This document shows positions 1 to 64,000 of a stretch of 64,000 bases of DNA, one piece after another. Source of the stretch: an uncultured Candidatus Saccharibacteria bacterium. GTDB taxonomy: Bacteria > Patescibacteriota > Minisyncoccia > Phycocordibacterales > UBA12088. The notes beneath the pieces were generated by a model that saw only the letters and a list, made by a program, of their open reading frames with translations, made no database searches and was not told the origin of the DNA. How positions within the stretch are numbered: the first letter of the stretch is position 1; every line of letters starts with the position of its first letter. The position numbers and the translations under genes were made by a program. The stretch lies in NCBI GenBank assembly GCA_964411375.1, contig CAYPKR010000002.1, positions 129,960-193,959 on the forward strand. Reading direction: 5' to 3'.

Positions 1-236
1 AAAGGAATGGCGCGATTTTTCGTGCGCTCCATGAGTCCATCGATGTCGCGATCGATCACATTATTGAATGCACCAGCGGATCCCATAACGAGCGCGATGC
101 CGAGAAGTGTTCCGAGAAGCGAGGTGAGATTGATGACGCCGTGGGAAGCGAGAAGAAATCCGCCAATCACCGTAACGACATTGCCGTAGACAATTCCCGA
201 TTTGATCAACGAATAATAGTGTTTGATTTTTCCCAT
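1..236 (-). CDS. cyoE: Protoheme IX farnesyltransferase (heme O synthase), N-terminal part; gene continues beyond the window start
   Basis: Minus-strand translation from ATG at 236: MGKIKHYYSLIKSGIVYGNVVTVIGGFLLAS...NNVIDRDIDGLMERTKNRAIP. This is the UbiA-family DRDID..M.RT..RP motif. It lies directly downstream of cyoD on the same strand. Confidence 0.75.
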   Translation of the reverse strand, partial: MGKIKHYYSLIKSGIVYGNVVTVIGGFLLASHGVINLTSLLGTLLGIALVMGSAGAFNNVIDRDIDGLMERTKNRAIP

Positions 237-237
237 A

Positions 238-618
238 TTAATCACGCATTGTTTGCGGAGAATAATCGTTTGAGGCACCGCTCTCCATTCGCGGCATCAT
301 GTTGTTGTTTAAATGGTGCATGATCCAAAGTGATCCGCCAACCACAATTGTGATGATTATCAGAGTGAAAGAAATTGCGGCAATATTCCACCTCGCCGAC
401 TTCCCTTTTCCGATATGGAGGAAGAAGAAAAGTTGAATAAAAAACTGAATGAGCGCAAGAAGAATGATCCATCCCACAAGCAGATTTCCTGAAAGCATAT
501 GGCTCGCAACCGGCACATACGCCGCGAGCGTCAAAACAATTGAGAGAACAAATCCGATGGTGTACGACAAAAATGTTCCATCTGATTTCTCTGTAGTTGT
601 GTGAATGTTGGTATCCAT
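238..618 (-). CDS. cyoD: Cytochrome o/bo3 quinol oxidase subunit IV
   Basis: 126-aa protein with three hydrophobic helices. Its position after cyoC in the cyoABCD(E) order supports the call. Confidence 0.8.
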   Translation of the reverse strand: MDTNIHTTTEKSDGTFLSYTIGFVLSIVLTLAAYVPVASHMLSGNLLVGWIILLALIQFFIQLFFFLHIGKGKSARWNIAAISFTLIIITIVVGGSLWIMHHLNNNMMPRMESGASNDYSPQTMRD

Positions 619-620
619 AA

Positions 621-1223
621 TTACAAAGCGCCAAAAAGATAGACAAACGTGAAAATAAAAATCCAGATGATATCAAGGAAATGCCAGAATAGGCTGAAGC
701 AGGCGAGTTTTCGCATCGTCGATCCGGAAAGATCCCGAAGGAACACATGCGCCATAATGACAATCATCCACACGGAACCCAAGAAGACGTGGAGTCCGTG
801 TGTACCGACGAGCGCAAAAAATGCCGAGAGCGATGCACTCTCACGCCACGATGCACCTTCATGTACAAATTTGCCGAACTCATATACTTCCATTGAAACG
901 AACACGAGTCCGAGGATAAGTGTCACAATGAGTGAAATCAGTACCGCACTTTTCTTTCTTTGATGTGCAAATAAAAGCGCGAGTCCCGCAGTGAACGAAC
1001 TCGTGAGAAGTAGCATCGTCTCAATCAAGACAAATGGCAAACTAGAGAGTCCACCGACTGACGGCGCACCAAATGTATTTCCTCGAAGCACCGCAAACGT
1101 TGCAAAGAGCGCAGCAAAGAGTACGCAGTCACTTAAAATATAAATCCAAAAACCAAACGTCACTGCTTCGGTCTTTTCCCCTTCCGGATGATCAGCATGT
1201 AATTGTACGGAATGACTCGTCAT
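621..1223 (-). CDS. cyoC: Cytochrome o/bo3 quinol oxidase subunit III
   Basis: 200-aa polytopic membrane protein with a subunit-III-like sequence (HADHPEGEK...FGFWIYILSDCVLFA). It follows the subunit I gene. Confidence 0.85.
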   Translation of the reverse strand: MTSHSVQLHADHPEGEKTEAVTFGFWIYILSDCVLFAALFATFAVLRGNTFGAPSVGGLSSLPFVLIETMLLLTSSFTAGLALLFAHQRKKSAVLISLIVTLILGLVFVSMEVYEFGKFVHEGASWRESASLSAFFALVGTHGLHVFLGSVWMIVIMAHVFLRDLSGSTMRKLACFSLFWHFLDIIWIFIFTFVYLFGAL

Positions 1224-1225
1224 GA

Positions 1226-3199
1226 TTATTTGTTGAACTTCAAGGCTTCAATTTTTGCAATCTCGCTTCCTGGAAGTGTGTATTCGATTTTCTCTTCGAA
1301 TGACCTTGCAATAATACTCGTCACAATTCCAGCAATCGACACGACAACCAGCCACCACATCTGCCACACCATCCCAAAGCCAAAGAGAAAACTGAATCCG
1401 GCGATCATGAGCCCTACACCAGTATTTTTCGGCAAGTGAATGTCATCATATTTTGGAAGAAGTGTCGGGAGTTTCCCTTCACGTTTCATTTCCCAAAAGG
1501 CGTCGCGTTTTCCGCCGTCCGGTATGACTGCAAAATTATACTCTGGAGCGGGCGAGGAAGTGCTCCATTCAAGCGTGCGCGCATTCCATGGATCTCCGGT
1601 CGTATCGGTGCGCAATTTTCGATTCCGAATTCCTTCGAAAATTTGTACCACTTGGAGGAAAATCGCGAACGCGATAATACATGCGCCAATAGCGGCAACG
1701 ATGAGAAGCGAATGCCAACCAGTCGATGCATCGATATGATCAAGACGGCGAGTCATTCCCATGAGTCCGAGGACATAGAGCGGAATAAATGCGAGTACGA
1801 ATCCGATTATCCATGACCAAAATACCCACGTTCCGATCCGCTCCGACAATCGATATCCAAAAATCTTTGGCCACCAATACGCAAGTCCGGCAAAAAATCC
1901 GAACAAGACACCGCCAATTATCATGTTGTGGAAATGCGCGACGAGAAAGAGCGTGTTATGAAATTGAAAATCCACCCCTGGAATTGCCATGAGTACTCCG
2001 GTCATTCCCCCTATCGTGAACGTAACCAAAAATCCCATGAACCAGAGCATCGGCGTCGCAAAGGTGATCCGTCCGCGGAACATAGTGAAAAGCCAGTTGA
2101 ATACTTTGACGCCAGTTGGAATTGAAATCGCCATCGTCATGATGCCGAAAAATGCATTTACGTTTGCGCCTGCGCCCATCGTAAAAAAGTGATGGAGCCA
2201 CACCATGAACGACATGACAACGATCAAGAGTGTTGCGATAACCATCGACGTGTAGCCAAACAGTCGCTTTGCCGAAAAAACGGGGACAATTTCGGAAAAG
2301 ATTCCGAACGCCGGCAAGATAAGAATGTAGACTTCCGGATGCCCCCACGCCCAGATGAGATTGACGTACATCATAAGATTGCCACCTCCGTCTGCCGTAA
2401 AGAAATGCATACCGAGATATCGGTCGAGTGAAAGCGTTGCGAGTGTTGCGGTCAAAATTGGAAATGCGAATAAAACCAAAATCATTGAGCCTAAGCTCGT
2501 CCACACAAAAACCGGCATATTCATGAGTCGCATATTCGGCGTGCGCATTTTCACAATCGTTACGATGAAGTTTACTGCCGCGAGCAAAGTTCCTACTCCG
2601 GCAATCTGGAGTGCCCATATATAGTAGTCAACGCCCACTCCCGGAGAATACGCCATTTCAGAAAGCGGCGGATACGCGAGCCAGCCGGTCGCCGCAAATT
2701 CGCCGATAACCAGGGACGCGTTCACGAGCATCGCTCCTGCAACCGTCATCCAAAAACTAAAAGAGTTTAAAAATGGAAATGCGACATCACGTGCGCCGAT
2801 TTGGAGTGGAACGATACAATTCAACAGTCCAAACATAAACGGCATGGCGACGAAGAAAATCATGATAACGCCGTGCGCGGTAAATATTTGGTCATAATGA
2901 GATGCTTCGAGGAAACCGTTTGAAGTGCCAACTGCGATCGCTTGCTGGCCGCGCATCATTAAGGCATCGACTCCGCCACGAAAGAGCATTACTCCCGCAA
3001 GAACGAGATACATGATGCCGATTTTTTTTGCATCTACGCTCGTGAGCCATTCTTTCCATAGCCATCTAAATCGTTTGGTGTACCAGAGAATCGCAATCAC
3101 CGAAACACCTCCAAGCACAACCATCATCTGCGCGCCGGTTTCAATCGGGCCGTGAATGAAGGAATCGATCGTCAGTTTTCCAAATAAGGTTTCGAGCAT
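1226..3199 (-). CDS. cyoB: Heme-copper quinol oxidase subunit I
   Basis: 657 aa with about 14 TM segments and conserved subunit I signatures ([22 protein letters not shown], histidine ligands). Confidence 0.92.
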
Positions 3200-3201
3200 A
3201 A

Positions 3202-4143
3202 TTAATGTGTGTGCATTTCCATTCCATCCATTGAATGAGAATGTTCGCTACCAACTTCATCCATTTCCGGCATCATAAATTTGTGGATGATTGAATCGAA
3301 CATCCCATCTTGGACACCGCCATAATATTGTACTGGATTATCACTTCGTGGTTTCTTCAGTACTTCGTATTCATAGTCATTCAACGTTGACGAAGAATTC
3401 TGAACGCCTTCGAGCCACTTTGAAAAATCTTCTTCCGAGCGTACTTGTGCCGTAAACACCATGCCTGCAAAATGCGGACCGCTAAAGTTTGCCGACGAGC
3501 CGCGATAATCACCAACCTTGTCTGCGATCAAATGAAGCGGCGTCTGCATTCCGGTCATTGCATATATTTGTCCGCCAAGTTGTGGAATCCAAAATGAATT
3601 CATCGGCGCATCTGCAGTAATTTTGAAATTGACTGGCGTGTCTACTGGAAACTGCACGAAATTCACCGTCGCAATGTGTTCATTTGGATAGATAAAAAGC
3701 CAGCGTGATGGAAGCGCGACCACTTGGATTTCAATCGGTGCAACTTCCGATTCGAGCGGCTTGTATGGATCAAGATCGTGTGTTGAGCCCCACGTAAGCG
3801 CACCAAGAACCAAAATAATTTCAAATGGAATCGCCCACCAAATGAGTTCGTCCATTTTTGCATGCTCCCAATCCGGTGTGTACGTGGCCGATGTATTCCC
3901 TGCCCGATAATGCCATGCAAAATAAAACGCGAGAATAAAAACGGGAATCACGACAATGAGCATAAGAAGGACTGCATTAATCATGAGCGTACGCTCTTTG
4001 GATGCGATGAGTCCATGCGGTTGTAAAATCGGAATCGGGTGTCCAAGCGTCAAAAATGCCAAGAGCCCCGCAAACGCGAGCGATGCAAATATAAAAATGA
4101 AAAGCTGGATCCGATGCCTCATCCTATGTGGAAAGTATAGCAT
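3202..4143 (-). CDS. cyoA: Quinol oxidase subunit II (CyoA-like) with a His/Met-rich C-terminal tail
   Basis: N-terminal TM anchors plus a cupredoxin-like periplasmic domain. The ORF-track start at 4206 would force translation through a perfect hairpin, so the start is trimmed to an internal Met (4143 or 4122). The C-terminus ends in ...[21 protein letters not shown]. Confidence 0.8.
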
Positions 4144-4157
4144 TCGGGTAGGACGGA

Positions 4158-4199
4158 AAATGCCGGATTTCGCCAAGGCGAAATCCGGCATTTTTCCTA
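4158..4199. terminator. Long perfect inverted repeat flanked by an A-tract and a T-tract; likely bidirectional intrinsic terminator between the VOC gene and cyoA
   Basis: GGAAAATGCCGGATTTCGCC-AAGG-GGCGAAATCCGGCATTTTTCC, a stem of about 18 bp. Confidence 0.5.
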
Positions 4200-4212
4200 C
4201 CTTCATTCCCTC

Positions 4213-4707
4213 CTACCCTTTGTACGCCGCGTCCAAATCAGCAACCACAATCTTTTTCATCTTAAGCATCGCCTGCGTTGCGCGACCGCTTGCTGCTGGA
4301 TCTTTTTCGTTAAACCAGCGAGCCATGTCAGGAACAATCTGCCACGAAAAGCCGAATTTATCTTTGAGCCATCCACACTGCTGTGCTGATGGATCGCCGC
4401 CTTCGGTCAAAGCATTCCAGTACTTGTCGATTTCTTCCTGATCTTTACATTCAACCAAGAACGAGATTGCACCAGATGCTTTAAACACCGGTCCACCGTC
4501 GAGCGCCATAAATCGCTGACCAAAAAGTTCAAATACTCCGGTCAAAACCTTGCCGTCAAAACCCGCCATTGGTCCTTCGGTGATTCCCGATGGGTAGCGT
4601 TGGATCGTAACGATCTTTGAATCCGGAAATAGAGACGTGTAAAACTGCATCGCTTCTTCAGCGTTGTTGTTTTCAAACCAGAGAAACGGAGTAACTTTCT
4701 GAATCAT
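4213..4707 (-). CDS. VOC-superfamily protein (PhnB / 3-demethylubiquinone-9 3-methyltransferase-like domain)
   Basis: 164 aa. N-terminal MIQKVTPFLWFENNNAEEAMQFYTSLF... and a ...GFSWQIVP C-terminal signature typical of PhnB-like VOC proteins. Confidence 0.7.
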   Translation of the reverse strand: MIQKVTPFLWFENNNAEEAMQFYTSLFPDSKIVTIQRYPSGITEGPMAGFDGKVLTGVFELFGQRFMALDGGPVFKASGAISFLVECKDQEEIDKYWNALTEGGDPSAQQCGWLKDKFGFSWQIVPDMARWFNEKDPAASGRATQAMLKMKKIVVADLDAAYKG

Positions 4708-4753
4708 AGTTGATTTGATTAATGTATAATTTCATTCGCATTACATTCGCGAC

Positions 4754-5155
4754 CTACATTCCCTTGGGCTGCAGAATTCCAACCTGATTCCCTTCCGTAT
4801 CAATTATTGATGCGTAGAGTCCGATTCCCGGAATATCATCGGGTACGCCAGGAACAAGTCCACCAAGCACTTTACCTCCCGCATCCGCAACCTTTTTCAT
4901 TGCCGCTTCGATATCATCGACGGCGATAACAACCGATACTCCCTGATCCGGCTTTGTTCGCTTAAACATGCCTCCATTTATTCTTCCCGGTTCTTTCAGC
5001 ATATTTTTCTCATCCGTTTCTGCGGTATGCACAACGACATACTCTCCCATTTCGGGACCGAGCATCTGCGCCTGCCAGCCGAAGGTTTTGGTATAAAAAT
5101 CAGCCATGCGCTGTTTGTCTTCATATGGCATTTCGAAGTGAACTACCGGATTCAT
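4754..5155 (-). CDS. Glyoxalase/bleomycin-resistance (VOC) family protein
   Basis: 133 aa: MNPVVHFEMPYEDKQRMADFYTKTFGW...GNQVGILQ, the glyoxalase-like beta-alpha-beta-beta-beta pattern. Confidence 0.75.
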   Translation of the reverse strand: MNPVVHFEMPYEDKQRMADFYTKTFGWQAQMLGPEMGEYVVVHTAETDEKNMLKEPGRINGGMFKRTKPDQGVSVVIAVDDIEAAMKKVADAGGKVLGGLVPGVPDDIPGIGLYASIIDTEGNQVGILQPKGM

Positions 5156-5658
5156 AGAGGTGCGTTAATTGATACACGGGCAGTATATCACGCGAAGATG
5201 AGGGCTTCTTGAAGGAGAAAAAGGCGACGATTTTAGGCTCCCTTTAAGGGCGACAACGTACAAGCGAAACGCAACATACTTTCCTCTCTTAGTTCGAACC
5301 TAAAAATTACGTTGTGGCACAAGACTCAAAAGAAAAAAGAGCCAAAAGACCCTGTTTTTTTTACTTTGCTCGCCTTACTGAACGATTTTCGAACTTTTGA
5401 CTGGGCTTCCGAGTACAAATATCCGACTGTGGTACTCGACCAGATGAAAGGCCTGTTGGCCAAGTATGAGAACGTATAACCCCTGATTTTCCACCTGGTT
5501 GCCCCTGTGGCGAGCGTTCATGCACGGGACGACGATTGACACACTTCGCACCCTCGACCACCACGTTGCCCCGATTTGAACCCGTGGCGCAAAACTGTGG
5601 GTAACTGCGCCAAAATGAGCTTGGCTTCGCTCGCAAAAGAGCATAGGGTCGGGTTGCG

Positions 5659-5970
5659 ATGGAAGAATCCGTGGACATCGACGCGGCCATCAAAGCCGCC
5701 AAAGATATACGACTTAAATACCGGAAAGGCACGCTCAATCCGCTCTCTTTGCTTCCGGAGCCGAAAGCCAAACTAAAAGCCGCTTTGAAAGATCGTATGA
5801 GACTCCTTGCGGGCGTATACATTTCACTCGCCAGTTTCGTCGAGGATGGCGACGTGCTCTTTGCCGAGCGCAATCCGAAGTCAAAGAAAACAAAACGAAT
5901 ATATCTCAAAGTCCTCGAGGACATGGAAACGGCGCAGAAAGAACTGCGCCGTTTTAAGTTGTTGGAGTAA
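5659..5970 (+). CDS. Hypothetical small protein (103 aa)
   Basis: Protein-like composition (MEESVDIDAAIKAAKDIRLKYRKG...). The first in-frame ATG follows an in-frame stop. It overlaps the 3' end of the convergent KAP gene by 17 nt. Confidence 0.35.
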   Translation: MEESVDIDAAIKAAKDIRLKYRKGTLNPLSLLPEPKAKLKAALKDRMRLLAGVYISLASFVEDGDVLFAERNPKSKKTKRIYLKVLEDMETAQKELRRFKLLE

Positions 5971-8900
5971 CTTCGGCTGTAGTAGCTGCCGCTTGCGCCA
6001 CCTCGGCAACATTATCATCCAAGACTTTATAAACCATCGGTATATATTTCTTATAGGATGCCTCGTCATTTCCTACGAACACAATTTTATCCTTGTCCTC
6101 AAGTTTAAGTGCTTTAAAGGCATCACCATGCTTTTGCCAAAAGGCAGCAAGTTTTACTTTATCTAGTACCTTCGTAAATTCATTGATACTTGGTACATAT
6201 TTCAATCCATCTTCTCGCGCAGAAGCAAACGCATTGGCGAAATTACGGAATAGATAATCGATAAAATATTCAGCATTTTGGGTTTTGGTTGGATCAAAAC
6301 ATACCTCAAATAAATAATTATTCACCGCATCTCTAATTCCCTGATTATCTCCAGTTCCGGCAGGATCATAGTAGCCGCATCCCGCCCCTAGGTTGATTTC
6401 AGCATTTGCCATTTGATAAAGAATGAATGCTCCGACTCTTGTCTTAAGTTCGATGGTTTTCTTCTCAAGATCTTCAACCTTGAAAACACCCTCAGATATT
6501 TTTTGATTTACAAAATCCCCGTATTTTCCAACAAGGTCGCTTGTCTCTAGAGCATCAATTTCTTCAAAGATATTTTTCTTTGGGACAATATAACGAGTAT
6601 TAAATATATCGAAGGCCTTTTGAGATATTTCTCTCATTTCTTCGCATGCAATATCTCTCGTAGAACCTTGTGTTGGAGCGTTCGGATTAGCATGTTGTGC
6701 TACAGCACGGGATAAATCAAAAATATCACCGCCACGGTCTGCGCTACACGATAATCTAAAAAGCATCAGGTCATGAACTCCTAGTACGCCTCTGCTTTCT
6801 TCCGAAAGCCTGCCGAGAACTCCGTTACCGGCATGTCGGCCGTCACCAAATATCCATTCAGCAATTTCTGCGATATGCGGCTCTACGTTGTTGGCATGTT
6901 TTCCTGCCGGATCAATCCAGCCAGCGTCATTGAGTAGCCTCGTGAGGAAATAATCGAGATTATGCCGTAATCCCATGCCCACATTCGGATCGCCCATTTC
7001 AAGCAATGAATATTCGGGTATCGTGTTTAAGAGATGATCAATAATTTCTGTTGCAATATCGTGCGGCAATTCTCGAGCATTATTTACCAATATGCGCCAT
7101 AGTCGCTCTCTAGGATATTCTCCCTCTGTATAGGCAAATTTTGGATCAGCAAAGGCCGAAGCAACAGTTGTTGTTTTATCTAGAATCTTTTCTCTCCATG
7201 ACATATAAAACCTATGTTGACCAATATCTACAGGTTTGGAGAGATTTACGATCAAATCCAAGTATGTCTCAAGATTTCTTCCATTCGTCCAGCCACCATT
7301 GAAACACGCAAGCGAAGTACGCACATCCTCCGGTACACTGTCGATGCGGGCATAGTCATTTCCTCGTGGGAAGCTTTCTCCGAGTGACTTGAGCCTTACA
7401 TCAACGTTAAATACTTGATCTAAAAGGAAACGTTGGTGACTATCTTTGGGAAATTGCTCAAGATATTCGTGGTAATAAGTCGAGTTCTTGTAGGTAGAGT
7501 CGCTGAAAGATGAGCGTCGTTGGCCATTAGTATCTTCCGGATAGCCATCTTCGTGAGGTAGCACGAGAGAAAAGAAACCGCGTCCACCTTTTGTTTCAGT
7601 ATCATATATTTTTCGAAAGACACTCGGATAGTGGATATAAATCAGCAATAGGTTAATAAGGTCTCTCTTGTCGAAATCGCTGTTTTGGAAATTAGTGTTT
7701 TGAAGATCAAACATCAAAACGGTATTTATAAGCCGCTTCAGTTTTCTAACATCTCCAATGAATGGAAGATACCGGTGGTAAATTGATGATTTGTATATAT
7801 CAAGTAAACCGCCCACCGCTTGCCGTACAGGAAGCGGGTCGACCAAGCTAGTCGTAAGCGTTTTTTCAAGATTGTCGGACACGTAGTTTGCCAGATCTGC
7901 CCGTTCCAAGTAAAGACTAATCTTTATATTCACAAACTTTTCTAAAAATTCACCAACCTTTTCTATATCCGGAGTTTCAGCTTCTAAAATGCCGATGTTT
8001 TCAGTGTCATAACAAATAACATAAGAGACGTTCGGAAATGCAAAGCTCTTTCTAATAACAAATAGGATTTCTTTTATTTCCTCAAAACTTATCCGGTCCA
8101 AATCGTCGATAACAATTATCACTTTCTTTGGAAAACGTTTAAGCACAGCACCTAAGTCATCACATGCTTCGTCGGCCGTGTAATCAACTGCAAACGATGG
8201 CAAAGTTAGTCCGAACAGAGAGAATCTGCTTATTTCTTTTAATAGTCGAGCGTAGCGTGAGATCAGCGGCTTAATTTCAGGAATGAAGGAGTCTTTCTGT
8301 ATTGCATGAATAAGTCCATCAATGAATATCTCAAGTAGGTTGGCTGTTCCGAGATAACGCAGAGGACTAAATTTGTATATGACAACCTCTCTTGCATGTT
8401 TCTCCTCCCAATATTCTTTGCAAAAGTTAATGAAAGTTGATTTTCCGATACCCCATGGCGCGTCCACGCCAAATACAAAGCTTTCAGGCGATCCACTATT
8501 AAAGACCTGCTCTGCGAACCTCTCTGCTTTTTCTGAAAAGTTAAGAAGATCGCTATCTTTGTTCTCTAATTCCTTATCTACAACAAACGATGAGTCGTTC
8601 TTTTTCTCATTCCAGATAAGTACTAACTGTCTCAACATTACAAGTATCCCCAAAATAAATGGAGCGGAAATAAGAGTAAGTATTTGAAGAATATTCAAGG
8701 ACGAGACAATTTTTATGTCCCAGTTTGATAAAAAACCTCCCCAAACTACACTTAACAAAATTCCAAAGACAAAAGCGACGACAACATCGATACGTCCACT
8801 TTTAGCAATCTTTTTAATATCGGAAAAGATGCCACGCGCCAGTAGGTATAAGATCAGCAAAGCAACTCCAAATAGAGATAGCGTTATAGCGGCACTCTCG

Positions 8901-9082
8901 TAATTACTAACTTCGATCCACTTATTGAGCTTATCTGAAAGCAGTAGTGATAAATGCCACACCTCTGCACTTAAGATACCTAAGAAGGCTGTTTTGATCA
9001 GCATTACCAAATTTGCCGTTATGATACGGAAATCGGAGAGAGTTTCTCCTAGTTTTTTGATAGATGGTTTAATTTCTCTCAT
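5954..9082 (-). CDS. KAP-family P-loop NTPase, membrane-anchored (defense-island NTPase)
   Basis: 1042 aa. About four hydrophobic helices precede the Walker A motif GVDAPWGIGKSTFINF. A Walker B motif VIIVIDDLDR follows, then a long helical C-terminal region, which is typical of KAP NTPases. The gene is A+T-rich. Confidence 0.8.
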   Translation of the reverse strand: MREIKPSIKKLGETLSDFRIITANLVMLIKTAFLGILSAEVWHLSLLLSDKLNKWIEVSNYESAAITLSLFGVALLILYLLARGIFSDIKKIAKSGRIDVVVAFVFGILLSVVWGGFLSNWDIKIVSSLNILQILTLISAPFILGILVMLRQLVLIWNEKKNDSSFVVDKELENKDSDLLNFSEKAERFAEQVFNSGSPESFVFGVDAPWGIGKSTFINFCKEYWEEKHAREVVIYKFSPLRYLGTANLLEIFIDGLIHAIQKDSFIPEIKPLISRYARLLKEISRFSLFGLTLPSFAVDYTADEACDDLGAVLKRFPKKVIIVIDDLDRISFEEIKEILFVIRKSFAFPNVSYVICYDTENIGILEAETPDIEKVGEFLEKFVNIKISLYLERADLANYVSDNLEKTLTTSLVDPLPVRQAVGGLLDIYKSSIYHRYLPFIGDVRKLKRLINTVLMFDLQNTNFQNSDFDKRDLINLLLIYIHYPSVFRKIYDTETKGGRGFFSLVLPHEDGYPEDTNGQRRSSFSDSTYKNSTYYHEYLEQFPKDSHQRFLLDQVFNVDVRLKSLGESFPRGNDYARIDSVPEDVRTSLACFNGGWTNGRNLETYLDLIVNLSKPVDIGQHRFYMSWREKILDKTTTVASAFADPKFAYTEGEYPRERLWRILVNNARELPHDIATEIIDHLLNTIPEYSLLEMGDPNVGMGLRHNLDYFLTRLLNDAGWIDPAGKHANNVEPHIAEIAEWIFGDGRHAGNGVLGRLSEESRGVLGVHDLMLFRLSCSADRGGDIFDLSRAVAQHANPNAPTQGSTRDIACEEMREISQKAFDIFNTRYIVPKKNIFEEIDALETSDLVGKYGDFVNQKISEGVFKVEDLEKKTIELKTRVGAFILYQMANAEINLGAGCGYYDPAGTGDNQGIRDAVNNYLFEVCFDPTKTQNAEYFIDYLFRNFANAFASAREDGLKYVPSINEFTKVLDKVKLAAFWQKHGDAFKALKLEDKDKIVFVGNDEASYKKYIPMVYKVLDDNVAEVAQAAATTAEVTPTT

Positions 9083-9147
9083 GCTTAATACATCAATTAT
9101 CCACTTTTTAAGTTGAGATGTAAAGAATTGTAAAGTATAATTCTATT

Positions 9148-9324
9148 ATGACAGGCAAAGAGTTCTACACCGCTCAAGAATTAGCCGATAAATTAGGGGT
9201 AAATATTATGACTATTTACCGCTATATCAAAGCTAAGAAATTCAAGGCCTATAAATTAGGTAAGGAATTCAGAATAGACAAAGCCGATTTCAAATCTTTC
9301 ATGGAAAAGGCAAAGACCATTTAA
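9148..9324 (+). CDS. Small excisionase/MerR-type HTH DNA-binding protein (59 aa); putative controller of the R-M operon
   Basis: Translation from ATG at 9148 gives MTGKEFYTAQELADKLGVNIMTIYRYIKAKKFKAYKLGKEFRIDKADFKSFMEKAKTI. The ORF is below the 60-aa cutoff of the supplied track. Its stop lies 3 nt before the methyltransferase start. Confidence 0.65.
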   Translation: MTGKEFYTAQELADKLGVNIMTIYRYIKAKKFKAYKLGKEFRIDKADFKSFMEKAKTI

Positions 9325-9327
9325 TTT

Positions 9328-11313
9328 ATGCAAACACTTCCCATTAATACTAAAACAATAGACCTGGAAGAAGCAGGGACTCTGCTCGGGGTTTCGGGCG
9401 CAACCATACGAAATTGGATCAGACATAGCTATATCACCCCTGAAAACACCACTAATAAGAAAATGGTGTTTAAACATGCCGAGATACAAGAGCTGAAAAA
9501 CAAAATCGAATCTGGAGAAATAAGTCGTTTGAGCAAACGTGCCAACAAAAGGAATTCATCAAATACTTTTATTCCTGATGAGTATGCCGACAACGACGAG
9601 GTCTATGTACTTGTAAAAGAGATTATCGATATTTATCGATCAAATGATCTCAACAAAGATAGCGTCATATTTTCCTTATTGCTTAACGTACTTAAGAACG
9701 TTGGATTAGTTGAATACCCGACGACTTTTGATATTTCGAAGATCACCTTTAAAAGCAAAACAGTAGAACAAGAGCTTAGTTGGTGGCTAAAAAACGCGCA
9801 GCATAATTTGGCCTCAAATAACTATAGCGATCTCTTGAATATTGATCTGCCAAAGGTTAATGACATCGTTGGACTCATTTATCAGTCCTTAAGTAATGAG
9901 GGGGATAAAGCAGAAGGCGGTTCTTATTACACTCCCAAGGTGGTAGTGGATGAGGCTGTAGAAAGATATATTAAACAGGACTTACTTGTTCTCGATCCAT
10001 GCTGTGGTACAGGTCAGTTTCTTCTATCGGCCTCTAAGAAAATTAAAAATCCAAGCAATATTTGGGGTTTCGATATAGATGAAAAAGCCGTAAGAATAGC
10101 GAGATTGAATCTCTTGGCTCAATACCCAAGGGAAGACTTTGTACCAAATATTTTTCATAGAAATACACTTCTTTCTTCGAGAGGTCTTTTTGGGAACGAT
10201 ACTCCTGAATTTGATGTAGTAATAACCAATCCGCCTTGGGGAGTACATTTTTCTTCCTCTGAAATTAGAGAGCTGGGGGCACTCTATCCATATATAAATT
10301 CCAACGAAGCTTTCTCATATTTTATCGCTAGAGGCTTAGAATTCTTAAAAGAAGGCGGCGTTTTGTCGTACATTCTTCCAGAATCAATTTTGAATGTTAA
10401 ATCTCACAGAGACATTCGAGAGATACTGCTTACAAAAACAAGAATAAAGAAAGTTAAGCATCTTGATAGAGTCTTTAAAAATGTTTTTACGCCGGTGATT
10501 AGGCTTGATGTGGCTAAATTAACTCCTGAAGATACAGATGAGTTTGAGGTTGAAAAAGCAGAATTGAAACACACAATTAAGCAATCCCGCTTGAAGAATA
10601 ACAATGATTATTTGTTTGATGTATTTAATGGAGATCAAGAACTAGGTATTTTTGAGAAAGTCTATAGTGTCGATCATACAACTCTTAAAAATAACGCCGA
10701 ATGGGCATTGGGCGTAGTAACCGGAGACAACAAGAAACATCTTAAAGAGACTAAATCGAGTGAATTTGAACCCATTTTAACCGGCAAAGAAATAAAGAGG
10801 TTTATAGTGGCTCAACCAAAGAATTTTATTAAATTTGAACCTGGTAAATTCCAGCAGGTAGCTCCGGAATATAAATATAGGGTGCCAGAGAAACTCATTT
10901 ATAAGTTCATCTCAAAGGACTTGGTATTTTCCTATGACAATCAGCAAACCCTTACATTAAATAGCGCAAATATTCTTATCCCGGAGGTAGAAAATTACCC
11001 AGTAAAAACTATTCTCGCGCTATTTAATTCATCGCTTTATCAATTCATATACCAGAAAAAGTTTGGTGCTATAAAAATCTTGAGAAGTGATCTTGAACAA
11101 TTACCGCTCCCCATCCTTCCAGCGAATCAGCATGAAAGATTGAACTTACTTGTTGAGAGATTGCTTGATACTGATCTTGGATTAGAGGAAAGAAAATCGG
11201 AATATCTCAAACTTGATAATGCTATATTATCCCTGTTTTCCTTAAGCAAGGTTGAACAGGAATATATAAGATCAAACGTAAAAATGTCGGACAAATTATT
11301 AAACTTTCAATAA
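9328..11313 (+). CDS. Type II N6-adenine DNA methyltransferase, gamma class (Eco57I/TaqI-like) with an N-terminal HTH
   Basis: 661 aa. Motif I is VLDPCCGTGQFL, motif IV is NPPWG, and a C-terminal TaqI-like specificity region is present. The N-terminus LEEAGTLLGVSGATIRNWIRH is an HTH. Confidence 0.9.
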   Translation: MQTLPINTKTIDLEEAGTLLGVSGATIRNWIRHSYITPENTTNKKMVFKHAEIQELKNKIESGEISRLSKRANKRNSSNTFIPDEYADNDEVYVLVKEIIDIYRSNDLNKDSVIFSLLLNVLKNVGLVEYPTTFDISKITFKSKTVEQELSWWLKNAQHNLASNNYSDLLNIDLPKVNDIVGLIYQSLSNEGDKAEGGSYYTPKVVVDEAVERYIKQDLLVLDPCCGTGQFLLSASKKIKNPSNIWGFDIDEKAVRIARLNLLAQYPREDFVPNIFHRNTLLSSRGLFGNDTPEFDVVITNPPWGVHFSSSEIRELGALYPYINSNEAFSYFIARGLEFLKEGGVLSYILPESILNVKSHRDIREILLTKTRIKKVKHLDRVFKNVFTPVIRLDVAKLTPEDTDEFEVEKAELKHTIKQSRLKNNNDYLFDVFNGDQELGIFEKVYSVDHTTLKNNAEWALGVVTGDNKKHLKETKSSEFEPILTGKEIKRFIVAQPKNFIKFEPGKFQQVAPEYKYRVPEKLIYKFISKDLVFSYDNQQTLTLNSANILIPEVENYPVKTILALFNSSLYQFIYQKKFGAIKILRSDLEQLPLPILPANQHERLNLLVERLLDTDLGLEERKSEYLKLDNAILSLFSLSKVEQEYIRSNVKMSDKLLNFQ

Positions 11314-11316
11314 AAC

Positions 11317-12057
11317 ATGCAACTTCTAAAGGAAAAACTTAATCAGTTAATCGATGAGCTCTCCGCAGATAAAAAGGAGATGATACGGGGACGGCTTGCC
11401 GATCTTATCTCCGTATACCCGTTCAATGAGTACGAATATATAATCTCCTCCCTTATGGGTTTTGGAAAGATTACGCTCGATGATTACCTTGAAATCAGGG
11501 ATGAATATATCGCACGAAACATGTATCTCTATATCTTCGAAATAGGCTCGCCTCGCGGTTTCGGAGAGCAATGGGCTCAAGGTCATCTTAAAGAGTTGGT
11601 TCCGGAGCTAGTAAAGCCCACAAAGAAAGTAGAGGAAAACTACAAGGGAGATTATGATTTTTTATTACCCAATCAGGATGATCTGATAAGAATTGAAGTA
11701 AAAGCCTCGAGAGCAGTTGATGGAGCTAGTGCTGAACCTTTGTATGTAAAAGCTCTTGCTTTCGAAAACAAGCAACCTTTCTGGATGAACTTTCAACAGA
11801 TTAAGCCAGCTCACTGTGATGTGTTTGTGTGGGTTGCTGTGTGGAGAGACGTGATCAAATACTGGGTGCTCTCATCGGATGAAGTAAAAGCAAATAAATA
11901 CTATTCTAAAGGCCAACATAGAGGAAATGTTGGAGAAGGCCAGTTGCATATTAAGGATGACAATATTAAGGATTTTCAGATTTACGAAGTCAAACCAAAC
12001 GAACTTAAAGACGCTATCGTTAGAGCGTACGAGCGACAGAAAGGTATCACTAAGTAA
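11317..12057 (+). CDS. Putative type II restriction endonuclease (PD-(D/E)xK-like)
   Basis: 246 aa, starting 4 nt after the methyltransferase stop. It contains a D...DDLIRIEVKAS pattern compatible with a PD-ExK active site. No other identifiable family signature was seen. Confidence 0.5.
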   Translation: MQLLKEKLNQLIDELSADKKEMIRGRLADLISVYPFNEYEYIISSLMGFGKITLDDYLEIRDEYIARNMYLYIFEIGSPRGFGEQWAQGHLKELVPELVKPTKKVEENYKGDYDFLLPNQDDLIRIEVKASRAVDGASAEPLYVKALAFENKQPFWMNFQQIKPAHCDVFVWVAVWRDVIKYWVLSSDEVKANKYYSKGQHRGNVGEGQLHIKDDNIKDFQIYEVKPNELKDAIVRAYERQKGITK

Positions 12058-12110
12058 CGATGCCTTTTGAGCATTTCGGATATGAGACAAAAGTGTCTTA
12101 TTTCTGAAAA

Positions 12111-12140
12111 GCTGACTGGAAGTTAGCTTAAACCTTACTT
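12111..12140. other. Hairpin (8-bp stem CTGGAAGT/ACTTCCAG) at the junction between the A+T-rich R-M operon and the GC-richer recombinase module
   Basis: ctggaagttagcttaaaccttacttccag. There is no clear T-tract. Confidence 0.3.
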
Positions 12141-12150
12141 CCAGTACAAA

Positions 12151-12813
12151 ATGATTATGAAGATGAAAAAGGCCTTACTGGCCAGGACATATACACTCAA
12201 TACGAACCGGTCCGTGGGTAAAGCAACCACGTATCTGTTTTCTATATCAGCCATTACCGGCGAATTGCGATCCGCGCTTAAGGATTTTGCGGATGTTGAG
12301 CGGCCGGCCGAGATCGTAAAGACCAGCGATCCGGCTATTCAAGCTCTCGTCGGCGCACTCAATCGAAACAGCGAAAGCATCGAATCCATGACACGTGCCT
12401 ATCTTACTGCTTTGAATAAAATTGCAGATTTGGAAACGAGCGTTGCGAAACTCACGGCCGAAGGCGCAGCGTACGGCCTTGCCGGCAAGCGAACTAAACC
12501 AGCAGACAAAAAGACAATCTATCTTTCGAACGATGGCGACTTATACCGCGAGCCGAAAGCGAAGCATTGTTATGCGATGGGCAAGGAAAAGCAACGCCAG
12601 AAGATCGTGCGGGTCCTACTTGAAAGGAAGACCTATGTGCCCACGGATGCGCTCGTGGAGCTCTCCGGCAGTAAGAATCGCAAATCACTGCACAACGCGA
12701 AACTCATGATCAATCGCAAAGTGCGGTACGCGCTGGGTATTGAAAACTTTATCGTCGGCCGCGCGGTAAGCGGCTACAAACTCAATCCGGAATACAAAAT
12801 AAAGCAGGTGTAG
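12151..12813 (+). CDS. DNA-binding protein with a C-terminal OmpR/PhoB-type winged helix
   Basis: 220 aa. The C-terminus KIVRVLLERKTYVPTDALVE...NRKVRYALGIENFIVGRAVSGYKL matches the Trans_reg_C wing pattern (..RLR.KL.....I.TVRG.GY.L). The GC content is higher than in the adjacent R-M genes. Confidence 0.5.
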   Translation: MIMKMKKALLARTYTLNTNRSVGKATTYLFSISAITGELRSALKDFADVERPAEIVKTSDPAIQALVGALNRNSESIESMTRAYLTALNKIADLETSVAKLTAEGAAYGLAGKRTKPADKKTIYLSNDGDLYREPKAKHCYAMGKEKQRQKIVRVLLERKTYVPTDALVELSGSKNRKSLHNAKLMINRKVRYALGIENFIVGRAVSGYKLNPEYKIKQV

Positions 12814-13210
12814 CTCTGGTGTAGTTAATAAGTTGGTACTGCAAGCAGCAAAACGGCTGCTTTTTTCGTATCTGGCTACACGTCCGCAGTATGGTAAACG
12901 CCCATTCATGCTTGCAACAATAAAAGCGTGTGAGAGGAAGTTAATGACAATGAAAATGCCACATGCAAAACAATTATTACAAAACCGCCGATCTGGCATT
13001 GGTCGCGGTGCTTTTATTATTCATTCCTGATTCTCTGGAGGTCGTGGATCGGGGAAATCCGCACAAGGTGCTCTTTTGTTTCGGCAAGAGCCCTGACTTG
13101 GATTCTCTGGTGAAGCGATACTGGAATCGCGAGCTTGTGGTCGAACCGCAGGCGTTCTTCAACCAGCTCAAACAGGTCAAAGTACGGATTTATGCCGAGG
13201 ACTAAGACCT

Positions 13211-13420
13211 GTGAAAATCAAACCGGAAACGCTGGAGAAACTCCGCGCGATCCTGAAGCACGACTTCAGTCTTGAGGTAAGCGACCAAGACCTGCACGAC
13301 ATCGCCTTCAATCTGGTGCGGTACTACGACGCGCTATCGCGGTTTTACGTCGAGGACATCACGAGCGGCCGCACGCTCATCGAACCCTATGACACCCAAC
13401 CCAAGCGAACAAAAGCATAA
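13211..13420 (+). CDS. Hypothetical small protein (69 aa)
   Basis: ORF in the higher-GC recombinase module. It overlaps the next ORF by 32 nt in a different frame. Confidence 0.3.
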   Translation: MKIKPETLEKLRAILKHDFSLEVSDQDLHDIAFNLVRYYDALSRFYVEDITSGRTLIEPYDTQPKRTKA

Positions 13421-13961
13421 GGTCCGAGACTACCGCGAAGCGCCGTTTGCCTACCAAGACAAACCAGCCTTGCGCTTTATGCGCCAGGAATGGATCGACA
13501 AAAGAATAAGCGACGATGCATATCGCAACCTGCGCAACGTGTACTGTGCGCTTACCGAGATCGCATCGAATAAAGCGAGCCAAACCATCGAAGCGTCGAA
13601 TAAGACGATGCTTCTCTACTGTGGGCTCAAAGACTGGCGGACGATTAAGAAATGCTTGGACACGCTCGAAGTGTGGGCGTTTATCGCGATCACCAAAGTT
13701 CGCGGCGCGGATGCCAAGTTCAAGCCGCGAAGCATCACACTTCTTTCCGTCCTACATCTGGCGCAGGATGGTGGCCGATCTGCACGTGAAGCCATACGGC
13801 AAAGCACGCACACAGGCTGCGAGGCAGAAGATAAAGAAGCTAAGGGATTAAAAGAAATTAAAGAAAATTATAAAGAAACTAGCGGTGACTTCGAGAAAAT
13901 AAAGGAAATTCGGCAAATGAAGGCTCAATTACTGAAGAAAATGAGTATGCGAGGCAAATAA
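13389..13961 (+). CDS. Hypothetical protein (190 aa), cargo of the element
   Basis: Protein-like composition with a Lys/Glu-rich C-terminus. No recognisable motif. Confidence 0.4.
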   Translation: MTPNPSEQKHKVRDYREAPFAYQDKPALRFMRQEWIDKRISDDAYRNLRNVYCALTEIASNKASQTIEASNKTMLLYCGLKDWRTIKKCLDTLEVWAFIAITKVRGADAKFKPRSITLLSVLHLAQDGGRSAREAIRQSTHTGCEAEDKEAKGLKEIKENYKETSGDFEKIKEIRQMKAQLLKKMSMRGK

Positions 13962-14039
13962 TCATCTAACCAGAACCCACCAGTATTAACCGTTTTTCGG
14001 CAAGATTCGGCAGTAAACGGCAATGATTCGAGCAAAATA

Positions 14040-14070
14040 ATTACAGGATTCTACAGGAAATTACAGGGTT
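14040..14070. repeat. Three direct TACAGG repeats at 10-11 bp spacing upstream of the serine recombinase gene
   Basis: attacaggattctacaggaaattacagggtt. This is preceded by a near-repeat cggcaagattcg / cggcaatgattcg. Confidence 0.4.
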
Positions 14071-14175
14071 TTGAGGAAAAAGGAATGTGGGTAACTCAAG
14101 CTTAGCAGCTGCAAGAAAAGAGCATATGGTGTGTCTGGTACCGAACGTCGAATTCGAACCGCTTTTATCAACTAA

Positions 14176-15792
14176 ATGATTATGACTATGAATCAAGAAA
14201 ATCAACCCTTACGCGCCGTCGGCTACGCTCGCGTGTCGTCCAAGGATCAGGAAGACACCGGCTATTCGCTGCCGGCGCAAGAAAAGCTTCTGCGGGATTA
14301 TGCCGACCGGAATGGCTACGATCTGGTCAAAGTATTTGCCATTCAAGAATCGGCCGCGGGCAAGGTCCAGCGCAAGATATTTCACGAAATGATGGAGTAT
14401 GTGTCGAAAGCGAAAATCACTACGATCTTCGTCGAGACGACTGACCGCCTTACGCGCAACTTCGCCGATGTGCCGGTTATCGACGAGTGGATTCTTGCCG
14501 ACGAGAAGCACATGATCCATCTCGTCAAAGAAAGCTGCACGCTCCATAAAGACTCGAAATCTCACGAATGGTTTATGTGGCGCGTGAAAGTTGCTACAGC
14601 CGAGTACTACATCCGGCTCCTTTCCGAGAACGTGAAGAAAGGCCAGAAAGAAAAGCTGGCGCAAGGCTGGCTACCGACACGGCCGCCGCTTGGCTATAAA
14701 ACCATCGGCGAGAAAGGACATAAAATCCATGTGCTCGATGAGGACAAAGCGCCGATCGTCAAAAGAATGTTCGAACTGTATGCTACCAACATCAGCTCGA
14801 CCAAAAAGCTTGCCGATGAAATGTACCGGCTCGGTATGCGCTCGCGTGGAGGCAACAAGGTAAGCCACTCACGCGTGCACCAGCTCCTTGGCGATCCGTT
14901 CTATTACGGTATGAACCGCTGGAACGGCAAAGTCGCGCAAGGCAATCATGAGCCTCTGATCACCAAAGAATTATTTATGCGATGCCAAGACATCATGCAC
15001 AGCAACGGCACGCCAAAATACAACAAACACAATTCGCTTTTTAAGAACGTGTTTAAGTGCGAGGAATGCAAAGGCCGCGTAACATGGGAGATACAGAAAG
15101 GCCACTGGTACGGACACTGCAACCATTACAAGAATTGCACGCAGCGCGAATATGTCCGGCAAGAAACGGTCGATGAGCAAGTCATGGAAAATATCGAGCA
15201 GTTAAGCTCAAAGCATGACGAAGCCATCGAGCATATGCTCACCTGGGTCCAAGAAGCTCTCAAGGAAAGCCACAGCGAGGAAATAGAATTTAGGGAAAAG
15301 GCCACCGGCGAGCTTGAACGACGTTATCAAATGGCAACCCAGCGGCTCGACAAGATATATGACGATAAGATCGACGGCAAAATCAGCGAGGAGTTCTATC
15401 AGAAAAAGTATGCTCAATACAAGCTTGAGCAGGAAGAAGTGATGGATAGCCTCAATAAGCATAAGAATGCCAATCTCAAGTACTACGACATGGGCTCGAC
15501 GTTCTTGCAGATGGCCAAGGAGGCACGAAGGATTTACCTCAACCGAAGCACTATCGAGATGGTCGATGACAAGAAGCTCTTAATGTCTCTATTATTTTCG
15601 AACTCGACCATAAATAGCAAGAAAGTTGATATTTCATACCATAAAGCCTTCAAAATCATCTCCGATCGCGTGATGCAGATGTTGGGAGAAAAAATACCCA
15701 AAAATAAAACTTTCGAACCGCCAAAAAAGCCCGTCAATAAAGGAAAAACACCAGCTTTCGCTGATGTTAATCCTATCTGGCTCCGGCGGTAG
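14176..15792 (+). CDS. Large serine recombinase (resolvase catalytic domain + recombinase domain + zinc ribbon)
   Basis: N-terminal catalytic domain LRAVGYARVSSKDQ (catalytic Ser). A Cys-rich zinc beta-ribbon CEECKGRVTW...GHCNHYKNC is present. The protein is 538 aa. The last 5 codons are encoded by the 3' end of the tRNA-Asn gene. Confidence 0.9.
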   Translation: MIMTMNQENQPLRAVGYARVSSKDQEDTGYSLPAQEKLLRDYADRNGYDLVKVFAIQESAAGKVQRKIFHEMMEYVSKAKITTIFVETTDRLTRNFADVPVIDEWILADEKHMIHLVKESCTLHKDSKSHEWFMWRVKVATAEYYIRLLSENVKKGQKEKLAQGWLPTRPPLGYKTIGEKGHKIHVLDEDKAPIVKRMFELYATNISSTKKLADEMYRLGMRSRGGNKVSHSRVHQLLGDPFYYGMNRWNGKVAQGNHEPLITKELFMRCQDIMHSNGTPKYNKHNSLFKNVFKCEECKGRVTWEIQKGHWYGHCNHYKNCTQREYVRQETVDEQVMENIEQLSSKHDEAIEHMLTWVQEALKESHSEEIEFREKATGELERRYQMATQRLDKIYDDKIDGKISEEFYQKKYAQYKLEQEEVMDSLNKHKNANLKYYDMGSTFLQMAKEARRIYLNRSTIEMVDDKKLLMSLLFSNSTINSKKVDISYHKAFKIISDRVMQMLGEKIPKNKTFEPPKKPVNKGKTPAFADVNPIWLRR

Positions 15793-15852
15793 GATTCGAA
15801 CCTACAACCAACGCGTTAACAGCGCGCTGCTCTACCATTGAGCTACACCGGA
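15778..15852 (-). tRNA. tRNA-Asn (anticodon GTT)
   Basis: Minus-strand sequence: TCCGGTGTAGCTCAATGGTAGAGCAGCGCGCTGTTAACGCGTTGGTTGTAGGTTCGAATCCTACCGCCGGAGCCA. It has a cloverleaf with a 7-bp acceptor stem, GTT anticodon, GGTTCGAATCC T-arm and an encoded CCA. A TAGAAT -10 element lies about 10 nt upstream. Confidence 0.85.
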
Positions 15853-16091
15853 ATGTGGCGCCATTCTAACCAAAAACTGTCTAGGGCGCAATGTATTTAC
15901 AACACAACGATTGTTCTATTCTGTCGAGACTGCCTCGAAAACGCTAAGAGTATACTAGTGCATCTGGTGCTTTTCTGACGAGGTGCTGGATAGGATTTTG
16001 TCGGCCATTGGTATCGAGAAAATCCTTTCATGTCTACCAGCATCAATAAGTCGCGAGTACCGCGAGAAGGTGCTTGGAGTTAACTAAAAAT

Positions 16092-16125
16092 CCGCCGGCA
16101 GAGAATCTGCTTCGGCGGATTCTTT
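16092..16125. other. Hairpin with flanking A/T tracts (terminator-like)
   Basis: aaaaatccgccggcagagaatctgcttcggcggattctttgtatattt. Confidence 0.35.
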
Positions 16126-16163
16126 GTATATTTAACAGGTACACCTTCACTCTCTCTCCATGA

Positions 16164-16766
16164 ATGACTTCGTATAATTGCCGAATGCGAACGATTGTAG
16201 CTACGGCAACTATTTTGACGCTTCTTCCCTTCCCCGCACTCGCCGCTACAAAAACAGTGACCGGCTATTCCGAAGATCACGCCGAGGCGTACTTTTCTTC
16301 GACCCAAGGATGTGAAGATGTCGTAGTTGGCGTATCGGTTGTTGAACCCGAAAAAATAATTCCGGAGGCGCCGCTTGCGCCGACGCAAGCGTTTGTCTTT
16401 GGTACCTTCAACAATATCTGCGATATCGGCTCGAGCTACAGCTTTGCCGAAAATGTTACGCTCAATCCAAGCGAATTTGATCAGAAGAAATTACAGAATG
16501 CGACTCTACACCTCATCCGAAATATTGGCGGATTTGATGTCGTGATCAATCTCGATTGGAATGGTGTCGACAAAAAGCAGAAAAATAAAAACACCGTGCG
16601 CACCAAGAACGATGGAATCGTAATTCGCGATACTGACGTGATCGCTTCGCGCGCTGCCGATATCACCGGAACATTTACCGTAAACGGAATTGAGTATGCC
16701 GGAAATTCCACGATAACCGGCGGACTTTCAACTATCCGAGCCCATACGGTACAGAAAACGAAATAG
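16164..16766 (+). CDS. Secreted hypothetical protein (signal peptide)
   Basis: MRTIVATATILTLLPFPALAATKT is a signal-peptide-like N-terminus. A TATAAT sequence lies just upstream, so translation probably starts at Met8 (16185). Confidence 0.55.
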   Translation: MTSYNCRMRTIVATATILTLLPFPALAATKTVTGYSEDHAEAYFSSTQGCEDVVVGVSVVEPEKIIPEAPLAPTQAFVFGTFNNICDIGSSYSFAENVTLNPSEFDQKKLQNATLHLIRNIGGFDVVINLDWNGVDKKQKNKNTVRTKNDGIVIRDTDVIASRAADITGTFTVNGIEYAGNSTITGGLSTIRAHTVQKTK

Positions 16767-16770
16767 TATT

Positions 16771-16992
16771 CTATCGATGTGGGCAACCAACCCAACAACA
16801 TGGTCGGCGCATTCCGCCCGAGAGTTTTGATATTGCTTTCTTCAGTCTGATATCTCTTGTCTCTTTCCTTTTTCCAGACGTAACCCAACAAATCCATTCA
16901 TTCTTGGCGAGCGGCGTAATATCTTCCCATACCGTTTTCGCTTTGGGACTCGATGCAATCGCTTTTTTCAAATCAGGAGGAAGTGTGTGCAT
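16771..16992 (-). CDS. YdeI/OmpD-associated family small protein
   Basis: 73 aa: DLKKAIASSPKAKTVWEDITPLAKNEWICWVTSGKRKETRDIRLKKAISKL, typical of the YdeI C-terminal domain. Confidence 0.55.
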   Translation of the reverse strand: MHTLPPDLKKAIASSPKAKTVWEDITPLAKNEWICWVTSGKRKETRDIRLKKAISKLSGGMRRPCCWVGCPHR

Positions 16993-18309
16993 TTATTGAT
17001 TGAGTGCGGCACGAGTTTGTGGGCCAACATTTCCCACTTGCTCAAGACCATGTGCAGCCTGGAATTTTTTGACTGCGGCTTCGGTGAGTGATCCGAAATA
17101 TCCAGTTGCATCTCCCGAGAAGAAGCCGATCGATTTAAGGACGCTCTGAAGCTGTTTGACCGCATCACTGGTCATTCCAATATGCAGTTCGCTCGTGAAT
17201 TTGTAGCCTGAAGCACTTCCTCCTCCAGAAAGCGCGGCTGATACATTGGCGATCACGGTCTGGTCAGCGCCGAATGATTGAAGAAGTGAAAGGATTGCTT
17301 GCACTTGTGTGTTCGTGAGTCCAGAAGAATGTGAGTTTGGATAAAAATAATTTGTTGCGGGAGGAAGATTTGGCGCAACCGGTGTTGAAGTTGATTGCAC
17401 GAGAATCGTTGCTGATGCGTTGCCGATGTGATTGTACGGATCGGTTACCAAAATCGTCAATGTGTGTGAACCCGCGTCGCGATTAAGTGGCGTCCACGAA
17501 AAGTTACCGCTCGCGTCAATGTTGGAATTTGCAACACTACTTCCGTTTACCGAATCGTTCACGTAATACGATGAACTTGAGAATCCGTTTGCAACGATAC
17601 TGAATGTAAATGGCGTGCCGACCATGACCGAAGTACTTGTTGCGAGATTGGTGAGCGATACGTATGGCTGTCCACTTACTGTAATGACTGCAGTTGTTGT
17701 CATATTTTGTCCGAGTGAATCAGTGGCAGAAATAGTGAGCGTGTGTGTTCCGATGTCTGCATATTTCGGCGTCCAAGAGAAGTAGCCGGAAGCGTCCATG
17801 TTTGCACTCGTGACTGAAGTGCCACTGAAGGAATCAGAAAGCGTTAACACTTGATTGATAAATCCAACTGCAGAAACGGAAAAGCTAACGGAAGAACCTG
17901 CAGAAACTGCCTGATTGGTGAGCGAGAAGATGCCGAGGGATGCAGGAACTTTAACGGTGAGTGTGGTCATTCCGCTAATCGGATTTCCACCCGAATCTGC
18001 AGAACGGAGAGTCAGCATGTGTGTTCCGACGTCATTTCCATTTGGCGTCCATGAAAAATTTCCATTCGAATCGATGTTGGCGTTCGACACACTGCTTCCG
18101 CTAAACGAATCACTGATTGTATACACTGGGTTTGCACCACCGGCGCCTGAAGCGACAAACGTGACCGTGGAACCCGCTGAAATAATCGAACCTGGGGTCG
18201 GAGATGAGACCGACACGATATTTGCGAGCGCCGATACTGGTGCGACAAAAAGTACAATCGCCGAGATAGCGAGGAGGGCGCGGCGAATACTAAGGACGAC
18301 TGATTGCAT
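16993..18309 (-). CDS. Secreted protein with three Ig-like (putative-Ig/He_PIG-type) repeats and a C-terminal peptidoglycan-binding domain
   Basis: Signal peptide. Three repeats of about 80 aa each contain S..V.NANIDSNGNFSWTP....G.HTLT. The C-terminus MTSDAVKQLQSVLKSIGFF...VKKFQAAHGLEQVGNVGPQTRAAL is PG_binding_1-like. Confidence 0.7.
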   Translation of the reverse strand: MQSVVLSIRRALLAISAIVLFVAPVSALANIVSVSSPTPGSIISAGSTVTFVASGAGGANPVYTISDSFSGSSVSNANIDSNGNFSWTPNGNDVGTHMLTLRSADSGGNPISGMTTLTVKVPASLGIFSLTNQAVSAGSSVSFSVSAVGFINQVLTLSDSFSGTSVTSANMDASGYFSWTPKYADIGTHTLTISATDSLGQNMTTTAVITVSGQPYVSLTNLATSTSVMVGTPFTFSIVANGFSSSSYYVNDSVNGSSVANSNIDASGNFSWTPLNRDAGSHTLTILVTDPYNHIGNASATILVQSTSTPVAPNLPPATNYFYPNSHSSGLTNTQVQAILSLLQSFGADQTVIANVSAALSGGGSASGYKFTSELHIGMTSDAVKQLQSVLKSIGFFSGDATGYFGSLTEAAVKKFQAAHGLEQVGNVGPQTRAALNQ

Positions 18310-18515
18310 AAATATTCGTTACGTTACTAGTAGATATTTCATGTACTATCGTATCATTCCACCCTCTTCTCCCGACAAGATATACACAATAAATGGCTAT
18401 ATATTTTATGAAAGAAATCCCCTTCCGCGGAGTCTTGAGTAATATCGGCGACCATTGAAGGAGGCCGAATTCTGTGGTAAGGTGCGTTCGGCCCCCATAG
18501 GGGCTTTTATTATTT

Positions 18516-19559
18516 ATGAAACTTTTCCTCAAAATACTGTCTACTCTCATCGCAACGATTATTTTCGTTGTGGCATCTTTGTTTGTTTGGAGACACACTT
18601 CGGAAGCGGAAAATACACGGTCTGATGCTCCGAACGATGCGGTTACCTGGGGCGTGGATTTTTCAGCAAGTCAGGCAGAATATCTCGGACTTGATCCGAA
18701 AGAAACATACGAAGCGATCATCCACGATCTCGGTGCCAAACATATAAAACTGCATATCAACTGGAATGCGGTCGAAGGATCGAAGGATTCCTATTATTTC
18801 AATGATGTCGACTGGCAAGTGAGCGAGGCAGAGAAAAACGGTGTCGAGCTCATTATGGTTGTCGGTATGAAAACCGGTCGTTGGCCGGAATGTCATTCCC
18901 CTTCTTGGACAGGAAATCTTTCGGCAGATGATCAGAAGGCGGAAGCGATTCAGTATGTGTCTGATATGGTGAATCGATACAAGGATTCAAAAGCAATCAA
19001 ATACTGGCAAATTGAAAACGAGCCGATGATCAAATTTGGTAAATGCCCCGGATGGTATTACGCCGATGATCATGAACTTCTTAAAGCAGAAGTTGCGAAA
19101 GTAAAATCAATTGATCCATCAAGAAAAATAATCGTCTCCGATTCGGGCGAATTGTCGTCGTGGACAGAAGTTGCAAAAATTGGCGACATTGTCGGAATTA
19201 CTATGTATCGAAATAGTTGGAAGCCGGGACTTTCGACTTTCGGTATTAATCCGTATGCGTTTCTTGCGCCTGAAGTCTACAAAGGCAAGGCGGCACTGAT
19301 ACAAAAGATGTTCGGCAAGGAAGTTATTTGTATCGAACTGCAGGCAGAACCGTGGGCATCGAAACCGCTTGCGGAAGCAAGCCTCGCTGATCAGGCAAAG
19401 TCGATGAATCCAGAGATGTTTGCCGAAAACATTGAATTTGCAAAACAAAGCGGACTCAAAGGATTTTATTTCTGGGGAGTCGAGTGGTGGTACGCCATGA
19501 AGACAAAGCACAATCAGCCAGAAATCTGGAATCAGGCGAAAGAATTGTTTGGAGAATAA
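18516..19559 (+). CDS. Clan GH-A glycoside hydrolase (GH5/GH113-like), membrane-anchored
   Basis: N-terminal TM helix. The WQIENEP motif carries the acid/base Glu in an NEP context, and a (beta/alpha)8-like periodicity is present. Confidence 0.65.
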   Translation: MKLFLKILSTLIATIIFVVASLFVWRHTSEAENTRSDAPNDAVTWGVDFSASQAEYLGLDPKETYEAIIHDLGAKHIKLHINWNAVEGSKDSYYFNDVDWQVSEAEKNGVELIMVVGMKTGRWPECHSPSWTGNLSADDQKAEAIQYVSDMVNRYKDSKAIKYWQIENEPMIKFGKCPGWYYADDHELLKAEVAKVKSIDPSRKIIVSDSGELSSWTEVAKIGDIVGITMYRNSWKPGLSTFGINPYAFLAPEVYKGKAALIQKMFGKEVICIELQAEPWASKPLAEASLADQAKSMNPEMFAENIEFAKQSGLKGFYFWGVEWWYAMKTKHNQPEIWNQAKELFGE

Positions 19560-19562
19560 AAA

Positions 19563-19988
19563 TTATTTTCCTGAAAATTCCTTTGTGTCGTGATACTCGT
19601 GATAGTTTGCAGTGAGTTCCTCTCCTTCCTTAATATCGCGAAGCGCGACAAAATCTTCCCCACCACGAAGCGCTCCCATGTTTGGATCTTCTGAATGATT
19701 TAGAAAAAATGATTTGTCGATTGCATCGATCCCGTAACTTGGCACAAAATAAATACCGTTTTGGAGTACGCAAAAATCACGTACTAATTTTTTAGCTACT
19801 TCGGGAGCATCAAACGCTTCAAGCTCTGCTTCGGGAAGTTCGATAACGCCACCAAACGGATCGCAGTATTTAAACGGATCAGTCCCACGAGGAATGAGGC
19901 GCGTCGCGACAACACCGACACCGTGATCTGTAGGTGCAATTCGGCAATACGATTCTTTGAGAGATTGCAAGAATTGTTTCTTATCCAT
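19563..19988 (-). CDS. SET-domain protein (putative lysine methyltransferase)
   Basis: 141 aa with the NHSEDPN (NHSxxPN) and GEELTANY (ELxxxY) SET signatures. Confidence 0.7.
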   Translation of the reverse strand: MDKKQFLQSLKESYCRIAPTDHGVGVVATRLIPRGTDPFKYCDPFGGVIELPEAELEAFDAPEVAKKLVRDFCVLQNGIYFVPSYGIDAIDKSFFLNHSEDPNMGALRGGEDFVALRDIKEGEELTANYHEYHDTKEFSGK

Positions 19989-20261
19989 GAATCTGAATTA
20001 TACGGTGAGAGACTTCAGATTAAAACATTGTGGAAATATTATTTCACTAATCGTTCACATGCTCTTTGGTACGATTCTTCCTAGGTCGGACTGGTCCCCG
20101 ACCGAAGATTACAATCTAATCAAAAGAGCATGGATGACAAAGAAAAAAAGCGAATGGAGAATGAGCAGAGAATCAAGGATGAACAAAATCGCGCTAATGA
20201 TTCAGAGAAACGCGCGTAGTACATCCGACAGCCCTGCCCCAAAAAGAATAGCGAAAGTGAT

Positions 20262-20289
20262 TCTGACCGCGGCATATGCCGCGGTCAGA
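20262..20289. promoter_or_regulatory. 28-bp perfect palindrome in the divergent SET / histidine-kinase intergenic region (candidate operator)
   Basis: TCTGACCGCGGCATATGCCGCGGTCAGA, located about 50 nt upstream of the kinase start, followed by TATACT. Confidence 0.4.
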
Positions 20290-20341
20290 CGGCGGGGAAA
20301 ATAGCGAAATCTCATGTATTCTTCATGTTTGAGCAGTATAC

Positions 20342-22453
20342 TTGTGCATAAAAATGGCTACAGCACCACTTACCATACAAGATCCAATTTCAGCCAAGAG
20401 CGGGAACGCTCTTAAATCCCGTATTGCCTCTTTTTTGCTCGTCTTTATTGCCATGACTTTGACCGGCAAAATCGGCCAGTACATTTTCTTCAATTTGGAT
20501 ATTTCGCCGGCGGTTATCTGGCCACCGGTTGGTATCGCGCTTGCCGCCGCATTTCTCGGAGGATATTGGATGGCGATTCCCATTTTTTTGGCACAAGTCG
20601 CGCTCACGGTCACCAGCCCTCGACCATCGATGTTTATCGTCGGTGCGGCATCAATTTTTTTCTACACAATACAACCGTTTATCGGAGCATACATTTTAAA
20701 GCGCTTTTGTTTTGATGAAAAAATCAATCGCGCAAAGGACGCGCTGCTTCTGATATTAGTCGCGCTTATCCTGCCAATGTTTGCGCCTCTATTCCTTTCA
20801 ACTACTCAGTTACTTGTGGGAACGCTCCAAGTGCCATTTTGGCAATCATGGAGTCGTGCAAGCGCCGGCGGTGTCTTAAGCATCATGATTTTAACGCCAT
20901 TCATAACCGCGTGGCGAAAGTTTCCTTTTGATCTCTTTACCGGAGAAAAACTGCTTGAAGTGATCGCATCAGTATCGCTACTTATTATCTGTATTTATGC
21001 AACATTTTGGACTACTCTTCCTCGTGCAAATGTATTTTTGGTTCTGTACATACTTTTTGCAACGCTCTTTTGGATTGGACTCCGTCTTGAATCGCGAATG
21101 ATGTCGCTTGCGCTTTTTTTGATCACGACGCTCGGTATCACCGGAAGCATATTGGCGCATCCAAGCGCAGTACCGCTTAACCAACAACTTTTTGCAGACG
21201 AATTGTTTATTATTTTGATTGCGCCGATCTTCATTCTTCTTGCTTCCCTCGTTGAAGAAAAAAAGAATGCAACACGGTCGCTCTCTGCACGTGCAATGGA
21301 GCTCGAAAAAGCGCTGGATCGACTTTCCCACGAAGATCAATCAAAAAATGAGTTTATTGCGATTCTTGCACATGAGCTTCGGAATCCGTTGGCGCCGATT
21401 TTAAGTACACTTGAACTCTTGAAAATTGAGGCGGCTGATCCCGAAGCAGCCAGACTTATCAAAAATACAATTACGCAAACCAACACGATGCGTCGCCTGC
21501 TCGACGATCTTCTTGATGCTGCTCGAGTGTCGCAACAGCGATTTGTTCTCAAAAAAGAAACCGTCGAGTTTCGCCAGATCGCTGAGAATGCCGCTGCAAG
21601 CGTTGAAGCATTTTTCGAAAGCAAAGGTCACAAACTTTCTGTTTCCCTTCCATCGACACCGACATTTTTGAATGTCGATCCGGTTCGTTTTGAACAAATC
21701 ATTGTTAATTTGTTAAATAACGCTGGTAAATATACTGATTCGAGAGGACGTATTTCTCTCGAAGCTTTTGTCGAAGGAGATACGCTCATGATCCGCGTGA
21801 GAGATAACGGCATTGGTATACACGAAGACGAACTCCAAAGTATTTTTGCGCCGTTCTATCAGATTCGCGCACATCCACGAGTAGGAAGTGGACTTGGTAT
21901 TGGATTGTCCCTCACAAAACGGCTTGTTGAAATGCATGGTGGAAAGATCGAATCATCGAGCGACGGAATAGGAAAAGGAAGTACATTTACCGTCCGCATT
22001 CCATGCGTGCAGATGCAGCGGAAAGGAATCCCGATTACGATCCCAAAAGCCACAGTTCTAGGGAGTGACGGCGGTTGGAAAGTACTCGTCGTCGATGATA
22101 ATCGCGCGGCGGCGGAAGGAATTGCGGCACTTCTTAAATATCGCGGTCATTCAGTCGCGGTTGTGCATAGCGGTGAAGAAGCAGTGGAAACAGCGAGCGA
22201 ATTTGATCCGAATGTGGTACTTCTTGACATCGGACTTCCGGACATAGACGGCTACGAAGTAGCGAGAAGACTTCGAGCAGCACATTTCTCTGCTCCGCTT
22301 GTTGCACTCTCCGGGTATGGGCAGGAAGAGCACAAACAAAAAGCGCGTGAAGCAGGATTTAATCATCACCTGACAAAACCATCAGGAATTGCTGATATTG
22401 AAGAGGTGTTCCAAAAAATTAAATATCAAGGGAGTGAGTCGAGAGTGTCGTAG
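20342..22453 (+). CDS. Hybrid sensor histidine kinase / response regulator with a polytopic N-terminal membrane domain
   Basis: About 8 TM helices. HisKA H-box LAHELRNPLAPI. HATPase_c motifs DNGIGI...GSGLGIGLSL. C-terminal receiver domain VLVVDDN...LLDIGLPDIDGYEV. The start may be Met5 (20354). Confidence 0.85.
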   Translation: MCIKMATAPLTIQDPISAKSGNALKSRIASFLLVFIAMTLTGKIGQYIFFNLDISPAVIWPPVGIALAAAFLGGYWMAIPIFLAQVALTVTSPRPSMFIVGAASIFFYTIQPFIGAYILKRFCFDEKINRAKDALLLILVALILPMFAPLFLSTTQLLVGTLQVPFWQSWSRASAGGVLSIMILTPFITAWRKFPFDLFTGEKLLEVIASVSLLIICIYATFWTTLPRANVFLVLYILFATLFWIGLRLESRMMSLALFLITTLGITGSILAHPSAVPLNQQLFADELFIILIAPIFILLASLVEEKKNATRSLSARAMELEKALDRLSHEDQSKNEFIAILAHELRNPLAPILSTLELLKIEAADPEAARLIKNTITQTNTMRRLLDDLLDAARVSQQRFVLKKETVEFRQIAENAAASVEAFFESKGHKLSVSLPSTPTFLNVDPVRFEQIIVNLLNNAGKYTDSRGRISLEAFVEGDTLMIRVRDNGIGIHEDELQSIFAPFYQIRAHPRVGSGLGIGLSLTKRLVEMHGGKIESSSDGIGKGSTFTVRIPCVQMQRKGIPITIPKATVLGSDGGWKVLVVDDNRAAAEGIAALLKYRGHSVAVVHSGEEAVETASEFDPNVVLLDIGLPDIDGYEVARRLRAAHFSAPLVALSGYGQEEHKQKAREAGFNHHLTKPSGIADIEEVFQKIKYQGSESRVS

Positions 22454-22490
22454 CACTTTCCGTTTCTCTAAGAGATTGGCATACTGAAGT

Positions 22491-23117
22491 ATGCTTGGTC
22501 TGAACAAGAAAGAGACAGAGATTTTCAAAAAACTGACGACGCCGATCAAGATACAGGATTTCGTAAATACGATTCCTGTTAATTTTGAAAAGCACGGCGA
22601 GACGTTGTATTCCCCGAGACGCGTTCTCGAAGAACACAAAGCGCACTGCTTCGAAGGCGCGCTACTTGCTGCGGCGATTCTGTGGTTCCACGGAGAAAAA
22701 CCCCTAATAATTGATATCATCTCAAGCGATGATGACGAATCGCATGTGCTTGCGCTCTATCAAAGAAACGGTCTTTGGGGAGCAATCAGCAAAACCAATC
22801 ATGCAACGATCCGATTTCGCGATCCAGTGTACAAAAATGTACGTGAGCTCGTCATGTCGTATTTCCACGAATATTTTTTAAATACGACCGGCAAAAAAAC
22901 ACTGCGCACCTATCCGAAGCCGTTTAACCTCGCATCTCTTGGTGAATCGTGGGTGACGTCCACAACTGATTTGTGGAACATCAACGATCTTCTCGATGAT
23001 CGTGAACATTTTGATATTGTTCCACGTGGACACGAACGGTATTTGCGACACGCCGACAAAATGGAGATACAAGCCGGCAAAATCATTGAGTGGCAGAAGC
23101 GCGATCCCCGCACATAA
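22491..23117 (+). CDS. Hypothetical protein; possible transglutaminase-like/cysteine-peptidase fold
   Basis: 208 aa. Cys in AHCFEGALLAAAILWF, then His and Asp in the order expected for a papain/transglutaminase-like triad. This is pattern-level only. Confidence 0.4.
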   Translation: MLGLNKKETEIFKKLTTPIKIQDFVNTIPVNFEKHGETLYSPRRVLEEHKAHCFEGALLAAAILWFHGEKPLIIDIISSDDDESHVLALYQRNGLWGAISKTNHATIRFRDPVYKNVRELVMSYFHEYFLNTTGKKTLRTYPKPFNLASLGESWVTSTTDLWNINDLLDDREHFDIVPRGHERYLRHADKMEIQAGKIIEWQKRDPRT

Positions 23118-23178
23118 CGCACACGTGCTGTTTTTTCTGCTCGAGCTATACTAGAGGCAGTTTTATTAACCTCAATAT

Positions 23179-23607
23179 ATGTATATGGAAATGGTGCCGA
23201 TTAATTACTTGGCGGTCTTTGCGTCAGTTGTAGTCATGGTAGTACTTGGTTCGCTCTGGTATGGACCTTTGTTTGGAAAAACATGGGCGCGACTTGCAGG
23301 AATTTCGATGGACCGAAAACCATCAAGCGGAGAAATGGCAAAGCTTGTCGGTATCATGGCGATTGGATCGTTTTTTATGGCGTTTGTTCTCGCGCATTCA
23401 CTCGTATTCGCCGCGTCGTACACACAAAGTAGCGGTATCTCTGCGGGACTCATGGCGGCATTTTGGAACTGGCTTGGCTTTATCGTTCCGCTTACCGTCT
23501 CGCCAGTACTCTGGGAGAAAAAACCGTGGTCACTCTTCTTCCTTAACTCTGCATACTATCTCGTCGGTCTTTGCCTTATGGGCACTATTCTTGCGATTTG
23601 GGTCTAA
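23179..23607 (+). CDS. DUF1761-like small membrane protein
   Basis: 142 aa, 4 TM. LWYGPLFGKTWARL is characteristic of this family. Confidence 0.5.
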   Translation: MYMEMVPINYLAVFASVVVMVVLGSLWYGPLFGKTWARLAGISMDRKPSSGEMAKLVGIMAIGSFFMAFVLAHSLVFAASYTQSSGISAGLMAAFWNWLGFIVPLTVSPVLWEKKPWSLFFLNSAYYLVGLCLMGTILAIWV

Positions 23608-23654
23608 GATTTCCCTTCCGCATTCCAACAAAACAAGCCATACTGAACTGATCT

Positions 23655-24254
23655 ATGGGAATAGTCGAAATCTACCTCGCAGCCAAGGCATGGGTTTGGA
23701 GTTCGAAGTATCTTCTCCTGTTTGCCGGATGTTACCTCGAAGGCACACTCGTCATGATGGCGGGCGGCGTGTTGTGGCATTTGGGACAGGTTGAATTCTG
23801 GCCGATGTACCTAGCACTTCTTCTTGGTGATTTTCTCTCCGACATAATGTGGTATCTGATCGGCTACTTTGGAGCGCGGCCCGTGGTTGCCAAATGGGGG
23901 CATCTCTTTGGAATGACGCCGCCCGTTATGGAAAAAGTGGAACGACGATTCAATACGCATCACGATTGGATTCTTGCCATTTCAAAACTCACGATGGGCT
24001 TCGGGTTTGCGATTGCAACGCTCGTAACCGCCGGAATGCTCCGCGTGTCATTCTTCCGCTATGTCCTAATAAACGGAGTTCTCGGAATCGCATGGGTATT
24101 TGCGATGGTTATGGTTGGCTATTACTTTGGAAATCTCATCGAACTCTTCCCTATTCCGCGAATATACAAGATTGGTGGCGCAGCAGTCTTCCTCATCATT
24201 GCCGCAACTCTCATGGCTTTGATAAATCGTCGACTCGCAAAATCAGATTGGTAG
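23655..24254 (+). CDS. DedA/VTT-domain membrane protein
   Basis: 199 aa, polytopic. DedA-like G..LG.F..D motifs. Confidence 0.65.
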   Translation: MGIVEIYLAAKAWVWSSKYLLLFAGCYLEGTLVMMAGGVLWHLGQVEFWPMYLALLLGDFLSDIMWYLIGYFGARPVVAKWGHLFGMTPPVMEKVERRFNTHHDWILAISKLTMGFGFAIATLVTAGMLRVSFFRYVLINGVLGIAWVFAMVMVGYYFGNLIELFPIPRIYKIGGAAVFLIIAATLMALINRRLAKSDW

Positions 24255-24255
24255 C

Positions 24256-24978
24256 ATGAAACTTTCGATCATTATTCCAACATTTGAGGAAGCGGGGGCG
24301 ATCGAACGCACGCTTCAGAATCTTCAAGGACTCGGAAGTATTTCTCATGAAATTATTGTTGCCGACAGTGGCTCAACCGATCAAACGGTTGAAATTGCTA
24401 AAAAATATACTGACAAAGTGTATGTCTACACCGATCAGCCAAAGAATGCGTCACGCGGACGAAATCTTGGTGCGCTTCACGCATCAGGAGAGTTACTCGC
24501 ATTCATCGACGCTGATGTACTTCCAGTGAATCCAAACGAATTTTTCAAAGAAGCAATTCGCCGTTTTGACGCTGATCCAAAACTCGTTGCGGCTGGAGTA
24601 TGCGTACGTGCACTTCCGGAAGTCGAAACATGGAGCGACCGAATATCTCATATTTTGGTAAATCTCTTTTGCTATCTTTCCAACAATATTCTCCGAGTTG
24701 GCGGAATTTCGGGAGAGTTTCAAATGATCAGAAAGGATGCATTTGAAAAAGTCGGTAAATACAATGAGCATTTAAAAATCACGGAAGATAATGATCTCTA
24801 TGGACGCTTAGTCAAAATCGGCAAGACCCGCACCTTTTGGAATTTGATGGTGATGCATCCCAGCCGCCGCGCCCATGCGATTGGCTGGCGAAGACTTTGG
24901 ACTGAATGGATCTTGAATCTTATTTCAGTCAAACTTCGTGGAAGGTCATGGAGCGACGAGTGGCTCCATATCCGCTAA
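24256..24978 (+). CDS. Family 2 glycosyltransferase
   Basis: MKLSIIIPTFEEAGAIERTL...DADV (DxD) GT-A fold signatures. Confidence 0.85.
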   Translation: MKLSIIIPTFEEAGAIERTLQNLQGLGSISHEIIVADSGSTDQTVEIAKKYTDKVYVYTDQPKNASRGRNLGALHASGELLAFIDADVLPVNPNEFFKEAIRRFDADPKLVAAGVCVRALPEVETWSDRISHILVNLFCYLSNNILRVGGISGEFQMIRKDAFEKVGKYNEHLKITEDNDLYGRLVKIGKTRTFWNLMVMHPSRRAHAIGWRRLWTEWILNLISVKLRGRSWSDEWLHIR

Positions 24979-24980
24979 AT

Positions 24981-26126
24981 TTATTTTTTGTGCTCACGAA
25001 TCGCCTGCTCGTAGAGCGATACGATTTCTGAAAGTACCTCTTTCTCTGAATAGTGCATCGATAATTCTCTCGAGCGCTTACCAAATCGTTCACGAAGCGC
25101 TTGATCAGACAAAAGCTCGATTGTTTTTTCTGCCATTTTCTTTGGATCATCGGGAGGTGTTAAAAATGCATTACCACCGTCTTCAAACATTTCCTCAAGA
25201 CCGAGTGAGCGAGTTGCAACGATCGGGAGTCCGACTGCCATTGCTTCCATCAAGGCGAGCGGCATATTTTCACTCTTGCTCGCGGTCAAAAACACATCTC
25301 CTTCGCGCATCCGATCAACCAATTCTTGTCCATGAATAAATCCAGTGATTGTCGTATTTGTCTGAATCCCCTTTTGTTTGATGTACGCATCGAGAATGCC
25401 GCGCTCCCCGCCATCTCCAATAAGGACAAGTTTGGTATTTGGATGTTTTTGGATTATGAGGGACGCGGCATCAATAACGCCTTTTACATTTTTTTCGTAA
25501 CTCAACCGACCCATGTAAATAAGGGTCTGGTCTTTGTTCGTATTTTTACGAGCTGAAGCGGGCGAAAAAAAATCGACATCAAGGATGTTTGGCAACACGA
25601 CAATCGGACGACGAAGCAGGTACATTTCAAAATAGCGTGCAAGTGATTTGCTTGGACTGACAACAATGCAGCAATTATTGTAATAGCGAATGGTTAAATA
25701 CCACGCCGCTTTTCTAGACCAATCAAAATCGATGTAGACATGTTTCAAATAATGATCGAGAAAAGTGTGATGCGTTCCAATTAATGGCACATGCAGTTTT
25801 TTTGCCGCCTTCGCCGCATGATGTCCCATGCCAAATGGCGTGTGCGTATGAATGATATCAGGTGCGAATGCACGAAGATCAGATACGACATTTCCAATCG
25901 GAAGACAAACTCGCTCGCCAGGATACACGAAAAGCGGCATCGAATGCATTTTGCGCACGGTAAACGCATTCCCTACTTTTTGCTGTAATTCTGCTTCGGA
26001 AAGCGCGGAGACCGTATAGACGCGAACGGTATGCCCTGCCTTTGAGAGCGCATGTGCATAGCGATAAACCGTGTTTGCGACCCCATTCACTTGCGGGTAG
26101 AAGGTGTCGGTGAATAAGGCGATTCT
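24981..26126 (-). CDS. GT4-family (GT-B) glycosyltransferase
   Basis: MRIALFTDTFYPQVNGVANTV... N-terminus. The C-terminus E..PLALMEAMAVGLPIVAT is the EX7E-type motif. The start is trimmed to the MRIALF Met (26126). Confidence 0.85.
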   Translation of the reverse strand, partial: RIALFTDTFYPQVNGVANTVYRYAHALSKAGHTVRVYTVSALSEAELQQKVGNAFTVRKMHSMPLFVYPGERVCLPIGNVVSDLRAFAPDIIHTHTPFGMGHHAAKAAKKLHVPLIGTHHTFLDHYLKHVYIDFDWSRKAAWYLTIRYYNNCCIVVSPSKSLARYFEMYLLRRPIVVLPNILDVDFFSPASARKNTNKDQTLIYMGRLSYEKNVKGVIDAASLIIQKHPNTKLVLIGDGGERGILDAYIKQKGIQTNTTITGFIHGQELVDRMREGDVFLTASKSENMPLALMEAMAVGLPIVATRSLGLEEMFEDGGNAFLTPPDDPKKMAEKTIELLSDQALRERFGKRSRELSMHYSEKEVLSEIVSLYEQAIREHKK

Positions 26127-26218
26127 CATGAAGAATAGTGGATTTGAAAGTACTGTGATTGTAGTACATATTGAGAAAAAATCGAGCGCCCGGAATGTTT
26201 CATCCGGGCGCAAAATGA

Positions 26219-26839
26219 TTACTTCGGTTTCGGTGGCCAGTTCCTATAGGCAGGAGGAAAGGCGGCTCCGACCTCCTGCGGCCGCATGTTCCTCATTATC
26301 CACTCGGGAGCTGCTTTCTTCAGCCATGCTTGCTGGTCGAGACGTCCGGTCCGCGCATCATAGACAAACGTCCCGACCCAGACTGCGAATAGAGCGATTC
26401 CCCACACCCAGTACGGGATAACGTAGTCGGTCTCGTTACCAAGTGCGACGAATACGAAGAATGATTCAGATACGAGGAATGCAAGAATCGGGACAATTAT
26501 GAGCGTATGATATGCTTCGCCCGATTTTCCGATAAAGGTGCCGCTTTTGCGGGATTCGATGGTCATAAAATACACCACGAAGATAACCGCTATCAATATA
26601 GAAACAGGCATGACACCATCAAATGTTTCGAATTCCGCCCAAGGATTATCATGGAGCCCCTGGAGAGCCATACCGATCAGTAATACAAGCGCCGTGTCAC
26701 CAATAAGGCTCGAGTACGAGTTGTTGTACGACATTCCTTCATGCTTCTGGCGAATCGGATGGAGTGCCCCCACGCATATAAACCAGAGAGTGAATGTTGC
26801 GAACATGGGGACGAGCGAAAACAATGCCATCAACAGCAT
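26219..26839 (-). CDS. Hypothetical polytopic membrane protein
   Basis: 206 aa, 5-6 hydrophobic helices, no recognised motif. Confidence 0.45.
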   Translation of the reverse strand: MLLMALFSLVPMFATFTLWFICVGALHPIRQKHEGMSYNNSYSSLIGDTALVLLIGMALQGLHDNPWAEFETFDGVMPVSILIAVIFVVYFMTIESRKSGTFIGKSGEAYHTLIIVPILAFLVSESFFVFVALGNETDYVIPYWVWGIALFAVWVGTFVYDARTGRLDQQAWLKKAAPEWIMRNMRPQEVGAAFPPAYRNWPPKPK

Positions 26840-26974
26840 CAGATTTCTCCGAAGATCAAAGACGCGGTTGCTCCGCGCCGAGCTAGCAGGAATATAACAT
26901 ATATTTTAAATTTGTCAAAAATGCCGTCCCCACTTTTGGGACTTGGCATAAATACGAGATGCTACAATTCAAAG

Positions 26975-27652
26975 ATGCATCGACTCCGCGTCTTTGGAGA
27001 ACTGAAATATCTTGGAAACCTGATTGAGGGTTTTATTTTACTTGGAGCAAGCTTGGTCGCCAATTATTACGCCGCGATCTACGCCGCGGCGAGCGGATCA
27101 GGCTACGTTGAAGATATTGTCTTGAGTAATACGCGCGTCTACGACGTCGACGGACTTTTTACCTACGGAGCAGTATTCATGGGACTTTTTATTGTGATCG
27201 TATGCATTTGGCATGTTCGCTCAGCACCATTTGTTCTGAAAACAATCGCGCTCTTCGTCTTCATCCGTTCATTTGCAGTTTCCCTCACCCACATCAGTCC
27301 GTACCCGCTCCATATGACAATCCATTCGACCTTTTTTAATAATGCCTATTTCAACGGAATCTTTGGCGGTGATGACTTATTCTTCTCCGGACACACTGGA
27401 CTTCCCTTCCTGCTCGCGCTCGTATTTTGGGATTTCATTTGGCTTCGAATTACCTTCCTCAGCTTATCGGTTATTTTTGCCGGCGTTGTACTTCTTGGTC
27501 ACATCCACTATTCGATCGACGTATTCTCCGCATTTTTCATCACTTACGGTATCTTTCATCTGGCACTCCGTTTCTTCGGAAAGGATTGGCAAGCATTTGA
27601 AAAAAGTACTCCGCAAGGTGATATGAAATATGTCGGAGAAAAAATCGCGTAA
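26975..27652 (+). CDS. PAP2_C / sphingomyelin-synthase-like phosphotransferase (membrane)
   Basis: FFSGHTGLPFLLAL (SGHT motif) and LLGHIHYSIDVFSAF (HY.IDV motif) in a 6-TM protein. The start is at Met 26975, or 26921 as an alternative. Confidence 0.55.
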   Translation: MHRLRVFGELKYLGNLIEGFILLGASLVANYYAAIYAAASGSGYVEDIVLSNTRVYDVDGLFTYGAVFMGLFIVIVCIWHVRSAPFVLKTIALFVFIRSFAVSLTHISPYPLHMTIHSTFFNNAYFNGIFGGDDLFFSGHTGLPFLLALVFWDFIWLRITFLSLSVIFAGVVLLGHIHYSIDVFSAFFITYGIFHLALRFFGKDWQAFEKSTPQGDMKYVGEKIA

Positions 27653-27663
27653 TACAAAATGCC

Positions 27664-29313
27664 ATGCACAAAGATGAAATCCAAAAAATAATCAAAGGCG
27701 AAGTTGTAAATGATACTGAGTCGCTTCGAAAATACAGCCGCGACACGAGTTTATTTGAAAAAACACCGGAGGTAGTTGTCTTTCCAAAAGATGCCGATGA
27801 CGTCTCTCTGGTTGTGAAATATGTCGCAGAAAAAAAAGCAAGTGGTGACAATATCTCGCTTGCTGCACGCTCTGCCGGAACCGACATGACGGGCGGTTCG
27901 CTCACTTCCTCAGTTTCATTGGTCTTCACCAAGTTCATGAATCATATCGTGTCGCTGAATCCCCATGAACTTATAACTGAGCCAGGCGTGTATTATCGTG
28001 ATTTCGAAAAGGAATCACTTGCACGAGCCGAAGGAGCAATCATTCCAAGTTACCCCGCATCAAAATCACTGTGTGCGATCGGCGGAATGGTTTCAAACAA
28101 TTCTGGCGGCGAACTCACGCTCACCTATGGTCAAACGGAGCGGTATGTTGAATCGTTAAAACTCGTACTTTCAGATGGAAGCCAAATAACCGTTGGTCCG
28201 CTCACTGAAGGCGAGCTTTCTTCCAAAAAAGCGCAAAACGATTTTGAAGGAAAAATCTATCGAGACATGGATGCGCTCATCAAAAATAATCTTGATGAAA
28301 TTGTTACCTCAAAACCGAAGACATCAAAAAATTCCGCCGGCTATTATTTGTGGAATGTTATTGATCAAGAAAAGAAAACATTCAATCTCGCAAAACTTAT
28401 TGTCGGCTCCCAAGGAACGCTCGGGGTCGTAACCGAAGCGACAATTCGATTGGTGAAGCCAAAGACGGAGCGATCGATGCTCGTAGTTTTCCTCAAAGAT
28501 TTGAACGGACTTCCTGAAATTGTTGATCGAGTTCTCCGCTCGAAACCAGAATCATTTGAATCCTACGACGATCATACATTCAAACTCGCGCTCCGTTTCT
28601 TGCCGCAAATTCTTGGACACCTCGGACTATTCCCTGCAATCAAACTTGGATTTTCATTCCTTCCAGAGTTAGGAATGCTGCTTCGGGGTGGCGTACCAAG
28701 ACTTGTCTTGATGGCTGAATTTGCCGAAGACACGAAGGAGGAAGCGATTCGGAAAGCAAATGAAGCAAATAATTCCTTGGAGGATTTAGGTCTTGAAACG
28801 CGCGTTACGACAACTCCAGAACAAGGAGAAAAATACTGGATCATTCGCCGCGAAAGCTTCAGCCTGCTTCGCAAAAATCTCCGCGGATACTACGCATCGC
28901 CCTTTATCGACGACTTTGTCGTTGATCCCCATACCTATCCGACATTCCTTCCCGAACTCAATGCGCTTCTTAAGAAATACAATTTGATATACACGATCGC
29001 GGGCCATATCGGGAACGGCAATTTCCACATCATTCCGCTTATGAATCTCTCCGATCCGAAATCAAAAGAAATCATTTTGGAACTTGGTCCAAAAGTCTAC
29101 GAACTGGTTACGAAATACAAAGGATCGATTACGGGAGAACACAACGACGGCATTATCCGCACGCCGTACCTCCCGATGATGTTTAGCGAAAAAATGATCG
29201 CGCTCTTTGCGGAAACAAAGCGCATCTTTGACCCAGAAAATATTTTGAACCCAGGCAAAAAAGTTGGTGGAAACGAGGGAGAGATTTCGACCTACATGAT
29301 CAAAGAGATGTAG
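27664..29313 (+). CDS. FAD-linked oxidase (GlcD / D-lactate dehydrogenase family)
   Basis: 549 aa. FAD_binding_4-type N-terminal domain (..GAGTDMTGGS..) and an FAD-oxidase C-terminal domain ending in ..GEHNDGIIRTPYL. Confidence 0.8.
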   Translation: MHKDEIQKIIKGEVVNDTESLRKYSRDTSLFEKTPEVVVFPKDADDVSLVVKYVAEKKASGDNISLAARSAGTDMTGGSLTSSVSLVFTKFMNHIVSLNPHELITEPGVYYRDFEKESLARAEGAIIPSYPASKSLCAIGGMVSNNSGGELTLTYGQTERYVESLKLVLSDGSQITVGPLTEGELSSKKAQNDFEGKIYRDMDALIKNNLDEIVTSKPKTSKNSAGYYLWNVIDQEKKTFNLAKLIVGSQGTLGVVTEATIRLVKPKTERSMLVVFLKDLNGLPEIVDRVLRSKPESFESYDDHTFKLALRFLPQILGHLGLFPAIKLGFSFLPELGMLLRGGVPRLVLMAEFAEDTKEEAIRKANEANNSLEDLGLETRVTTTPEQGEKYWIIRRESFSLLRKNLRGYYASPFIDDFVVDPHTYPTFLPELNALLKKYNLIYTIAGHIGNGNFHIIPLMNLSDPKSKEIILELGPKVYELVTKYKGSITGEHNDGIIRTPYLPMMFSEKMIALFAETKRIFDPENILNPGKKVGGNEGEISTYMIKEM

Positions 29314-29979
29314 CTACCACTCGATTGGTTTCTCGCCATTCTCTTCAAGATACTTGTTTGCCTGACTAAAATGATGGTTGCCAAAAAATGCATTTCCCGC
29401 GAGTGGAGACGGATGTGCTGATGTCAGCACCAAATGTTTTTCAAAATCAATCACACTCCCCTTTTGCTTGGCGTAATTTCCCCACAGCATAAAAACCAAA
29501 TGTTCTCGTTCATCGTTTAACGCTTTGATCGCCGCGTTGGTAAATTCTTCCCATCCTTTTTTCTGATGTGAACCAGCCGCTCCAGCGCGCACGGTCAAAG
29601 TAGCGTTGAGAAGAAAAACACCTTGAGTCGCCCAACGAGTTAGGTCACCATCGTGAGAGACCGGATGTCCAAGATCGCTTTCGATTTCCTTAAAAATATT
29701 TTGGAGCGAGGGCGGATTTCGAACTCCTTCGTGAACGGCAAAACAAAGTCCGTTTGCCTGGCGCTCTCCGTGATATGGATCTTGTCCGAGAATCACAACT
29801 TTTACTTGATCAAAGGGCGTTAAATCAAATGCTCGGAAAATATCCTTGGGCGGCGGATATACCTTTGTTTTTTTATATTCTTCTTTTACGAAATCAGAAA
29901 GTTCTTTGAAATAGGGCTTTTCAAACTCTGCTTCGAGATGTTTCTTCCAGGATTCTTCAATTCGGACGGTCATAGGCAC
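29314..29979 (-). CDS. ung: Uracil-DNA glycosylase (family 1)
   Basis: VVILGQDPYHGERQANGLCFAV (water-activating loop), LLNATLTV, TSAHPSPLA. Confidence 0.9.
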   Translation of the reverse strand: MPMTVRIEESWKKHLEAEFEKPYFKELSDFVKEEYKKTKVYPPPKDIFRAFDLTPFDQVKVVILGQDPYHGERQANGLCFAVHEGVRNPPSLQNIFKEIESDLGHPVSHDGDLTRWATQGVFLLNATLTVRAGAAGSHQKKGWEEFTNAAIKALNDEREHLVFMLWGNYAKQKGSVIDFEKHLVLTSAHPSPLAGNAFFGNHHFSQANKYLEENGEKPIEW

Positions 29980-30024
29980 ATCCTAGCAAAAAAGTGAAAA
30001 ACGAGTATACTCCAGCCAGATCCT

Positions 30025-30471
30025 ATGAGGAGGACGATCGTGAGTGATGGATTCGAGATCCAGCTTCTGAAATGGTTTGTTGTCGCCATGGCGGCATGTG
30101 ACCTCATTCTTTTTATGATGTTGGCACAGTATGGAAAACGGCTGCGCAGATGGGATCTTCGAGGCAGAAGACGCCACGACCTTCTTGAAATCCACGTGCG
30201 TCTGACGAACGCCATCATGGTCGTCACGGTACTTGCAGTGGGCGCAATTGAAATATGTGTTCGGTTAAGCATCGGCCGGTACGAAATATCAGGACTGTTA
30301 TTTGGAATTCATCTTCTTTCTGCCCTCTTGTTTGCTTTTTTCTTCATTACCGCAAGGTTCTTCCGAAACGGAAAGAACTACCCAGAGATGCACCGAATAA
30401 TCGTCCGTGCATGTGTATGTTTTGGAGCGCTATCGGCTATAACCGGCGCGTATCCACTCTACACGCTATGA
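30025..30471 (+). CDS. Hypothetical membrane protein
   Basis: 148 aa, 4 hydrophobic helices. Followed by a strong intrinsic terminator. Confidence 0.4.
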   Translation: MRRTIVSDGFEIQLLKWFVVAMAACDLILFMMLAQYGKRLRRWDLRGRRRHDLLEIHVRLTNAIMVVTVLAVGAIEICVRLSIGRYEISGLLFGIHLLSALLFAFFFITARFFRNGKNYPEMHRIIVRACVCFGALSAITGAYPLYTL

Positions 30472-30476
30472 CTCTG

Positions 30477-30513
30477 TCCCGCCCGGCTCACATCCGGGCG
30501 GCTCGCTTTTTTT
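30477..30513 (+). terminator. Rho-independent terminator
   Basis: cccgcccggctcacatccgggcggctcgcttttttta. Confidence 0.7.
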
Positions 30514-30537
30514 ATACTTTAAAATTATGATAGTCTC

Positions 30538-31083
30538 ATGAACTACCCCGTTGAAACCATCAATTTTTGGCTCGCGATTGGCGTCATTGGAATCCAGATC
30601 AAAGTTATTTATTTGCTTGGTGCAATCGCATTTCGTAAAAAAAGTAGTTTTGCCGCATGGACGGTAAAAGTTGCTGGCGATAACGCACTGGGAATTGCAT
30701 TTCTCCTCGCACTCGGCTCCCTCGTTATTTCCCTTTTTTATTCTGAAGTGCTTGGCTTTGCGCCGTGCGGACTTTGTTGGCTTCAGCGCGTCACACTGTA
30801 TCCGCAGCTATTTTTGTTTGCAGCTGCGCTTTTCAAATCTGATGAAAAGATCGCCGACTATTCGATCATACTTTCGATTGTCGGACTCATCATTTCGCTC
30901 TACCAGCACTATCTTCAAGTTGGTGGTAGTGAGTTTCTCCCATGCGCAACAACGCTCCTTGCCGCAGACTGCTCAAAGAAAACCTTATTTGAATTTGGCT
31001 ATATCACCTTCCCTTTGATGGCAGCAAGCATTTGCGCCTACCTTATCGTTTTGATGATCACGCTCAAAATTCGAAATAAATAA
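30538..31083 (+). CDS. Disulfide bond formation protein B family (DsbB/BdbC-like)
   Basis: 181 aa, 4 TM. Cys pairs CGLC and LPCA..LLAADC are placed in the periplasmic loops as expected for DsbB-like proteins. Confidence 0.65.
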   Translation: MNYPVETINFWLAIGVIGIQIKVIYLLGAIAFRKKSSFAAWTVKVAGDNALGIAFLLALGSLVISLFYSEVLGFAPCGLCWLQRVTLYPQLFLFAAALFKSDEKIADYSIILSIVGLIISLYQHYLQVGGSEFLPCATTLLAADCSKKTLFEFGYITFPLMAASICAYLIVLMITLKIRNK

Positions 31084-31093
31084 ATTGGGGATT

Positions 31094-31714
31094 TTATTTA
31101 TTCTTTTTCCGTTCGCGTACGTAATGTACGAGTGGTGGAATAAATGAGACGATGATAATGACAAGGATAATTGGAAACAGAAATCGCTCTGCATCCGGAA
31201 CCTGTTTTCCTAATATGTATCCAAGATACGTGACTCCTCCGCCCCAAACAATCGCGCCGAGAACGTTGTAGGTAATAAAATCTCGATAGGGCATTTTTGC
31301 CGCGCCGGCAGCAATCGGAAGAAAAGTGCGGATGATAGGAAGAAATCTACCGAGCAAAATCGCTTGCTTTCCGTGCTTTTCAAAAAATGCTTCGGCTTTT
31401 TCCAAATGCGCTTTTTTAAAGATACGCGAATCGCTTTCTTTGAAGAGCTGACTCATATAGGTGCCGAAACCATATCCAATAATGTTGCCGAGAACTGCTG
31501 CCGAGATAATAAGTGGAATCAATATTCCTATTTGCAAAAATCCTTGTGAGGCAAGAAAGCCGGCAGTGAAAAGCAAACTATCTCCAGGGAAAAAGAATCC
31601 GAAAAAGAGTCCTGTTTCTGCGAACACAACAAAAAAGAGTCCGGAGTAGCCGGCGATATGAATGAGGTGCTCGGCATTGATGTGCGAGAGCGAATCGAAC
31701 AGGACTTCAATCAT
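31094..31714 (-). CDS. DedA-family membrane protein
   Basis: The ORF-track N-terminal extension is junk-like. The real start is MIEVLFDSL... at 31714, followed by DedA motifs (FFPGDSLLF, LGRFLPIIRTF). Confidence 0.7.
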   Translation of the reverse strand: MIEVLFDSLSHINAEHLIHIAGYSGLFFVVFAETGLFFGFFFPGDSLLFTAGFLASQGFLQIGILIPLIISAAVLGNIIGYGFGTYMSQLFKESDSRIFKKAHLEKAEAFFEKHGKQAILLGRFLPIIRTFLPIAAGAAKMPYRDFITYNVLGAIVWGGGVTYLGYILGKQVPDAERFLFPIILVIIIVSFIPPLVHYVRERKKNK

Positions 31715-31808
31715 AGTGGCAGTGTAGCATAGGCAAAACTGATTCGTATAAAAAGAGAAAGGGCCGTCAGTAAACTGACGGCCCTTGGTGCGCCGAAGCG
31801 CGGTAGAA

Positions 31809-32069
31809 CTAGTGAACAAGGCCTGCGTTGACACGATCGTTGCGGATCTTCCAGACCTTTTCCGGCTCGACGACCTGGCCCGTCTCGAGTCTCCATTTTC
31901 CTGGCTGACCGGGTGCAGGCGAAACCATGAAGGACTCGCCTGGTTGGGCGCCGTACAGAACGGCGTAGGGTGTGTACCCCTGGCGTTCTTGCCGTTCGTA
32001 CTGAGCCTGGAGCGCTCGCTCATGCCAGGTCATGAGCCAGCGAACAACTGCGTAGAACCATGTGACCAT
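31809..32069 (-). CDS. Hypothetical small protein (86 aa)
   Basis: Strong SD (AAGGGAGA) 7 nt upstream of the ATG, and protein-like composition. GC-rich, lying between the GT2 gene and dedA. Confidence 0.45.
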   Translation of the reverse strand: MVTWFYAVVRWLMTWHERALQAQYERQERQGYTPYAVLYGAQPGESFMVSPAPGQPGKWRLETGQVVEPEKVWKIRNDRVNAGLVH

Positions 32070-32127
32070 TACTGGTCTCCCTTAGAGAAGACGTCTGCCA
32101 AATATGATGGCATTTTTTGACATAATG

Positions 32128-33468
32128 TCAAGAGCTGACGGGGCGATCTTCGTAGACTACCCAAGCGGTTTTCTTCGCCGTGTTAGTACCTCCAGCATCC
32201 GCACGCGAACCTCCCCACTTCCCAACTAGATGTTGAGTGAGGAGAGCCCAGAAGCAGATAAACTGGAAGAGCAGCATTACGAACGGGAAGATCGGGAGTA
32301 CCCACAAACTTCTCGGATATTTCCAGAGATGTGGGAACTGTCGGACAATTGTGGTCAGAATCATACCGAATACAGCGAGTATAAGCGCTTGCCACAGCGG
32401 CGTGCCCCCGTGACCAAGTAAATACGTGAGCGGCCAGTGCACGGCAACAATATATACCGTAGAGAGCGTGACCAAAATGCTTGTCCAGTACACGAAGAAT
32501 GCGACCGGGAAACGGATAAGCCATGGCGACCGTATCGTAATCCCCTGAAAGGTCCGGCACCACCGCGCCCACATACCGCAGGTATCGACAAGATTGTCGG
32601 GTGCAGTGGTCGTAACACACGCGTCCCAAACAAGAACAGTCCGGTACCCTGCTTGGAGTACAAATCCAGTGATCCGCCGATCGTCGCCTGCAATAGCGGG
32701 TCGGCGCATCAGACCAAAGTAGCTGAACGAGTCATTGACGAGCTCATCCATACGATGCTCGACGAGCTTCGTACGGACTGCATACATTCGTCCCGGTAGG
32801 CACGCGACCTGACCGAAGAGACTGCATGCTGCCATTGATGAGTTGAGCCTGGCGTCTTCGAGCCAGAAGCTAATTTTCTGGATCCAGGTCTTCGGATCGT
32901 GTACGAGCTGCGAAGTTGTTGTCCCTCCAATACGAGGGTCGGAGAACGGCGCGAGAAGTTTGAGTACGACATCCTTATTTCTCGGAATGGTATCCGAGTC
33001 AAGAAAGATGAGCAGCTCCTCGAGCCTTCCGCGCTTGCGTGCTTCCCGAAGAAGCTCCCGCAAGTTCCATTTCTTGTGACGAGCATTCGTAACGAGAACG
33101 ACATTTGCGTATCTTTTCGCAATCTCGGTCTCGAGCGCCACTTTAGCTGGATTCTTATCGAAGCCATCGATGATGGCAATGAAGAAGTGCCGGGTTGTTC
33201 CGTATTCGAGTGACTCTTTTACCTTTCGGAGAGACTCCTCAAGGATTTTAAGATTCTCGTCGTAGATCGTGACAACAATCGTTACTGCCTTTTTATCCAG
33301 AGGGTATTTTTGAATCCACCCCCTACTCCACAAAAAGTAGAAAATACCCGCAAGAGCCATGAGAGGAAATTGTCGAGCCGAAACGAACATGACGTAGATC
33401 TCGAACACATACCATCGGCCTGTATGGATTGTGTCCAAGAGTTGAGACACGAAGTGGATCATTGCCAC
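32128..33468 (-). CDS. Processive family-2 glycosyltransferase (hyaluronan/chitin/cellulose-synthase-like)
   Basis: 446 aa. A GT-A domain with DSD is followed by GDDRRITGF (G(D/E)DR.LT-type motif), a WARW (Q..RW-like) motif and C-terminal TM helices. Confidence 0.75.
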   Translation of the reverse strand: MAMIHFVSQLLDTIHTGRWYVFEIYVMFVSARQFPLMALAGIFYFLWSRGWIQKYPLDKKAVTIVVTIYDENLKILEESLRKVKESLEYGTTRHFFIAIIDGFDKNPAKVALETEIAKRYANVVLVTNARHKKWNLRELLREARKRGRLEELLIFLDSDTIPRNKDVVLKLLAPFSDPRIGGTTTSQLVHDPKTWIQKISFWLEDARLNSSMAACSLFGQVACLPGRMYAVRTKLVEHRMDELVNDSFSYFGLMRRPAIAGDDRRITGFVLQAGYRTVLVWDACVTTTAPDNLVDTCGMWARWCRTFQGITIRSPWLIRFPVAFFVYWTSILVTLSTVYIVAVHWPLTYLLGHGGTPLWQALILAVFGMILTTIVRQFPHLWKYPRSLWVLPIFPFVMLLFQFICFWALLTQHLVGKWGGSRADAGGTNTAKKTAWVVYEDRPVSS

Positions 33469-33535
33469 TTTCTCCTTTTCTTAAGGGTTTAGCAGGCCGG
33501 AGGATCCGGCCTGCCGTCTTGGATTCCAAGAGGAC

Positions 33536-35035
33536 TTATTGTCCCCAGTAGCCTCCCCAGTTGAAGCGGAGACCGGTATTGATGCTTTCATCCCTACCGT
33601 TTGAATATCGGTCGGGACCATCGATGTACTGGGTAACCCTGCCGCCCACGAAGGCACAAGAATTGCCGAATGCTGCGAAACCGGGTTTACCGAGGCAGTA
33701 GGTCAATTCAACTCCCACTGCGCCGTCGTTGTCCCAATATCGCTCGGGATTCGTCGAGAGAGAGCCCTGGACGTAGAAGTCCAGACCCACGGTGTCAGTG
33801 TCGGTAAGCCACATGAGACTCATGTTGATCCCCTGCGAAAGACGCAAGAAACCAACCGTTTCCTTTTGCCCATACGGCTTTCCGGTGACACCACTTATTT
33901 CGTTATTCGACGTGTCGCCAAACGTTCCGCTGATGTTTCCGGAAATCGTCCACGGGTAGCTGAATGTTCCCCGCGGCATGCCGCTTGCACCGAAGGTTGC
34001 GATCTCCGCCACCGGCTCGGGTGTTTGAAGCCCGTACGATGCACGGAAATCGTCGATCAGTTTGCGGAACGCATCCCACTCATTTTCGGGAATGCCCCAG
34101 AAGATCGGCTTGTCGTTGGTTGCCTTTCCCGTTGGAACATTTTCGAAGAAGAAGTTGACGTTCGTGACATGCGTGAATCGAGTCTTGAGAGACTCGAGCA
34201 TGTCGCGGAACCAGTCGATCTTGTCAACGCCGCAGAGATTGGTCGTCGAGACTTCCGCCACCCAGATCGGGAGATCAGTAATCTTTACGATTGCATCATA
34301 TGCGGGACCAAATTCATCCGCGAAACTTTTCGGTTGCATGTGCGACGGATCGAGGCCGCACCGGTTGTAGGTCGAGATCGAGACCGATGTCACGAACTCG
34401 TCACCAGGATAGAGCGACTGAAAATCACTCGTTCCCTTGCCGCGTGCGCTTGATCGATTGTAGTTGAGGTCGACGCCGACGATTTTGCCGCTGGCAGACT
34501 CTCGAAGCAGCGTTACCATATGCTGCCATGCCGCGATGAAATCCTCCGGATGATTGCCCGGATAATACACGCCGCATGAATACCAATCGCCGTTGAACTC
34601 ATTACACGGACGAACAGTGATGTCTTGGTCCAGATCTTTGACCGCCTGGCCGAACGTGCGGAACGCATCGTCAAAGCCGCCGTCTTTGATTTTGGCGAGA
34701 ACACCATCCTCGACCGGAAATTTTATGACAACGATTTTTTTCGTCGCTGGATTGAACTTTCCGTACGGCAGTGCATTGACCGAGCCGGCGGTGTAGTACA
34801 CCACCACACAGTCATTGATGCCGAGCGGGTTCGCGATCGAGTAGTACTGCGCCGCACCTTGTGCAGACGCGAGGCAAAACTTGATGTCGCGTGTCGGTGC
34901 CGTTTGAGTAACTGCCGCTTGCGAAGCTGCCACATTCGGCAACGACGTGGTTGCTTGGGGAGAGATTTTCTCCGCTCCTGCACAAGCACTCACGAGGAGC
35001 ACCAGTGCTAGTCCTATTATTCTGTAAAGGTGCAT
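33536..35035 (-). CDS. GH26-like glycoside hydrolase lipoprotein with an extra Gly/aromatic-rich C-terminal domain
   Basis: Lipobox LLVSAC. RPCNEFNG (R...E.N acid/base context) and WVAEVST (nucleophile Glu context). A C-terminal segment of about 190 aa ends in ...FNWGGYWGQ. A perfect 10-bp-stem hairpin lies downstream (33488-33510). Confidence 0.55.
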   Translation of the reverse strand: MHLYRIIGLALVLLVSACAGAEKISPQATTSLPNVAASQAAVTQTAPTRDIKFCLASAQGAAQYYSIANPLGINDCVVVYYTAGSVNALPYGKFNPATKKIVVIKFPVEDGVLAKIKDGGFDDAFRTFGQAVKDLDQDITVRPCNEFNGDWYSCGVYYPGNHPEDFIAAWQHMVTLLRESASGKIVGVDLNYNRSSARGKGTSDFQSLYPGDEFVTSVSISTYNRCGLDPSHMQPKSFADEFGPAYDAIVKITDLPIWVAEVSTTNLCGVDKIDWFRDMLESLKTRFTHVTNVNFFFENVPTGKATNDKPIFWGIPENEWDAFRKLIDDFRASYGLQTPEPVAEIATFGASGMPRGTFSYPWTISGNISGTFGDTSNNEISGVTGKPYGQKETVGFLRLSQGINMSLMWLTDTDTVGLDFYVQGSLSTNPERYWDNDGAVGVELTYCLGKPGFAAFGNSCAFVGGRVTQYIDGPDRYSNGRDESINTGLRFNWGGYWGQ

Positions 35036-35194
35036 TGTCTTCTCCCGAGGCCAAAGGCCCAGCTGGGGTGAAAACGAAAAGGCCTGGAGACTCCAGTCCT
35101 TTGCCTTTCAGAATATCCCTTAAATTAAGAGTTTTGTCAAGATACAATATCGGTATTTTTTGTTGTGAAATATGGCAATTTTGGCCTCTGTCTC

Positions 35195-35228
35195 GAAAAG
35201 AAATAGAGCGTCTGGGGGACGCTCTATA
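35195..35228 (-). terminator. Intrinsic terminator downstream of the second GH26-like gene
   Basis: 9-bp stem TAGAGCGTC/GACGCTCTA with loop TGGGG, followed on the minus strand by TTTCTTTTCG. Confidence 0.6.
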
Positions 35229-35267
35229 GAGTATGATTGAATTGACTGCCTTTTCTTTATGAGACCC

Positions 35268-36377
35268 TTACTCGCATTTTACAAGGATGTTTTTGTTCGG
35301 GTCTTTATAAGTCGCGTTCAGTTCGGCGCGAAATTCGTTGTTGATTTTGCAGAACCCCGCTACCCGATCGCCGTAAATTCCCCAATCGATCGGCACATCA
35401 TTCGACGCTCCGCCGATTTTCACCTTTTCAAGAAAGATGGTGAGTTGATCGACTCTCGGGAATCGCTCCTCGATGTCCCGAAACATGCCCCGGAACCATT
35501 CGATCCGATCGATTGCGCACTTAGGAGGATCAGTGAGCGCACTCGTATTCGTCTCCCCTACCCCGATTGGAATTCGAGGATCAATCGAGGCAGCGACTGC
35601 CTCGTATGCGGCGCCAAACTGCGTTTCAAATGATGGTGCTGTAACATACCGTTCGGCCGTGCCGCAGCGATTATACGCATCAATCGTCACCCGATCGACG
35701 ATTGCGTTGCCCGGATAGAGCTCAGCAAAATCTTTTTCGATCGCTCCCTTCGGTCCATAACGATTGACCGAAAAATCGAATGCGGCCAGATCGCCTGCAG
35801 CCACTTTCAGAATATTCGCTACATGGAGCCATGCCGCGGTATAGTCCTTCGGATTGTTGCCGGGATAATATGCTTGCCACGGATATCCATTACCATTCGC
35901 CTCGTACATATGACGTATGGTGACGCCGCGGCCATCGTCGACAATCATTTTTCCAATAGCAGATAAATCTGCATCGAATCTGCCGCCAAGGATTTCTTTC
36001 AGAACTCCGGGGCATTTAATTTTGTCAACCGGCATCTCACCATGAGGTCCCGCACCGCAACCTTTCATTGGGAAGAATTTGAGCGCCAGGATGATGTTGG
36101 TTTGACGCGGATATGCGGTGAAATCTCCGGTCTCGATCTTCCCTACCGTTGGATACAAGAGCGCGTGCTCATAGGCGCCGAGAGGGAGCGCACGTTTGTA
36201 GAAATACTCCGCATCGCGGGGAGATGAAGTGCCGATACTGATCGGACGCGGCACTGTGGCACCTACATTTTTGGGATGTAGTGCAGGCACGCTGTCGAGT
36301 TTTGACCCAAGAGAGGGCAGACACGCTGTCAGAATTCCGAAAATACCTACGAAAAGCAGTTTTCTGGTAAGGTGCAT
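35268..36377 (-). CDS. GH26-like glycoside hydrolase lipoprotein (paralog of 33536..35035)
   Basis: Start MHLTRKLLFVGIFGILTAC (lipobox) with an AAAGGA SD. IRHMYEANGNGYPW and PIGVGETNTS motifs. Shares DWFR/EWFR and YPGN.P.D..AAW blocks with its paralog. Confidence 0.55.
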   Translation of the reverse strand: MHLTRKLLFVGIFGILTACLPSLGSKLDSVPALHPKNVGATVPRPISIGTSSPRDAEYFYKRALPLGAYEHALLYPTVGKIETGDFTAYPRQTNIILALKFFPMKGCGAGPHGEMPVDKIKCPGVLKEILGGRFDADLSAIGKMIVDDGRGVTIRHMYEANGNGYPWQAYYPGNNPKDYTAAWLHVANILKVAAGDLAAFDFSVNRYGPKGAIEKDFAELYPGNAIVDRVTIDAYNRCGTAERYVTAPSFETQFGAAYEAVAASIDPRIPIGVGETNTSALTDPPKCAIDRIEWFRGMFRDIEERFPRVDQLTIFLEKVKIGGASNDVPIDWGIYGDRVAGFCKINNEFRAELNATYKDPNKNILVKCE

Positions 36378-36482
36378 TTCATTCCTTTCTGGGCACAAAG
36401 CCCGAGAGGAGAAAAGCGGCATAAGCGCAGCTTTTATCTCAGCGAAATATCCCTTTAATTTTGTGCGTTGTCAATACTCCTA

Positions 36483-39400
36483 TTATTCTGCAGGAGTAGT
36501 GCTTGCTTCTGGAGCCGGATCTGGTTCTTCGGCTGAAGGTGTTGAAGTTGAAGTGGTAGTCGTCACATCCGGAGTAACAGATTCAGTAGTCGTAGCTTCT
36601 TTTGGTGCAGGTTCATGTATCGGAGCTGATGCTCCCCCGATATTTGCATTTCGAAGCAGTGTTTCAAGCTTTTCTTTAGTCAAGCAAACTCCGTCAACAC
36701 AAATCTGCTTTCCTGCTGATACTTCATCGTCTGCTTCAATTTTTTTCGCATGCAAATTATCAACGACGATTGTTTTTGCCAATACCGTATCGAATGTGGC
36801 TTTCAAAGTATCGCCGACTGCCGATACGCCCGAACCAATGAGTGAAGTGATTTGTTCTTGTTGATGTTTGAACGCGCCAAGAAGTACGACTGCGAGATCT
36901 TCGTAACGAACACCGCGCGGCGCGCCATCCTCTTCGCGGAAAATTAATCTTCCATCAACCGCCCCAACTTCTTCTGCAACCAATCCGATGCGATCTTCTT
37001 CGGTGCCGTTGTATTTGAAATGAACGGGACGAAGTTTTTCGGCAAGCGTTGCTGCTTCTTCGGGCGTGAAATCTTGAATGTCATGTTTGAACCTCGCCGA
37101 TGAGACGGTACAGGTTTGTGCACCAGAGTTTACCTGCACTTCTTTGTCAGAAGACAAACAAAGCGCGCTACCGCTCGTTGATTCTGCCGTAAGCCCATCA
37201 AATCCAACCGTTCCGGTGACTGAAAGAAAACGCCATGGACTGGTAGATGCGATGCCGAATTTTCCGCCAGAAGTGAGCGCGGCTTTTGATGTTTGGTTGG
37301 TAATGAAGCGAAGATCGTGATTGGTCATCGTTCCTACAAACGCTTGTGTATCTTCAACGCGCATATCGATAACGGCGCCATTCGTAGTATCCGTAAATCG
37401 AAATCCTGGGCTGTTTGCACTCGCGCCGTTAATCATGCGGTTCATAGTGGTCGTGCCGATTCCAATACTTCCGGTTGAATCAATCGTCAAAATATCTCCA
37501 ACCGACTGACTATACGTCGATTTGATTCTGAAATAATCTGCGGTCTGACTTGTTGCGCCAGTTACGGTGAGCACTGATGCTGCGGCATCAGTGCCGACCA
37601 CCTGGAGTTTTGATGTTGGTGTCGTGGTTCCAACCCCAACATTCCCTGCTGTGTATACGAGACTTGAAGAAGTTGCAATCCATTTATCATTGAAGATTGA
37701 ATCCGCGACAATGTTGTAGCCGGTCTTCATGAGCGTATCTTCGGCGATAATGAAGCGATCGTTATTGCCGCCATTCGAATACGGCTGATCGACGCCCCAC
37801 AACTGACCGTTCACTGACACATAGGTCGCTTTTTCAACTCGAATACCAACCGATGGCGCGGGTGTTCCGGTTCCATCATCGTCAACGCCGGGAATTTCAG
37901 AAAGATTAGTGATCACAACCGGCGCGACTTTTGCAGTTGGCGAGCCAATGATTGCGATTCCGGCATACGGCGTTTCTGTGCCGCCGCCGTCGTTCGCACC
38001 ATCGCGGCGAAGCAAAAGTCCGTCAAACGTAATAGTAGTCGTTCCTGTTGCCGAAATGCGTACGCCGTGACGATCGTTTCGGTCGGTTGAAAAACCGCTA
38101 ATTTGGAATCCGCCGTTGCTTGATGAGCCGTCAATGTAGAGTCCTTCGAGTGTATTGAATACTGCGCGGCTGTTTGAGAGCTTCGTTTCTCCCATCGACG
38201 TGAAATAAAATCCGCGCTGTGCGCCGCCGACAACCAGAATGTCGTTCAGATATGAGTCAGTGAGCGCGGTCGCGCGAACGCCGTGGAGTGCCGGACTATA
38301 AATACTCAAGTGATCGACCGTAAATCCGCGTGGATTCCCCGTTCCCGCGCCTTGCGCAGTATGGAACGCATCTCCTGAGGTTTGCGAGATATCAGTATCT
38401 TCAACCTTCCAGTCACGGACCAATCCTTCAAAATAAATCCCGTCGATTGCCGTGCCATATGAGTTACCGTCGATTGAAATATTCCGAATGCGTCCGCCGT
38501 CGTTTGACGCTGCTTCTCCTGAAATGCTTTTATCGCGCACATGAATGATTGCGGATCCGACGAAACTGGTTGTCGGCTTGATGGAACTCCTCGGCGTTGA
38601 TGCATAGTACCAACGCGGCGCGTAGGTTCCCTGAAGCGTGATTGGTTTATCGAGATTGAGTGGCTGGCTGATTCGGAACACGCCCATCGGAAAGAGAACG
38701 GTTCCTCCAGGAGAACATGCATTGATCGCCGCCGTGATCGCTGCATAATTGTCGCGTGAATTATCACCGACGGCGCCATATGCTTCGACGTTGCAGACAA
38801 CGCCACCGGTATCCAGAAAAAGACCGGTTGTTGTGCCAAACGAGGCATATTTAAGTACGCTCAAATTATGTTCAATCGTTGTTGTTCCTGAACTTCCACC
38901 AAAGAGTGCCGTCCCCGCAACAGAGAGAATTGCACTCGGCGTTGTTGTACCAATACCAACTTTTCCAGTCAGTCGATATACATCCGAACCACTTCCCGTC
39001 CAATTTCCCGAAGCTCCTGAACTTAGGATTGATCCATTCCAATACAAATCAGAATTGTTGTTATACAAACGATTAGATGTTTGCGAAGGTGTGCCGGAAA
39101 GAAGAAGTAATGAACTTGCGAACGTCGTTTCACCGTTCATTGTTGCAGATTCCAAAATATTATCTTCGTTTGCTGGGATAAATGCCGTGACCACCCCACC
39201 ACGAACCGCGGAGAGAATATTTGCAACAAATGATTTTGTTTCTTCGATTTTTTTATCTACGAGAGATTCGGAAACCCCTTCAGTATAAATATTATTTATG
39301 ACCGACGCTGGAGTTTTTTCGGTCGGAACGTACACCGTGACGGTTTTTGTTGGTGTCGGTACGGAAGTAGATTCCGTCGGCGGATTGTTTGCGACCGGTG

Positions 39401-39662
39401 TATTGATAGGTGCGGCTGGAGGAGAATTTGTTTCAGTGACTGGCGGAGTATTTTGCGGCGAAGATACTTCCGACGTTGGAGTCGGGGTTTCGACTTTTGG
39501 CGCACAAAATCCTAAAGGCTTTAAAACAAATCCAAACACATAACACATGAAGCCAGGTGAAGAATCCTTTGCAGCTACTGGATGCGGAAAAAGAAATAGC
39601 GTAAGTACCAGACACACGGCTGCAACAGACAAAAGTCCAGGACTATGTGGCCCCTTATTCAT
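36483..39662 (-). CDS. Large secreted beta-helix protein with C-terminal intramolecular-chaperone (peptidase S74) domain; tailspike/depolymerase-like
   Basis: Signal peptide and a Pro/Thr-rich linker. Pectate-lyase-like right-handed beta-helix repeats. SSARFKHDIQDFTPEEAATLAEKLRPVHFKY matches the S74 autoproteolytic chaperone motif. A Thr/Pro-rich tail of about 150 aa follows. Confidence 0.75.
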   Translation of the reverse strand: MNKGPHSPGLLSVAAVCLVLTLFLFPHPVAAKDSSPGFMCYVFGFVLKPLGFCAPKVETPTPTSEVSSPQNTPPVTETNSPPAAPINTPVANNPPTESTSVPTPTKTVTVYVPTEKTPASVINNIYTEGVSESLVDKKIEETKSFVANILSAVRGGVVTAFIPANEDNILESATMNGETTFASSLLLLSGTPSQTSNRLYNNNSDLYWNGSILSSGASGNWTGSGSDVYRLTGKVGIGTTTPSAILSVAGTALFGGSSGTTTIEHNLSVLKYASFGTTTGLFLDTGGVVCNVEAYGAVGDNSRDNYAAITAAINACSPGGTVLFPMGVFRISQPLNLDKPITLQGTYAPRWYYASTPRSSIKPTTSFVGSAIIHVRDKSISGEAASNDGGRIRNISIDGNSYGTAIDGIYFEGLVRDWKVEDTDISQTSGDAFHTAQGAGTGNPRGFTVDHLSIYSPALHGVRATALTDSYLNDILVVGGAQRGFYFTSMGETKLSNSRAVFNTLEGLYIDGSSSNGGFQISGFSTDRNDRHGVRISATGTTTITFDGLLLRRDGANDGGGTETPYAGIAIIGSPTAKVAPVVITNLSEIPGVDDDGTGTPAPSVGIRVEKATYVSVNGQLWGVDQPYSNGGNNDRFIIAEDTLMKTGYNIVADSIFNDKWIATSSSLVYTAGNVGVGTTTPTSKLQVVGTDAAASVLTVTGATSQTADYFRIKSTYSQSVGDILTIDSTGSIGIGTTTMNRMINGASANSPGFRFTDTTNGAVIDMRVEDTQAFVGTMTNHDLRFITNQTSKAALTSGGKFGIASTSPWRFLSVTGTVGFDGLTAESTSGSALCLSSDKEVQVNSGAQTCTVSSARFKHDIQDFTPEEAATLAEKLRPVHFKYNGTEEDRIGLVAEEVGAVDGRLIFREEDGAPRGVRYEDLAVVLLGAFKHQQEQITSLIGSGVSAVGDTLKATFDTVLAKTIVVDNLHAKKIEADDEVSAGKQICVDGVCLTKEKLETLLRNANIGGASAPIHEPAPKEATTTESVTPDVTTTTSTSTPSAEEPDPAPEASTTPAE

Positions 39663-39752
39663 TCAATATATGATAGCAATCGAACGAATAAGCACCAACA
39701 TACATTTCCTTAAGGCTTCATCAAAAACTCGACCGAAAGGAGTATTTAAATT

Positions 39753-40145
39753 ATGCTGATCGACAGACAACTCGAACGGAGAGCGCCTATGCGAAGAAAA
39801 ATGATCCGATCGATCGAGAAATTGGTTGTCCATATGGACATTTCCTCCGCCTTTGCATTCGCGTACTTTTTCTTTGTCGGAACGACGGTATGGTTGTATT
39901 TGCTACGGGTCAGCCCTAACCTTCCTCATTCTTCTCATTCGATCCAAGGAATAATGGAAAGAATCTACGTAGGAACTCCACTCACCTATCTGTATCCAAT
40001 AGTGATTGGATCTATGGTTGCGATCTTGGTCTGTATTATTACGCTTGCAGTGATCTTTATTTTTCAGACGACACCTATTCCTCCACCACCGAAAATGCCG
40101 AAACTGCCGCCCACCAATTTTAGGGCGGCAGTTTTTTATTGTTGA
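39753..40145 (+). CDS. Hypothetical membrane protein
   Basis: 130 aa, 2 TM, Pro-rich C-terminus. Confidence 0.3.
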   Translation: MLIDRQLERRAPMRRKMIRSIEKLVVHMDISSAFAFAYFFFVGTTVWLYLLRVSPNLPHSSHSIQGIMERIYVGTPLTYLYPIVIGSMVAILVCIITLAVIFIFQTTPIPPPPKMPKLPPTNFRAAVFYC

Positions 40146-42053
40146 TTACGAGAGTTCTTTAAGGAGATCAGTGAGTTTGATCGTTGCAACACCTACCACT
40201 GAATCGCCGCCGCCATAATATACGTACACAACTCCTTTTCGGATGATTGCGCCGCACGGGAAAACCACATGCGGAATTTGTCCTTCATGTTCGTATTGTT
40301 CAGTTGGCTCAAACAAGGGAGAAACGGTGCGAGAAAGGACGGTTGTCGGATCTTTGAGATCAAGGAGCACCGCACCAACACGATACGTCTTATTTTTTGA
40401 AACGCCGTGATAGAGAAGAATCCATCCGTCTTTAGTTTTGAGCGGTGGCGCAGCAATACCCACTTTCTGACTGTCCCACATGCCAGGGCGAGGGGCGAGA
40501 AGCTGGATGCAACGAGATGCTTTATCGATTTCAAAATTAAGCGAATCAAGAAAGTCTGCGCACACATGTGTTCCAAGGCGATGGAGAATCATATACTTCC
40601 CTTTTACTTTTTCGGGAAGTAAACAGGTGTCTTTGTCGTCGAGTCCAGTTGGGGTGACGATAACCGGCTTTGACCAATTTTGCCATTGTTGTTTTTCAAA
40701 ATCGGCCACTGAAATTGAGGTCGCGGCAACAACTGGCGGACGAACACCATCGTACGCGGTGTAACACATATATATACGATCTCCGATTTGCGTGAGCCGC
40801 GGGTCCTCACATCCTGAATTTCCATTAGGATCTCCCTTTTTCATTTCAAAATCTTCGCGCGGAACATATATCGGATCGGTGCCACGTGTCTTGATCGAGA
40901 GTCCATCTTTCGATGCGGCATAACCAATGGTTGAAGTATTATCTTCAGACATTGCGCGATATAGAATGTGCACCACTCCACCAAGATCAATTGCGGCAGG
41001 ATTAAATACCGCACGGGACTCCCATCCGTGACTCCGTATCGGACGAAGTATCGGATTTTTTGGATACCGCTTCATATTTTTGAAGCGTGTTTTCAAATTG
41101 AGATTTGCAATGAGGCTCGAAAGATTTACGGTTGCTCTTGCACACGTCGTGTCGGTTGCACCGTAATAAATATCGAGATCATTTCGATTTACCAAGGCAC
41201 CAGATGGAAAAATAGTATTCGGCACTTGTCCGTATTTTTCATAGACTTCTTCAGGAACAAGAAGCGGTCCCGGAGTGCGTCCGATTATTTTTTGTGGATT
41301 TTTCAGATCAAGAAGAAGCGCTTCAATTCCCCAGACTTTTTCGTTCGAGAAATAATTTTGGGCATGCGAATAAATAAGGAGCCAACCTTGCTTAGTTTTG
41401 ATCGGCGGTACACCAACTTCCGCATGATCACCATCACCTCGGCGTGGATCGATGATATGTTTTCCTTCCGTTTTTTCCCACTCTCTCCAAAACTCCGGCG
41501 ACCAGAAGTCTTCGATCTTTTTAGCTGATGCGAATGCGATTTTGGAGGGCGGCCTATCAGTATCTTTTGCAAAAATCACCATATACTTGCCGTCCACTTT
41601 TTCAGGGAAAAGCGCCATCGCCTTTGCATTAAACGGCGTCACCAAATGTTTTTCGGTGACTTTTTTCAAATCCTTGGTTATTGCAACTGCTACTTTAATA
41701 TTGTCTGGTCCATACGGAAAACCACCAAGCGCCGTATAAAAAATATAATAGGTGTCGCCAATCTTCGTGACGCGAGGATCTTCACAACCAAAACGCTCCC
41801 ATGGCTGTTCGGGAATAATGAATTGCTCGCGATGATCAAAATGTTTGCCGTCATCCGATACCGCATGTCCAATAGTGGAAAGGGCCAAATGCACTCCTTC
41901 GTATTGATCTGATGCAGACATTGCGCGATAAAACGCATGGATCTTTTTTCCAACCTTAACTGGTGACCAATTAAATGTCGCGAGCGCTTCCCACGGATGT
42001 TCTCCGAGCGGCCGGATCAAAGGATTGTGCGAATCTCGTTTAATGATAAACAT
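40146..42053 (-). CDS. Tandem GH130-family glycoside phosphorylase/hydrolase (two GH130 beta-propeller domains)
   Basis: 635 aa. Two copies of the GH130 pattern (.FNP....G..H..YRA.......IG.A.S.DG..F; GCEDPR.T.IGD.YY..YTA). Confidence 0.8.
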   Translation of the reverse strand: MFIIKRDSHNPLIRPLGEHPWEALATFNWSPVKVGKKIHAFYRAMSASDQYEGVHLALSTIGHAVSDDGKHFDHREQFIIPEQPWERFGCEDPRVTKIGDTYYIFYTALGGFPYGPDNIKVAVAITKDLKKVTEKHLVTPFNAKAMALFPEKVDGKYMVIFAKDTDRPPSKIAFASAKKIEDFWSPEFWREWEKTEGKHIIDPRRGDGDHAEVGVPPIKTKQGWLLIYSHAQNYFSNEKVWGIEALLLDLKNPQKIIGRTPGPLLVPEEVYEKYGQVPNTIFPSGALVNRNDLDIYYGATDTTCARATVNLSSLIANLNLKTRFKNMKRYPKNPILRPIRSHGWESRAVFNPAAIDLGGVVHILYRAMSEDNTSTIGYAASKDGLSIKTRGTDPIYVPREDFEMKKGDPNGNSGCEDPRLTQIGDRIYMCYTAYDGVRPPVVAATSISVADFEKQQWQNWSKPVIVTPTGLDDKDTCLLPEKVKGKYMILHRLGTHVCADFLDSLNFEIDKASRCIQLLAPRPGMWDSQKVGIAAPPLKTKDGWILLYHGVSKNKTYRVGAVLLDLKDPTTVLSRTVSPLFEPTEQYEHEGQIPHVVFPCGAIIRKGVVYVYYGGGDSVVGVATIKLTDLLKELS

Positions 42054-42054
42054 A

Positions 42055-43878
42055 CTATTTTCTGACGGTTACTTTTTCAGGATGTAAGTGCACCACGCTA
42101 TCTTTCTTTACATTGTCGATAAATTCATCAAGTGGCGTATGCGCGACACACGTCACCATATCCGCTCCTCCATAATATATGTAGAGTTGATTTTTGATAA
42201 CGGCAGCACCGCATGGATAAATGACGCCCCATTTGTGTCCCTGATTTTCGTATTCCGCGTCTGGAACGGCGATCGGGAGACGCGCACGGTACAAGACTTT
42301 TGTTGGATCATTTGAATCCAAAATCATCGCACCCATTTTGTAGCGTCCCGGATCACGATCATCAACACCCTGATACACCACGAGCCATCCTGCTTCAGTT
42401 TTGAGAGGTGGCGGACCGACACCAAGTTTTCTACTGTCCCAAAAACTTGGGCGTGGTTTTATTTTTGCGTCCCCTCGAAGCCAACGCTGTTTTTTGAATT
42501 CAAGATCTGGGACAAAATCGATGAGCATGTTCGGAAAAATGCGATGAAAAATAACATACTTGCCGTTTACTTTTTCTGGAAAAAGTGCTGCGTTCTTATT
42601 CACTTGATCAGGGCGTGAAATGAGAAGTGGCTTCTTCCACTTCCAGTTCCCCGCCTTAAAATTATCGAAAGAAATTGACGTAATGGCGACGCGCGGCGCA
42701 GACCATCCGTCATAGGCAACGTAAGTCATGTAGACGGTGTCATCAATCAAAGTGATTCGAGGATCTTCACAACCACCCCATCCGCCACCACCCGACGTAA
42801 ATTCATCGTTACCTTCGTATGGCAAGCCATGCACCATTTCGGTCGGCGTGCGAGATGAATAAATGGGATGAGTTAATCGTTCAGAAAAATTGAGCCCGTC
42901 GTCCGACGTTGCATAGCCAACAGACGACATATTGTTCCAACCGATTGCGCGATACAAAAGATGTACTTTTTCACCGTCAAAAAGTGCCGCGGGATTGAAT
43001 GTTGCGACTGATTCCCAATGACTCGGCTTTGGCGAAAGTACTGGATTCACGTGATGCGCTTTCGTGAGTCCGGAAATACCGATACTCATATGACCATGGA
43101 AAGGTTGCGGAATTTTTACCGTATGCAGTTCCTTATTTTGATCGAGCCAGTAGAGGCGAATTTCTTCACCAAGTCCGATCGCTCCAAACGGCGTTGCCAC
43201 TCCCGCAAACTCTTCTTCGAAGACGAGCGATTCACCGCTCCAGGCAATCTCTGCCGGATTATCATGACGGAATAAAAATCCTTCGATGCGAAGTAGGGTG
43301 CCGGAAGCAGTTGCTTTTGAACGATCAACAAGAAGCAAAATGCCCGCGTGCGTATTCACCGCTCCCCACAAACGACCAGATGGAATCCCGAGTTTTGATT
43401 TGCTCCATTTACGAAGGTCTTTGCTGTAGGCAACATACATCTCACTCCCACCAAGATAGAGCACATGTTTGTCTTTAAATCTGAATCCATCAACCCATGC
43501 GATATCAGGATTTCCCGACATAATTTTTCCCTTGCCGCGACTCGAAACAAGCGTCTTTGAGATAGCGCCAACAGTGCTAATTGTTTTTCCTTTTCGTCTC
43601 GAGTAGATAAGAAATTCTCCTTCGTCTACCGGATATGCCGAAGCGCGCACGATCATGTCGACCGCTTCTGTCGATCCACGCTCGGTGAGCATCTTCAGTT
43701 TTTTCCGCGGACGATCAAAACGTACCCCGTCATTACTTTTTTGTATGAAAATTTCCGGCTCGCCTTTTGCGTTTACCTCACGGTATACAAGAAAAAGACT
43801 TCGTCCATGAAAACCGACACCCAGGGGTTCGTGTCCTGTTTCACCTTTTTTTTGCCGCTTTCCCCTGCCTATTGGCAT
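42055..43878 (-). CDS. GH130-family protein with an N-terminal beta-propeller-like extension
   Basis: C-terminal half: TFNPAALFDGEKVHLLYRAIG...GGCEDPRITLIDDTVYMTYVAYDG. Confidence 0.75.
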   Translation of the reverse strand: MPIGRGKRQKKGETGHEPLGVGFHGRSLFLVYREVNAKGEPEIFIQKSNDGVRFDRPRKKLKMLTERGSTEAVDMIVRASAYPVDEGEFLIYSRRKGKTISTVGAISKTLVSSRGKGKIMSGNPDIAWVDGFRFKDKHVLYLGGSEMYVAYSKDLRKWSKSKLGIPSGRLWGAVNTHAGILLLVDRSKATASGTLLRIEGFLFRHDNPAEIAWSGESLVFEEEFAGVATPFGAIGLGEEIRLYWLDQNKELHTVKIPQPFHGHMSIGISGLTKAHHVNPVLSPKPSHWESVATFNPAALFDGEKVHLLYRAIGWNNMSSVGYATSDDGLNFSERLTHPIYSSRTPTEMVHGLPYEGNDEFTSGGGGWGGCEDPRITLIDDTVYMTYVAYDGWSAPRVAITSISFDNFKAGNWKWKKPLLISRPDQVNKNAALFPEKVNGKYVIFHRIFPNMLIDFVPDLEFKKQRWLRGDAKIKPRPSFWDSRKLGVGPPPLKTEAGWLVVYQGVDDRDPGRYKMGAMILDSNDPTKVLYRARLPIAVPDAEYENQGHKWGVIYPCGAAVIKNQLYIYYGGADMVTCVAHTPLDEFIDNVKKDSVVHLHPEKVTVRK

Positions 43879-43891
43879 ACTTCTTTCAAAA

Positions 43892-44260
43892 TTACCTCTT
43901 CTTCACCTTTGTCGGAGCTCTGCCGTATTTATCGGCAAGACGCGTGATGTCATTTTCATCAAACGCACCAAATGCGATTTCCAAAAATGCCGCTCCGTCT
44001 TTTCCCGCTTTAATTCGATGTTGTTTTTTCTTCGGAATCAAAAATTCGTCTCCCGCTCGTGCACGTGTCACCTTCTCGCCAATCGTCACTGTTGGATGTC
44101 CCGAAATGATCCGCCAAAATTCGCTTCGATCGTTATGATATTGCAGTGACAACTCACCGCCCGGCGCTATGGTAATTATTTTTACTGTCGATTGTTCGTT
44201 TGCCGTAAATTGGCGAAAAGCGCCCCACGGACGCTTCACTTCTTTGATGCGCATATTCAA
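43892..44260 (-). CDS. Cupin-domain protein (mannose-6-phosphate isomerase-type cupin_2)
   Basis: TIAPGGELSLQYHNDRSEFWRIISG is a cupin motif. Confidence 0.7.
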   Translation of the reverse strand: MNMRIKEVKRPWGAFRQFTANEQSTVKIITIAPGGELSLQYHNDRSEFWRIISGHPTVTIGEKVTRARAGDEFLIPKKKQHRIKAGKDGAAFLEIAFGAFDENDITRLADKYGRAPTKVKKR

Positions 44261-44284
44261 ATTATAGCACTCTTCTCGGAGTAA

Positions 44285-45040
44285 TTAGGCAACCTCACCT
44301 GTGAGTATTCGCCGAATCAAATCTCTCGTTTCAGCGGGGCTCCGAACGGCTACTGTTTTGATGCCCGTTTTAAGAACTGCCGCATCGTTTCCCCCTTCAA
44401 AGAGTGCGTCACCGATATACTCCGCGTCCCAAACGGTGTATCCGAGCTGATCCAGGATTTTTTGGAGCCCGTAGGCTTTATCAATGCCCGCCTTGGTTAT
44501 ATCGATGGTCGTCGTACCGCCGATGTGCACTTCAAAATTTGGAAGTCGTTCGCGTAATTCTTCCTGAATCGGAATACGCTTCCTTCGGTCGGGATCCCAT
44601 TTCTCTTTTTCAAAGAGTGGAGCCTCTTGTCCAAGTGCCGAAAAAGTTATCTGCGTTCCACGATCTTCGATTTGTTCACCATAAATTTGAAGCGGCTGTT
44701 CAAACTTTGCCGCAATCAGAGATTCTTTAATTGCCTGAATTGCAGATTCCTTCTCTTCACTTGAAAGTGTTTCTTCGTAGATTTTTTCTGGATCGACATT
44801 TGCGTAGTGATAGAGTGCTGCTCCGCTCGTTGGAAGAAGATAGAGATTTTGTCGCTCATGATCTCCGCATGGTAAATGCATAATAAGTCGATCGTGGAGT
44901 TGCCCCATTGAGGCGCCACTCATCACGGCAACTTTTGTCTTCGCAAGCAATTGGCACACAAGCGAGGCAGTTTCTTCTTCGATTGGAAATCTGGATGGTG
45001 CAAGCGTTCCATCAAGGTCAAAAACGTACAATTTCTTCAT
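44285..45040 (-). CDS. HAD-IIB family phosphatase/mutase (phosphomannomutase- or mannosyl-phosphate-phosphatase-like)
   Basis: Start MKKLYVFDLDGTLAPS (DxDGT motif I). The size and the distal Asp motif are consistent with HAD-IIB. The ORF-track N-terminal extension was trimmed. Confidence 0.7.
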   Translation of the reverse strand: MKKLYVFDLDGTLAPSRFPIEEETASLVCQLLAKTKVAVMSGASMGQLHDRLIMHLPCGDHERQNLYLLPTSGAALYHYANVDPEKIYEETLSSEEKESAIQAIKESLIAAKFEQPLQIYGEQIEDRGTQITFSALGQEAPLFEKEKWDPDRRKRIPIQEELRERLPNFEVHIGGTTTIDITKAGIDKAYGLQKILDQLGYTVWDAEYIGDALFEGGNDAAVLKTGIKTVAVRSPAETRDLIRRILTGEVA

Positions 45041-45212
45041 GATAGAAATCAGTATATCACTTACTGAGGAGGGTTCAGGGCGGGTGGACAAATGCATCCT
45101 TCTGTGCTATACATACCGCATCAAAACGATAGGTCTTGCAACGGGAAAATAGGTTGAATTTTCTTCGGAGGACGCGATGTTTTGAAGAATTTATTCAATT
45201 TATCTTGCCGAA

Positions 45213-45455
45213 ATGACAGGAACAATTGCTCGCATGTTCAACGACAAGGGTTATGGCTTCATCAAGCGTGATGACGGTCAGAAAGACCTCTTCTTCCACG
45301 CAAAGGAATTGAAGGGTGTTACCTTTGAAGAACTTCGCGAAGGCGATGCGCTCACGTTCGAAGTAGGTCACAACGATAAGGGTGACCACGCAACGAACAT
45401 CCGCTCTGCAAAGGGTGGTGCTTCAAACGATGAGTCAATGGACATGGCAGCATAA
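45213..45455 (+). CDS. cspA: Cold-shock protein (CspA family)
   Basis: MTGTIARMFNDKGYGFIKRDDGQKDLFFH with RNP1/RNP2 motifs. Has an acidic C-terminal tail. Confidence 0.9.
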   Translation: MTGTIARMFNDKGYGFIKRDDGQKDLFFHAKELKGVTFEELREGDALTFEVGHNDKGDHATNIRSAKGGASNDESMDMAA

Positions 45456-45476
45456 GGTAACCCCTTAGCCATTCCA

Positions 45477-45511
45477 ACAAAAATACCCCGCAAGGGGTAT
45501 TTTTGTTTTTT
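45477..45511. terminator. Bidirectional intrinsic terminator
   Basis: caaaaataccccgcaaggggtatttttgtttttt. Confidence 0.75.
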
Positions 45512-45515
45512 CAGA

Positions 45516-46151
45516 TTATCGCGGTGATGGATTTTCGCTGCTGTCGATTACAAATGATATTTTTTTCAAAATATCATTGAAGTCCGAGCGAATAGTGTCA
45601 CTTGGCGAATTGTAGGTAACACTAAACATATACGCAAAATCACCGTCTACTATGACCGTGCTCTCCCCTTCGTAAAGTCCGCTCCACGAAAACTGGAACG
45701 CGTCATGTGCCGCAACAAATGATTTGATACTTTGTCCATCATTTTTTCGAATCGAATAATTCGATGTCGTTGCATTTTTCATTACCCAATCGGAAGGAGA
45801 TAAATGTTTTGGATTTGCATATACAGTAAGAGAAATTGTGGCGGGACCATCTCTCGGTGGCTGATCCGTATCAGAGAGATGATGATTTTCTGGAATATCT
45901 TCAAGAAGCGTTACCGTGTACGGAAGCGTTTCGGATACCGAAGTAGTAGCAAAGTACGTAGCCGAATATTGAAACATAATATGGAAGCGATCGAGAGATA
46001 TGGTCTCCAAATCATCTGATGGAGATTCAACGGCGGGAGTTGGAGTAGAAGGTACCTTCTCTCCATGCGGTAAAATCCAAACGAGTCCGAGTCCAAGGAG
46101 ACAGAGGAGCGCGAAGAGCAGTGTGTATATGTTGTGTGACGATTGGCGCAT
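45516..46151 (-). CDS. Hypothetical secreted/membrane-anchored protein
   Basis: 211 aa, N-terminal hydrophobic anchor, no recognised motif. Confidence 0.45.
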   Translation of the reverse strand: MRQSSHNIYTLLFALLCLLGLGLVWILPHGEKVPSTPTPAVESPSDDLETISLDRFHIMFQYSATYFATTSVSETLPYTVTLLEDIPENHHLSDTDQPPRDGPATISLTVYANPKHLSPSDWVMKNATTSNYSIRKNDGQSIKSFVAAHDAFQFSWSGLYEGESTVIVDGDFAYMFSVTYNSPSDTIRSDFNDILKKISFVIDSSENPSPR

Positions 46152-46190
46152 TTCCCTATGGTATACTATTCACATATATTTACGAAAATT

Positions 46191-46751
46191 ATGAAGAAAG
46201 GAACACTCATTCTAATCGTACTTATCGCTATTATCGGTGTTGGATTTCTTTTTTATAACGAAGCAAAAGCGCCCAGTGACGATCAAAACATGCCAACAAC
46301 GACTGGGCAGGTTTCGGCTACTACATTTGACGAATGCGTAACTGCAGGTGGTCAAATTCAAGAAAGTAATCCGCGTCGTTGCGCAATAGGTGGCGTTTCA
46401 TTTACTGAAGATCTTGGGAATGTTCCTGACAAAAGCAATTTAATCACCGTTACTGACCTCGCACCGAATCAAAAAATAAAAAGCCCACTCACGGTTCACG
46501 GTAAGGCACGTGGTACTTGGTTTTTTGAAGCAAGCTTCCCTGTTCGTGTTGCGGATGCAGATGGAAACATACTCGGATCCGGAGTTGCTGAAGCGAATGG
46601 CGATTGGATGACAGAAGATTTTGTACCGTTTACGGTTAAGGTTACTTTCACCAAGCCAGCGACAAAAGAAGGTTCTGTTACTTTCCTCAAAGATAATCCA
46701 TCGGGTCTTCCAGAAAATGAAGACGCGTTAGTTGTGCCGGTACAGTTCTAA
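46191..46751 (+). CDS. Secreted protein with Gmad2-type Ig-like domain
   Basis: Start MKKGTLILIVLIAIIG with a TATACT -10 sequence upstream. The C-terminal domain KSPLTVHGKARGTWFFEASFPVRVADADGNILG matches the Gmad2 pattern. Confidence 0.5.
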   Translation: MKKGTLILIVLIAIIGVGFLFYNEAKAPSDDQNMPTTTGQVSATTFDECVTAGGQIQESNPRRCAIGGVSFTEDLGNVPDKSNLITVTDLAPNQKIKSPLTVHGKARGTWFFEASFPVRVADADGNILGSGVAEANGDWMTEDFVPFTVKVTFTKPATKEGSVTFLKDNPSGLPENEDALVVPVQF

Positions 46752-46755
46752 GTAC

Positions 46756-47559
46756 ATGACATTTTTAAAAGATAGGCGGTTTGTTCTTGGCGCAGGTCTT
46801 TCGGTCCTGCTCATCTTACTGTTTGTCGCCACGCATCGAGGAAAGGAAATTCCCGATACACTCCAAGCGCTTTCTGCCGAAAAAGGGACATCGACTCCGA
46901 GTTCATTTGATATTGCCGCTCGAACGAGCACCCCGCTCCAAGAAAATACCAACTATTACATCGATTCCGTTGTCGGAAGTGACACGGTAACCCTTCGAAC
47001 CGGTGGATCCGGCACTCTCTTTCGTTTACTTGGTGTGCAATCGCCGGTCCGTGCAGGATTCGGTAATTGTTATGACAAAGACATAGCATCAGGCATTCTG
47101 GAGATGATTAGTAGCGGCACTGTATTTGTCCGCTTTGATCCAGGAGGCGTACTCGCGGACGGCGCAGGAAATCCTGCTGGGTATGTGTATCTTTCGGATG
47201 GAACACTTCTGAATACAGCGATTCTTGAAAAAGGATATGGAAAATTTTTCCCCGGAACGAGCGCAGCATTTGAATCTGAACTTTCGGTTGCCGAACAAAA
47301 TGCGCGCATTTCAGGGCGCGGAATTTGGGCAGGCGCATGTAAGACAACTGCCGCCACAACACCGACTTTAGGAGGAACAAATGCGTCTGACCCTTGGGGA
47401 ATAAATGAAGTTAAGAAAGGTGGCTCACAACCAGCCGCAGGTAGTACGTCAACTACTGGCGGAAGTACAACCGGCACAGGGACTACTGGAGGCTCACAAG
47501 ACACGAGCGGACTCAGTGAATTACCGCCGCCTCCCCCACCCCCCCCGCCGCCGATGTAA
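46756..47559 (+). CDS. Thermonuclease (SNase-like) with Gly/Thr-rich linker and poly-Pro C-terminus
   Basis: LRTGGSGTLFRLLGVQSPV...RGIWAG pattern of staphylococcal nuclease homologs. Ends in ...SELPPPPPPPPPPM. Confidence 0.65.
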   Translation: MTFLKDRRFVLGAGLSVLLILLFVATHRGKEIPDTLQALSAEKGTSTPSSFDIAARTSTPLQENTNYYIDSVVGSDTVTLRTGGSGTLFRLLGVQSPVRAGFGNCYDKDIASGILEMISSGTVFVRFDPGGVLADGAGNPAGYVYLSDGTLLNTAILEKGYGKFFPGTSAAFESELSVAEQNARISGRGIWAGACKTTAATTPTLGGTNASDPWGINEVKKGGSQPAAGSTSTTGGSTTGTGTTGGSQDTSGLSELPPPPPPPPPPM

Positions 47560-47562
47560 AAA

Positions 47563-48330
47563 TTACTTTGCGTCCTTGAGTTGGTATTCGCCGATCTCTT
47601 CACGACGAATCGCAAGCGCGAGCGCCGCGCTTTCTAATATTTTTCCTATTTTTTCTGCAAGCCCGCGCATATATGCGCCGCTTGTTGAACGAACTCGTAG
47701 TGTCAAAACAGGAAACGATGCGTCGTAGAGCGCGCGCGTATGTTCTCTCCATAATTCAAGAATGCGCTCTTGTCTAAAATCTCCTTTCACCAGCGACACA
47801 CTCTGTTCAATTTCTTCAAGCAATTCGGATAGCGGAATCTGCCGAAGTCCAATCACGTTTGCTTCAATGATCGCGTAAGTGTGTTCGGGAATTTCAATAT
47901 CCGCAAGTTTGCCAGCGCGTGCAAAGGTAAATAGCGGTGATCCATTTACGGTCTTCGAAGAATATACGGGGTATGGATCGGTATGAACGCCAAGAATTCC
48001 TTCAACTGCTTGGATCGCGTTTTGGAGTGAAATGGGTTTGATATCGACACGAGTCGGCACTTCCGTAAGTTCTCCAAGTACGTCAAGCGTATCAGTTGCA
48101 AAACCGAAGAGGACATCGAGAATATACGTCTTGTCGAGTTTCAAAAAAATATCTTTTTCGTGAACGGCATTTCCTGCAAGCAAGATGACAAGACCTTCTG
48201 CCATTGGATCGAGGCGTCCGGCATACGTTAAGGGCACCTCGCGGTATGCGGGGTGTCCCGATTTGAAACGCGTTAGGAGTTCTGATAAGGTCTCACCGCG
48301 CGCCTTATGTAGTAGATGAATACCCTTCAT
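47563..48330 (-). CDS. truB: tRNA pseudouridine(55) synthase
   Basis: MKGIHLLHKARGETLSEL start and AGRLDPMAEGLVILLAG (catalytic Asp motif). The 92-codon ORF-track N-terminal extension is Arg/Cys-rich junk. Confidence 0.8.
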   Translation of the reverse strand: MKGIHLLHKARGETLSELLTRFKSGHPAYREVPLTYAGRLDPMAEGLVILLAGNAVHEKDIFLKLDKTYILDVLFGFATDTLDVLGELTEVPTRVDIKPISLQNAIQAVEGILGVHTDPYPVYSSKTVNGSPLFTFARAGKLADIEIPEHTYAIIEANVIGLRQIPLSELLEEIEQSVSLVKGDFRQERILELWREHTRALYDASFPVLTLRVRSTSGAYMRGLAEKIGKILESAALALAIRREEIGEYQLKDAK

Positions 48331-48419
48331 TATTGAATGGCGTATACCTACAGTATACAGGTTCTCCTCTTCTCTCAAAGAGGGTTTCAGAGGATCCTTC
48401 ATTTTGATACAATCGTTAG

Positions 48420-49694
48420 ATGAATGACGGAAATAGACCGAAGATTGATACCGACCCCTACAAAGGGGTTCGTGACTTTTACCCCGAAGACATGTTCGTC
48501 GAGAAATACATTTTCGACACCATGCAGGAAGTCGCGGAGCGATTTGGATACAGCGAATATTCCGCTTCAATCTTGGAACCAACCGAACTCTACGCCGCAA
48601 AATCAAGCGAGGAAATTGTATCGGAGCAAACCTACACTTTTACCGATCGCGGTGATCGCTCGGTAACACTCCGACCCGAAATGACACCGACCGTTGCGCG
48701 CATGGTTGCCGCAAAACGGCGAGATCTCGCATTCCCTCTCCGCTTATTTTCCATTCCCAACGTCTTTAGATATGAACGTCCTCAAAAAGGACGGCTTCGC
48801 GAACACTGGCAACTCAACTGCGACCTTTTTGGCGCCTCCGGCGTTGAAGCTGATGTTGAGATCATTTCAATCGCTCACAACCTGATGCGCACATTCGGCG
48901 CGCTTCCCGAAGACTTTTTGATCCGAATCAACGATCGCCAAATGTTTCGTCAGATAGTTGATGAGATTGGAATCGAAGAAGAATCAATCACGCCGCTTCT
49001 CTCACTTCTCGATAAGCGCGAAAAAATGGATGCGGAAGAATTCATGAGTGCCGGAGCAGCGCTTGTTGGTGCGGATCGATTTAGCGCATTCATTGAACAA
49101 AGTGAAAATATGCAACCAAACGAAGCACTCGCTGAGATTGCCACTATACTTGCAGGTCTTGAAATAACAAACGTCGTATACGATCCGACTTTAATCCGTG
49201 GATTCAGTTATTACACCGGGACTATCTTCGAAGTGTTCGACACCAATCCAGATAATCGCCGCTCCTTATTCGGCGGCGGCAGATATGACAACCTTATGGA
49301 AATTTTTGGAGTGGAAAAGATTCCGGCAGTTGGATTTGGTATGGGAGATGTGACGATTCGTGACTTTCTGGAATCAAGAAATTTACTTCCCCCGTATCAA
49401 TCAGTTGCTGATCTTGCACTTCTCATTCTTGAGCGCGAATCTCTTCCCTACGCACTTGAACTCGCGCAAAATCTTCGTGACCAAGGACTCCATGTGTCAG
49501 TTGATTTTACATTCCGCAAAGCGGGTGATCAGATTAAAGGAGCGGCAAAATCGCACATTCCGTTCGTGTCAGTGATTGGAGAAGTAGAGCGCCAAAGCCG
49601 AACACTTCGCGTCAAAAATCTCGAGTCAGGCGAGGAAGTCGAAGTTCCTGAAGGAGCGATTGTTGAGTACATTCTTGCACAAGGCACCAGATAA
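48420..49694 (+). CDS. hisS: Histidyl-tRNA synthetase
   Basis: Class II aaRS motifs and HisRS signatures (RPEMTPTVARM, FRYERPQKGR), with a C-terminal anticodon-binding domain. Confidence 0.9.
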   Translation: MNDGNRPKIDTDPYKGVRDFYPEDMFVEKYIFDTMQEVAERFGYSEYSASILEPTELYAAKSSEEIVSEQTYTFTDRGDRSVTLRPEMTPTVARMVAAKRRDLAFPLRLFSIPNVFRYERPQKGRLREHWQLNCDLFGASGVEADVEIISIAHNLMRTFGALPEDFLIRINDRQMFRQIVDEIGIEEESITPLLSLLDKREKMDAEEFMSAGAALVGADRFSAFIEQSENMQPNEALAEIATILAGLEITNVVYDPTLIRGFSYYTGTIFEVFDTNPDNRRSLFGGGRYDNLMEIFGVEKIPAVGFGMGDVTIRDFLESRNLLPPYQSVADLALLILERESLPYALELAQNLRDQGLHVSVDFTFRKAGDQIKGAAKSHIPFVSVIGEVERQSRTLRVKNLESGEEVEVPEGAIVEYILAQGTR

Positions 49695-49697
49695 CAT

Positions 49698-50273
49698 ATG
49701 CGCAAAATTGTATTCGACATTGAAACGAAAAATTTATTTGCTGACGTCGGTAAAGCCGATCCAGCACTTCTTGATATTGCAATCGTCTGCGTTTGGGATT
49801 CAGAAACTGATTCGTATTCAAGCTATCTCGAAGAAGAGTTGCCGAAGCTCTGGCCACTCATTGAAGGCGCTGATATGCTGATCGGCTACAATTCCGACCA
49901 TTTTGATATTCCCCTTCTCAATAAATATTATCCAGGTGACCTTACTAAAATAAAAAGCCTCGATATTTTGAAGGAAATTAAAAATTCGCTGGGAAGGCGT
50001 CTCAGGCTCGATTCGATCGCCGAAGCAACACTTGGCGAAGGAAAAACCGCTGATGGACTCCAGGGAGTGCAATGGTGGCGTGAAGGCAAGATCGATAAGG
50101 TTCGAGAATACTGTTTGCACGACGTGAAAATCACCAAAGAAGTGTACGAATTTGCTCGGAAACACAACAAGCTCTATTTCAAAGAGTTAAATAACAAGCG
50201 GGAAATCCCGCTCGATACGAGCAAATGGGAAGAAGAGGGCGACAGTGCAATGACGTTTACGCTTCCATTCTAG
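49698..50273 (+). CDS. DEDD-family 3'-5' exonuclease (RNase H-like fold)
   Basis: VFDIETKN (exo I), YNSDHFDIPLL (exo II) and HDV (exo III) motifs. Confidence 0.65.
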   Translation: MRKIVFDIETKNLFADVGKADPALLDIAIVCVWDSETDSYSSYLEEELPKLWPLIEGADMLIGYNSDHFDIPLLNKYYPGDLTKIKSLDILKEIKNSLGRRLRLDSIAEATLGEGKTADGLQGVQWWREGKIDKVREYCLHDVKITKEVYEFARKHNKLYFKELNNKREIPLDTSKWEEEGDSAMTFTLPF

Positions 50274-50545
50274 GTCTTACTAAAGATCGATATCTTGAAT
50301 GCATTTCCAAAAATTGCAGCACACATTACTGAAGTGCATGAATTTAGGTAGGTCTCAAAACTCCCAAGGTTCCCCGAGAATAAATGAACTATGCCAAGGA
50401 CTATATATCCAATGAGAATTGCGTAACCGGCGATGGGGAAAATATATCGTAGTGTGCGGGATATGGAATCCCGTAGAGGATCTTTTGTAATTTTTTCCTT
50501 TTTAATTGATCTCAATTTCCCCATTGATTCAAAAATCGTAGATTA

Positions 50546-51277
50546 TTATCGAACATCAAATTCCACCTGCTCCAGAAGGGCAACAAGCTCGTGTATTTTG
50601 ACCTTAACCTCTTTCGATAGAGATGATTTTGATGCAATTACAAGCCTCCAATCTTCCCCTCCTCCAACATACCTTTCTGTAATTTCTTCTTTTTCGGCTA
50701 ATTTTGGTTTTATGATTCCTGTCTTTTGCTCCCCAGTTTGACCTCCACCTGCGCCTGAAATTCCAATGGAAGTATCATTTGCATTTTTGAGTAAGACGCC
50801 ATTTTTTAACAGACCCCCGTATTCAGCAGATGCTTTAAAAATTCTTACAACATCTTTCGCAACATTCTCATTCACTCCTCGTCTCGATAAAATTCTGTCC
50901 ATCTGTTGAGGGATTTCTTGTCCCCCGAATTCATCCAGTAAGCTCGCAAACAATTTTGGTGATCTCAGTGCCTCTTCTAAAGCTTTTGCTTCTTCTTCCG
51001 TCCCTATAGGATTTCGAATTTTTGCAGATAAGGCGGTCTGGTTATATTTGTCGCCTACTCTCTCTAAGAGTCCATAGTGCACTAAAGCAGCAACTGCTCT
51101 TGCGGCTGTACCAGAAAGAGCGCTGTAACCCATTCCGCGAGCTGCATCTTCCCTAAGATATGGTCCTTTTGAGGCATTTTTAATTAACGCATTGTTCTTA
51201 TTGATCGCCTCTTCTAGGGTCAAGGACGGATAAGAGATGCTTCTCTCCTTGAAGGAGTTTGTTTTTTGGTTTTCCAT
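50546..51277 (-). CDS. Hypothetical protein
   Basis: 243 aa. Possible N-terminal winged-helix-like segment and a Gly-rich middle region. No confident motif. Confidence 0.45.
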   Translation of the reverse strand: MENQKTNSFKERSISYPSLTLEEAINKNNALIKNASKGPYLREDAARGMGYSALSGTAARAVAALVHYGLLERVGDKYNQTALSAKIRNPIGTEEEAKALEEALRSPKLFASLLDEFGGQEIPQQMDRILSRRGVNENVAKDVVRIFKASAEYGGLLKNGVLLKNANDTSIGISGAGGGQTGEQKTGIIKPKLAEKEEITERYVGGGEDWRLVIASKSSLSKEVKVKIHELVALLEQVEFDVR

Positions 51278-51378
51278 ATAACCATATAATAATGGTTATA
51301 GTAGTCTATCGTCAAGTCAAAATCAATTTATTAGCGAAATTATGATATTTACAGGCTGTTGCTAGGACTCTAAATTCT

Positions 51379-52188
51379 CTAAAAAAGGGTTACGAACAGT
51401 ATTAGAGACGCCAAAATAATTCGATATACAATAAACACACCGAGAGAATGCGACTTCAAATATTTGAGCAAATAGTGGATCGACGCAAGTCCGAAGGCAA
51501 AGGAAGCAAGCCCGCCAAGGAGAATTGAAAGACCAAACGAATGCACGTCGCCGGATTTAATGAGTTCATAGAATTTGAGCAAGCCGCTCGCGAAGATGAT
51601 CGGAAATGAAAGAAGGAATCCGAAGCGGGCGGCTTCTTCGCGCGAAAGTCCCAAGATAAGTCCGCCGGAAATAGTTGCGCCGCTCCTTGAAATTCCCGGG
51701 ACAAGCGCGAGACATTGATAGAATCCGATCTGAATACCGCGCCATACCGATAATGGTCTTTTTACTTGTCGGCGTCTTCCCTGCCACTCGGCAAAAAGCA
51801 TGAGGATTGATCCGGCGATCAGCATCCACGCAACTACGGTGACACTTCGGAAAACGGTCTCCATTTTTTTCTCAAGCAATAATCCAAAAATTCCTGCAGG
51901 AATGGATCCAAGAATGAGTGCCAAGATTAACACCTTTTGTCTTGCTTCAACTCCCTTTCCGAGTATCCAGAGAACTGTGTCTCGAATGAGCGCCCAAAAA
52001 TCATCTCGAAAGTAAATAAACAGTGCCAAGGTGGCTGCGAGCTGGAGTACTGCATCAACCGCAAGTCCATCCGCGATTTGAATTCCAAGAAGTGAACGGG
52101 CGATTATAAGATGCCCGGAAGAAGAAATGGGGACGAATTCGGTTAGCCCTTCGACTATTCCGAGCACTATGAGGTGAATTGCGTCCAT
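51379..52188 (-). CDS. uppP: Undecaprenyl-diphosphatase
   Basis: SSSGHLII and PGISRSGATISGG motifs of the BacA/UppP family. Confidence 0.9.
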   Translation of the reverse strand: MDAIHLIVLGIVEGLTEFVPISSSGHLIIARSLLGIQIADGLAVDAVLQLAATLALFIYFRDDFWALIRDTVLWILGKGVEARQKVLILALILGSIPAGIFGLLLEKKMETVFRSVTVVAWMLIAGSILMLFAEWQGRRRQVKRPLSVWRGIQIGFYQCLALVPGISRSGATISGGLILGLSREEAARFGFLLSFPIIFASGLLKFYELIKSGDVHSFGLSILLGGLASFAFGLASIHYLLKYLKSHSLGVFIVYRIILASLILFVTLF

Positions 52189-52300
52189 ATCGTATCTCTA
52201 TGGTACACTAGGCTCATAAAATTCATCAAATCATCTAGACATGGACGAACAACGACATTCGCACCCTGAAATTCAAATGGAACCTGCGCGCCGAAGAGGG

Positions 52301-53014
52301 ATGCAAAAAAATATGTTGATACCATTTGCGATCGTAATCGCCGGTGCGCTTATTGCTGGCTCGCTTCTCTATGTCAATCGCGCGACGATTTCTGCAGCAA
52401 ATCAAAAAAATAATCCGAAAGGTACCGATACGAAGGCAATAAGTGCAGATATTCGCCCAATCGATTCAACTGATCATATTCTTGGCAAACCTGATGCGCC
52501 GATTGTGATTGTTGAATATTCAGATCTTGAATGCCCATATTGCAAAGAATTCCATCAAACACTTCGCCAGATCATGGATGACTACGGTTCCAAAGGACAG
52601 GTTGCGTGGGTGTACCGTCACTTCCCGATTGTGCAACTTCATTCGAAAGCGGAAAATGAAGCGATTGCAGCGGAGTGTACAGCATCTCTCGGTGGAAATG
52701 ACGCATTCTGGAAATTCATTAATAAAGTATTTGAAATAACACCGGCAAACAACGGTCTCGATCCGGCAGAACTTCCAGTGATTGCGAAACAAATTGGACT
52801 CGATACAACCGCCTTCAACTCATGCCTCAGTGCAAAAAAATATAAGGATCGCATAACGGCAGACTTTAATGACGCAGTAAAAAATGGCGGCGAAGGAACT
52901 CCATTTAGCGTAATTATTGCAGCTGGACAAAAGACACCCGTTTCAGGCGCATACCCATATCCTGCAATGAAGTCGATCATCGATACGGTACTTGCGAAGG
53001 TTGGCTCGAACTAA
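52301..53014 (+). CDS. DsbA-family thiol:disulfide oxidoreductase (membrane-anchored)
   Basis: CPYC active site (ECPYCKEF) in a thioredoxin fold, with an N-terminal TM anchor. Start trimmed to MQKNMLIPFAIV with a GAAGAGGG SD. Confidence 0.8.
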   Translation: MQKNMLIPFAIVIAGALIAGSLLYVNRATISAANQKNNPKGTDTKAISADIRPIDSTDHILGKPDAPIVIVEYSDLECPYCKEFHQTLRQIMDDYGSKGQVAWVYRHFPIVQLHSKAENEAIAAECTASLGGNDAFWKFINKVFEITPANNGLDPAELPVIAKQIGLDTTAFNSCLSAKKYKDRITADFNDAVKNGGEGTPFSVIIAAGQKTPVSGAYPYPAMKSIIDTVLAKVGSN

Positions 53015-53038
53015 AGAGTTAGGTTGGATTGTATGAGA

Positions 53039-53078
53039 AAGCCCCGGAATTGGCTTCGCCAATTCCGGGGCTGACTCT
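53039..53078. terminator. Bidirectional intrinsic terminator between convergent dsbA-like and helicase genes
   Basis: agccccggaattggcttcgccaattccggggct followed by ttttttattt. Confidence 0.75.
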
Positions 53079-53081
53079 TTT

Positions 53082-56063
53082 TTATTTCCGATTTTTAACC
53101 GCCGCGACCAAATCTTTGTATGGATTGTCCGGAAGCGGTTCGGCGTTCCAAAATGCGAGTGCAAGAATTTCTTTTGAAACGCGCGCGATTGTTTCTTTAA
53201 GTTCCTCGGTCTCCGAATCGACAATTACGAAGATCTCGCGATGATGCCCTCCTTTCTGATCTGGTTCGACAAATTCAAGTACCGCATCTTTCAAAGATTT
53301 CCCTTCAAGTGATAAGAGAAGTTGATAAAAGACGAGCTGCCGTTTGTACGATCCGTCCGATGATTTTGTTTTTCCTTCGATTTCATTTCGAGTACGCGGT
53401 TTCCCTGTTTTGTAATCAATCACCCGAAGATTTCTATCATCTCCTTCAAGACGGTCAACTTTTCCGGAGAGTGGAAGAAGATTACCGCCAATATCAAGTG
53501 AACCCTTGAGCGGATATTCTCCTCGAAGCGTTTCCAAATTGATTGAGGTAAATTCTTCTTTCATGTGATCGAAGTAACCCGAGAGTGATTCGACGCCCCG
53601 CCTCTTCGCTTCATCTTTGTCGCGAGGCATGAAGGGTTCGCGTTCAATCGCAAAATCAAAATACGCAAGCAGGTCTTTTTTACCAAGAAACTTCCCTGCC
53701 TTTTTACTTTCCATGAAGAATTGTTCGAGCGCCGCATGTACTGCTGTACCAAAAAGTTGATGGGGTTGGGGTGAGGCGGGAATGCGGAGGAGGTTTTGGA
53801 AAAAGTATTCCCATGGATCTTTGAGGTAGGTATTCAGAGCCGTCGGCGTCAAACCTTGCTCCAGAAAGAGCGTGCGGAGATACTCAACAATTTCGGTAAC
53901 CGGAATTCCTCTTTTTCCTTCGGTAACAAGTAATTGCTGACCAACGTCTGGAGAAATCTCGATTTCTGAAGCTCCGCTCTTTCCCATTTCAGTCAAAAAT
54001 ATCGTTGGCAAGATCTCTCGACCCGATTCTGATGTACGCGCAAACGAAATAGTAAGTTTCTGCCTTGCACGCGAAAGTGCGACATAAAAAAGTCGTCGCT
54101 CATCTTGGATCGATTCATTTTCTCCTAGAGTAAGTCCCGAAATTTCAAAGATTCCTGAAAAATTACTTCGCTCTCGCATTCCTTCCCAATTATTTTCAGT
54201 TGCGCCCACAAGATACACCGAATTCCATTCAAGGCCTTTTGCGCCATGCGCAGTCATAATACGAACCTTTCCCTTTGGAAGGAGTTTAGCGGCGGTGCCC
54301 TTTAAGCGATATTCGCGAATGATTTCAAGTCGTTCAAGGAGAAAAGCGTATCCCGCGTCAGGAAAATCACGCGAGAGCGATGCCGCATATTCAAAAAAGG
54401 TTCGGAAGAGTTCGAGTTTTTCGACTGAATCAATCGAGGCAATCACTGCGGTTAAAAAGCCCGATTCATGTGCTACACGTTCAACCGCAAGAATAAGTCC
54501 AAGTGTCCGCTCTCCTGCTTTCCACTTTTTGATTTGTATCCCAAGCGCGTGGAGTTTTTCCGCATTTTGAATACCTGCAGACTCAAGCGACTGCCTTGAA
54601 TCAAGAAGATCGTAGAGCGGTATTCGCTTTCTTCTGCTTGCCGCAAAGAGTTTATAGAGATCAAGTTCGTCGATTCCAAGAAATGGAGACGGAAGCGCCT
54701 CAGCAAGATAGCCATCTTCACCATATGCAGCGAGCATCTTCAAAAGTCTTAAAAAATCGCGAATGAGTGGATCGTCAAAAAAACTTGCACCCGACACAAT
54801 TTGAAACGGCACATTTTTCTTGGCAAGCGTCATTCCGAGCGAGCGAGCATCACGATTTTTGCGAACCAACATTACAATTTCTTCGGGTGGTTGGCCTTTA
54901 GTAATTTCTTCCTGAATGCGCTCTGCGACTCCGCCATATTCAGACAAGATATCGGGTGCCCGAAGAACGGTGATTTCACCTTTTTTCTTTTCACGCGCCG
55001 ATCGAAGCACTCCTTCCCCTTCGCCCACCTGATCTCCAACCGAAAGCGGGGCAATCGCATTCAAGATTTCTTGTGCAGAACGATAATTATCTCGAAGTGT
55101 AATTACTTCCGCGTTTGGATATTCTGCTTTGAACGACAAAAAGTTTGCAACCGACGCACCCTGGAATCGGTAAATTGCTTGATCCGGGTCTCCCACGACA
55201 AAAATATTGGGATTATCGTGATATGAGGCAAGGAGATTTAAGAGTCGATTTTGAGAATTGTTTGCGTCCTGATGCTCGTCAGCAAGCAAGTATTGATATT
55301 TTTCCTGAAGGGTCAAAAGAAAATCAGAATCGCGCTCGAGCGCTTTAATCGCCTCAATAATCATGTCTTCAAAATCGTAGAGTCTGCGGGTGCTTCGGAG
55401 TTCCTCATATTTTTCATAGACATCCGAAAACTCGACATGCTTCTCATATTTTTTGATGAGATCAAGATATGCGCCTTTCATTTTTCCTTTGTGTGCACCT
55501 TTTGTATGAATTGCGTCTGGATCTTCTTTTGTTTCTTTGAGCTTCGATTTCGCCCATTTGCGAAGCGCATCAGGCGTCACATATTCGCGCTTGGCGTCGG
55601 CGATACCCGAAGAAATTGTCGAAAGATGATACAGGGGATCGCCGAGTGGCCGAAGGAGCTTTGCATCCGTTGCTTCAAGTGCTTCTTGAATAAGAAGGAG
55701 CCTCGTTGCATCATCCATTTGTTTTGCACCGATAATTTCGGGAAATGCTTCTGGGTAGCGCTCGATAATGTATCCGCAAAATCCATGGAATGTATAAATT
55801 CCAATCTGGCTCGCTTCCGCTCCCATGAGCATCGAGAGTCGTGCACGCATTGAAGTCACACCTGACTCCGTGAAGGTCAGCGCCAGAATAGAGTCGGGTG
55901 CCGTATCGGTTTTTTTTAGAATATTCGCTATTCGGAGGGCAAGCATTTGGGTCTTTCCGGTGCCAGGTCCCGCAACAACCATGACGGGGCCTTCAACCAA
56001 ATCAACCGCCCGCTTCTGTTCGGAATTGAGGGAATTATAGGCGGCTTGAAAAGCATCGTTCAT
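53082..56063 (-). CDS. UvrD/PcrA-type SF1 helicase fused to a C-terminal RecB-family PD-(D/E)xK nuclease (AddA-like)
   Basis: Walker A VVAGPGTGKTQML. Helicase motifs I-VI. C-terminal GKVDRLEGDDRNLRVIDYKTGK nuclease motif. Confidence 0.85.
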   Translation of the reverse strand: MNDAFQAAYNSLNSEQKRAVDLVEGPVMVVAGPGTGKTQMLALRIANILKKTDTAPDSILALTFTESGVTSMRARLSMLMGAEASQIGIYTFHGFCGYIIERYPEAFPEIIGAKQMDDATRLLLIQEALEATDAKLLRPLGDPLYHLSTISSGIADAKREYVTPDALRKWAKSKLKETKEDPDAIHTKGAHKGKMKGAYLDLIKKYEKHVEFSDVYEKYEELRSTRRLYDFEDMIIEAIKALERDSDFLLTLQEKYQYLLADEHQDANNSQNRLLNLLASYHDNPNIFVVGDPDQAIYRFQGASVANFLSFKAEYPNAEVITLRDNYRSAQEILNAIAPLSVGDQVGEGEGVLRSAREKKKGEITVLRAPDILSEYGGVAERIQEEITKGQPPEEIVMLVRKNRDARSLGMTLAKKNVPFQIVSGASFFDDPLIRDFLRLLKMLAAYGEDGYLAEALPSPFLGIDELDLYKLFAASRRKRIPLYDLLDSRQSLESAGIQNAEKLHALGIQIKKWKAGERTLGLILAVERVAHESGFLTAVIASIDSVEKLELFRTFFEYAASLSRDFPDAGYAFLLERLEIIREYRLKGTAAKLLPKGKVRIMTAHGAKGLEWNSVYLVGATENNWEGMRERSNFSGIFEISGLTLGENESIQDERRLFYVALSRARQKLTISFARTSESGREILPTIFLTEMGKSGASEIEISPDVGQQLLVTEGKRGIPVTEIVEYLRTLFLEQGLTPTALNTYLKDPWEYFFQNLLRIPASPQPHQLFGTAVHAALEQFFMESKKAGKFLGKKDLLAYFDFAIEREPFMPRDKDEAKRRGVESLSGYFDHMKEEFTSINLETLRGEYPLKGSLDIGGNLLPLSGKVDRLEGDDRNLRVIDYKTGKPRTRNEIEGKTKSSDGSYKRQLVFYQLLLSLEGKSLKDAVLEFVEPDQKGGHHREIFVIVDSETEELKETIARVSKEILALAFWNAEPLPDNPYKDLVAAVKNRK

Positions 56064-56077
56064 CCGTCAATTATACT

Positions 56078-56114
56078 AAAAAAGCAAAAGGCCGCTTTCC
56101 GCGGTCTTTTGCTT
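56078..56114 (-). terminator. Intrinsic terminator (13-bp stem)
   Basis: agcaaaaggccgctttccgcggtcttttgct with a T-tract on the minus strand. Confidence 0.6.
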
Positions 56115-56128
56115 TGAAATGTGGTGAG

Positions 56129-56548
56129 TTAGACAGCTCGCTTTTCGATTTCAGACGCTACCCACTTCCCTTCAGTATTTTTAGAGACCCAAATACCGAG
56201 GAGTGTAGTGCCTTGAGGAAGTTCCCATTTCGAGACCATTTCAACGTCTTCCTTGATTTCCTTTGCGTGTTCTTCAGGAGGTACTGGATTTCCTGCGCAA
56301 TCTTCATGGCCCGCAACTGCAACAATACGTGAACCGTGATGACCAACCGAGATTGCAACCACGCGGCGCTTGAATTCGTCGAGTGTTGATTCATCACACG
56401 TACCGCAGATCAAATCCATACCAGGCGCCGTGATCATGTCCGGATAATCTACCTGATATTCATTTTTCAAAAATTCGGTAATTGCAACAACCGATCTGCC
56501 ATCCATACAGCCAAGTACGGTTGCGAATTTTGCAGGTGATTCAGACAT
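56129..56548 (-). CDS. Small beta-carbonic-anhydrase-like protein (C.D.R / H..C motifs)
   Basis: 139 aa. LGCMDGRSV and AGHEDCAGN resemble the two zinc-ligand motifs of beta-CAs, but the protein is shorter than canonical beta-CA. Confidence 0.35.
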   Translation of the reverse strand: MSESPAKFATVLGCMDGRSVVAITEFLKNEYQVDYPDMITAPGMDLICGTCDESTLDEFKRRVVAISVGHHGSRIVAVAGHEDCAGNPVPPEEHAKEIKEDVEMVSKWELPQGTTLLGIWVSKNTEGKWVASEIEKRAV

Positions 56549-56557
56549 ACTCGTCGA

Positions 56558-57823
56558 TTAGTAACTCTTAAGTTGCTTCGCCTTGTCATGCGTGCGAATC
56601 TTATCAATCGCCTTCGCTTCAATTTGGCGAATACGTTCGCGAGTCACACCGAATTCTTTTCCTACTTCTTCGAGTGTGTGATAAATGCCGTCTTCGAGTC
56701 CATGACGCATTGCGAGAATTTTTCGCTCCTTAGGACTAAGGTCATCGAGAATTTCTTTGATTTGATCGGCAAGGATGCGGCGTGCTGTTTCCTGATCAGG
56801 AAGCAAGATTTTATCATCCGCAATAAAGTCGCCGAGCGTCGTCTTGTCGTCATCATCACCGATTGGAATTTCAAGAGACACTGTATCCTGATTGATTTTC
56901 TCAATCATATGAATCTTATCGACTTCGACATTCATTTCTGCCGCAATTTCTTCGGGAAGCGGATCACGACCGAGGTCTTGCGAAAGTCTTCGGTAGACCT
57001 GCTTGTATTTTGCGATCGTTTCAACCATGTGAACGGGAATACGAATGGTGCGCGATTGATCGGCAAGCGCGCGAGTGATCGCCTGACGAATCCACCACGT
57101 CGCGTAGGTGGAGAATTTGTAGCCCTTGGTGTAGTCGAATTTATCAACCGCCTTGAAGAGACCGAGATTTCCTTCCTGAATGAGGTCGAGGAGTGTGAGA
57201 TCAGGAGAGCGACCAATATATTTCTTTGCGATCGAGACGACGAGACGGAGGTTGGCACGTGCAAGGAGATTTTTTGCTTCGATATCGCCTTCCATCACGC
57301 GCTTTGCGAGTGTGCGCTCTTCTGAAGTTGAAAGAAGTGGGTACTGACCGATTTCTCGAAGATACATTTGGATCGAGTCGTATGCAGAATCGCCGCCGCC
57401 CCGCTTGTAGCTATTTCGCTTATCGAGCATTGCATCCGTTTCGGTATCATCCAAAAGATTGCCGCCTTCAAGAATATCGATTGAGGCAGTGTTGAATTTT
57501 TCGTAGAGATCATCGAGGAACATGACATCTTCCTCAATCTTTGGAAATTCTTTGAGAATTTCATCGTAGGTTACGTAGCCGCGCTCTTTTCCTTTTACCA
57601 AGAGGCGCTCTGCTTTGACCGCGATCTCATCTTTGGAAAGTTTTTTTCCGGGAATCGATTTTGGTTGGTTTTTTGCATTTGCTTTTGGCGCAACCTTTTT
57701 AAGCGGTTTTTTGGAAGCCACTTTTGGTTTTTTCACGATCTTCTTTGCCGGCTTTTTTGGAGCAGATTTCTTTGCGGCTTTTTTGATCGGTTTCTTTTTA
57801 GTTGCCTTTGCTTTTTTTGCCAT
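56558..57823 (-). CDS. rpoD: RNA polymerase sigma-70 factor with a Lys/Ala-rich basic N-terminal tail
   Basis: Regions 1.2-4 are present ([31 protein letters not shown], region 4 HTH). The first roughly 60 aa are [18 protein letters not shown]... Confidence 0.9.
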
Positions 57824-57885
57824 ATAGAAATTTAGATAAATAGAGAGAAATGCGCTACGAGAAAGCGCACCAGAAGGCTATAATG

Positions 57886-59628
57886 CTATATTTTCGCCTG
57901 TTTTGCAAGTGTTTTTGAGAGTGTATGGATTTCGGTAAGTAGACGCTCGGTCTCCCCTTTTTCTCCAGCCGCTTCGGCATCGCGAAGCATTCTTTCCTTT
58001 TCTCGAAGCGTATCTTTAAGAACATCAACACGAAGACGCTCTAACATTTCCTCAATAATAGGAGAAGGCTGTTTTTCTGAAAGTACTTGGTCTCCCTCAA
58101 ACAACGCTTCCGCATCATCTTCCGCACGAGCGACTACCGTCGCAATCTTTTCTTCACCGATAATATTGGCAAACAAGGATGAGACCGCTTCCCTATCGAA
58201 GGCTGGTTCAGTTTTTGTAGATTCCGAAAACAAGAGTGCGGCGATAAGTCGAATGATACGCTCACGGGAATTAATTGCCGGTGGGCGAGCGGATGGTTCA
58301 GATACTTCATCTGATTGCGTATCTTGAATGACATTTGCAGATACCGTGCGAAGTTCGTCCCACACTGCTTCCTCGCGAACACCAAGAAATGTTGAAACTT
58401 TTCCAACAAAGTGTGCTTGATCCAAGGGACTCGCAATACTTTTGATGAACGGAAGTACCACTTCCTTCGTGCGCATCTCTCGCTCGCGTGGCGGCAAGTT
58501 TTCTGCCGCAATTCTTCCGATGTGAAAATCAATCACTTGTTTTGATTCGCGGATCGCTTGCTTCCAAAGATTTGGGTCTTCCTTTACGGCGTCTGCCGGA
58601 TCTTTGCCCGACGGAACACTGGCGATTTTTACATCCATTCCTTTTTGGAGCGCGAGTATTGCTCCTCTTGTTGCTGATGCAATTCCTGCAGAATCAGCAT
58701 CAAATGCCATCACCACATTTTTTGATAGCCGAGAAAGGAGTTCGAGGTGCTGATCGGTGAGACCAGTTCCTGAAACGGCAACGGTGTTGGGGAAACCACC
58801 CTGATGCGACATAAGAAGATCCATTTGTCCTTCAACGAGAATAGAAAAGTTGTAGCGACGAATCGCATTCTTCGCTTTCGAATATCCGTAGAGAACCGCG
58901 CTTTTGTTAAAGAGCTCTGTTTCTGGACTATTCAAATATTTGGGTGCTTTGCCGGAGTGATCATCGGGAAAGAGACGACCAGAAAATGCAATCACTCGAT
59001 CGCTCGTGTCGAATATCGGAAACATGATACGCGAGCGAAATCGATCGTATGGTTCACTGTTTGAACCATCCTCATCACTTTTTTTGATGAGTCCAACTGA
59101 TAACAATTCCTCATCCGTAAATCCTTTTCCTCGTAGATAGGTACGAAGTATTCTCCAGTCCTTCGGCGCGTATCCTACTTTCCATTCAGTTGCGGTTTTC
59201 TCGAGTAGACCTCGTCCCGCAAGATATTTTTTGGCGTCAGAATTCTCCGCGTATTCACGCACAAAGAATTCGACCGCTTCATTCATTACTACGTACAAGC
59301 GGTCAGTTTTCTTTCGTTCTTCCGGGTTTTCGGGCGTAAGCTTTATCCCCGCCTTCTCTGCCAAAATTTTTAGGGCACCCTTGAAATCAACTCCTTCCAT
59401 TTCCTGAACGAATGTAAATGCGTCTCCGCCTTTTTGAGTCGAAAAGCAGTAGTAGGAATTTCGCTCGGGCGAGACAAAGAAGGATGGCGTTTTTTCCTTT
59501 TTGAATGGCGAAAGTCCTTTGTAGTTCTTCCCTGCCTTCGTGAGCTTCACGTACTGCCCCACTACTTCGACAATATTCAGCCGTTCTTTGATTTCCTGTA
59601 CCTGCAAATTCCCTGCCATACGGAGCAA
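57886..59628 (-). CDS. dnaG: DNA primase
   Basis: TOPRIM domain (EGQMD, DADSAG). RNA polymerase domain. N-terminal zinc-ribbon region with EKTPSF, but most Cys/His ligands are substituted. Confidence 0.88.
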   Translation of the reverse strand: MLRMAGNLQVQEIKERLNIVEVVGQYVKLTKAGKNYKGLSPFKKEKTPSFFVSPERNSYYCFSTQKGGDAFTFVQEMEGVDFKGALKILAEKAGIKLTPENPEERKKTDRLYVVMNEAVEFFVREYAENSDAKKYLAGRGLLEKTATEWKVGYAPKDWRILRTYLRGKGFTDEELLSVGLIKKSDEDGSNSEPYDRFRSRIMFPIFDTSDRVIAFSGRLFPDDHSGKAPKYLNSPETELFNKSAVLYGYSKAKNAIRRYNFSILVEGQMDLLMSHQGGFPNTVAVSGTGLTDQHLELLSRLSKNVVMAFDADSAGIASATRGAILALQKGMDVKIASVPSGKDPADAVKEDPNLWKQAIRESKQVIDFHIGRIAAENLPPREREMRTKEVVLPFIKSIASPLDQAHFVGKVSTFLGVREEAVWDELRTVSANVIQDTQSDEVSEPSARPPAINSRERIIRLIAALLFSESTKTEPAFDREAVSSLFANIIGEEKIATVVARAEDDAEALFEGDQVLSEKQPSPIIEEMLERLRVDVLKDTLREKERMLRDAEAAGEKGETERLLTEIHTLSKTLAKQAKI

Positions 59629-59829
59629 TTATACCACTTTGGAAATGGCCGTTCAGAGACTATAGACAAATGTAGTTATATATGTTTTTTAATGCGTAGA
59701 TATTTTTTGTGAAAAGCTTAACGCTTTGAAATTTGATGCCTGACGCGCTCAGACATATATTCCAGAGCATGATGCGATGGGGTCTCCGTCTCTTATCCAT
59801 AAGAGCCGGCCAGCAAGGAGTGCACATTC

Positions 59830-60210
59830 ATGTTGCGTCCTCTTGGAGTTGTTTTGCTCATTTCCGCCCTCCTCTTCTCGACCGCCATTCGTGCTGAAGA
59901 AGTGGTGGTCGGCGGGAAAATAGGCTTTCTCGGCGGCTCGGTATGCCAGAGTAAGTCTGACTGGGATAAGGTTGCCGCACTGGACAAGACTTCCCATCAA
60001 CAGGGCTTGGACTATCTCCATTCCCTCTACCAGATTTCCATCAACGGTATTCCGGAATGCGTGTATCTCTCGGATACCAGCTTAACAGTCTCTGTCCTTC
60101 ATGCCCCTATAACACTGGGCGGCAGAGTGTTCTGGTTGGTGGGGTTTCAAGGCCCTCACGACCTGACGTGGTACACCCTCGTTATGAGGCTCGACGAAGA
60201 TCCGGCATGA
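59830..60210 (+). CDS. Hypothetical secreted protein
   Basis: 126 aa. Signal peptide MLRPLGVVLLISALLFSTAIRAEE. Confidence 0.4.
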   Translation: MLRPLGVVLLISALLFSTAIRAEEVVVGGKIGFLGGSVCQSKSDWDKVAALDKTSHQQGLDYLHSLYQISINGIPECVYLSDTSLTVSVLHAPITLGGRVFWLVGFQGPHDLTWYTLVMRLDEDPA

Positions 60211-60721
60211 TCCAAGGCTGGCGTGTGAATATTCACACGCCAGCCTAACCCTTTTTATATATGTAATACCACCTCGGCTTCGGTCGGGGCGTTCTCGTTT
60301 TTGATATACTCAATCTAGAAAAGAGTTTTGAACTCGGGAGAGAAATCTGATGTGGAGATGGCTCAATAACCTACTTTTCGGAAATCCGCTCATGGAGACG
60401 AAGGAAGGCGAACACGAACGCATAGTGCGCAAAATGGCACTTGATGCGGCAGCCGGGCTACCTGTTCTCTTTCCTGGAGAAACAGAAAAGGAGCGTTTGG
60501 GATTACTAGAGGGCATGAAAAGAGGTGCGAGAGGTTCGGCACACAGGATTGCCGAAAGAGAAATACGGCACCGAAACCTTGCGCTCGGTCGAAAGATTGG
60601 AGAGCGTCGTTCAAGAATTATGATGCCCGAAGATTTAGATGCACTAGTACAGAAGGTCGCCATAAAAACACGCCGAGCGCTCCGAAGAACTCCGAAATGA
60701 TTTGTATCGGAAAGGCGAACC

Positions 60722-60757
60722 CGCGCCGACTTTTTCAAAAGTCGGCGCGGGATTCAC
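60722..60757. terminator. Intrinsic terminator downstream of rpoC (12-bp stem)
   Basis: cccgcgccgactttttcaaaagtcggcgcggg. Confidence 0.7.
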
Positions 60758-60776
60758 TTTTCAATATTCAATTGAT

Positions 60777-63700
60777 TTACTCAGAAGCAACTGAAACGCC
60801 GCCAGCCTCGCGAGGATCGTACGCCTGTTCAGCAGCAAGTGCCTCTTCGGTTGCGCGAATTTCTTCCTGAAGTTTAGCAACATGGTTGTGCTTCACGGAT
60901 CCGCCGTATCCGGTTCCTGCAGGAATGAGGCGACCGATGATGACATTTTCCTTAAGTCCACGAAGCGTGTCGACACTTCCCTTCACGGCTGCGCCGATAA
61001 GCACCTTGGTTGTGTTTTGGAATGAAGATGCAGAAAGGAAGCTCTTACGAGTGAGCGCAACTTCTGCGATACCGAGAACGAGGAGTTCCCCAACTGCAGG
61101 ATCACCACCCGCTACCTTTGCTTCTTCGTTCAACTTTTCAAGCTCCCAATCTTCGACGATGTCGCCGATGTTCAAAGCCGTTGATCCAGAATCTTTGATC
61201 TTTCGGCGAGAGAACATTTGCTTAACGATGACTTCAATGTGCTTGCGAGAAATCGTCACACCTTGGAGTTCGTAAATCTTTGATGTTTCTTGAATGATGT
61301 ATTCCTGTGCCGCTTCTTTGCCGCCATATTTGAAGAGCTCTTCAATATCGGCAGAACCGTCGGTAAGGAGCTGACCCTTCGTCACTTCTTGTCCTTCTTT
61401 TACGACAATCATGCGGCGGAAGTTTACCGAATATTCTGACATCTTACCTTTCTTTGCTTCGCCTTCAAGCGGTGTAACGACAATGATTTTTTCTTTGCCG
61501 TCGTCTTTGATTTCAGTTACGACACCATTCGTGTGCGAGACAACTGCCGGATTTTTTGGCATGCGAGATTCGAAGACTTCTTCAACACGAGGGAGACCCG
61601 TTGTGATGTCTCCACCGAGCGCCGCAACACCTCCAGAGTGGAAGGTACGCATAGTGAGCTGCGTTCCCGGCTCGCCGATTGCTTGTGCAGCAACAGTACC
61701 GATAGCTTCGCCAAGATCAACGAGTTCATTCGTGGTGAGGTCGGCGCCGTAGCAGTGCTGACACATACCGTACCCAGTCTTGCAGGTCATCGGACTGCGA
61801 ACCGTGACTGATTGAACACCTGATTTTTCGATCTTCTCTGCATCAGATCCACTGATCAAATGATTGCGATCAAAGAGTGTCTTGCCGGCTTCATCGGTAA
61901 CCGGCTTCGCGAGGAAGCGGCCTTCGATATTTTTTGCAAGCGGAATTTCAATACCGGATGCTGACTTTCGTCCGATCACCACTCCTTCTTTTGAACCACA
62001 ATCCGCTTCAGTGATGATTGCATTTTGTGCAACGTCGAAGAGGCGGCGTGTAAGATATCCAGCCTTTGCAGTGTTAAGCGCGGTGTCAGAAAGACCTTTG
62101 CGGGCGCCGTGCGTGGTGACGAAATATTCGATTGGCGAAAGTCCTTCCTTCATCGAAGCGAGAATTGGGAATTCGATCGTCTCGCCTTGCGTGTTTTGGA
62201 TGAGTCCTTTCATGCCGGCCATCTGGGTGATTTGTCCCATCGAACCGCGGGCACCTGATACAACGAGATCGTGCACCGATCCGTTTGGATCAAGCGTGTC
62301 GGGAATGAGTTTTTCGACATCGCTCTTTGCCTTGTGCCAAATTTCGATGATCATGCGGCGCTTTTCTTCGTGCGAAAGCAGACCTTCGTTGAATTGGTTG
62401 AAGACAACATCTTGTTTTGCTTTTGCTTCACGAACGATTTCCTTTTTCTTTTCAGGAATGTGGAGGTCTCCAATTGCCCAGGTAACACCCGAGCGTGTTG
62501 CATACCTAAAACCGAATGCCTTCACTTTGTCGAGCATTTCTGGAACACGACCGATGCCGTAGCGGTCGATCATTTCATTCGTAAGATTCAAGAGCGACTG
62601 CTTTTTAAGTTCTTCATTGAGGAATGGGAAATCGCTTGGAAGAACTGAGTTGAAGAGAAGTCGTCCAACCGATGTCTCGAATACTTTGCCTTCGAATGCA
62701 GCATATTTTGGAGAATCTGATGGAAGCACTTTGATTTTTGAGCGAAGTGCAATGTCGCCAAAGTCGTGCGCCATGATTGCATCATTTGGAGATGCAAAAT
62801 ACTTTCCTTCGCCTTTGTCGCCTGGAACTACTTTCGTCATCCAGTAACAACCAAGCGCGATGTCGAGCATCTTTGTTGCAACGACTGGGTCACCATTTCC
62901 TGGCTTCAAAATATTTTTAGTCGACGACATTATCTCCTTCGCTTCGAGCTGCGCTTCTTCAGAGAGCGGCACGTGCACCGCCATCTGGTCACCGTCGAAG
63001 TCTGCGTTGAACGCAGGACAAACGAGCGGATGTACCTGGATTGCGTTTCCTTCAATAAGAACTGGGCGGAATGCCTGGATACCTTGGCGGTGAAGCGTTG
63101 GTGCGCGGTTAAGAAGTACGTGCTTATCCTTGATTACTTCTTCAAGGATTGCCCACACTTCGGGAGTTCCTTCTTCAATCAAACGACCTGCGCCGCGAAT
63201 GTTATATGCGAATTCGCGTTCAAGAAGTTTTGCAATAACGAATGGTCGGAAGAGTTCAAGCGCCATGTGCTTCGGAAGCCCGCATTGATCGAGTTTGAGA
63301 TCAGGACCAACGACAATAACGGAGCGTCCTGAATAGTCAACGCGCTTTCCAAGCAAGTTCTGACGGAAATATCCTTGCTTTCCTTTCAAATAATCAGAAA
63401 GCGATTTGAGTGGACGACGCTGTGCCTGATTGATTGCACCAGCGGCAGTATTGCCATGACGAATTGAGTTGTCGAGGAGTGCATCAACTGCTTCCTGCAA
63501 GATACGCTTTTCGTTTCGAAGAATAACTTCTGGCGCGTGAATCTCAACGAGTTTCTTCAAGCGATTATTTCGGTTGATGACACGACGATAAAGGTCGTTA
63601 ACGTCAGATGTTGCATGACGACCACCTTCAAGTGCCACCATCGGACGAAGTCCTGGAGGAATAACGGGAAGCGCGGTGACGAACATCCATTCTGGACGAA

Positions 63701-64000
63701 CGCCAGAGGCAATCATCGAACGAACGAGTGAGAGACGCTTTGCAACTTTTGGACGATCTCCTGCGCCTGCCTTTTCGTATTGTGCTTCGAGTTCGACTTT
63801 GAGTTTCGGAAGATCAACTTTTTTCAAAATTTCAAAGACTGCTTCTGCACCGATTCCCGCTTCGAAGAGCGCACCGTACTTCATTGAGTGACGGTGATAG
63901 CTCATTTCGTCGAGCACTTGTCCGGGATTGATGTGTTCAATCTCTTCCTTTGCTCCGGTGAGCATTTCCTTCAGTTTCTTTTTGGTTTTTTCATCCTGCA
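60777..64000 (-). CDS. rpoC: DNA-directed RNA polymerase subunit beta' (C-terminal about 1070 aa; N-terminus lies beyond the window)
   Basis: NADFDGDQMAVHVPLS catalytic loop. Bridge helix, trigger loop and C-terminal regions. The reading frame stays open to the window edge. Confidence 0.95.
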   Translation of the reverse strand, partial: QDEKTKKKLKEMLTGAKEEIEHINPGQVLDEMSYHRHSMKYGALFEAGIGAEAVFEILKKVDLPKLKVELEAQYEKAGAGDRPKVAKRLSLVRSMIASGVRPEWMFVTALPVIPPGLRPMVALEGGRHATSDVNDLYRRVINRNNRLKKLVEIHAPEVILRNEKRILQEAVDALLDNSIRHGNTAAGAINQAQRRPLKSLSDYLKGKQGYFRQNLLGKRVDYSGRSVIVVGPDLKLDQCGLPKHMALELFRPFVIAKLLEREFAYNIRGAGRLIEEGTPEVWAILEEVIKDKHVLLNRAPTLHRQGIQAFRPVLIEGNAIQVHPLVCPAFNADFDGDQMAVHVPLSEEAQLEAKEIMSSTKNILKPGNGDPVVATKMLDIALGCYWMTKVVPGDKGEGKYFASPNDAIMAHDFGDIALRSKIKVLPSDSPKYAAFEGKVFETSVGRLLFNSVLPSDFPFLNEELKKQSLLNLTNEMIDRYGIGRVPEMLDKVKAFGFRYATRSGVTWAIGDLHIPEKKKEIVREAKAKQDVVFNQFNEGLLSHEEKRRMIIEIWHKAKSDVEKLIPDTLDPNGSVHDLVVSGARGSMGQITQMAGMKGLIQNTQGETIEFPILASMKEGLSPIEYFVTTHGARKGLSDTALNTAKAGYLTRRLFDVAQNAIITEADCGSKEGVVIGRKSASGIEIPLAKNIEGRFLAKPVTDEAGKTLFDRNHLISGSDAEKIEKSGVQSVTVRSPMTCKTGYGMCQHCYGADLTTNELVDLGEAIGTVAAQAIGEPGTQLTMRTFHSGGVAALGGDITTGLPRVEEVFESRMPKNPAVVSHTNGVVTEIKDDGKEKIIVVTPLEGEAKKGKMSEYSVNFRRMIVVKEGQEVTKGQLLTDGSADIEELFKYGGKEAAQEYIIQETSKIYELQGVTISRKHIEVIVKQMFSRRKIKDSGSTALNIGDIVEDWELEKLNEEAKVAGGDPAVGELLVLGIAEVALTRKSFLSASSFQNTTKVLIGAAVKGSVDTLRGLKENVIIGRLIPAGTGYGGSVKHNHVAKLQEEIRATEEALAAEQAYDPREAGGVSVASE

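Follow-up and report, generated by a model that had tools for sequence, protein, structure and literature searches.

Phage-type large serine recombinases (LSRs) such as phiC31, Bxb1, A118/LI, TP901-1 and SPbeta SprA consist of a resolvase domain, a recombinase domain and then a zinc ribbon with a coiled-coil insert, and their attachment sites share only a tiny core. They normally integrate inside protein-coding genes, which are thereby disrupted (PMC8092301), and in known serine integrases the motif for the zinc-ribbon domain is set 5 bp farther from the crossover in attP than in attB (PMC3783163). In streptococcal ICEs that target rumA with a single serine integrase, the att site falls within the 3′-terminal part of the integrase gene. 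Integration swaps the 3′ parts of integrase and target, so that the integrase C-terminus changes in both length and sequence; the direct repeats span 2-21 bp (Ambroset et al. 2016, PMC4701971). Tyrosine-integrase elements at tRNA genes bring with them 25-76 bp that duplicate the 3′ part of the tRNA, resulting in long direct repeats (PMC8092301). A rare reported pairing of a serine recombinase with a predicted tRNA site (tRNA-Met) is that of Paracoccus phage vB_PamS_Pami6 (PMC6536676). This is a single alphaproteobacterial phage, likened here by description only, and the cited text holds no family-wide pattern, ORF/attP overlap or terminator. SSV-type archaeal integrases have a gene that is split by integration. 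In mycobacteriophages with integration-dependent immunity, attP is located inside the repressor gene (PMC8092301).

In the 64,000-nucleotide window analysed here, we are confident that positions 5369..15780 form one 10.4-kb integrative element, which an LSR inserted by recombining attP with attB at the very 3′ terminus of the host's tRNA-Asn gene (Table 1). Its recombinase has the domain order of the phage-type LSRs (Pfam Resolvase, Recombinase, Zn_ribbon_recom) and shares with them the tiny core and a full-length fold match, an AlphaFold2 model of a homologue (pLDDT 81.5) matching the SPbeta, Bxb1, phiC31 and LI integrases throughout, whereas identity to solved LSRs is only ~15-20%. What sets the element apart from those systems is a target at a tRNA 3′ end that survives insertion intact, an attP within the recombinase's own reading frame, and an attB of which one half (the trailer) is unconserved. 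The rumA ICEs differ in targeting a protein gene whose own C-terminus is altered and in being Firmicutes ICEs with conjugation modules, and they are not known to have an antisense terminator or T-loop mimicry, both present here. Islands and prophages that tyrosine integrases insert at tRNA/tmRNA 3′ ends (P4-like; Islander/TIGER) likewise keep a conserved essential small-RNA landing site functional, accrete in tandem at one tRNA and carry defence cargo, but use another enzyme family and chemistry. As in mycobacteriophages and SSV, an att site inside an element gene means that integration alters a C-terminus and that the protein form reports the integration state; however, those systems rely on tyrosine integrases, integration changes the repressor (mycobacteriophages) or splits the integrase completely (SSV), and their switch function has been shown, whereas we only infer a regulatory role here.

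Table 1 Features of the element and its target, in window coordinates.
Feature	Position	Strand	Evidence or remark
Orphaned native terminator-like hairpin and T-run of tRNA-Asn	5338..5353	-	Terminator scan: AGGGTCTTTTGGCTCT then TTTTTCTTTT
attL core G-CTC (crossover region)	5368..5371	+	Host trailer left, element P′ arm right; L011 similarity starts at 5367
Detached recombinase ORF 3′ end: P′ arm of attP and 36 codons (LALLNDFRTFDWASEYKYPTVVLDQMKGLLAKYENV, stop)	5369..5479	+	tblastn
Left-end ORF, 103 aa	5659..5970	+	Common only to L011 element, 93% aa identity
Cargo: KAP-family P-loop NTPase (PifA-like), 1042 aa	5954..9082	-	Pfam PF07693, 3.4e-38; PADLOC PifA, 3.8e-29
Cargo: HTH_17 protein, 58 aa (excisionase/MerR-like fold)	9148..9324	+	Pfam PF12728, 1.8e-13; PHROG 66
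Cargo: type II N6-adenine DNA methyltransferase (N6_Mtase, Eco57I, TaqI_C)	9328..11313	+	PADLOC MTase_II, 2.7e-125
Cargo: type II restriction endonuclease	11317..12057	+	PADLOC REase_II, 5.2e-75
Core module ORF220, 220 aa	12151..12813	+	Kept in 18 loci
Core module DUF5659 protein, 80 aa	12963..13205	+	Pfam PF18903, 1.3e-9
Core module ORF69, 69 aa	13211..13420	+	Kept in 24 loci
Core module ORF190, 190 aa	13389..13961	+	Kept in 20 loci
Large serine recombinase, integrated (short) form, 538 aa	14176..15792	+	Pfam; PHROG 95 integrase, 1.1e-76
T-loop-like TTCGAAC inside recombinase ORF (codons F-E-P)	15712..15718	+	62 nt upstream of core
Antisense intrinsic terminator for tRNA-Asn, in recombinase coding region	15747..15768	-	Terminator scan
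tRNA-Asn(GTT), target gene	15778..15852	-	ARAGORN; body is host DNA
attR core G-CTC	15780..15783	+	P arm (recombinase codons ..NPIW) left; B′ arm (tRNA acceptor and T-arm) right

ARAGORN detects a single tRNA in the window (Rfam tRNA, 73.6 bits at 15781..15852), and the recombinase ORF ends 15 nt inside this opposite-strand gene, at its 3′ end (15778-15792), as the first-pass annotation had stated. The overlap reads TGG CTC CGG CGG TAG (W L R R stop). The same annotation derived the terminal WLRR from the acceptor stem, which holds for the L codon (G73, A72 and G71) and the RR codons (positions 70-65), but the W codon is the complement of the CCA end (74-76) and the stop codon falls within the T-stem (64-62). 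Recombinase codons through L536 are element DNA, while R537, R538 and the stop are tRNA DNA. Of the CCA end, the A and middle C (15778-15779) are element DNA, as is the new trailer, and C74 (15780) lies inside the shared G-CTC core; empty sites lack CCA, with GAG followed directly by CAGATT in the nearest relative (L064) and by CAAAGT in the reconstructed window site.

The element measures 10,412 bp from attL to attR, and the identical G-CTC junction occurs at seven attL sites. On the right, homology to the L064 empty site begins at 15775. The two ends have only G-CTC in common, as expected for a serine recombinase, and the tRNA segment is not duplicated. The proposed att core repeat at the far boundary was thus found as G-CTC but not as a repeated tRNA 3′ segment, and the description of the locus as a classic footprint of tRNA 3′ insertion is a misnomer, since the long tRNA repeat belongs to tyrosine integrases. 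The missing C-terminal codons of the recombinase, located by tblastn with the long tails of homologues (E 7e-5), lie 8.7 kb upstream of the recombinase gene in the same orientation, which places attP inside the recombinase ORF. TTCGAAC occupies +14..+20 in B′ (15795-15801) and +19..+25 in P′, and this 5-bp outward shift of the T-loop motif in attP relative to attB matches the spacing for LI integrase (bp 11-19 versus 16-24; PMC3783163). Dyad symmetry between the left and right halves of attP is weak. The further TTCGAAC copy within the recombinase ORF is identical in 47 of 48 aligned loci, L062 being the one without it. This holds even though the third codon of the stretch varies (P/H/L/Q), and the spacing recurs in a recombinase of 25% identity. 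The predicted junctions are ..AATCCTATCTGGCTCGCCTTACTGAACGA.. for attP and ..TTTTACTTTGCTCCGGCGGTAGG.. for attB; the predicted attB 29-mer is present at an unoccupied tRNA-Asn on a metagenome contig, and a search for the circular (attP) junction of this particular element found none.

Based on this anatomy, we propose that the strands cross within G-CTC, where we infer the exact crossover dinucleotide to lie, CTC being both the complement of tRNA G71, A72 and G73 and the Leu536 codon. Once circularised, the free element would have an ORF of 571 aa ending in ..NPIWL-ALLNDFRTFDW..YENV. Integration severs the last 35-36 recombinase codons, which stay behind at the opposite (left) end of the element, and joins the integrated gene to the antisense of the tRNA acceptor stem (..NPIWL-RR-stop, 538 aa). 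On the host side the enzyme probably recognises universal tRNA-Asn features, namely G71-G73 and the T-loop TTCGAAC 11 nt from CTC, and on the element side TTCGAAC 16 nt from CTC; the difference equals the outward shift of the zinc-ribbon-domain motif that marks attP against attB in known serine integrases. The tRNA body is left untouched and its trailer replaced by that of the element, which in this lineage also adds an encoded CCA (the Trp codon TGG).

The detached tail is 93-97% conserved between the window and an element in another genome (L011), and codon comparison indicates purifying selection, with 9 codons past the att arm changed synonymously and 5 non-synonymously. A split tail 8-11 kb from the recombinase is also found in L011, L034, L036, L038 and L039; L054 has an upstream tail at the same distance, but its recombinase carries a hybrid long tail in a tandem array. 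There is a considerable chance, somewhat short of even, that the C-terminus exchange is a neutral by-product of the overlap between attP and the stop region, with the long tail functionless as a protein and its conservation imposed by the P′ arm or neighbouring regulatory DNA. The best conserved residues (D-F-R-T) do coincide with the DNA motif TTTCGAAC (5387-5394), integrated-form tails are arbitrary (0-11 residues, dictated by the tRNA sequence), tandem arrays tolerate hybrid tails from unrelated neighbours, and AlphaFold2 confidence for the tail is only ~70. However, W-x5-[YF]-P-x4-L-x-Q-x3-LL is kept 25 codons past the normal 25-bp half-site in recombinases only 45-50% identical, Arg is retained via both CGA and AGA codons, and the codon changes relative to L011 are mostly synonymous.

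Integration also separates the tRNA from its own terminator-like hairpin, which is host DNA on the B arm side of attL, immediately left of the core and ~15 nt past the old tRNA end. In exchange, the element would supply a new intrinsic terminator, antisense in codons of the Lys-rich linker of the recombinase, with stem AACATCAGC/GCTGGTGTT, loop GAAA and then TTTCCTTTAT. The stem takes 16 different forms in 35 unique family sequences, its changes being compensatory across the recombinase family, and a T-run occurs in 28. It is unlikely that this hairpin instead belongs to the site bound by the recombinase (as a P-arm palindrome) or folds in the recombinase mRNA: it does sit within 25-35 bp left of the crossover, where a P half-site is required, and TTTC/TTTT-G within its loop resembles TTCG of the P′ motif, but pairing is kept while the stem sequence varies freely, G-T pairs suit only the tRNA strand, which gives the more stable fold in 34 of the 35, and the hairpin begins 11-12 nt past the tRNA end with a T-run following on that strand only. 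Terminator and binding-site roles are, moreover, not exclusive.

The search for related recombinases returned 2003 homologues, every named one from Patescibacteria, and 61 genome loci, whereas a single-sequence scan of a viral contig collection found no relatives. In 36 of the 48 loci whose recombinase 3′ end aligns without gaps, the ORF runs on in frame from an identical Leu codon (CTC) into the acceptor and T-arm of a tRNA, and the overlap is therefore not due to chance. ARAGORN identifies 29 of the 36 fused tRNAs as tRNA-Asn(GTT), and at least five of the others are interrupted by a group I intron. Of the best 120 homologues, 44 are translated through the T-loop (DSN/GSN) and 32 terminate no more than two residues from the core; pattern matching assigns long tails to a further 14, and inspection by eye to ~10 more. 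Many contiguous long-tail database ORFs are hybrid tandem-array junctions (L054, L067, L068) and thus no proof of excised circles. The recombinase genes of L027 and L035 are 94.5% identical and diverge directly after CTCCCC, beyond which one enters a tRNA and the other a long tail. The long-tail copy of L027 abuts a truncated host rpoD.

The nearest relative, L064 (CoxI 87% identical), has a tRNA-Asn of identical sequence between the same cyo and glycosidase/SET genes that is unoccupied and has no adjoining recombinase, and its homology to the window stops at the tRNA 3′ end. This is the empty site in a relative lacking the insertion that the first-pass annotation had proposed to look for, albeit an imperfect allele with a VTT-domain gene in place of glyoxalase in the left flank. 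Together with attL/attR, the split tail, the L011 copy and the recurrence in the family, it supports the suggestion of an integrative element at the tRNA-Asn 3′ end. The element may still be active today. We consider it quite improbable that it is a fixed, immobile relic, with a tRNA overlap left over from a long-past insertion and a recombinase that has lost its activity or been repurposed. Such a relic would fit the undetected excised form, the presence of the element in both public contigs with the identical flanking protein, and the lack of a recognised directionality factor in the element, but the recombinase is intact with all catalytic and zinc-binding residues, which are invariant in the family (Ser/Arg and Cys4 columns), and the detached tail has kept an open reading frame and shows an excess of synonymous changes. 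Furthermore, 85-90% identical recombinases occur in bins named Harrison-, Magasanik-, Falkowbacteria and Paceibacterota, adjoining different tRNA-Asn sequences, which indicates recent transfer.

The element comprises a conserved left end (the tail codons), a swappable cargo bay and a conserved right-hand core in which the recombinase is accompanied by ORF220, DUF5659, ORF69 and ORF190. Similarity between L011 and the window is confined to 5367-5969 (87%) and 12148-15811 (80%), the two sharing ends and core but not cargo or flanks. The extent first assigned to the element, 12100-15852, covers only its conserved core, and the conjecture that the defence island is cargo of the same element is supported, as attL lies left of the KAP NTPase and restriction-modification genes. 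Cargo differs between relatives (restriction-modification systems, KAP NTPase, PIN, protease); here it is a type II restriction-modification system, probably controlled by the HTH_17 protein, together with the PifA-like KAP NTPase. It is very improbable that only the 3.7-kb core (~12.1-15.8 kb) is mobile and that the KAP and restriction-modification genes and the tail at 5369 form a defence island of their own or are left over from an older tandem neighbour now without a recombinase. In favour of that reading are the sharp GC drop from the 12-15 kb module (47-50%) to the defence genes (6-12 kb, 36-41%), the many loci whose similarity to the window begins at ~12148 and the real tandem arrays at tRNA-Asn (L054, L067). 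Against it, 12058-12150 is free of P′-like junctions, recombinase remnants and CTC..TTCGAAC sites, L011 combines this left end and core with other cargo between, a KAP homologue is linked with this core in L003, and the tail lies 8-11 kb upstream of the recombinase in six other loci. The module had been remarked to be GC-richer than its surroundings, which holds only against its left neighbour, most of the remaining window being at ~43-51%.

Within the core, the DUF5659 protein is the most constant recombinase-linked gene (26 loci, including both L054 tandem elements; also L067) and is a candidate recombinase partner, perhaps a directionality factor. ORF190 had no match in family searches, Pfam and PHROG among them. 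ORF220 had been labelled an OmpR-type winged-helix protein, for which Pfam (even at E<=10), a PDB sequence search and AlphaFold2 (pLDDT 41.8) gave no support and assigned no family or fold; hhalign against a PhoB C-terminal domain returned a probability of 0.2%.

Judged from sequence comparison, the recombinase-at-tRNA layout recurs across the candidate phyla radiation. Exchange of the recombinase tail is already known, with the streptococcal rumA ICEs as precedent, whereas the tRNA target, the antisense terminator and the spread through Patescibacteria appear to be undescribed before. The wide host range and the tandem stacking on occupied sites probably follow from the lack of conservation in the tRNA trailer (B arm). 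The long-tailed protein may be the integration-competent form of the recombinase, and exchange of its tail upon integration may be regulatory.

The recombinase ORF, which encodes 538 aa with Resolvase, Recombinase and Zn_ribbon_recom domains (Pfam), runs into the only tRNA gene found in the window, a tRNA-Asn(GTT) on the opposite strand (ARAGORN; Rfam, 73.6 bits). Its final codons, TGG CTC CGG CGG TAG, read W L R R stop and make up a 15-nt overlap, which bears out the first-pass annotation on where the ORF ends. TGG is the complement of the tRNA CCA end and CTC that of G71, A72 and G73, while the two C-terminal Arg codons span acceptor positions 70-65 and the stop codon lies within the T-stem. 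We class the enzyme as a large serine recombinase; every testable sequence, fold and att feature agrees with this class. The resolvase domain (PF00239, 8.4e-22) covers residues 14-164 and contains the motifs YARVSSKDQ and DRLTRN, and is accompanied by PF07508 (1.6e-18) and by PF13408 at 4.5e-5, slightly under the curated cut-off. Among 50 homologues, R8, S10, D79, R80 and R83 (numbering of P0062, a long-form homologue) are invariant, and the four zinc-ribbon cysteines (C284, C287, C304 and C310) show no or almost no variation. The AlphaFold2 model of P0062 (pLDDT 81.5) has long helices at 337-441, and Foldseek matched it over its full length to the SPbeta, Bxb1, phiC31 and LI integrases, with E-values down to 7e-18.

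Searching the window by tblastn with the long C-terminal tails of homologues located LLALLNDFRTFDWASEYKYPTVVLDQMKGLLAKYENV-stop at 5366..5479 (E 7e-5), a segment that shares the strand of the recombinase and precedes the start of its gene by 8.7 kb; a six-frame search of the window with simple amino-acid tail patterns had given no match, whereas tblastn with real tails succeeded. Joined at CTC, the tail codons 5369..5479 are in frame with L536 and produce a continuous ORF of 571 aa, the tail of which agrees with the long-tail homologues. Since simple insertion could not place a tail upstream of its own gene, this arrangement points to site-specific recombination at an attP lying within the ORF. 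The same split, with the tail 8-11 kb from the gene, recurs in five related loci from other genomes (L011, L034, L036, L038 and L039); a sixth, L054, has a tail upstream of its gene too, but the recombinase there belongs to a tandem array and ends in a hybrid long tail. The recombinase genes of two further loci, L027 and L035, are 94.5% identical and part ways directly after CTCCCC, where one runs on into a tRNA and a long tail follows in the other.

Coordinates of features in the window, and in related loci where one is named
Feature	Position	Strand	Description
bo3-type quinol oxidase operon	238-4206		complete; subunits II, I, III, IV
Inverted repeat	4157-4194		perfect, 18 nt, 2-nt spacer (AAAATGCCGGATTTCGCC / GGCGAAATCCGGCATTTT); 5' end of cyoA-like gene (3202..4206, minus)
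Old terminator-like hairpin	5338-5353	minus	left behind by integration
attL	5368-5371		core G-CTC; ..TTTTTTTTACTTTG-CTC-GCCTTACTGAACGATTTTCGAAC..
Left end of element			tail codons and ORF103; ORF103 common only to L011
TTCGAAC in P'	5388-5394		+19..+25
Cargo			PifA-like KAP NTPase, small HTH_17 protein, type II methyltransferase, type II endonuclease
Conserved core	12148-15790		ORF220, DUF5659, ORF69, ORF190, recombinase; found in 18-26 loci
22-nt near-repeat	12146-12167 and 14171-14192		19/22; over start codons of ORF220 and recombinase
DUF5659 protein	12963-13205		80 aa
Recombinase ORF	14176..15792	plus	538 aa
Upstream TTCGAAC	15712..15718		-69..-63; codons F-E-P
New predicted terminator	15768..15747	tRNA strand	
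tRNA-Asn(GTT)	15778..15852	minus	
attR	15780-15783		core G-CTC; ..AATCCTATCTGG-CTC-CGGCGGTAGGATTCGAACC..
TTCGAAC in B'	15795-15801		+14..+20; tRNA T-loop
Predicted attP junction			excised element; ..GATGTTAATCCTATCTGGCTCGCCTTACTGAACGATTTTCGAAC..
Predicted attB junction			empty site; ..CCCTGTTTTTTTTACTTTGCTCCGGCGGTAGGATTCGAACC..
Tandem recombinases, L054	10001-11614 and 16915-18573		
Tandem recombinases, L067	10001-11662 and 17000-18499		
Group I intron, L009	11652-12044	minus	
Group I intron, L011	11651-11935	minus	
Group I intron, L019	11642-11926	minus	
Group I intron, L037	11615-11831	minus	
Group I intron, L035	11636-11891	minus	

The two predicted attachment sites have G-CTC alone in common and delimit an element of 10,412 bp. 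The 28-nt tRNA end occurs just once in the window, even when 3 mismatches are allowed, and general repeat finding over the window detected no long direct repeat. The first-pass annotation had expected a repeat at the far boundary; the shared 4 nt are present there, but a copy of the tRNA 3' segment is not. A 4-nt shared core is normal for serine recombinases (PMC8092301), and the missing tRNA 3' direct repeat, a hallmark of tyrosine integrases, fits a serine mechanism and sets the element outside the tyrosine-type class. The L011 locus, from a Paceibacterota MAG, is similar to the window over just two stretches, 5367-5969 (87%) and 12148-15811 (80%), so that the similarity begins precisely at the predicted boundary, and the intervening cargo and both flanks differ.

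The genome, that of a Parcubacteria/Paceibacterota host, encodes a cyo oxidase operon, the UbiA-family gene of which lies beyond the window; homologues of the operon occur in other Parcubacteria MAGs. The nearest database relative, L064 (CoxI 87% identical), has the same neighbours, cyo on one side and glycosidase/SET genes on the other, around a tRNA-Asn of identical sequence, with a right flank that is 94.7% identical. No recombinase or element was found beside this tRNA-Asn, and homology to the window does not extend past the tRNA 3' end, stopping at 15775. L064 thus supplies the empty site whose absence from relatives would have counted against integration, albeit as an imperfect allele with an incompletely collinear left flank. 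A metagenome search with the predicted attB 29-mer returned one match, an unoccupied tRNA-Asn in another contig, which was rejected as an empty allele of this host since it belongs to an unrelated organism. Neither the recombinase nor the right-flank protein matched a database entry exactly, their starts being called differently there. The exact attP junction had no match in viral contigs, a single-sequence scan of viral contigs with the recombinase recovered no relatives, and a terminal-overlap test for circularity was negative for all short contigs carrying the recombinase. Four independent checks are in agreement on the boundaries and mobility of the element, namely L011, L064, the attB match in the metagenome contig and the L027/L035 pair. 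The original proposal of an integrative element at the tRNA-Asn 3' end is supported, but with a larger extent, and we consider boundaries at 5369 and 15780 highly probable.

A search across one genome per species recovered 61 related loci; almost all come from MAGs with Patescibacteria labels, and a few have other, probably unreliable, bin names. In 48 of them the last 75 nt before the shared Leu codon align without gaps, and in 36 of these 48 a tRNA acceptor/T-arm follows CTC in the same frame, which argues against a chance overlap between recombinase and tRNA. ARAGORN identified 29 of the 36 as tRNA-Asn(GTT) and missed several target tRNAs because a group I intron interrupts them. Such a split of the target tRNA, presumably tRNA-Asn, is seen in several Patescibacteria genomes; four of the five introns tabulated score at least the Rfam gathering score, and that of L035 scores 34.9 bits.

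We also compared the 120 best homologues after the conserved ..P-I-W-L. Of these proteins, 44 run on into ..DSN../..GSN.., which is what the T-loop (GAT TCG AAC) encodes when translated antisense, and 32 terminate within two residues, like the window recombinase. The long tail, with the consensus L-x-x-W-[DN]-[DE]-F-R-T-x-x-W-x5-[YF]-P-x4-L-x-Q-x3-L-L, was recognised in 14 by pattern and in about 10 more by eye. A different tail class (PTPVAILNILEDFGYLAQLK..) follows the recombinase of another related locus, L017 (5757-5867), and is repeated 1 kb downstream (6746-6835), with a tRNA-Asn a further 5.3 kb on; a search of L017 for a second recombinase detected none. Two more distant family members (L065 and L066) adjoin phage-like cI/ImmA/Cro/Rep_O modules.

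With the C of CTC as position 0, the tRNA T-loop heptamer TTCGAAC in the host B' arm recurs identically in the element P' arm, where it is read as codons D-F-R-T and lies 5 bp further out (Table). The same arrangement is found in L011, L038, L039, L027 and L041, and in weaker form (..AGAAC) in other loci. In the LI integrase, the motif bound by the zinc-ribbon domain spans bp 16-24 of attP and bp 11-19 of attB, a 5-bp shift (PMC3783163), and the corresponding outward shift here places the crossover in or beside CTC. A clear zinc-ribbon-domain motif was not seen in the left halves (the P and B arms), and the dyad symmetry between P and P' is too weak to define the central dinucleotide. Between CTC and the T-loop, acceptor and T-stem positions vary freely among hosts, and the B arm, which is the tRNA trailer, lacks any conservation. 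Target recognition therefore seems, from these sequence comparisons, to rest on universal features of tRNA-Asn. This would fit the occurrence of recombinases 85-90% identical in bins named Harrison-, Magasanik- and Falkowbacteria and Paceibacterota, where they adjoin different tRNA-Asn sequences, as well as the stacking of elements in tandem.

In the two tandem arrays of L054 and L067, the hybrid long tail of the first recombinase is the P' arm of the second element, the recombinase of which is fused to tRNA-Asn. Tandem occupation of a single tRNA-Asn indicates that an occupied site (attR) is still usable as a target. Two other loci, L068 and L022, likewise carry two different recombinase elements in tandem at one tRNA-Asn, the left end of the second again giving the first recombinase a hybrid tail. 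Contiguous long-tail ORFs were rejected as excised forms in general, several being hybrid junctions of tandem arrays; given that such arrays exist, contiguous long-tail ORFs in databases are by themselves no proof of excised circles. One long-tail recombinase gene, in L027 (11540-12966), is followed 135 nt past its stop codon by a host rpoD without its region 4 end and then by dnaG, an arrangement that may reflect rearrangement, deletion of a tandem partner or a chimeric MAG.

The recombinase gene contains a third TTCGAAC, on the upstream side of the crossover at a distance of exactly 62 nt; of the 48 aligned loci, 47 have it unchanged and L062 lacks it. Its spacing is kept in a recombinase of 25% identity, and it is also present in L054 (at ~18,505) and in L065/L066. 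The third codon at this heptamer varies (P/H/L/Q), which points to a constraint on the nucleotides and not on the protein.

Integration leaves the body of the tRNA unaltered. Empty sites lack an encoded CCA (GAG|CAGATT in L064, GAG|CAAAGT in the reconstructed site of the window), and in this lineage, not in all, CCA is supplied by the Trp codon of the element. The old terminator-like hairpin is left just outside the far end of the element, and a new predicted terminator on the tRNA strand begins 11-12 nt past the tRNA end, comprising a stem of 7-10 bp that is closed by a GAAA or CAAA loop and followed by a T-run. It is encoded antisense in the codons of the Lys-rich linker of the recombinase (..NKGKTPAFADV..). 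We analysed the hairpins of 35 unique family sequences one by one and found 16 different stems with pairing kept, and at least 6 T in the 10 nt after the hairpin in 28 of the 35. The tRNA strand is more stable than the recombinase-mRNA strand in 34 of the 35 (mean -18.1 versus -12.6 kcal/mol), and the hairpins contain G-T pairs compatible with the tRNA strand only. RNAalifold predicted no structure from an ungapped trailer alignment, in which the stems are out of register. We infer from these sequence features that the antisense hairpin probably takes over from the displaced terminator and restricts how much antisense transcription enters the recombinase gene.

Searches of 5369-15780 against Pfam and PHROGs detected no capsid, terminase, tail or lysis genes and no relaxase, oriT, coupling protein or type IV secretion genes, so that it cannot be recognised as a prophage and is not an ICE or IME either. 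Relatives carry other cargo, including type III restriction-modification systems, a PIN-domain protein, a protease and an AlwI-type enzyme, the last accompanied by a RadC-Dam fusion. Unusual cargo fusions in L011 (5304-6908) and L038 (5620-7440) combine a LexA DNA-binding domain, an S24 peptidase and an N6/N4 DNA methyltransferase, and RadC with a Dam-type methyltransferase. Within the conserved core, the DUF5659 protein is the steadiest companion of the recombinase, present in 26 related loci and in both elements of a tandem array, and is a candidate directionality factor, regulator or partner of the enzyme. Family and fold searches gave no assignment for ORF220 and ORF190. ORF220 and the recombinase both start with M-I-M-K/T-M, and the near-repeat over their start codons may be a signal that the two genes have in common for translation or regulation.

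The integrated recombinases end arbitrarily, 0-11 residues past the core, as dictated by the tRNA sequence, and we therefore think that the free element has the long form as its functional protein. Over the 28 codons past the P' arm, the window and L011 are identical at 14 and have 9 synonymous and 5 non-synonymous differences; the Arg of the F-R-T motif is maintained by both CGA and AGA codons, and the tail pattern W..[YF]P..Q..LL persists among recombinases that are 45-50% identical. This synonymous excess, the alternative Arg codons and the persistent pattern argue for selection on the protein. In the P0062 model, a disordered linker (488-500) is followed by four short helices (502-537) at a pLDDT of ~70. 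In streptococcal ICEs at rumA, the att site lies inside the integrase 3' end and C-termini are exchanged reciprocally (PMC4701971), so that an exchange of tails is not new in principle. The likeness is one of architecture only, namely an att arm in the 3' end of the integrase ORF and a replaced C-terminus, whereas the targets differ, rumA in the one case and tRNA-Asn in the other.

The exchange of C-termini may have regulatory meaning, and we place the case for its being functional between doubtful and tentative. A serious rival, to which we give somewhat less than an even chance, is that the exchange is a neutral by-product. A more specific form of the functional reading, which we regard as unlikely, takes the attP within the ORF as a built-in switch, in which the 571-aa form would integrate, the tail-less form would differ and the upstream TTCGAAC would be accessory, in a system spanning the Patescibacteria. 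The excised element alone would then make the 571-aa recombinase, with a conserved helical mini-domain of ~35 aa that would be needed for, or would license, integration, and the enzyme made from the integrated copy would lack this tail and differ in activity or stability. Direction would be partly set by the state of the tail without a separate factor, and the third TTCGAAC would serve as an accessory recombinase site.

Serine integrases usually insert within ORFs, tRNA sites being typical of tyrosine integrases (PMC8092301), and a serine recombinase with a tRNA-Met site, that of a Paracoccus phage, is one reported case (PMC6536676). In a literature search of incomplete coverage we found no description of a family-wide tRNA-Asn target for serine recombinases, of the T-loop used as a zinc-ribbon-domain motif, of an antisense terminator within a recombinase gene, or of tRNA-targeting serine recombinases in Patescibacteria. 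Mechanistically, this is a serine integrase whose attachment region is unusual and information-dense, protein, att site and predicted terminator overlapping in the same 60 bp.

Serine integrases are major tools of genome engineering and are thought to land inside protein genes. The family described here is large and coherent and has a tRNA gene as its landing site, where the universal T-loop apparently serves as its zinc-ribbon-domain motif and the tRNA would be kept working by a new trailer and a predicted terminator antisense in the family's own coding sequence. On the host side, conserved features of tRNA-Asn are apparently all that is needed, and near-identical enzymes occur across several Patescibacteria lineages, which makes the family a natural candidate as an integration tool for these hard-to-manipulate organisms. 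The exchange of tails on integration makes it possible to ask whether an integrase senses its own integration state; if the switch were real, it would, together with recognition of tRNA-Asn alone, constitute a pan-Patescibacteria integration system of a design undescribed for serine integrases. The family also accounts for the way in which defence islands, including restriction-modification systems and a PifA-like NTPase among others, travel between very small genomes and accumulate there at a single hotspot.

Follow-up and report, generated by a model that had tools for sequence, protein, structure and literature searches.

The minus strand of positions 31740-36422 of the window (the whole 64-kb stretch of DNA analysed here) encodes a membrane GT2 glycosyltransferase, two paralogous lipoproteins, termed GH26A and GH26B, and a small ORF. 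We consider it probable, with some reserve, that this locus serves a Saccharibacteria-like CPR bacterium as a synthase-dependent system for an extracellular polysaccharide. As the first-pass annotation had stated, the segment is richer in GC than its neighbours (52.2% compared with 45.6% for the remaining window). It ranked highest among all sliding windows of equal size (mean 45.9%, sd 2.6%), and GC3 of the locus genes was 0.53-0.68 versus about 0.40-0.47 in most neighbours.

The GT2 gene (32128..33468, minus strand) encodes 446 aa when read from the GTG at 33468; more likely, translation starts at the ATG at 33462 and yields 444 aa. The protein was assigned to GT2_3 in the Pfam scan and contains the motifs DSDT (157-160), CLPGR (223-227), GDDR(RIT) (261-267) and MWARW (299-303), a gating loop W418-GGS-R422 and three to four C-terminal transmembrane helices. 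The DSD and GDDRRIT motifs of a membrane GT2 had already been recognised in the first-pass annotation; the WARW motif listed there holds the RW half of QxxRW, the Q being lost across the whole clade. In the alignment of 27 GT2 homologues D157, S158, D159, G261, D262, D263, R264, R302 and W303 were invariant, and so were W418 and R422. Hyaluronan synthases (HAS) are marked by DxDT, GDDR, QxxRW and a WGT(S)GR gating loop (PMC11750622), to which DSDT and GDDR of GT2 correspond and, in part, R302-W303 and W418-R422. The profile of the GT2 clade matched the Chlorella virus HAS (CvHAS) over the full length (E 1.6e-29, residues 22-438). When the AF2 model (pLDDT 88.8, pTM 0.88) was compared with the PDB by Foldseek, the best 13 matches were all class I HAS (CvHAS, XlHAS1; TMq 0.56-0.70, with 0.65-0.70 for the best), followed by chitin synthases and cellulose synthases. 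Judged by sequence and predicted structure, GT2 is a membrane-integrated, class I hyaluronan-synthase-like enzyme, in line with its earlier description as HAS/CHS-like, and its probable role is the synthesis and export of a sugar polymer of the cell surface.

With the class I HAS of known structure (CvHAS, XlHAS1; PDB 7sp7, 8snc, 8smm) GT2 has in common the full-length profile and fold, a similar size, an architecture of GT-A domain, interface helices and C-terminal transmembrane helices, and the DxDT, GDDR, R-W of QxxRW and W-G-x-x-R gating loop signatures. It differs from them in identity (15-19%), in its CPR hosts, in the clade-wide MWxRW in place of QxxRW and in the lack of a recognisable GLYG. 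The position of the Q is occupied by M299 in the window GT2, by M or T in homologues P0002-P0021 and by V in P0022; the distant homologues P0023-P0029 retain QQxRW. The GLYG motif was not found in the region that aligns to CvHAS 46-60, a placement that is itself an alignment reading. The gating loop reads WGTRxG in the clade consensus; in the window GT2 a G takes the place of the T. Since the Q is replaced and GLYG is not recognisable, catalysis by GT2 may differ from that of HAS.

The lost Q would also suit a NodC-like enzyme that forms chitin oligosaccharides or is non-processive, making short lipid- or protein-linked glycans, with the GH26 proteins remodelling a cell-wall glycan. NodC and chitin synthases belong to the same GT2 clan and share with GT2 a CLPG-type motif and GDDR, and at 446 aa GT2 is as large as NodC; moreover, NodC (TIGR04242) was the best NCBIfam match, and weak Chitin_synth_2 matches were obtained. 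The NodC score of 72.4 bits, however, fell far short of the 550 required, chitin synthases were structurally weaker matches than HAS, the full length of GT2, channel region and gating loop included, matches HAS, and R302, W303, W418 and R422 do not vary. We regard a NodC-like GT2 as quite improbable.

Relative to the sister genome the window GT2 is an outlier, and because both it and the small ORF are unusually divergent, this copy could be functionally altered. Among 95 highly conserved columns it departs from the clade at 9, a large number that is still inside the clade range. A pseudogene or relaxed selection was considered and rejected on account of that range and of dN/dS values that were all far below 1 (with dS saturated). 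Allelic replacement or fast divergence may account for the deviating copy.

The two lipoproteins, GH26A (35268..36377 within the ORF 35268..36422, minus strand, 369 aa) and GH26B (33536..35035, minus strand, 499 aa), are 32% identical over 371 aa (E 3e-58). GH26A almost certainly starts at ATG 36377 (MHLTRK...), since this start aligns with the MHLYR of GH26B and the upstream ATG lies inside the conserved leader hairpin. Both proteins carry a lipobox (...LLVSAC18 in GH26B, ...GILTAC19 in GH26A) that fits [LVI][ASTVI][GAS]C by motif reading rather than by a dedicated predictor, and the close homologues P0030-P0032 likewise show xxAC or xxGC. GH26B consists of a GH26 catalytic domain (~46-345) and an all-beta C-terminal domain (~357-495, window 33551-33967) that is specific to this family, while GH26A comprises the catalytic domain only, plus a paralogue-specific Cys-loop insertion.

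In family GH26 the catalytic Glu residues stand after strand 4 (acid/base) and on strand 7 (nucleophile) of the barrel (PMC10470212). The lipoproteins have the (beta/alpha)8 barrel fold of clan GH-A, and the predicted model places their catalytic Glu accordingly, behind strands 4 and 7. Both Glu contexts are kept in the two paralogues (NE146FNG and AE261V in GH26B, YE159ANG and GE275T in GH26A), E146 and E159 (35901-35903) being the putative acid/base and E261 and E275 the putative nucleophile; E159 and E275 are invariant in the GH26A orthologues, E146 and E261 in the GH26B alignment. The best sequence and structure match of both proteins was CtLic26A, the C. thermocellum CelH GH26 lichenase (PDB 2bv9, 2cip, 2v3g), whose GH26 domain was retrieved by phmmer against the PDB with E 2e-20 for GH26B and 9e-12 for GH26A, and whose E109 and E222 align with E146 and E261 of GH26B and with E159 and E275 of GH26A. 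Identity is ~25%, and whereas CtLic26A is cellulosomal and catabolic, the window proteins are lipoproteins, GH26B with an extra beta-domain. In Pfam, GH26B reached 15.1 bits against the GH26 cut-off of 20.2 and GH26A gave no match; homologues carry PF02156. Taken by sequence and model, both lipoproteins belong to GH26, and the first-pass description of two paralogous GH26-like lipoproteins holds.

According to the promoter and terminator predictions, GH26B, GT2 and the small ORF (31809..32069, minus strand, 86 aa) form an operon, with the promoter P_B (35112..35140, minus strand, core AATTTAAGGGATATT) upstream and a strong intrinsic terminator at the end (31759..31786, minus strand; 12-bp stem with 8 GC pairs, then TCTCTTTTTA). 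GH26A is a separate transcription unit outside the synthase operon, with its own promoter P_A (36446..36474, minus strand, core AATTAAAGGGATATT) and a terminator-like hairpin between GH26A and GH26B (35203..35227, minus strand; 10-bp stem, then TTCTTTTC), to which a comparable hairpin at the equivalent site corresponds in L002 and L003. The conserved 86-aa ORF, the closing terminator and the terminator separating GH26A and GH26B were absent from the first-pass annotation. The small ORF has its own Shine-Dalgarno sequence and no Pfam match; in relatives it encodes a 95-96-aa single-pass membrane protein that is conserved in place in L002, L003 and L004 and weakly in L008, with a gene called in L001. 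The window copy has a shorter hydrophobic segment at its N-terminus.

P_A and P_B share the element TTGACA-N17-GATATT (core AATTWAAGGGATATT), which had only these two matches in the 64 kb, with 0.05 expected; to judge by this consensus, both would act as promoters. The shared element had been noticed before, with a spacing (N18-ATATTC) that is corrected here. It is also present upstream of the GH26A and GH26B orthologues in L002, L003 and L009. Downstream lie the 5' leaders of GH26A (36391..36435, minus strand; SL1 36412-36435, SL2 36391-36403) and GH26B (35048..35102, minus strand; SL1 35077-35102, SL2 35048-35060). SL1 is an A-tract/stem/U-tract hairpin in the GH26A leader and terminator-like in that of GH26B, and SL2 in each sits right before the Shine-Dalgarno sequence. 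In an alignment of eight leaders 90% of cells were paired and 8 of 13 pairs had compensatory changes, a result matched by none of 500 shuffles. An Rfam search at a permissive E-value gave no family for either leader and, over the whole window, one tRNA only. In four genomes both paralogues are preceded by the 15-nt core and by the covarying hairpins of the leader, and because the core has been kept there despite a protein identity of 32%, the identity of P_A and P_B reflects selection, not just duplication of the promoter with the gene as first proposed. A wider regulon was also sought: TTGACA-N8-AWWTWAARGSATATT had 78 matches in metagenome contigs, none beside homologues of the locus proteins, and these are likely chance occurrences in AT-rich DNA.

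Among 12 informative loci, 11 carry a GH26 gene that immediately precedes the GT2 clade gene in the same orientation. This linkage spans Saccharibacteria, Parcubacteria and Thiofilum (including Thiofilum flexile) in unrelated genomic contexts; in the GT2 locus L011 (Victivallales) no GH26 was found within 8 kb upstream. The neighbouring GH130 and DedA genes are not retained along with the GH26-GT2 pair. The first-pass comparison with bcsA/bcsZ, i.e. a synthase with dedicated hydrolases, gains support from this linkage, with only GH26B standing in the synthase operon.

GH26 enzymes are classically catabolic and CPR bacteria rely on sugars from outside; together with two nearby GH130 phosphorylases and a PMM-like gene, the former could indicate nutrient acquisition. 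The lipoproteins would then be nutritional or host-attacking endo-mannanases or endo-glucanases at the surface that feed oligosaccharides to the GH130 and PMM-like enzymes, and GT2 would be a mere neighbour. The two GH130 phosphorylase genes (E 1e-102 and 7e-51) share the stretch directly upstream (40146-45097) with a PMM/HAD gene, and characterised GH26 enzymes are mostly beta-mannanases (PMC13390465). We rate such a nutritional or host-attacking role as unlikely.

Next to GH26A the minus strand encodes a signal-anchored 1059-aa protein (36483..39662) with a beta-helix and a C-terminal Peptidase_S74 intramolecular-chaperone domain (Pfam PF12708, PF13884). This tailspike-like protein matches the tail protein phrog_11699 (E 1e-42) and is frequently found upstream of the GH26-GT2 pair in CPR (L001-L003, L008, L009, L013-L016); GT2, GH26A and GH26B were all without matches in PHROGs. 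Such a neighbour, the highest GC in the window and the raised GC3 would fit a recent foreign island or prophage remnant whose genes have no integrated host role, as would the outlier position of the window GT2 and a Thiofilum GT2 that, at 57% identity, is closer than some other CPR copies (35-46%). However, the block as a whole, and the same flanking genes with it (GH130, DedA, DsbB, UDG), is syntenic in genomes whose proteins are only 50-80% identical, and this conserved synteny argues against a recent insertion. Furthermore, the locus genes are all intact with dN well below dS, and near the block the ORFs and sequence of the window contain neither further phage genes nor an integrase, nor repeats at its flanks, the last having been suggested by the first-pass annotation as a possible trace of horizontal transfer. 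In viral contigs no close relative of the GT2 clade or of GH26 was found, the best matches being 26% and 37% identical, and a phage-borne cassette is thus unsupported. A recent foreign island is very unlikely; the GC excess has no meaning as a mark of recent insertion, and the cassette has moved between phyla.

For the synthase-dependent system that we favour, we infer the enzymatic activities, the topology and the action of the glycanase on the synthase's own product. P_B would drive the operon of GH26B, GT2 and the small membrane protein. Working at the cytoplasmic face, GT2 would polymerise nucleotide-sugars and pass the growing beta-linked chain through a transmembrane channel that it forms itself. 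GH26B, as a lipid-anchored retaining endo-beta-glycanase on the outside of the membrane, equipped with its family-only C-terminal beta-domain, would cut, trim or release this polymer, as BcsZ, PslG and WssD do in other synthase systems. GH26A would stem from an older duplication specific to the lineage and lack the C-terminal domain; it would be transcribed separately from the same promoter-plus-leader module, so that the two units would be co-regulated. Points that speak against a synthase-glycanase system are the classically catabolic role of GH26 enzymes with GH130 and PMM-like genes nearby, the sub-threshold Pfam score for GH26, the lost Q and absent GLYG, the GH26-less locus L011 and the divergent window copy.

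Like BcsA/BcsZ, PslG, WssD, PgaC/PgaB and Streptomyces CslA/CslZ, the locus places a membrane GT2, probably processive, beside an extracytoplasmic glycoside hydrolase whose presumed substrate is the polymer made by the synthase; BcsA and PslG were more distant structural matches. Unlike in these systems, the hydrolase belongs to GH26 and not to GH8, GH39 or GH6, its gene precedes that of the synthase, and it carries a private C-terminal domain. Pfam detected no PilZ domain on GT2, there was no GH8 match, no BcsB-like gene was recognisable in the locus, and BcsA was a weaker fold match than HAS. To our knowledge, HAS genes described so far have no GH26 partner; a hasB-like UDP-glucose dehydrogenase was not recognised among the Pfam-scanned ORFs of the 64-kb window.

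As to the polymer, our best guess, made with low confidence, is a glycan of gluco configuration that combines beta-1,3 and beta-1,4 linkages, since the characterised GH26 enzymes nearest to the two lipoproteins, three in number, each cleave polymers containing beta-1,3 bonds. Chains in which beta-1,3 and beta-1,4 bonds alternate are the products of HAS-type and Cps3S-type synthases, and a lichenase-like partner would fit a beta-1,3/1,4 product of GT2. In this it would resemble the bacterial mixed-linkage beta-glucan synthases S. meliloti BgsA and Romboutsia RiGT2. Whereas GT2 is HAS-like and without PilZ, these two are of the BcsA/CrdS type and carry a PilZ domain or bind c-di-GMP, and, as far as the passages on these synthases go, RiGT2 is reported not to be clustered with bcsB and no partner hydrolase is mentioned (PMC10374906). 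A bolder reading, to which we give little credence, is that the GH26-GT2 pair is an undescribed, horizontally mobile polysaccharide machine with the glycanase as an obligate extracytoplasmic subunit, more than a trimming enzyme, and a new, shared polymer of the beta-1,3/1,4 type. The private beta-domain of GH26B would then dock on the HAS-like synthase in a BcsB-like role, the polymer would form a surface or sheath shared by episymbiotic Saccharibacteria, Parcubacteria and filamentous Thiofilum, and in CPR the pair would come with the tailspike-like trimeric beta-helix protein.

A full-text search of the literature on Saccharibacteria/CPR with hyaluronan synthase or GH26 returned no description of this cassette, and literature on the Thiothrix sheath nothing that links sheath polysaccharide to GH26/GT2 genes. 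The GH26-GT2 pairing is uncharacterised and recurs across distant bacteria, combining a HAS-like clade with altered QxxRW, a near-constant lichenase-like GH26 partner and, on that partner, a domain seen nowhere else. The matched promoter-plus-leader modules represent a compact case of selection holding cis-regulatory identity between old paralogues. With their tiny genomes, Saccharibacteria and other CPR bacteria live on the surface of other cells. A conserved, co-regulated set of genes by which a surface polysaccharide would be made and cut is for that reason a promising candidate for a role in attachment or in the formation of a sheath or matrix. Identification of the polymer would extend the short list of synthase-dependent bacterial exopolysaccharides and would open the cell surface of CPR bacteria to functional study in a way that is seldom available.

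We consider it moderately likely that the locus encodes a synthase-dependent exopolysaccharide system, in which a membrane-tethered GH26 endoglycanase acts on the product of a hyaluronan-synthase (HAS)-type synthase-translocase. On the minus strand, from upstream to downstream, the genes are two long GH130 genes (42055-43878 and 40146-42053), a signal-anchored beta-helix protein of 1059 aa with a Peptidase_S74 chaperone domain (36483-39662), the paralogous lipoproteins GH26A (35268-36377) and GH26B (33536-35035), the membrane synthase GT2 (32128-33468), a small ORF of 86 aa (31809-32069) and a DedA-family gene (31094-31714). The DedA ORF as listed (31094-32023, 309 aa) is too long and runs over the terminator and the small-ORF region; the conserved protein has 206 aa and starts at 31714. 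GH26A would accompany the GT2-GH26B pair as a second, co-regulated glycanase paralogue. The locus is also present, in identical form, in SRR12487045.

Pfam searches with GT2 returned GT2 families and a weak chitin-synthase match. The best NCBIfam match was NodC, but its 72 bits fall far short of the 550-bit cut-off, so GT2 is not NodC; a NodC-like oligosaccharide synthase, although it has some support, fits linkage, fold and synteny less well than the exopolysaccharide system. When a profile built from 21 members of the GT2 clade was compared with the Chlorella virus hyaluronan synthase, residues 22-438 aligned to 46-477 (E 1.6e-29), and Xenopus HAS1 was matched as well. The AlphaFold model of GT2 (pLDDT 88.8, pTM 0.88) had class I HAS structures as its best 13 PDB matches (TMq up to 0.70), followed by an archaeal mannosyltransferase, chitin synthases and BcsA. 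The full-length viral match and the HAS structures heading the PDB matches thus bear out the first-pass annotation, which had likened GT2 to processive hyaluronan and chitin synthases. Motifs were compared using the HAS motif list of PMC11750622. DSDT (157-160) and GDDR (261-264) are invariant in the clade. The earlier reading of a 'WARW' motif holds in part: R302 and W303 are invariant and align to RW where distant homologues have QQxRW, but the Q is missing. At the Q position of QxxRW almost every clade member has M or T (the homologue P0022 has V), which yields MWxRW. For the gating-loop motif of HAS the clade consensus is WGTRxG and the window copy W418-G-G-S-R422. The GLYG motif of HAS was not recognisable in GT2 in this comparison. 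Judged from profile and model, GT2 is predicted to be built and to work like a class I HAS, without being assigned to the HAS family itself.

GH26A and GH26B share 32% identity (E 3e-58) and each carries a lipobox, as expected of the two paralogous lipoproteins first proposed. Both matched the sequence of the GH26 lichenase CtLic26A of Clostridium thermocellum (GH26B, E 2e-20; GH26A, E 9e-12). In GH26B, E146 and E261 are invariant and align to CtLic26A E109 and E222, and in GH26A E159 and E275 are kept in all orthologues, so that the suggested GH26-like catalytic contexts were recovered in both; a Cys-containing loop is specific to the GH26A paralogue. With the Pfam GH26 model GH26B stayed below threshold and GH26A gave no match. 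On sequence grounds we classify both as divergent GH26 members, which may be missed by annotation pipelines. GH26B has an additional all-beta C-terminal domain of ~140 aa with two conserved Cys (33551-33967, residues about 357-495) and no Pfam match. Among 1.84 billion representative proteins searched exhaustively, only 14 contained this domain, each time on the C-terminal side of a GH26-like domain of ~350 aa.

Most members of the GT2 clade come from Saccharibacteria, Parcubacteria and Paceibacteria, but the clade is also represented in Thiofilum flexile (57% identity) and one metagenome-assembled Victivallales genome. A GH26-like gene lies directly upstream of GT2 on the same strand in 11 of the 12 loci with upstream sequence, in line with the synthase plus dedicated hydrolase that the first-pass annotation had described; several of these partners also carry the C-terminal domain of GH26B. 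The GH26 partner was duplicated repeatedly (two copies in the window, three in the homologous locus L009), and in locus L007 two GH26 domains are joined in one protein of 982 aa. The tailspike-like S74 protein stands beside the GH26-GT2 pair in candidate phyla radiation (CPR) loci only, upstream and in most of them, and GH130 genes only in the closest relatives. This pattern indicates that the glycanase is tied to the synthase and not to the mannoside-phosphorylase genes. That the GH26 proteins are catabolic mannanases acting with the GH130 and phosphomannomutase (PMM) genes has some support, but it agrees less with linkage, fold and synteny than does the exopolysaccharide system. GT2 identity to the window copy is 52-58% in non-CPR genomes versus 35-46% in some CPR members, which implies inter-phylum transfer. 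The non-CPR, Gram-negative contexts of the pair are L006, where a TonB-dependent receptor adjoins it, L007 and L010 (Thiofilum flexile).

At 40146-45097, the adjacent GH130 proteins are unusually long (635 and 607 aa), the first having two GH130-like halves, and are followed by a PMM/HAD-type phosphomannomutase-like gene; this set of genes, which only the closest relatives share, resembles a pathway for beta-mannoside phosphorolysis. The chromosomal 36483-39662 protein has the build of a phage tailspike or tail fibre, with a pectate-lyase-type beta-helix, repeated G-x-G-I-G-T-T-x-P segments and a Peptidase_S74 auto-chaperone. It matches phrog_11699 (E 1e-42), and there are no other phage genes nearby.

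TTGACA-N17-GATATT occurs exactly twice in the 64 kb (0.05 expected), once ahead of GH26A and once ahead of GH26B. The core AATTWAAGGGATATT precedes both paralogues in the window, the sister genome L002, the outgroup L003 and L009; in L003 and L009 the copy ahead of GH26A differs by 1 or 2 substitutions. The first-pass annotation had the promoter duplicated with the gene. The shared element is confirmed and the promoter-leader module may have been made by duplication, but duplication alone is not enough: since the core is kept in all four genomes despite ~32% protein identity, selection must maintain the module. Downstream of either putative promoter lie two hairpins (leaders at 36391-36435 for GH26A and 35048-35102 for GH26B), SL1, which is terminator-like with A-tract, GC stem and U-tract, and SL2, directly ahead of the Shine-Dalgarno sequence. 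Their sequence varies among genomes while pairing is kept: 90% of cells were paired across 8 sequences, with compensatory changes in 8 of 13 pairs, matched by none of 500 shuffles. An Rfam search of the leaders gave no family match; candidate roles are 5'-end stabilisation, attenuation or read-through termination. Terminators at 35203-35227 and 31759-31786 define two transcription units, P_A-GH26A and P_B-GH26B-GT2-small ORF, named with their putative promoters. The 67-bp GH26B-GT2 spacer contains a GC-rich 10-bp hairpin without U-tract (33492-33514, GCAGGCCGGA-TCC-TCCGGCCTGC), which may act in mRNA processing or stability and so set the ratio of the two products.

The region from GH26A up to the terminator after the small ORF has 52.2% GC compared with 45.6% in the remaining window, the highest of any stretch that long, so the GC-rich segment noticed initially is real. 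GC3 is 0.58 in GT2, 0.63 in GH26B, 0.53 in GH26A and 0.68 in the small ORF, versus about 0.40-0.47 in most neighbours. A recent foreign island thus has some support, but it accounts for linkage, fold and synteny less well than the exopolysaccharide system. The whole block, with its flanks GH130, DedA, DsbB and UDG, is syntenic in L002, L003 and L009, although protein identity to the window is no more than 50-94% there, and the GC excess was therefore rejected as a sign of recent insertion; L009 carries the label Candidatus Saccharibacteria. In L003 (58% GC) the cassette genes are slightly GC-poorer than their own flanks; the composition is therefore intermediate while the surrounding genomes differ.

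The window is ordinary chromosome, with genes for RpoC, DnaG, RpoD, HisRS, TruB and BacA. A low-GC stretch at ~5950-15850 (36-41% at 6-12 kb) carries genes for a KAP-family NTPase and for an N6-adenine methylase whose specificity domain is TaqI-like. It extends as far as a large serine recombinase that directly adjoins tRNA-Asn (15778-15852), and probably represents an integrated island of mobile or defence type. At 1226-4206, COX1/COX_ARM genes encode a haem-copper quinol or cytochrome oxidase subunit I and a subunit II-like protein; the closest relatives of this genome bear the Saccharibacteria label.

GT2 of the window is 63% identical to that of L002, compared with 72-94% for the other shared genes (one poorly conserved 148-aa ORF excepted), and the L002 copy is closer to that of L003 (68%). 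In L002 nothing matched the small ORF at E 1e-3, and in the window its hydrophobic N-terminal segment is shortened. These differences point to allelic replacement, or else faster divergence, of GT2 and the small ORF in the window lineage; the breakpoint would fall between GH26B and GT2.

HAS-type and Cps3S-type enzymes make alternating linkages, and because the GH26 proteins are lichenase-like, a beta-1,3/1,4 glycan is a reasonable but weak guess for the GT2 polymer. The design as such, a synthase plus its dedicated hydrolase, is already known; no description of a HAS-like GT2 paired with GH26 was found in the literature searched. Distinctive here are the HAS-like clade with MWxRW, the GH26 with a private domain, the frequent tailspike-like neighbour, and the spread of the GH26-GT2 pair over CPR and a few other bacteria.

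Follow-up and report, generated by a model that had tools for sequence, protein, structure and literature searches.

A tailspike-like, predicted self-cleaving surface fibre in a conserved fibre-GH26-GT2 gene cassette of Patescibacteria

The window, a stretch of 64,000 nucleotides, contains on its reverse strand an open reading frame of 1059 aa that encodes a tailspike-like protein, and an identical protein is present in public collections (P0001). The gene is cellular and chromosomal and comes from a Saccharibacteria-like ultrasmall patescibacterium. Its family comprises about 50 patescibacterial proteins; residue and tail counts below refer to 46 homologs. From the N-terminus, the domains are arranged in the order of signal peptide, Cys-loop, Pro/Thr linker, neck and stalk, beta-helix, second stalk, S74 domain, and acidic tail. 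The initial annotation had placed a beta-helix and a peptidase S74 chaperone domain in this open reading frame; both the frame and the architecture were confirmed, the latter by Pfam matches above the cut-offs. The features of the gene are as follows.

36483..39662, (−) strand: whole open reading frame, 1059 aa plus stop, ATG start (from the ORF list); predicted tailspike-like self-cleaving surface fibre
39570..39662, (−) strand: residues 1-31, Sec-type signal peptide (rule-based call only)
39504..39545, (−) strand: residues 40-53, Cys-loop CYVFGFVLKPLGFC
39288..39494, (−) strand: residues 57-125, Pro/Thr-rich linker
38811..39287, (−) strand: residues 126-284, proximal stalk with a helix, the neck motif NRLYNNNSDLYWNGS (197-211), and the first capping-loop repeat VGIGTTTPSAILSV (235-248)
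37683..38810, (−) strand: residues 285-660, right-handed parallel beta-helix (PF12708, PHROG 11699); putative glycan-binding or glycan-cleaving domain
37104..37682, (−) strand: residues 661-853, distal stalk; three further capping-loop repeats (675, 733, 802)
36648..37103, (−) strand: residues 854-1005, complete S74 chaperone/autoprotease of the long subtype (Pfam, dyad, Foldseek)
37086-37103, (−) strand: codons of the catalytic Ser854 and Lys859
about 36648-36710, (−) strand: extra helix and Cys hairpin ICVDGVCLTKEKLETLL
36486..36647, (−) strand: residues 1006-1059, acidic, Thr/Pro/Ala/Glu-rich disordered tail (composition; pLDDT about 30)

The fibre N-terminus has K3, a hydrophobic stretch at residues 10-26, and then VAA|KD, with a hydropathy segment at residues 5-32. 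The same rule-based call recognized a similar Sec-like N-terminus in 37 of the 46 homologs. This agrees with the signal peptide described earlier, as does the composition of residues 57-125 (22% T, 22% P) with the claimed Pro/Thr linker, which was modelled as disordered (pLDDT 30-38). The Cys-loop follows the family motif C-x3-G-[WF]-x-V-[RK]-P-x-G-[FW]-C and was found in 34 of the 46 homologs, and in P0007 and P0008 a PG_binding_1 domain (PF01471) near the N-terminus takes its place. The signal peptide together with the position of PG_binding_1 in these two proteins suggests that the fibre is anchored through its N-terminus, and the Cys-loop is proposed as the cell-proximal anchoring element.

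The neck motif is common to patescibacterial fibres of other architectures, and the repeats of the proximal stalk align to the Bdellovibrio fibre structures 8ojn and 8ond. Profile matches of the distal stalk were obtained to Bdellovibrio 8ond, 8ojn, and 8oml, to the phage fibres 8jov and 6f45, and to the tail fiber phrog_1980. In sequence, the stalk repeats can be aligned with the trimeric stalks of both Bdellovibrio and phage fibres, and by this similarity residues 661-853 presumably form an intertwined trimeric beta-helix; the structure models are monomers, in which the stalks, including residues 661-853, have low confidence.

The beta-helix matched PF12708 at residues 290-489 (47.9 bits; cut-off, 27), and residues 285-660 were modelled at a pLDDT of about 93. 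Its Foldseek neighbours were AlgE4, RbmB, tailspikes, GH28, GH55, and GH87 at 12-19% identity, and all of the top matches were either polysaccharide enzymes with a beta-helix or tailspikes. About 100 positions are invariant across the family at an overall identity of 40-50%, among them the charged residues D398, D417, D424, H460, R463, D469, D474, E492, K494, D511, D527, R528, and R552-D554. The motifs TDRN, RRDG, and RAVFN are common to the window protein and gp10 of phage Eevee. Neither the GH28 signatures (NTD, DD, GHG, RIK) nor the AlgE signature YG(F/I)DPH(D/E) was found in residues 285-660, and sequence matches to GH28/AlgE-type enzymes were confined to the N-terminal cap (residues 285-342). 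The domain was therefore not assigned to the GH28 polygalacturonases or the AlgE-type epimerases. Without the catalytic signature of either of these defined enzyme classes, the beta-helix could be binding-only.

The S74 domain claimed from the sequence was detected as PF13884 at residues 854-902 (31.2 bits; cut-off, 22), where the model, 58 positions long, covers no more than the beginning of a roughly 150-aa chaperone domain. The claimed motif is present as S854-S-A-R-F-K859-H-D-I...L-R-P-V-H-F-K-Y. The catalytic dyad, the check proposed in the initial annotation, is Ser854/Lys859 (SSARFK, S-x4-K type), invariant in all 46 homologs and also in a 21-sequence C-terminal alignment that includes short and long S74 subtypes. 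The chaperone core was modelled at a pLDDT of 87-94. In a Foldseek search with the C-terminal domain, the intramolecular chaperone ICA of MyRF (7dc3) was the best match (probability 1.0), followed by T5 pb1 with its chaperone (4uw8; 0.97) and endoNF CIMCD (3gw6; about 0.6). The family profile matched the CIMCD-bearing 8jov (1.7e-12), 6f45, and 7dc3 across the whole domain. Residues 903-1005 were modelled as a long helix, a second helix, and a Cys hairpin that recurs in other S74 proteins, and they are not Thr/Pro-rich.

These results changed the view of the C-terminus, for which an unusual, retained Thr/Pro-rich tail of about 150 aa had been described. That length was overstated: residues 854-1005 make up a full-size chaperone, and the low-complexity part comprises only the 54 aa of residues 1006-1059, with a net charge of −8. 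Such a tail is a family-wide trait, as all 46 homologs have net acidic post-chaperone tails (38-144 aa), and longer C-terminal extensions occur on many other patescibacterial S74 proteins. The S74 domain therefore does not lie at the extreme C-terminus, a position that is typical of it and not strictly defining. Nor would the tail be retained, since by the S74 mechanism it would depart with the cleaved chaperone. A hydrophobic anchor or sorting motif was not found in residues 1006-1059. The distant homolog P0068 has a C-terminal TM helix after the chaperone, a MYRF-like topology absent in the window protein.

The new point is the gene context. In 14 of the 14 informative patescibacterial loci (L001-L003, L005, L007-L010, L012, the partial L006, and L016-L019), which come from Saccharibacteria, Parcubacteria, Nomurabacteria, and Paceibacteria, the fibre gene is followed by a GH26 glycanase gene and then by a processive GT2 gene, co-directional and separated by short gaps. 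The neighbours in the window are as follows.

35268..36422, (−) strand: 384-aa lipoprotein-like GH26 paralog, catalytic domain only, lipobox LTAC
33536..35035, (−) strand: 499-aa lipoprotein, GH26 with a C-terminal beta-rich domain of about 150 aa; cassette member
32128..33468, (−) strand: 446-aa GT2 of the processive synthase type, embedded in the membrane (motifs DSD, GDD, WARW); cassette member
31094..32023, (−) strand: DedA/UptA-like membrane protein, only in the window and the close relative L001

The 499-aa GH26 aligned to Lic26A in the PDB (2v3g; E 2e-20) with both catalytic Glu residues, PF02156 matches its homologs directly, and a homolog lies 3' of the fibre gene in all informative loci. 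The 384-aa protein is homologous to it, has the motifs YEANGNGYPW and GVGETN, and is conserved in L001. The GT2 matched PF13641, PF13632, and PF00535; its matches to the NodC model (E 3e-20, far below the model's cut-off) and to hyaluronan synthase 7sp7 (E 4e-8) are accompanied by three C-terminal TM helices by hydropathy and a weaker N-terminal hydrophobic stretch by eye. Promoter-like sites and a terminator-like hairpin were seen between the cassette genes of the window, at counts that are at chance level, and the cassette genes may not form one transcript. Upstream, two GH130 genes and a phosphomannomutase-like gene were seen only in the window and its closest relative L001, and the fibre genes are flanked by housekeeping genes.

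The fibre combines traits of several known systems. Phage tailspikes with S74 (phi29 gp12, 3suc; the K1F endosialidase CIMCD, 3gw6; T5 pb1, 4uw8) are trimeric, and their C-terminal Ser-Lys chaperone is auto-cleaved after folding; 3suc was among the matches of the beta-helix, and 4uw8 and 3gw6 were among those of the chaperone. Many phage proteins join a 'pectate lyase superfamily' domain to an 'intramolecular chaperone auto-processing' domain. In the chromosomal window protein, however, a signal peptide, Cys-loop, and Pro/Thr linker replace the virion-attachment domain, a long-subtype chaperone with an extra helix and Cys hairpin is followed by the acidic disordered tail, and the gene is linked to GH26 and GT2, whereas phage tailspike genes are linked to tail genes. 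Actinophage tail proteins of PHROG 11699, such as Curtobacterium phage Eevee gp10 and the tailspike of Streptomyces phage pSt2308, are homologous to the beta-helix over about 360-380 residues (29-35% identity) but lack a signal peptide and lie in a phage tail module. No S74 region was found in the alignment of Eevee gp10 (528 aa) to the window protein. We know of no characterized substrate of these actinophage proteins either.

Among cellular proteins, the S74 subgroup of the MAT fibres (Caulton et al. 2024, PMC10769870) is also trimeric and has a signal peptide; Bd3182 of Bdellovibrio bacteriovorus is a Sec-exported S74 fibre that cleaves at S782, and cleavage is blocked by S782A (PMC10769870). 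The window fibre has the MAT-type set of signal peptide, capping-loop repeats (V-G-x-G-x-x-x-P-x-x-x-L), and S74 domain; its family profile matches 8ojn (1.2e-11) and 8ond (5e-12). Both families are mosaic, with a shared proximal module and variable distal parts, and both have a terminal S74 domain whose motif is of the SDxxxK type. On the other hand, MAT fibres end at S74 and contain no large enzyme-like beta-helix, and right behind their signal peptide lies a conserved, beta-rich N-terminal domain of about 130 aa (PMC10769870). At that position the window protein has a 14-aa Cys-loop and a Pro/Thr linker; it also has the neck motif, a tailspike beta-helix of 375 aa, and a tail behind the chaperone. 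The two also differ in phylum and cell-envelope type, and the GH26-GT2 cassette has not been reported with MAT genes. MYRF ICA (7dc3), at once a profile match and the best structural match of the C-terminal domain, belongs to a eukaryotic ER-membrane transcription factor that releases its N-terminal DNA-binding part and has no beta-helix enzyme domain. MYRF continues past the ICA with a TM helix and further sequence, so that an S74-type domain need not form the extreme C-terminus. The top structural neighbours of the beta-helix, the VPS lyase RbmB of V. cholerae (9ozl) and the mannuronan C5-epimerase AlgE4 of A. vinelandii (2pyh), have genes that lie among or close to those for making the polymer that they process, a placement analogous to that in the fibre-GH26-GT2 cassette. 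They differ in sequence (13-18% identity; the AlgE motif is absent from the window protein) and are not trimeric S74-processed fibres.

On balance, the fibre is probably Sec-exported, tethered by its N-terminus, trimeric, and self-cleaving at Ser854, with a surface beta-glycan, most likely self-made, as the polymer that it binds or cleaves. The chain would be exported by Sec, and outside the membrane three C-terminal chaperone domains would come together and serve as the template for the intertwined trimeric stalk and for the beta-helix. Ser854 would then cut the chain, with Lys859 as its activator; the chaperone-plus-tail fragment of 206 aa would depart, and a mature fibre of about 820 aa would stay. 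The N-terminal Cys-loop and linker would hold it at the cell with the beta-helix displayed distally, where it would bind, and probably cleave or modify, a beta-linked surface polysaccharide. Given the tight coupling of the gene to a glycanase and a polymer-exporting synthase, the adjacent GT2 most likely makes this polysaccharide, and the fibre may help to trim, release, or anchor a glycan coat or holdfast that the cell itself produces. The main alternative target of the beta-helix is a host-cell glycan.

The phage kinship of the beta-helix, proposed in the initial annotation, is borne out: PHROG 11699 matched residues 298-759 (E 1e-42), and 47 actinophage tail protein records were matched by tblastn (best, 35% identity; E 3e-43), true virion tail genes that adjoin terminase, portal, or capsid genes. 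Such matches, the beta-helix and S74 pairing common in phage proteins, and a recombinase/defence island at 6-16 kb of the window would also be expected of a prophage remnant, a tail fibre gene left in the chromosome without cellular function. However, that island is more than 20 kb from the fibre gene, and the search for nearby prophage genes advised earlier yielded no phage structural genes within 20 kb; the context is chromosomal and that of a secreted protein. In addition, the protein has a signal peptide, the GC content of its gene equals that of the surroundings, no relatives were found on viral contigs in IMG/VR, and the same non-phage neighbours recur in all 14 loci with different flanks. 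The conservation of the catalytic and beta-helix residues indicates purifying selection. A prophage remnant is very improbable and already largely refuted. It is also quite unlikely that the beta-helix is non-catalytic, a rigid scaffold or lectin of the envelope in an S-layer or wall-associated spike, as the missing GH28/AlgE signatures and the low identity to the structural neighbours might suggest. Many tailspike-like proteins do bind without cleaving, but the roughly 100 invariant positions, the highly conserved charged residues, part of them common with phage homologs, and the tight linkage of the gene to glycan enzymes argue against a purely structural role.

A role directed at the host is possible, though we regard it as rather unlikely. 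In that case the fibre would recognize, and perhaps digest, a surface glycopolymer of the host bacterium, and GH26, together here with the GH130 phosphorylases and the phosphomannomutase-like gene, would harvest the released sugars; the upstream genes of the window and L001 do resemble a catabolic route. The homology to tail proteins of Streptomyces and Curtobacterium phages points the same way, Actinobacteria being the hosts of cultivated Saccharibacteria, but the phage database is heavily biased towards actinophages, and the fibre family includes lineages with probably non-actinobacterial hosts. The architecture and capping-loop repeats parallel the prey-recognition fibres of Bdellovibrio, and the sharing of the neck motif by fibres with different distal parts is a mosaicism typical of recognition proteins; the receptor-binding-protein homology and the mosaic architecture fit a host role equally well. 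On the other hand, the GH130/phosphomannomutase linkage is limited to the window and its closest relative, whereas phylum-wide conservation is seen for a membrane-embedded processive GT2, an enzyme able to act only on the cell's own polymer. The GH26 and GT2 cassette thus points at least as much to a self-made glycan as to host attachment. More speculatively, and with low probability, the cassette could be a phylum-wide attachment device, a holdfast of ultrasmall Patescibacteria in which GT2 extrudes a beta-glycan, GH26 trims it, and the spike organizes or anchors it and/or grips the host wall; its beta-helix would have been borrowed from phages of the same hosts, and the acidic tail would have a function of its own, adapting S74 maturation to Sec export across a monoderm envelope.

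Published abstracts on Patescibacteria (CPR) name type IV pili as the main known factor in recognizing and holding host cells. Because its gene always lies beside those of glycan-cutting and glycan-making enzymes, the fibre is a candidate, open to testing, for a device of attachment or of the cell-surface glycan, and its family offers a defined, conserved, and secreted candidate for host holding that predicts self-cleavage at Ser854, trimerization, and glycan binding or cleavage. Its constant pairing with a glycanase and a polymer synthase gives a three-gene unit that can be expressed heterologously and tested. If the fibre were only an enzyme that trims the cell's own glycan, the finding would be more modest, namely surface polysaccharide enzymes that form a new family and mature through an intramolecular chaperone. 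C-terminally extended S74 domains are common outside phages, and the cellular phage-like S74 fibres described from Bdellovibrio in 2024 are here extended to a second, very different group that lives on other cells.

An ATG-started ORF of 1059 aa was present at 36483-39662 on the minus strand, as the initial annotation had claimed, and public collections contain an identical copy of its product, hereafter the fibre protein, encoded on a contig of 270 kb. Pfam searches recovered both domains that had been read from the sequence. PF12708, a rhamnogalacturonase A/epimerase-type pectate-lyase-like β-helix, matched residues 290-489 with 47.9 bits (cut-off, 27), and PF13884 (Peptidase_S74, 'chaperone of endosialidase'), the self-cleaving intramolecular chaperone, matched residues 854-902 with 31.2 bits (cut-off, 22). 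The S74 assignment had been made to depend on a profile match and a Ser/Lys dyad; both were present, the quoted motif reading S854-S-A-R-F-K859-H-D-I ... L-R-P-V-H-F-K-Y. The signal peptide and the Pro/Thr linker were also borne out, the former by a rule-based call (basic residue, hydrophobic core and VAA|KD) and the latter by residues 57-125, which contain 22% Thr and 22% Pro. A homolog search of 5.8 billion proteins yielded 96 relatives, about 50 of which have the same two-domain architecture, and no paralogs of the fibre gene were found in the window.

Ser854 and Lys859 were invariant in the 46 aligned homologs, even though the chaperone regions outside the subclade of the window protein are merely 20-28% identical to its own. 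The family profile matched chaperone-bearing structures across the whole domain, namely the phage fibres 8jov and 6f45 and MyRF (7dc3). Residues 800-1010 were modelled with AlphaFold (core pLDDT, 87-94), and the best PDB match of this model was the MyRF ICA (E 1.5e-4, probability 1.0), alongside the T5 L-shaped fibre with its chaperone (probability 0.97) and the endoNF chaperone (probability ~0.6). The Pfam and profile matches, the invariant dyad and the fold matches together give good support for placing the window protein in S74. Within the family the chaperone comes in two subtypes, short and long, and that of the window protein is long. The PF13884 model comprises 58 positions and spans just the start of the chaperone domain, which is ~110-155 aa in known examples and extends from S782 to residue 922 in the Bdellovibrio fibre Bd3182 (PMC10769870). 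The following elements were modelled or found beyond the Pfam match:

Residues 920-943: long helix of the S74 domain
Residues 947-962: second helix of the S74 domain
Residues 985-1005: β-hairpin closed by two Cys residues, then a short helix, ...KQICVDGVCLTKEKLETLL...
Window 36648-36710, minus strand: Cys-hairpin module C-x(2-8)-C-[VIL]-[TS]-x-x-[QEK]-[LF]-x-x-[LI]-L, followed by low-complexity sequence

The description of the C-terminus as an unusual, retained Thr/Pro-rich tail of about 150 aa did not hold. Residues 903-1005 are not Thr/Pro-rich and were modelled as the rest of the chaperone domain, and the low-complexity Thr/Pro/Ala/Glu tail is confined to residues 1006-1059 (54 aa; net charge, -8; pLDDT, ~30). 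The impression of a 150-aa tail is mostly an artefact that arises because the Pfam model is short. A tail is a family trait, being present in 46 of the 46 homologs (38-144 aa; median, 82 aa) and net acidic in all of them. 'Retained' is inapt because, by the S74 mechanism, the tail would be released together with the cleaved chaperone. No C-terminal anchor (TM helix, hydrophobic segment or sortase-type motif) was found in the tails of the family. P0068, a distant S74 protein, has a TM helix at its end, after the chaperone, in a MYRF-like topology. We speculate that the tail might be a solubilising segment or a spacer for a chaperone assembling outside the membrane after Sec export. The Cys-hairpin-plus-tail module recurs in patescibacterial S74 proteins of very different architecture: the proteins P0061, P0062, P0066, P0069, P0070, P0073, P0082 and P0087 carry the Cys module after the chaperone, a looser form was read by eye in P0080, P0085, P0086 and P0094, and some S74 proteins with the module extend into DUF5011/Ig-like domains.

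Four (V/I/F)G(I/V)(G/A)(T/S)(T/S)(T/S)P...L repeats, at residues 235, 675, 733 and 802, align to the 'capping loops' of the mosaic adhesive trimeric (MAT) fibres of Bdellovibrio (8ojn, 8ond and 8oml), whose consensus and association with S74 proteins have been described (PMC10769870). The stalks had low confidence in the monomer AlphaFold model, as expected for intertwined trimers. The N-terminus carries a further element:

39504-39545, minus strand: Cys-loop of 14 residues, C-x3-G-[WF]-x-V-[RK]-P-x-G-[FW]-C, right after the signal peptide

The loop, which matched no known family, is conserved in most family members, a Cys-loop being seen in 34 of 46, and in P0007 and P0008 a peptidoglycan-binding domain (PG_binding_1) near the N-terminus takes its place. 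The Cys-loop may be an envelope-anchoring element, and by our inference the fibre is anchored at its N-terminus, close to the cell, with the β-helix and the chaperone distal. A neck motif, NRLY...LYWNG, is common to fibres whose distal parts are wholly different; these proteins are therefore a mosaic family, like the MAT fibres.

Residues 285-660 were modelled as a right-handed parallel β-helix with a pLDDT of ~93. Its Foldseek neighbours were without exception polysaccharide-active: the mannuronan epimerases AlgE4 and AlgE6, the Vibrio matrix-polysaccharide lyase RbmB, the Sf6 and CBA120 tailspikes, GH87, GH28 and GH55 enzymes and phi29 gp12, with AlgE4 and RbmB as the top matches. The identity to these structures is 12-19%, which defines a fold class and not an enzyme class. 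The signature motifs of GH28 and AlgE were absent from the β-helix, and the sequence matches to GH28, GH55, AlgE and rhamnogalacturonase were confined to the N-terminal cap, so that no enzyme class could be assigned.

In sequence comparisons, the β-helix matched PHROG 11699 ('minor tail protein') with an E value of 1e-42, as well as 47 phage records (43 Streptomyces, 3 Curtobacterium and 1 Synechococcus phage). The best phage match in tblastn showed 35% identity over 381 aligned columns (E 3e-43) and shares motifs such as TDRN, RRDG and RAVFN with the β-helix, and the matching phage genes are surrounded by genuine virion genes. The pairing of a β-helix with S74 is itself frequent among phages. 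By these comparisons the β-helix belongs with phage tail proteins, and we count its kinship with phages as established, together with the domain anatomy, the dyad and the two folds. About 100 positions of the β-helix are invariant within the patescibacterial family, many of them Asp, Glu, His, Arg or Lys, a pattern that favours an active site or a precise binding groove over a mere scaffold.

The initial annotation had seen no prophage genes in the window, and the annotation of ~25 ORFs across the window agreed, with no virion genes among them and no phage structural genes near the fibre ORF. The window is a piece of chromosome, with rpoC, rpoD, dnaG and genes for an AddA-like helicase-nuclease, cytochrome oxidase and a histidine kinase, and the GC content is uniform around the fibre ORF. 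A pattern-limited family-alignment scan found no relatives of the fibre on IMG/VR viral contigs, which is a weak negative. A prophage origin was rejected on the lack of virion genes and on the position of the sole mobile-looking island at 6-16 kb, and we count the cellular, secreted nature of the protein among the established points. That island, a stretch at ~5954-15852 with a GC content of 0.37-0.41 versus ~0.46, is probably an integrated mobile or defence island and contains the following features:

5954-9082, minus strand: KAP-family NTPase
9328-11313, plus strand: N6-methylase with a TaqI_C domain
14176-15792, plus strand: large serine recombinase, its 3' end overlapping tRNA-Asn
15778-15852, minus strand: tRNA-Asn, overlapped by the 3' end of the recombinase

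Elsewhere in the window, a gene at 16993-18309 (minus strand) encodes another putative wall-anchored surface protein, of 438 aa, in which several bacterial Ig-like domains are combined with PG_binding_1 at the C-terminus; three similar PKD/PG_binding genes lie upstream of the fibre gene at the patescibacterial locus L016. At 1226-3199 (minus strand) lies COX1 (cytochrome/quinol oxidase subunit I, E 1.5e-147), an aerobic respiratory component in an otherwise Saccharibacteria-like genome.

All named relatives of the fibre and all 12 genome loci are patescibacterial, and the closest relative (69% identity, full synteny) comes from an uncultured Saccharibacteria MAG, so that the window probably derives from a Saccharibacteria-like organism. 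The fibre gene is flanked by the following genes:

31094-36422, minus strand: block downstream of the fibre gene, consisting of the next three entries
Minus strand: two GH26 paralogs of 384 and 499 aa, lipoprotein-like with lipoprotein-type signals
Minus strand: 446-aa membrane GT2 with DSD, GDD and WARW motifs
Minus strand: DedA/UptA-like protein
40146-45097, minus strand: two tandem GH130 genes (β-mannoside phosphorylase family; 635 and 607 aa), a small ORF and a phosphomannomutase/HAD-like gene

The two lipoproteins had no match in Pfam or NCBIfam, and their GH26 identity rests on the Pfam matches of their homologs and a PDB sequence search, in which Clostridium thermocellum Lic26A was the closest structure (E 2e-20) with both catalytic Glu residues aligned. 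The 499-aa protein also has an uncharacterised β-rich C-terminal domain of ~150 aa ending in ...RFNWGGYWGQ. The GT2 is of the processive type and related to NodC and hyaluronan synthase; hydropathy places three TM helices at its C-terminal end, and inspection of the sequence by eye added a weaker hydrophobic stretch near the N-terminus. The order fibre, GH26, GT2, co-directional and with short gaps, was found at L001-L003, L005, L007-L010, L012 and, in part, L006, and the same order recurs at the more distant L016-L019, each in a differing housekeeping neighbourhood. The cassette is therefore established in 14 of 14 informative loci, from Saccharibacteria, Parcubacteria, Nomurabacteria and Paceibacteria with otherwise unrelated flanks; L004 and L011 are uninformative because both terminate within the fibre gene. 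The two GH130 genes and the phosphomannomutase-like gene lie upstream of the fibre gene only in the window and in L001, the locus of the closest relative, and with the GH26 genes they look like a β-mannoside/β-glycan salvage route.

The counts in a promoter/terminator scan were at chance level. Identical promoter-like elements (TTGACA, 17 nt, GATATT) precede both GH26 paralogs at 36446-36474 and 35112-35140 (minus strand), and a terminator-like hairpin with a 10-bp stem lies between them at 35203-35227. Given these sites before both GH26 genes and the hairpin after the first, the cassette may not be a single transcript. Upstream of the fibre gene, a gap of 483 bp contains, on the opposite strand at 39753-40145 (plus strand), a 130-aa ORF with two hydrophobic segments and a PPPPKMPKLPP stretch, which may encode a small membrane protein or be there by chance. 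A uracil-DNA glycosylase family gene at 29314-29979 (minus strand), a few kb past GT2, is likewise found in L001, L003, L012 and L017, from different lineages, and may reflect residual synteny around the cassette.

We propose that the fibre chain would be exported by Sec, that three chaperone domains would template trimerisation outside the membrane, and that self-cleavage at Ser854 would free a 206-aa chaperone-plus-tail fragment, leaving a mature fibre of ~820 aa tethered by its N-terminus. Bd3182 is a precedent for such export and cleavage: it is Sec-exported and self-cleaves at S782, and the cleavage is blocked by S782A (PMC10769870). We have high confidence in the molecular anatomy and the proposed self-processing of the fibre.

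That the fibre gene is consistently linked to a glycanase and, most tellingly, to a synthase that exports a polymer is an argument for the β-helix binding, and probably processing, a β-linked surface glycan. The simplest target would be the polymer of the adjacent GT2, because this synthase can act solely on the cell's own product, and RbmB and AlgE4, which are self-polysaccharide enzymes, are offered as analogies for such a role. The main rival is the earlier idea of a host-directed adhesin or depolymerase, to which the homology of the β-helix to actinophages and the analogy to MAT fibres both point. A self-made glycan as the target is our preferred but tentative reading, at slightly less than an even chance, and a host glycan is a substantial possibility that we place behind it. 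The two readings are compatible, since a self-made glycan together with the fibre could itself serve as an attachment structure. Our overall statement of what the fibre is and does seems, on balance, reasonably probable.

β-Helix tailspikes with S74 chaperones were already known, as were cellular S74 fibres, from Bdellovibrio in 2024, and NCBI annotates relatives of the window protein as 'tail fiber domain-containing protein'. Among the results listed by literature searches for S74 or tail-fibre-like proteins in CPR/Saccharibacteria, no CPR paper used S74, chaperone or tail-fibre terms. As far as the searched literature shows, the new elements are a patescibacterial family that spans the phylum and has a signal peptide and a Cys-loop, its tailspike β-helix, its long-type chaperone with an acidic tail, and its invariant partnership with GH26 and GT2. 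The finding does not overturn current understanding; for the study of surface glycans or attachment in CPR bacteria it provides a concrete candidate that can be tested.
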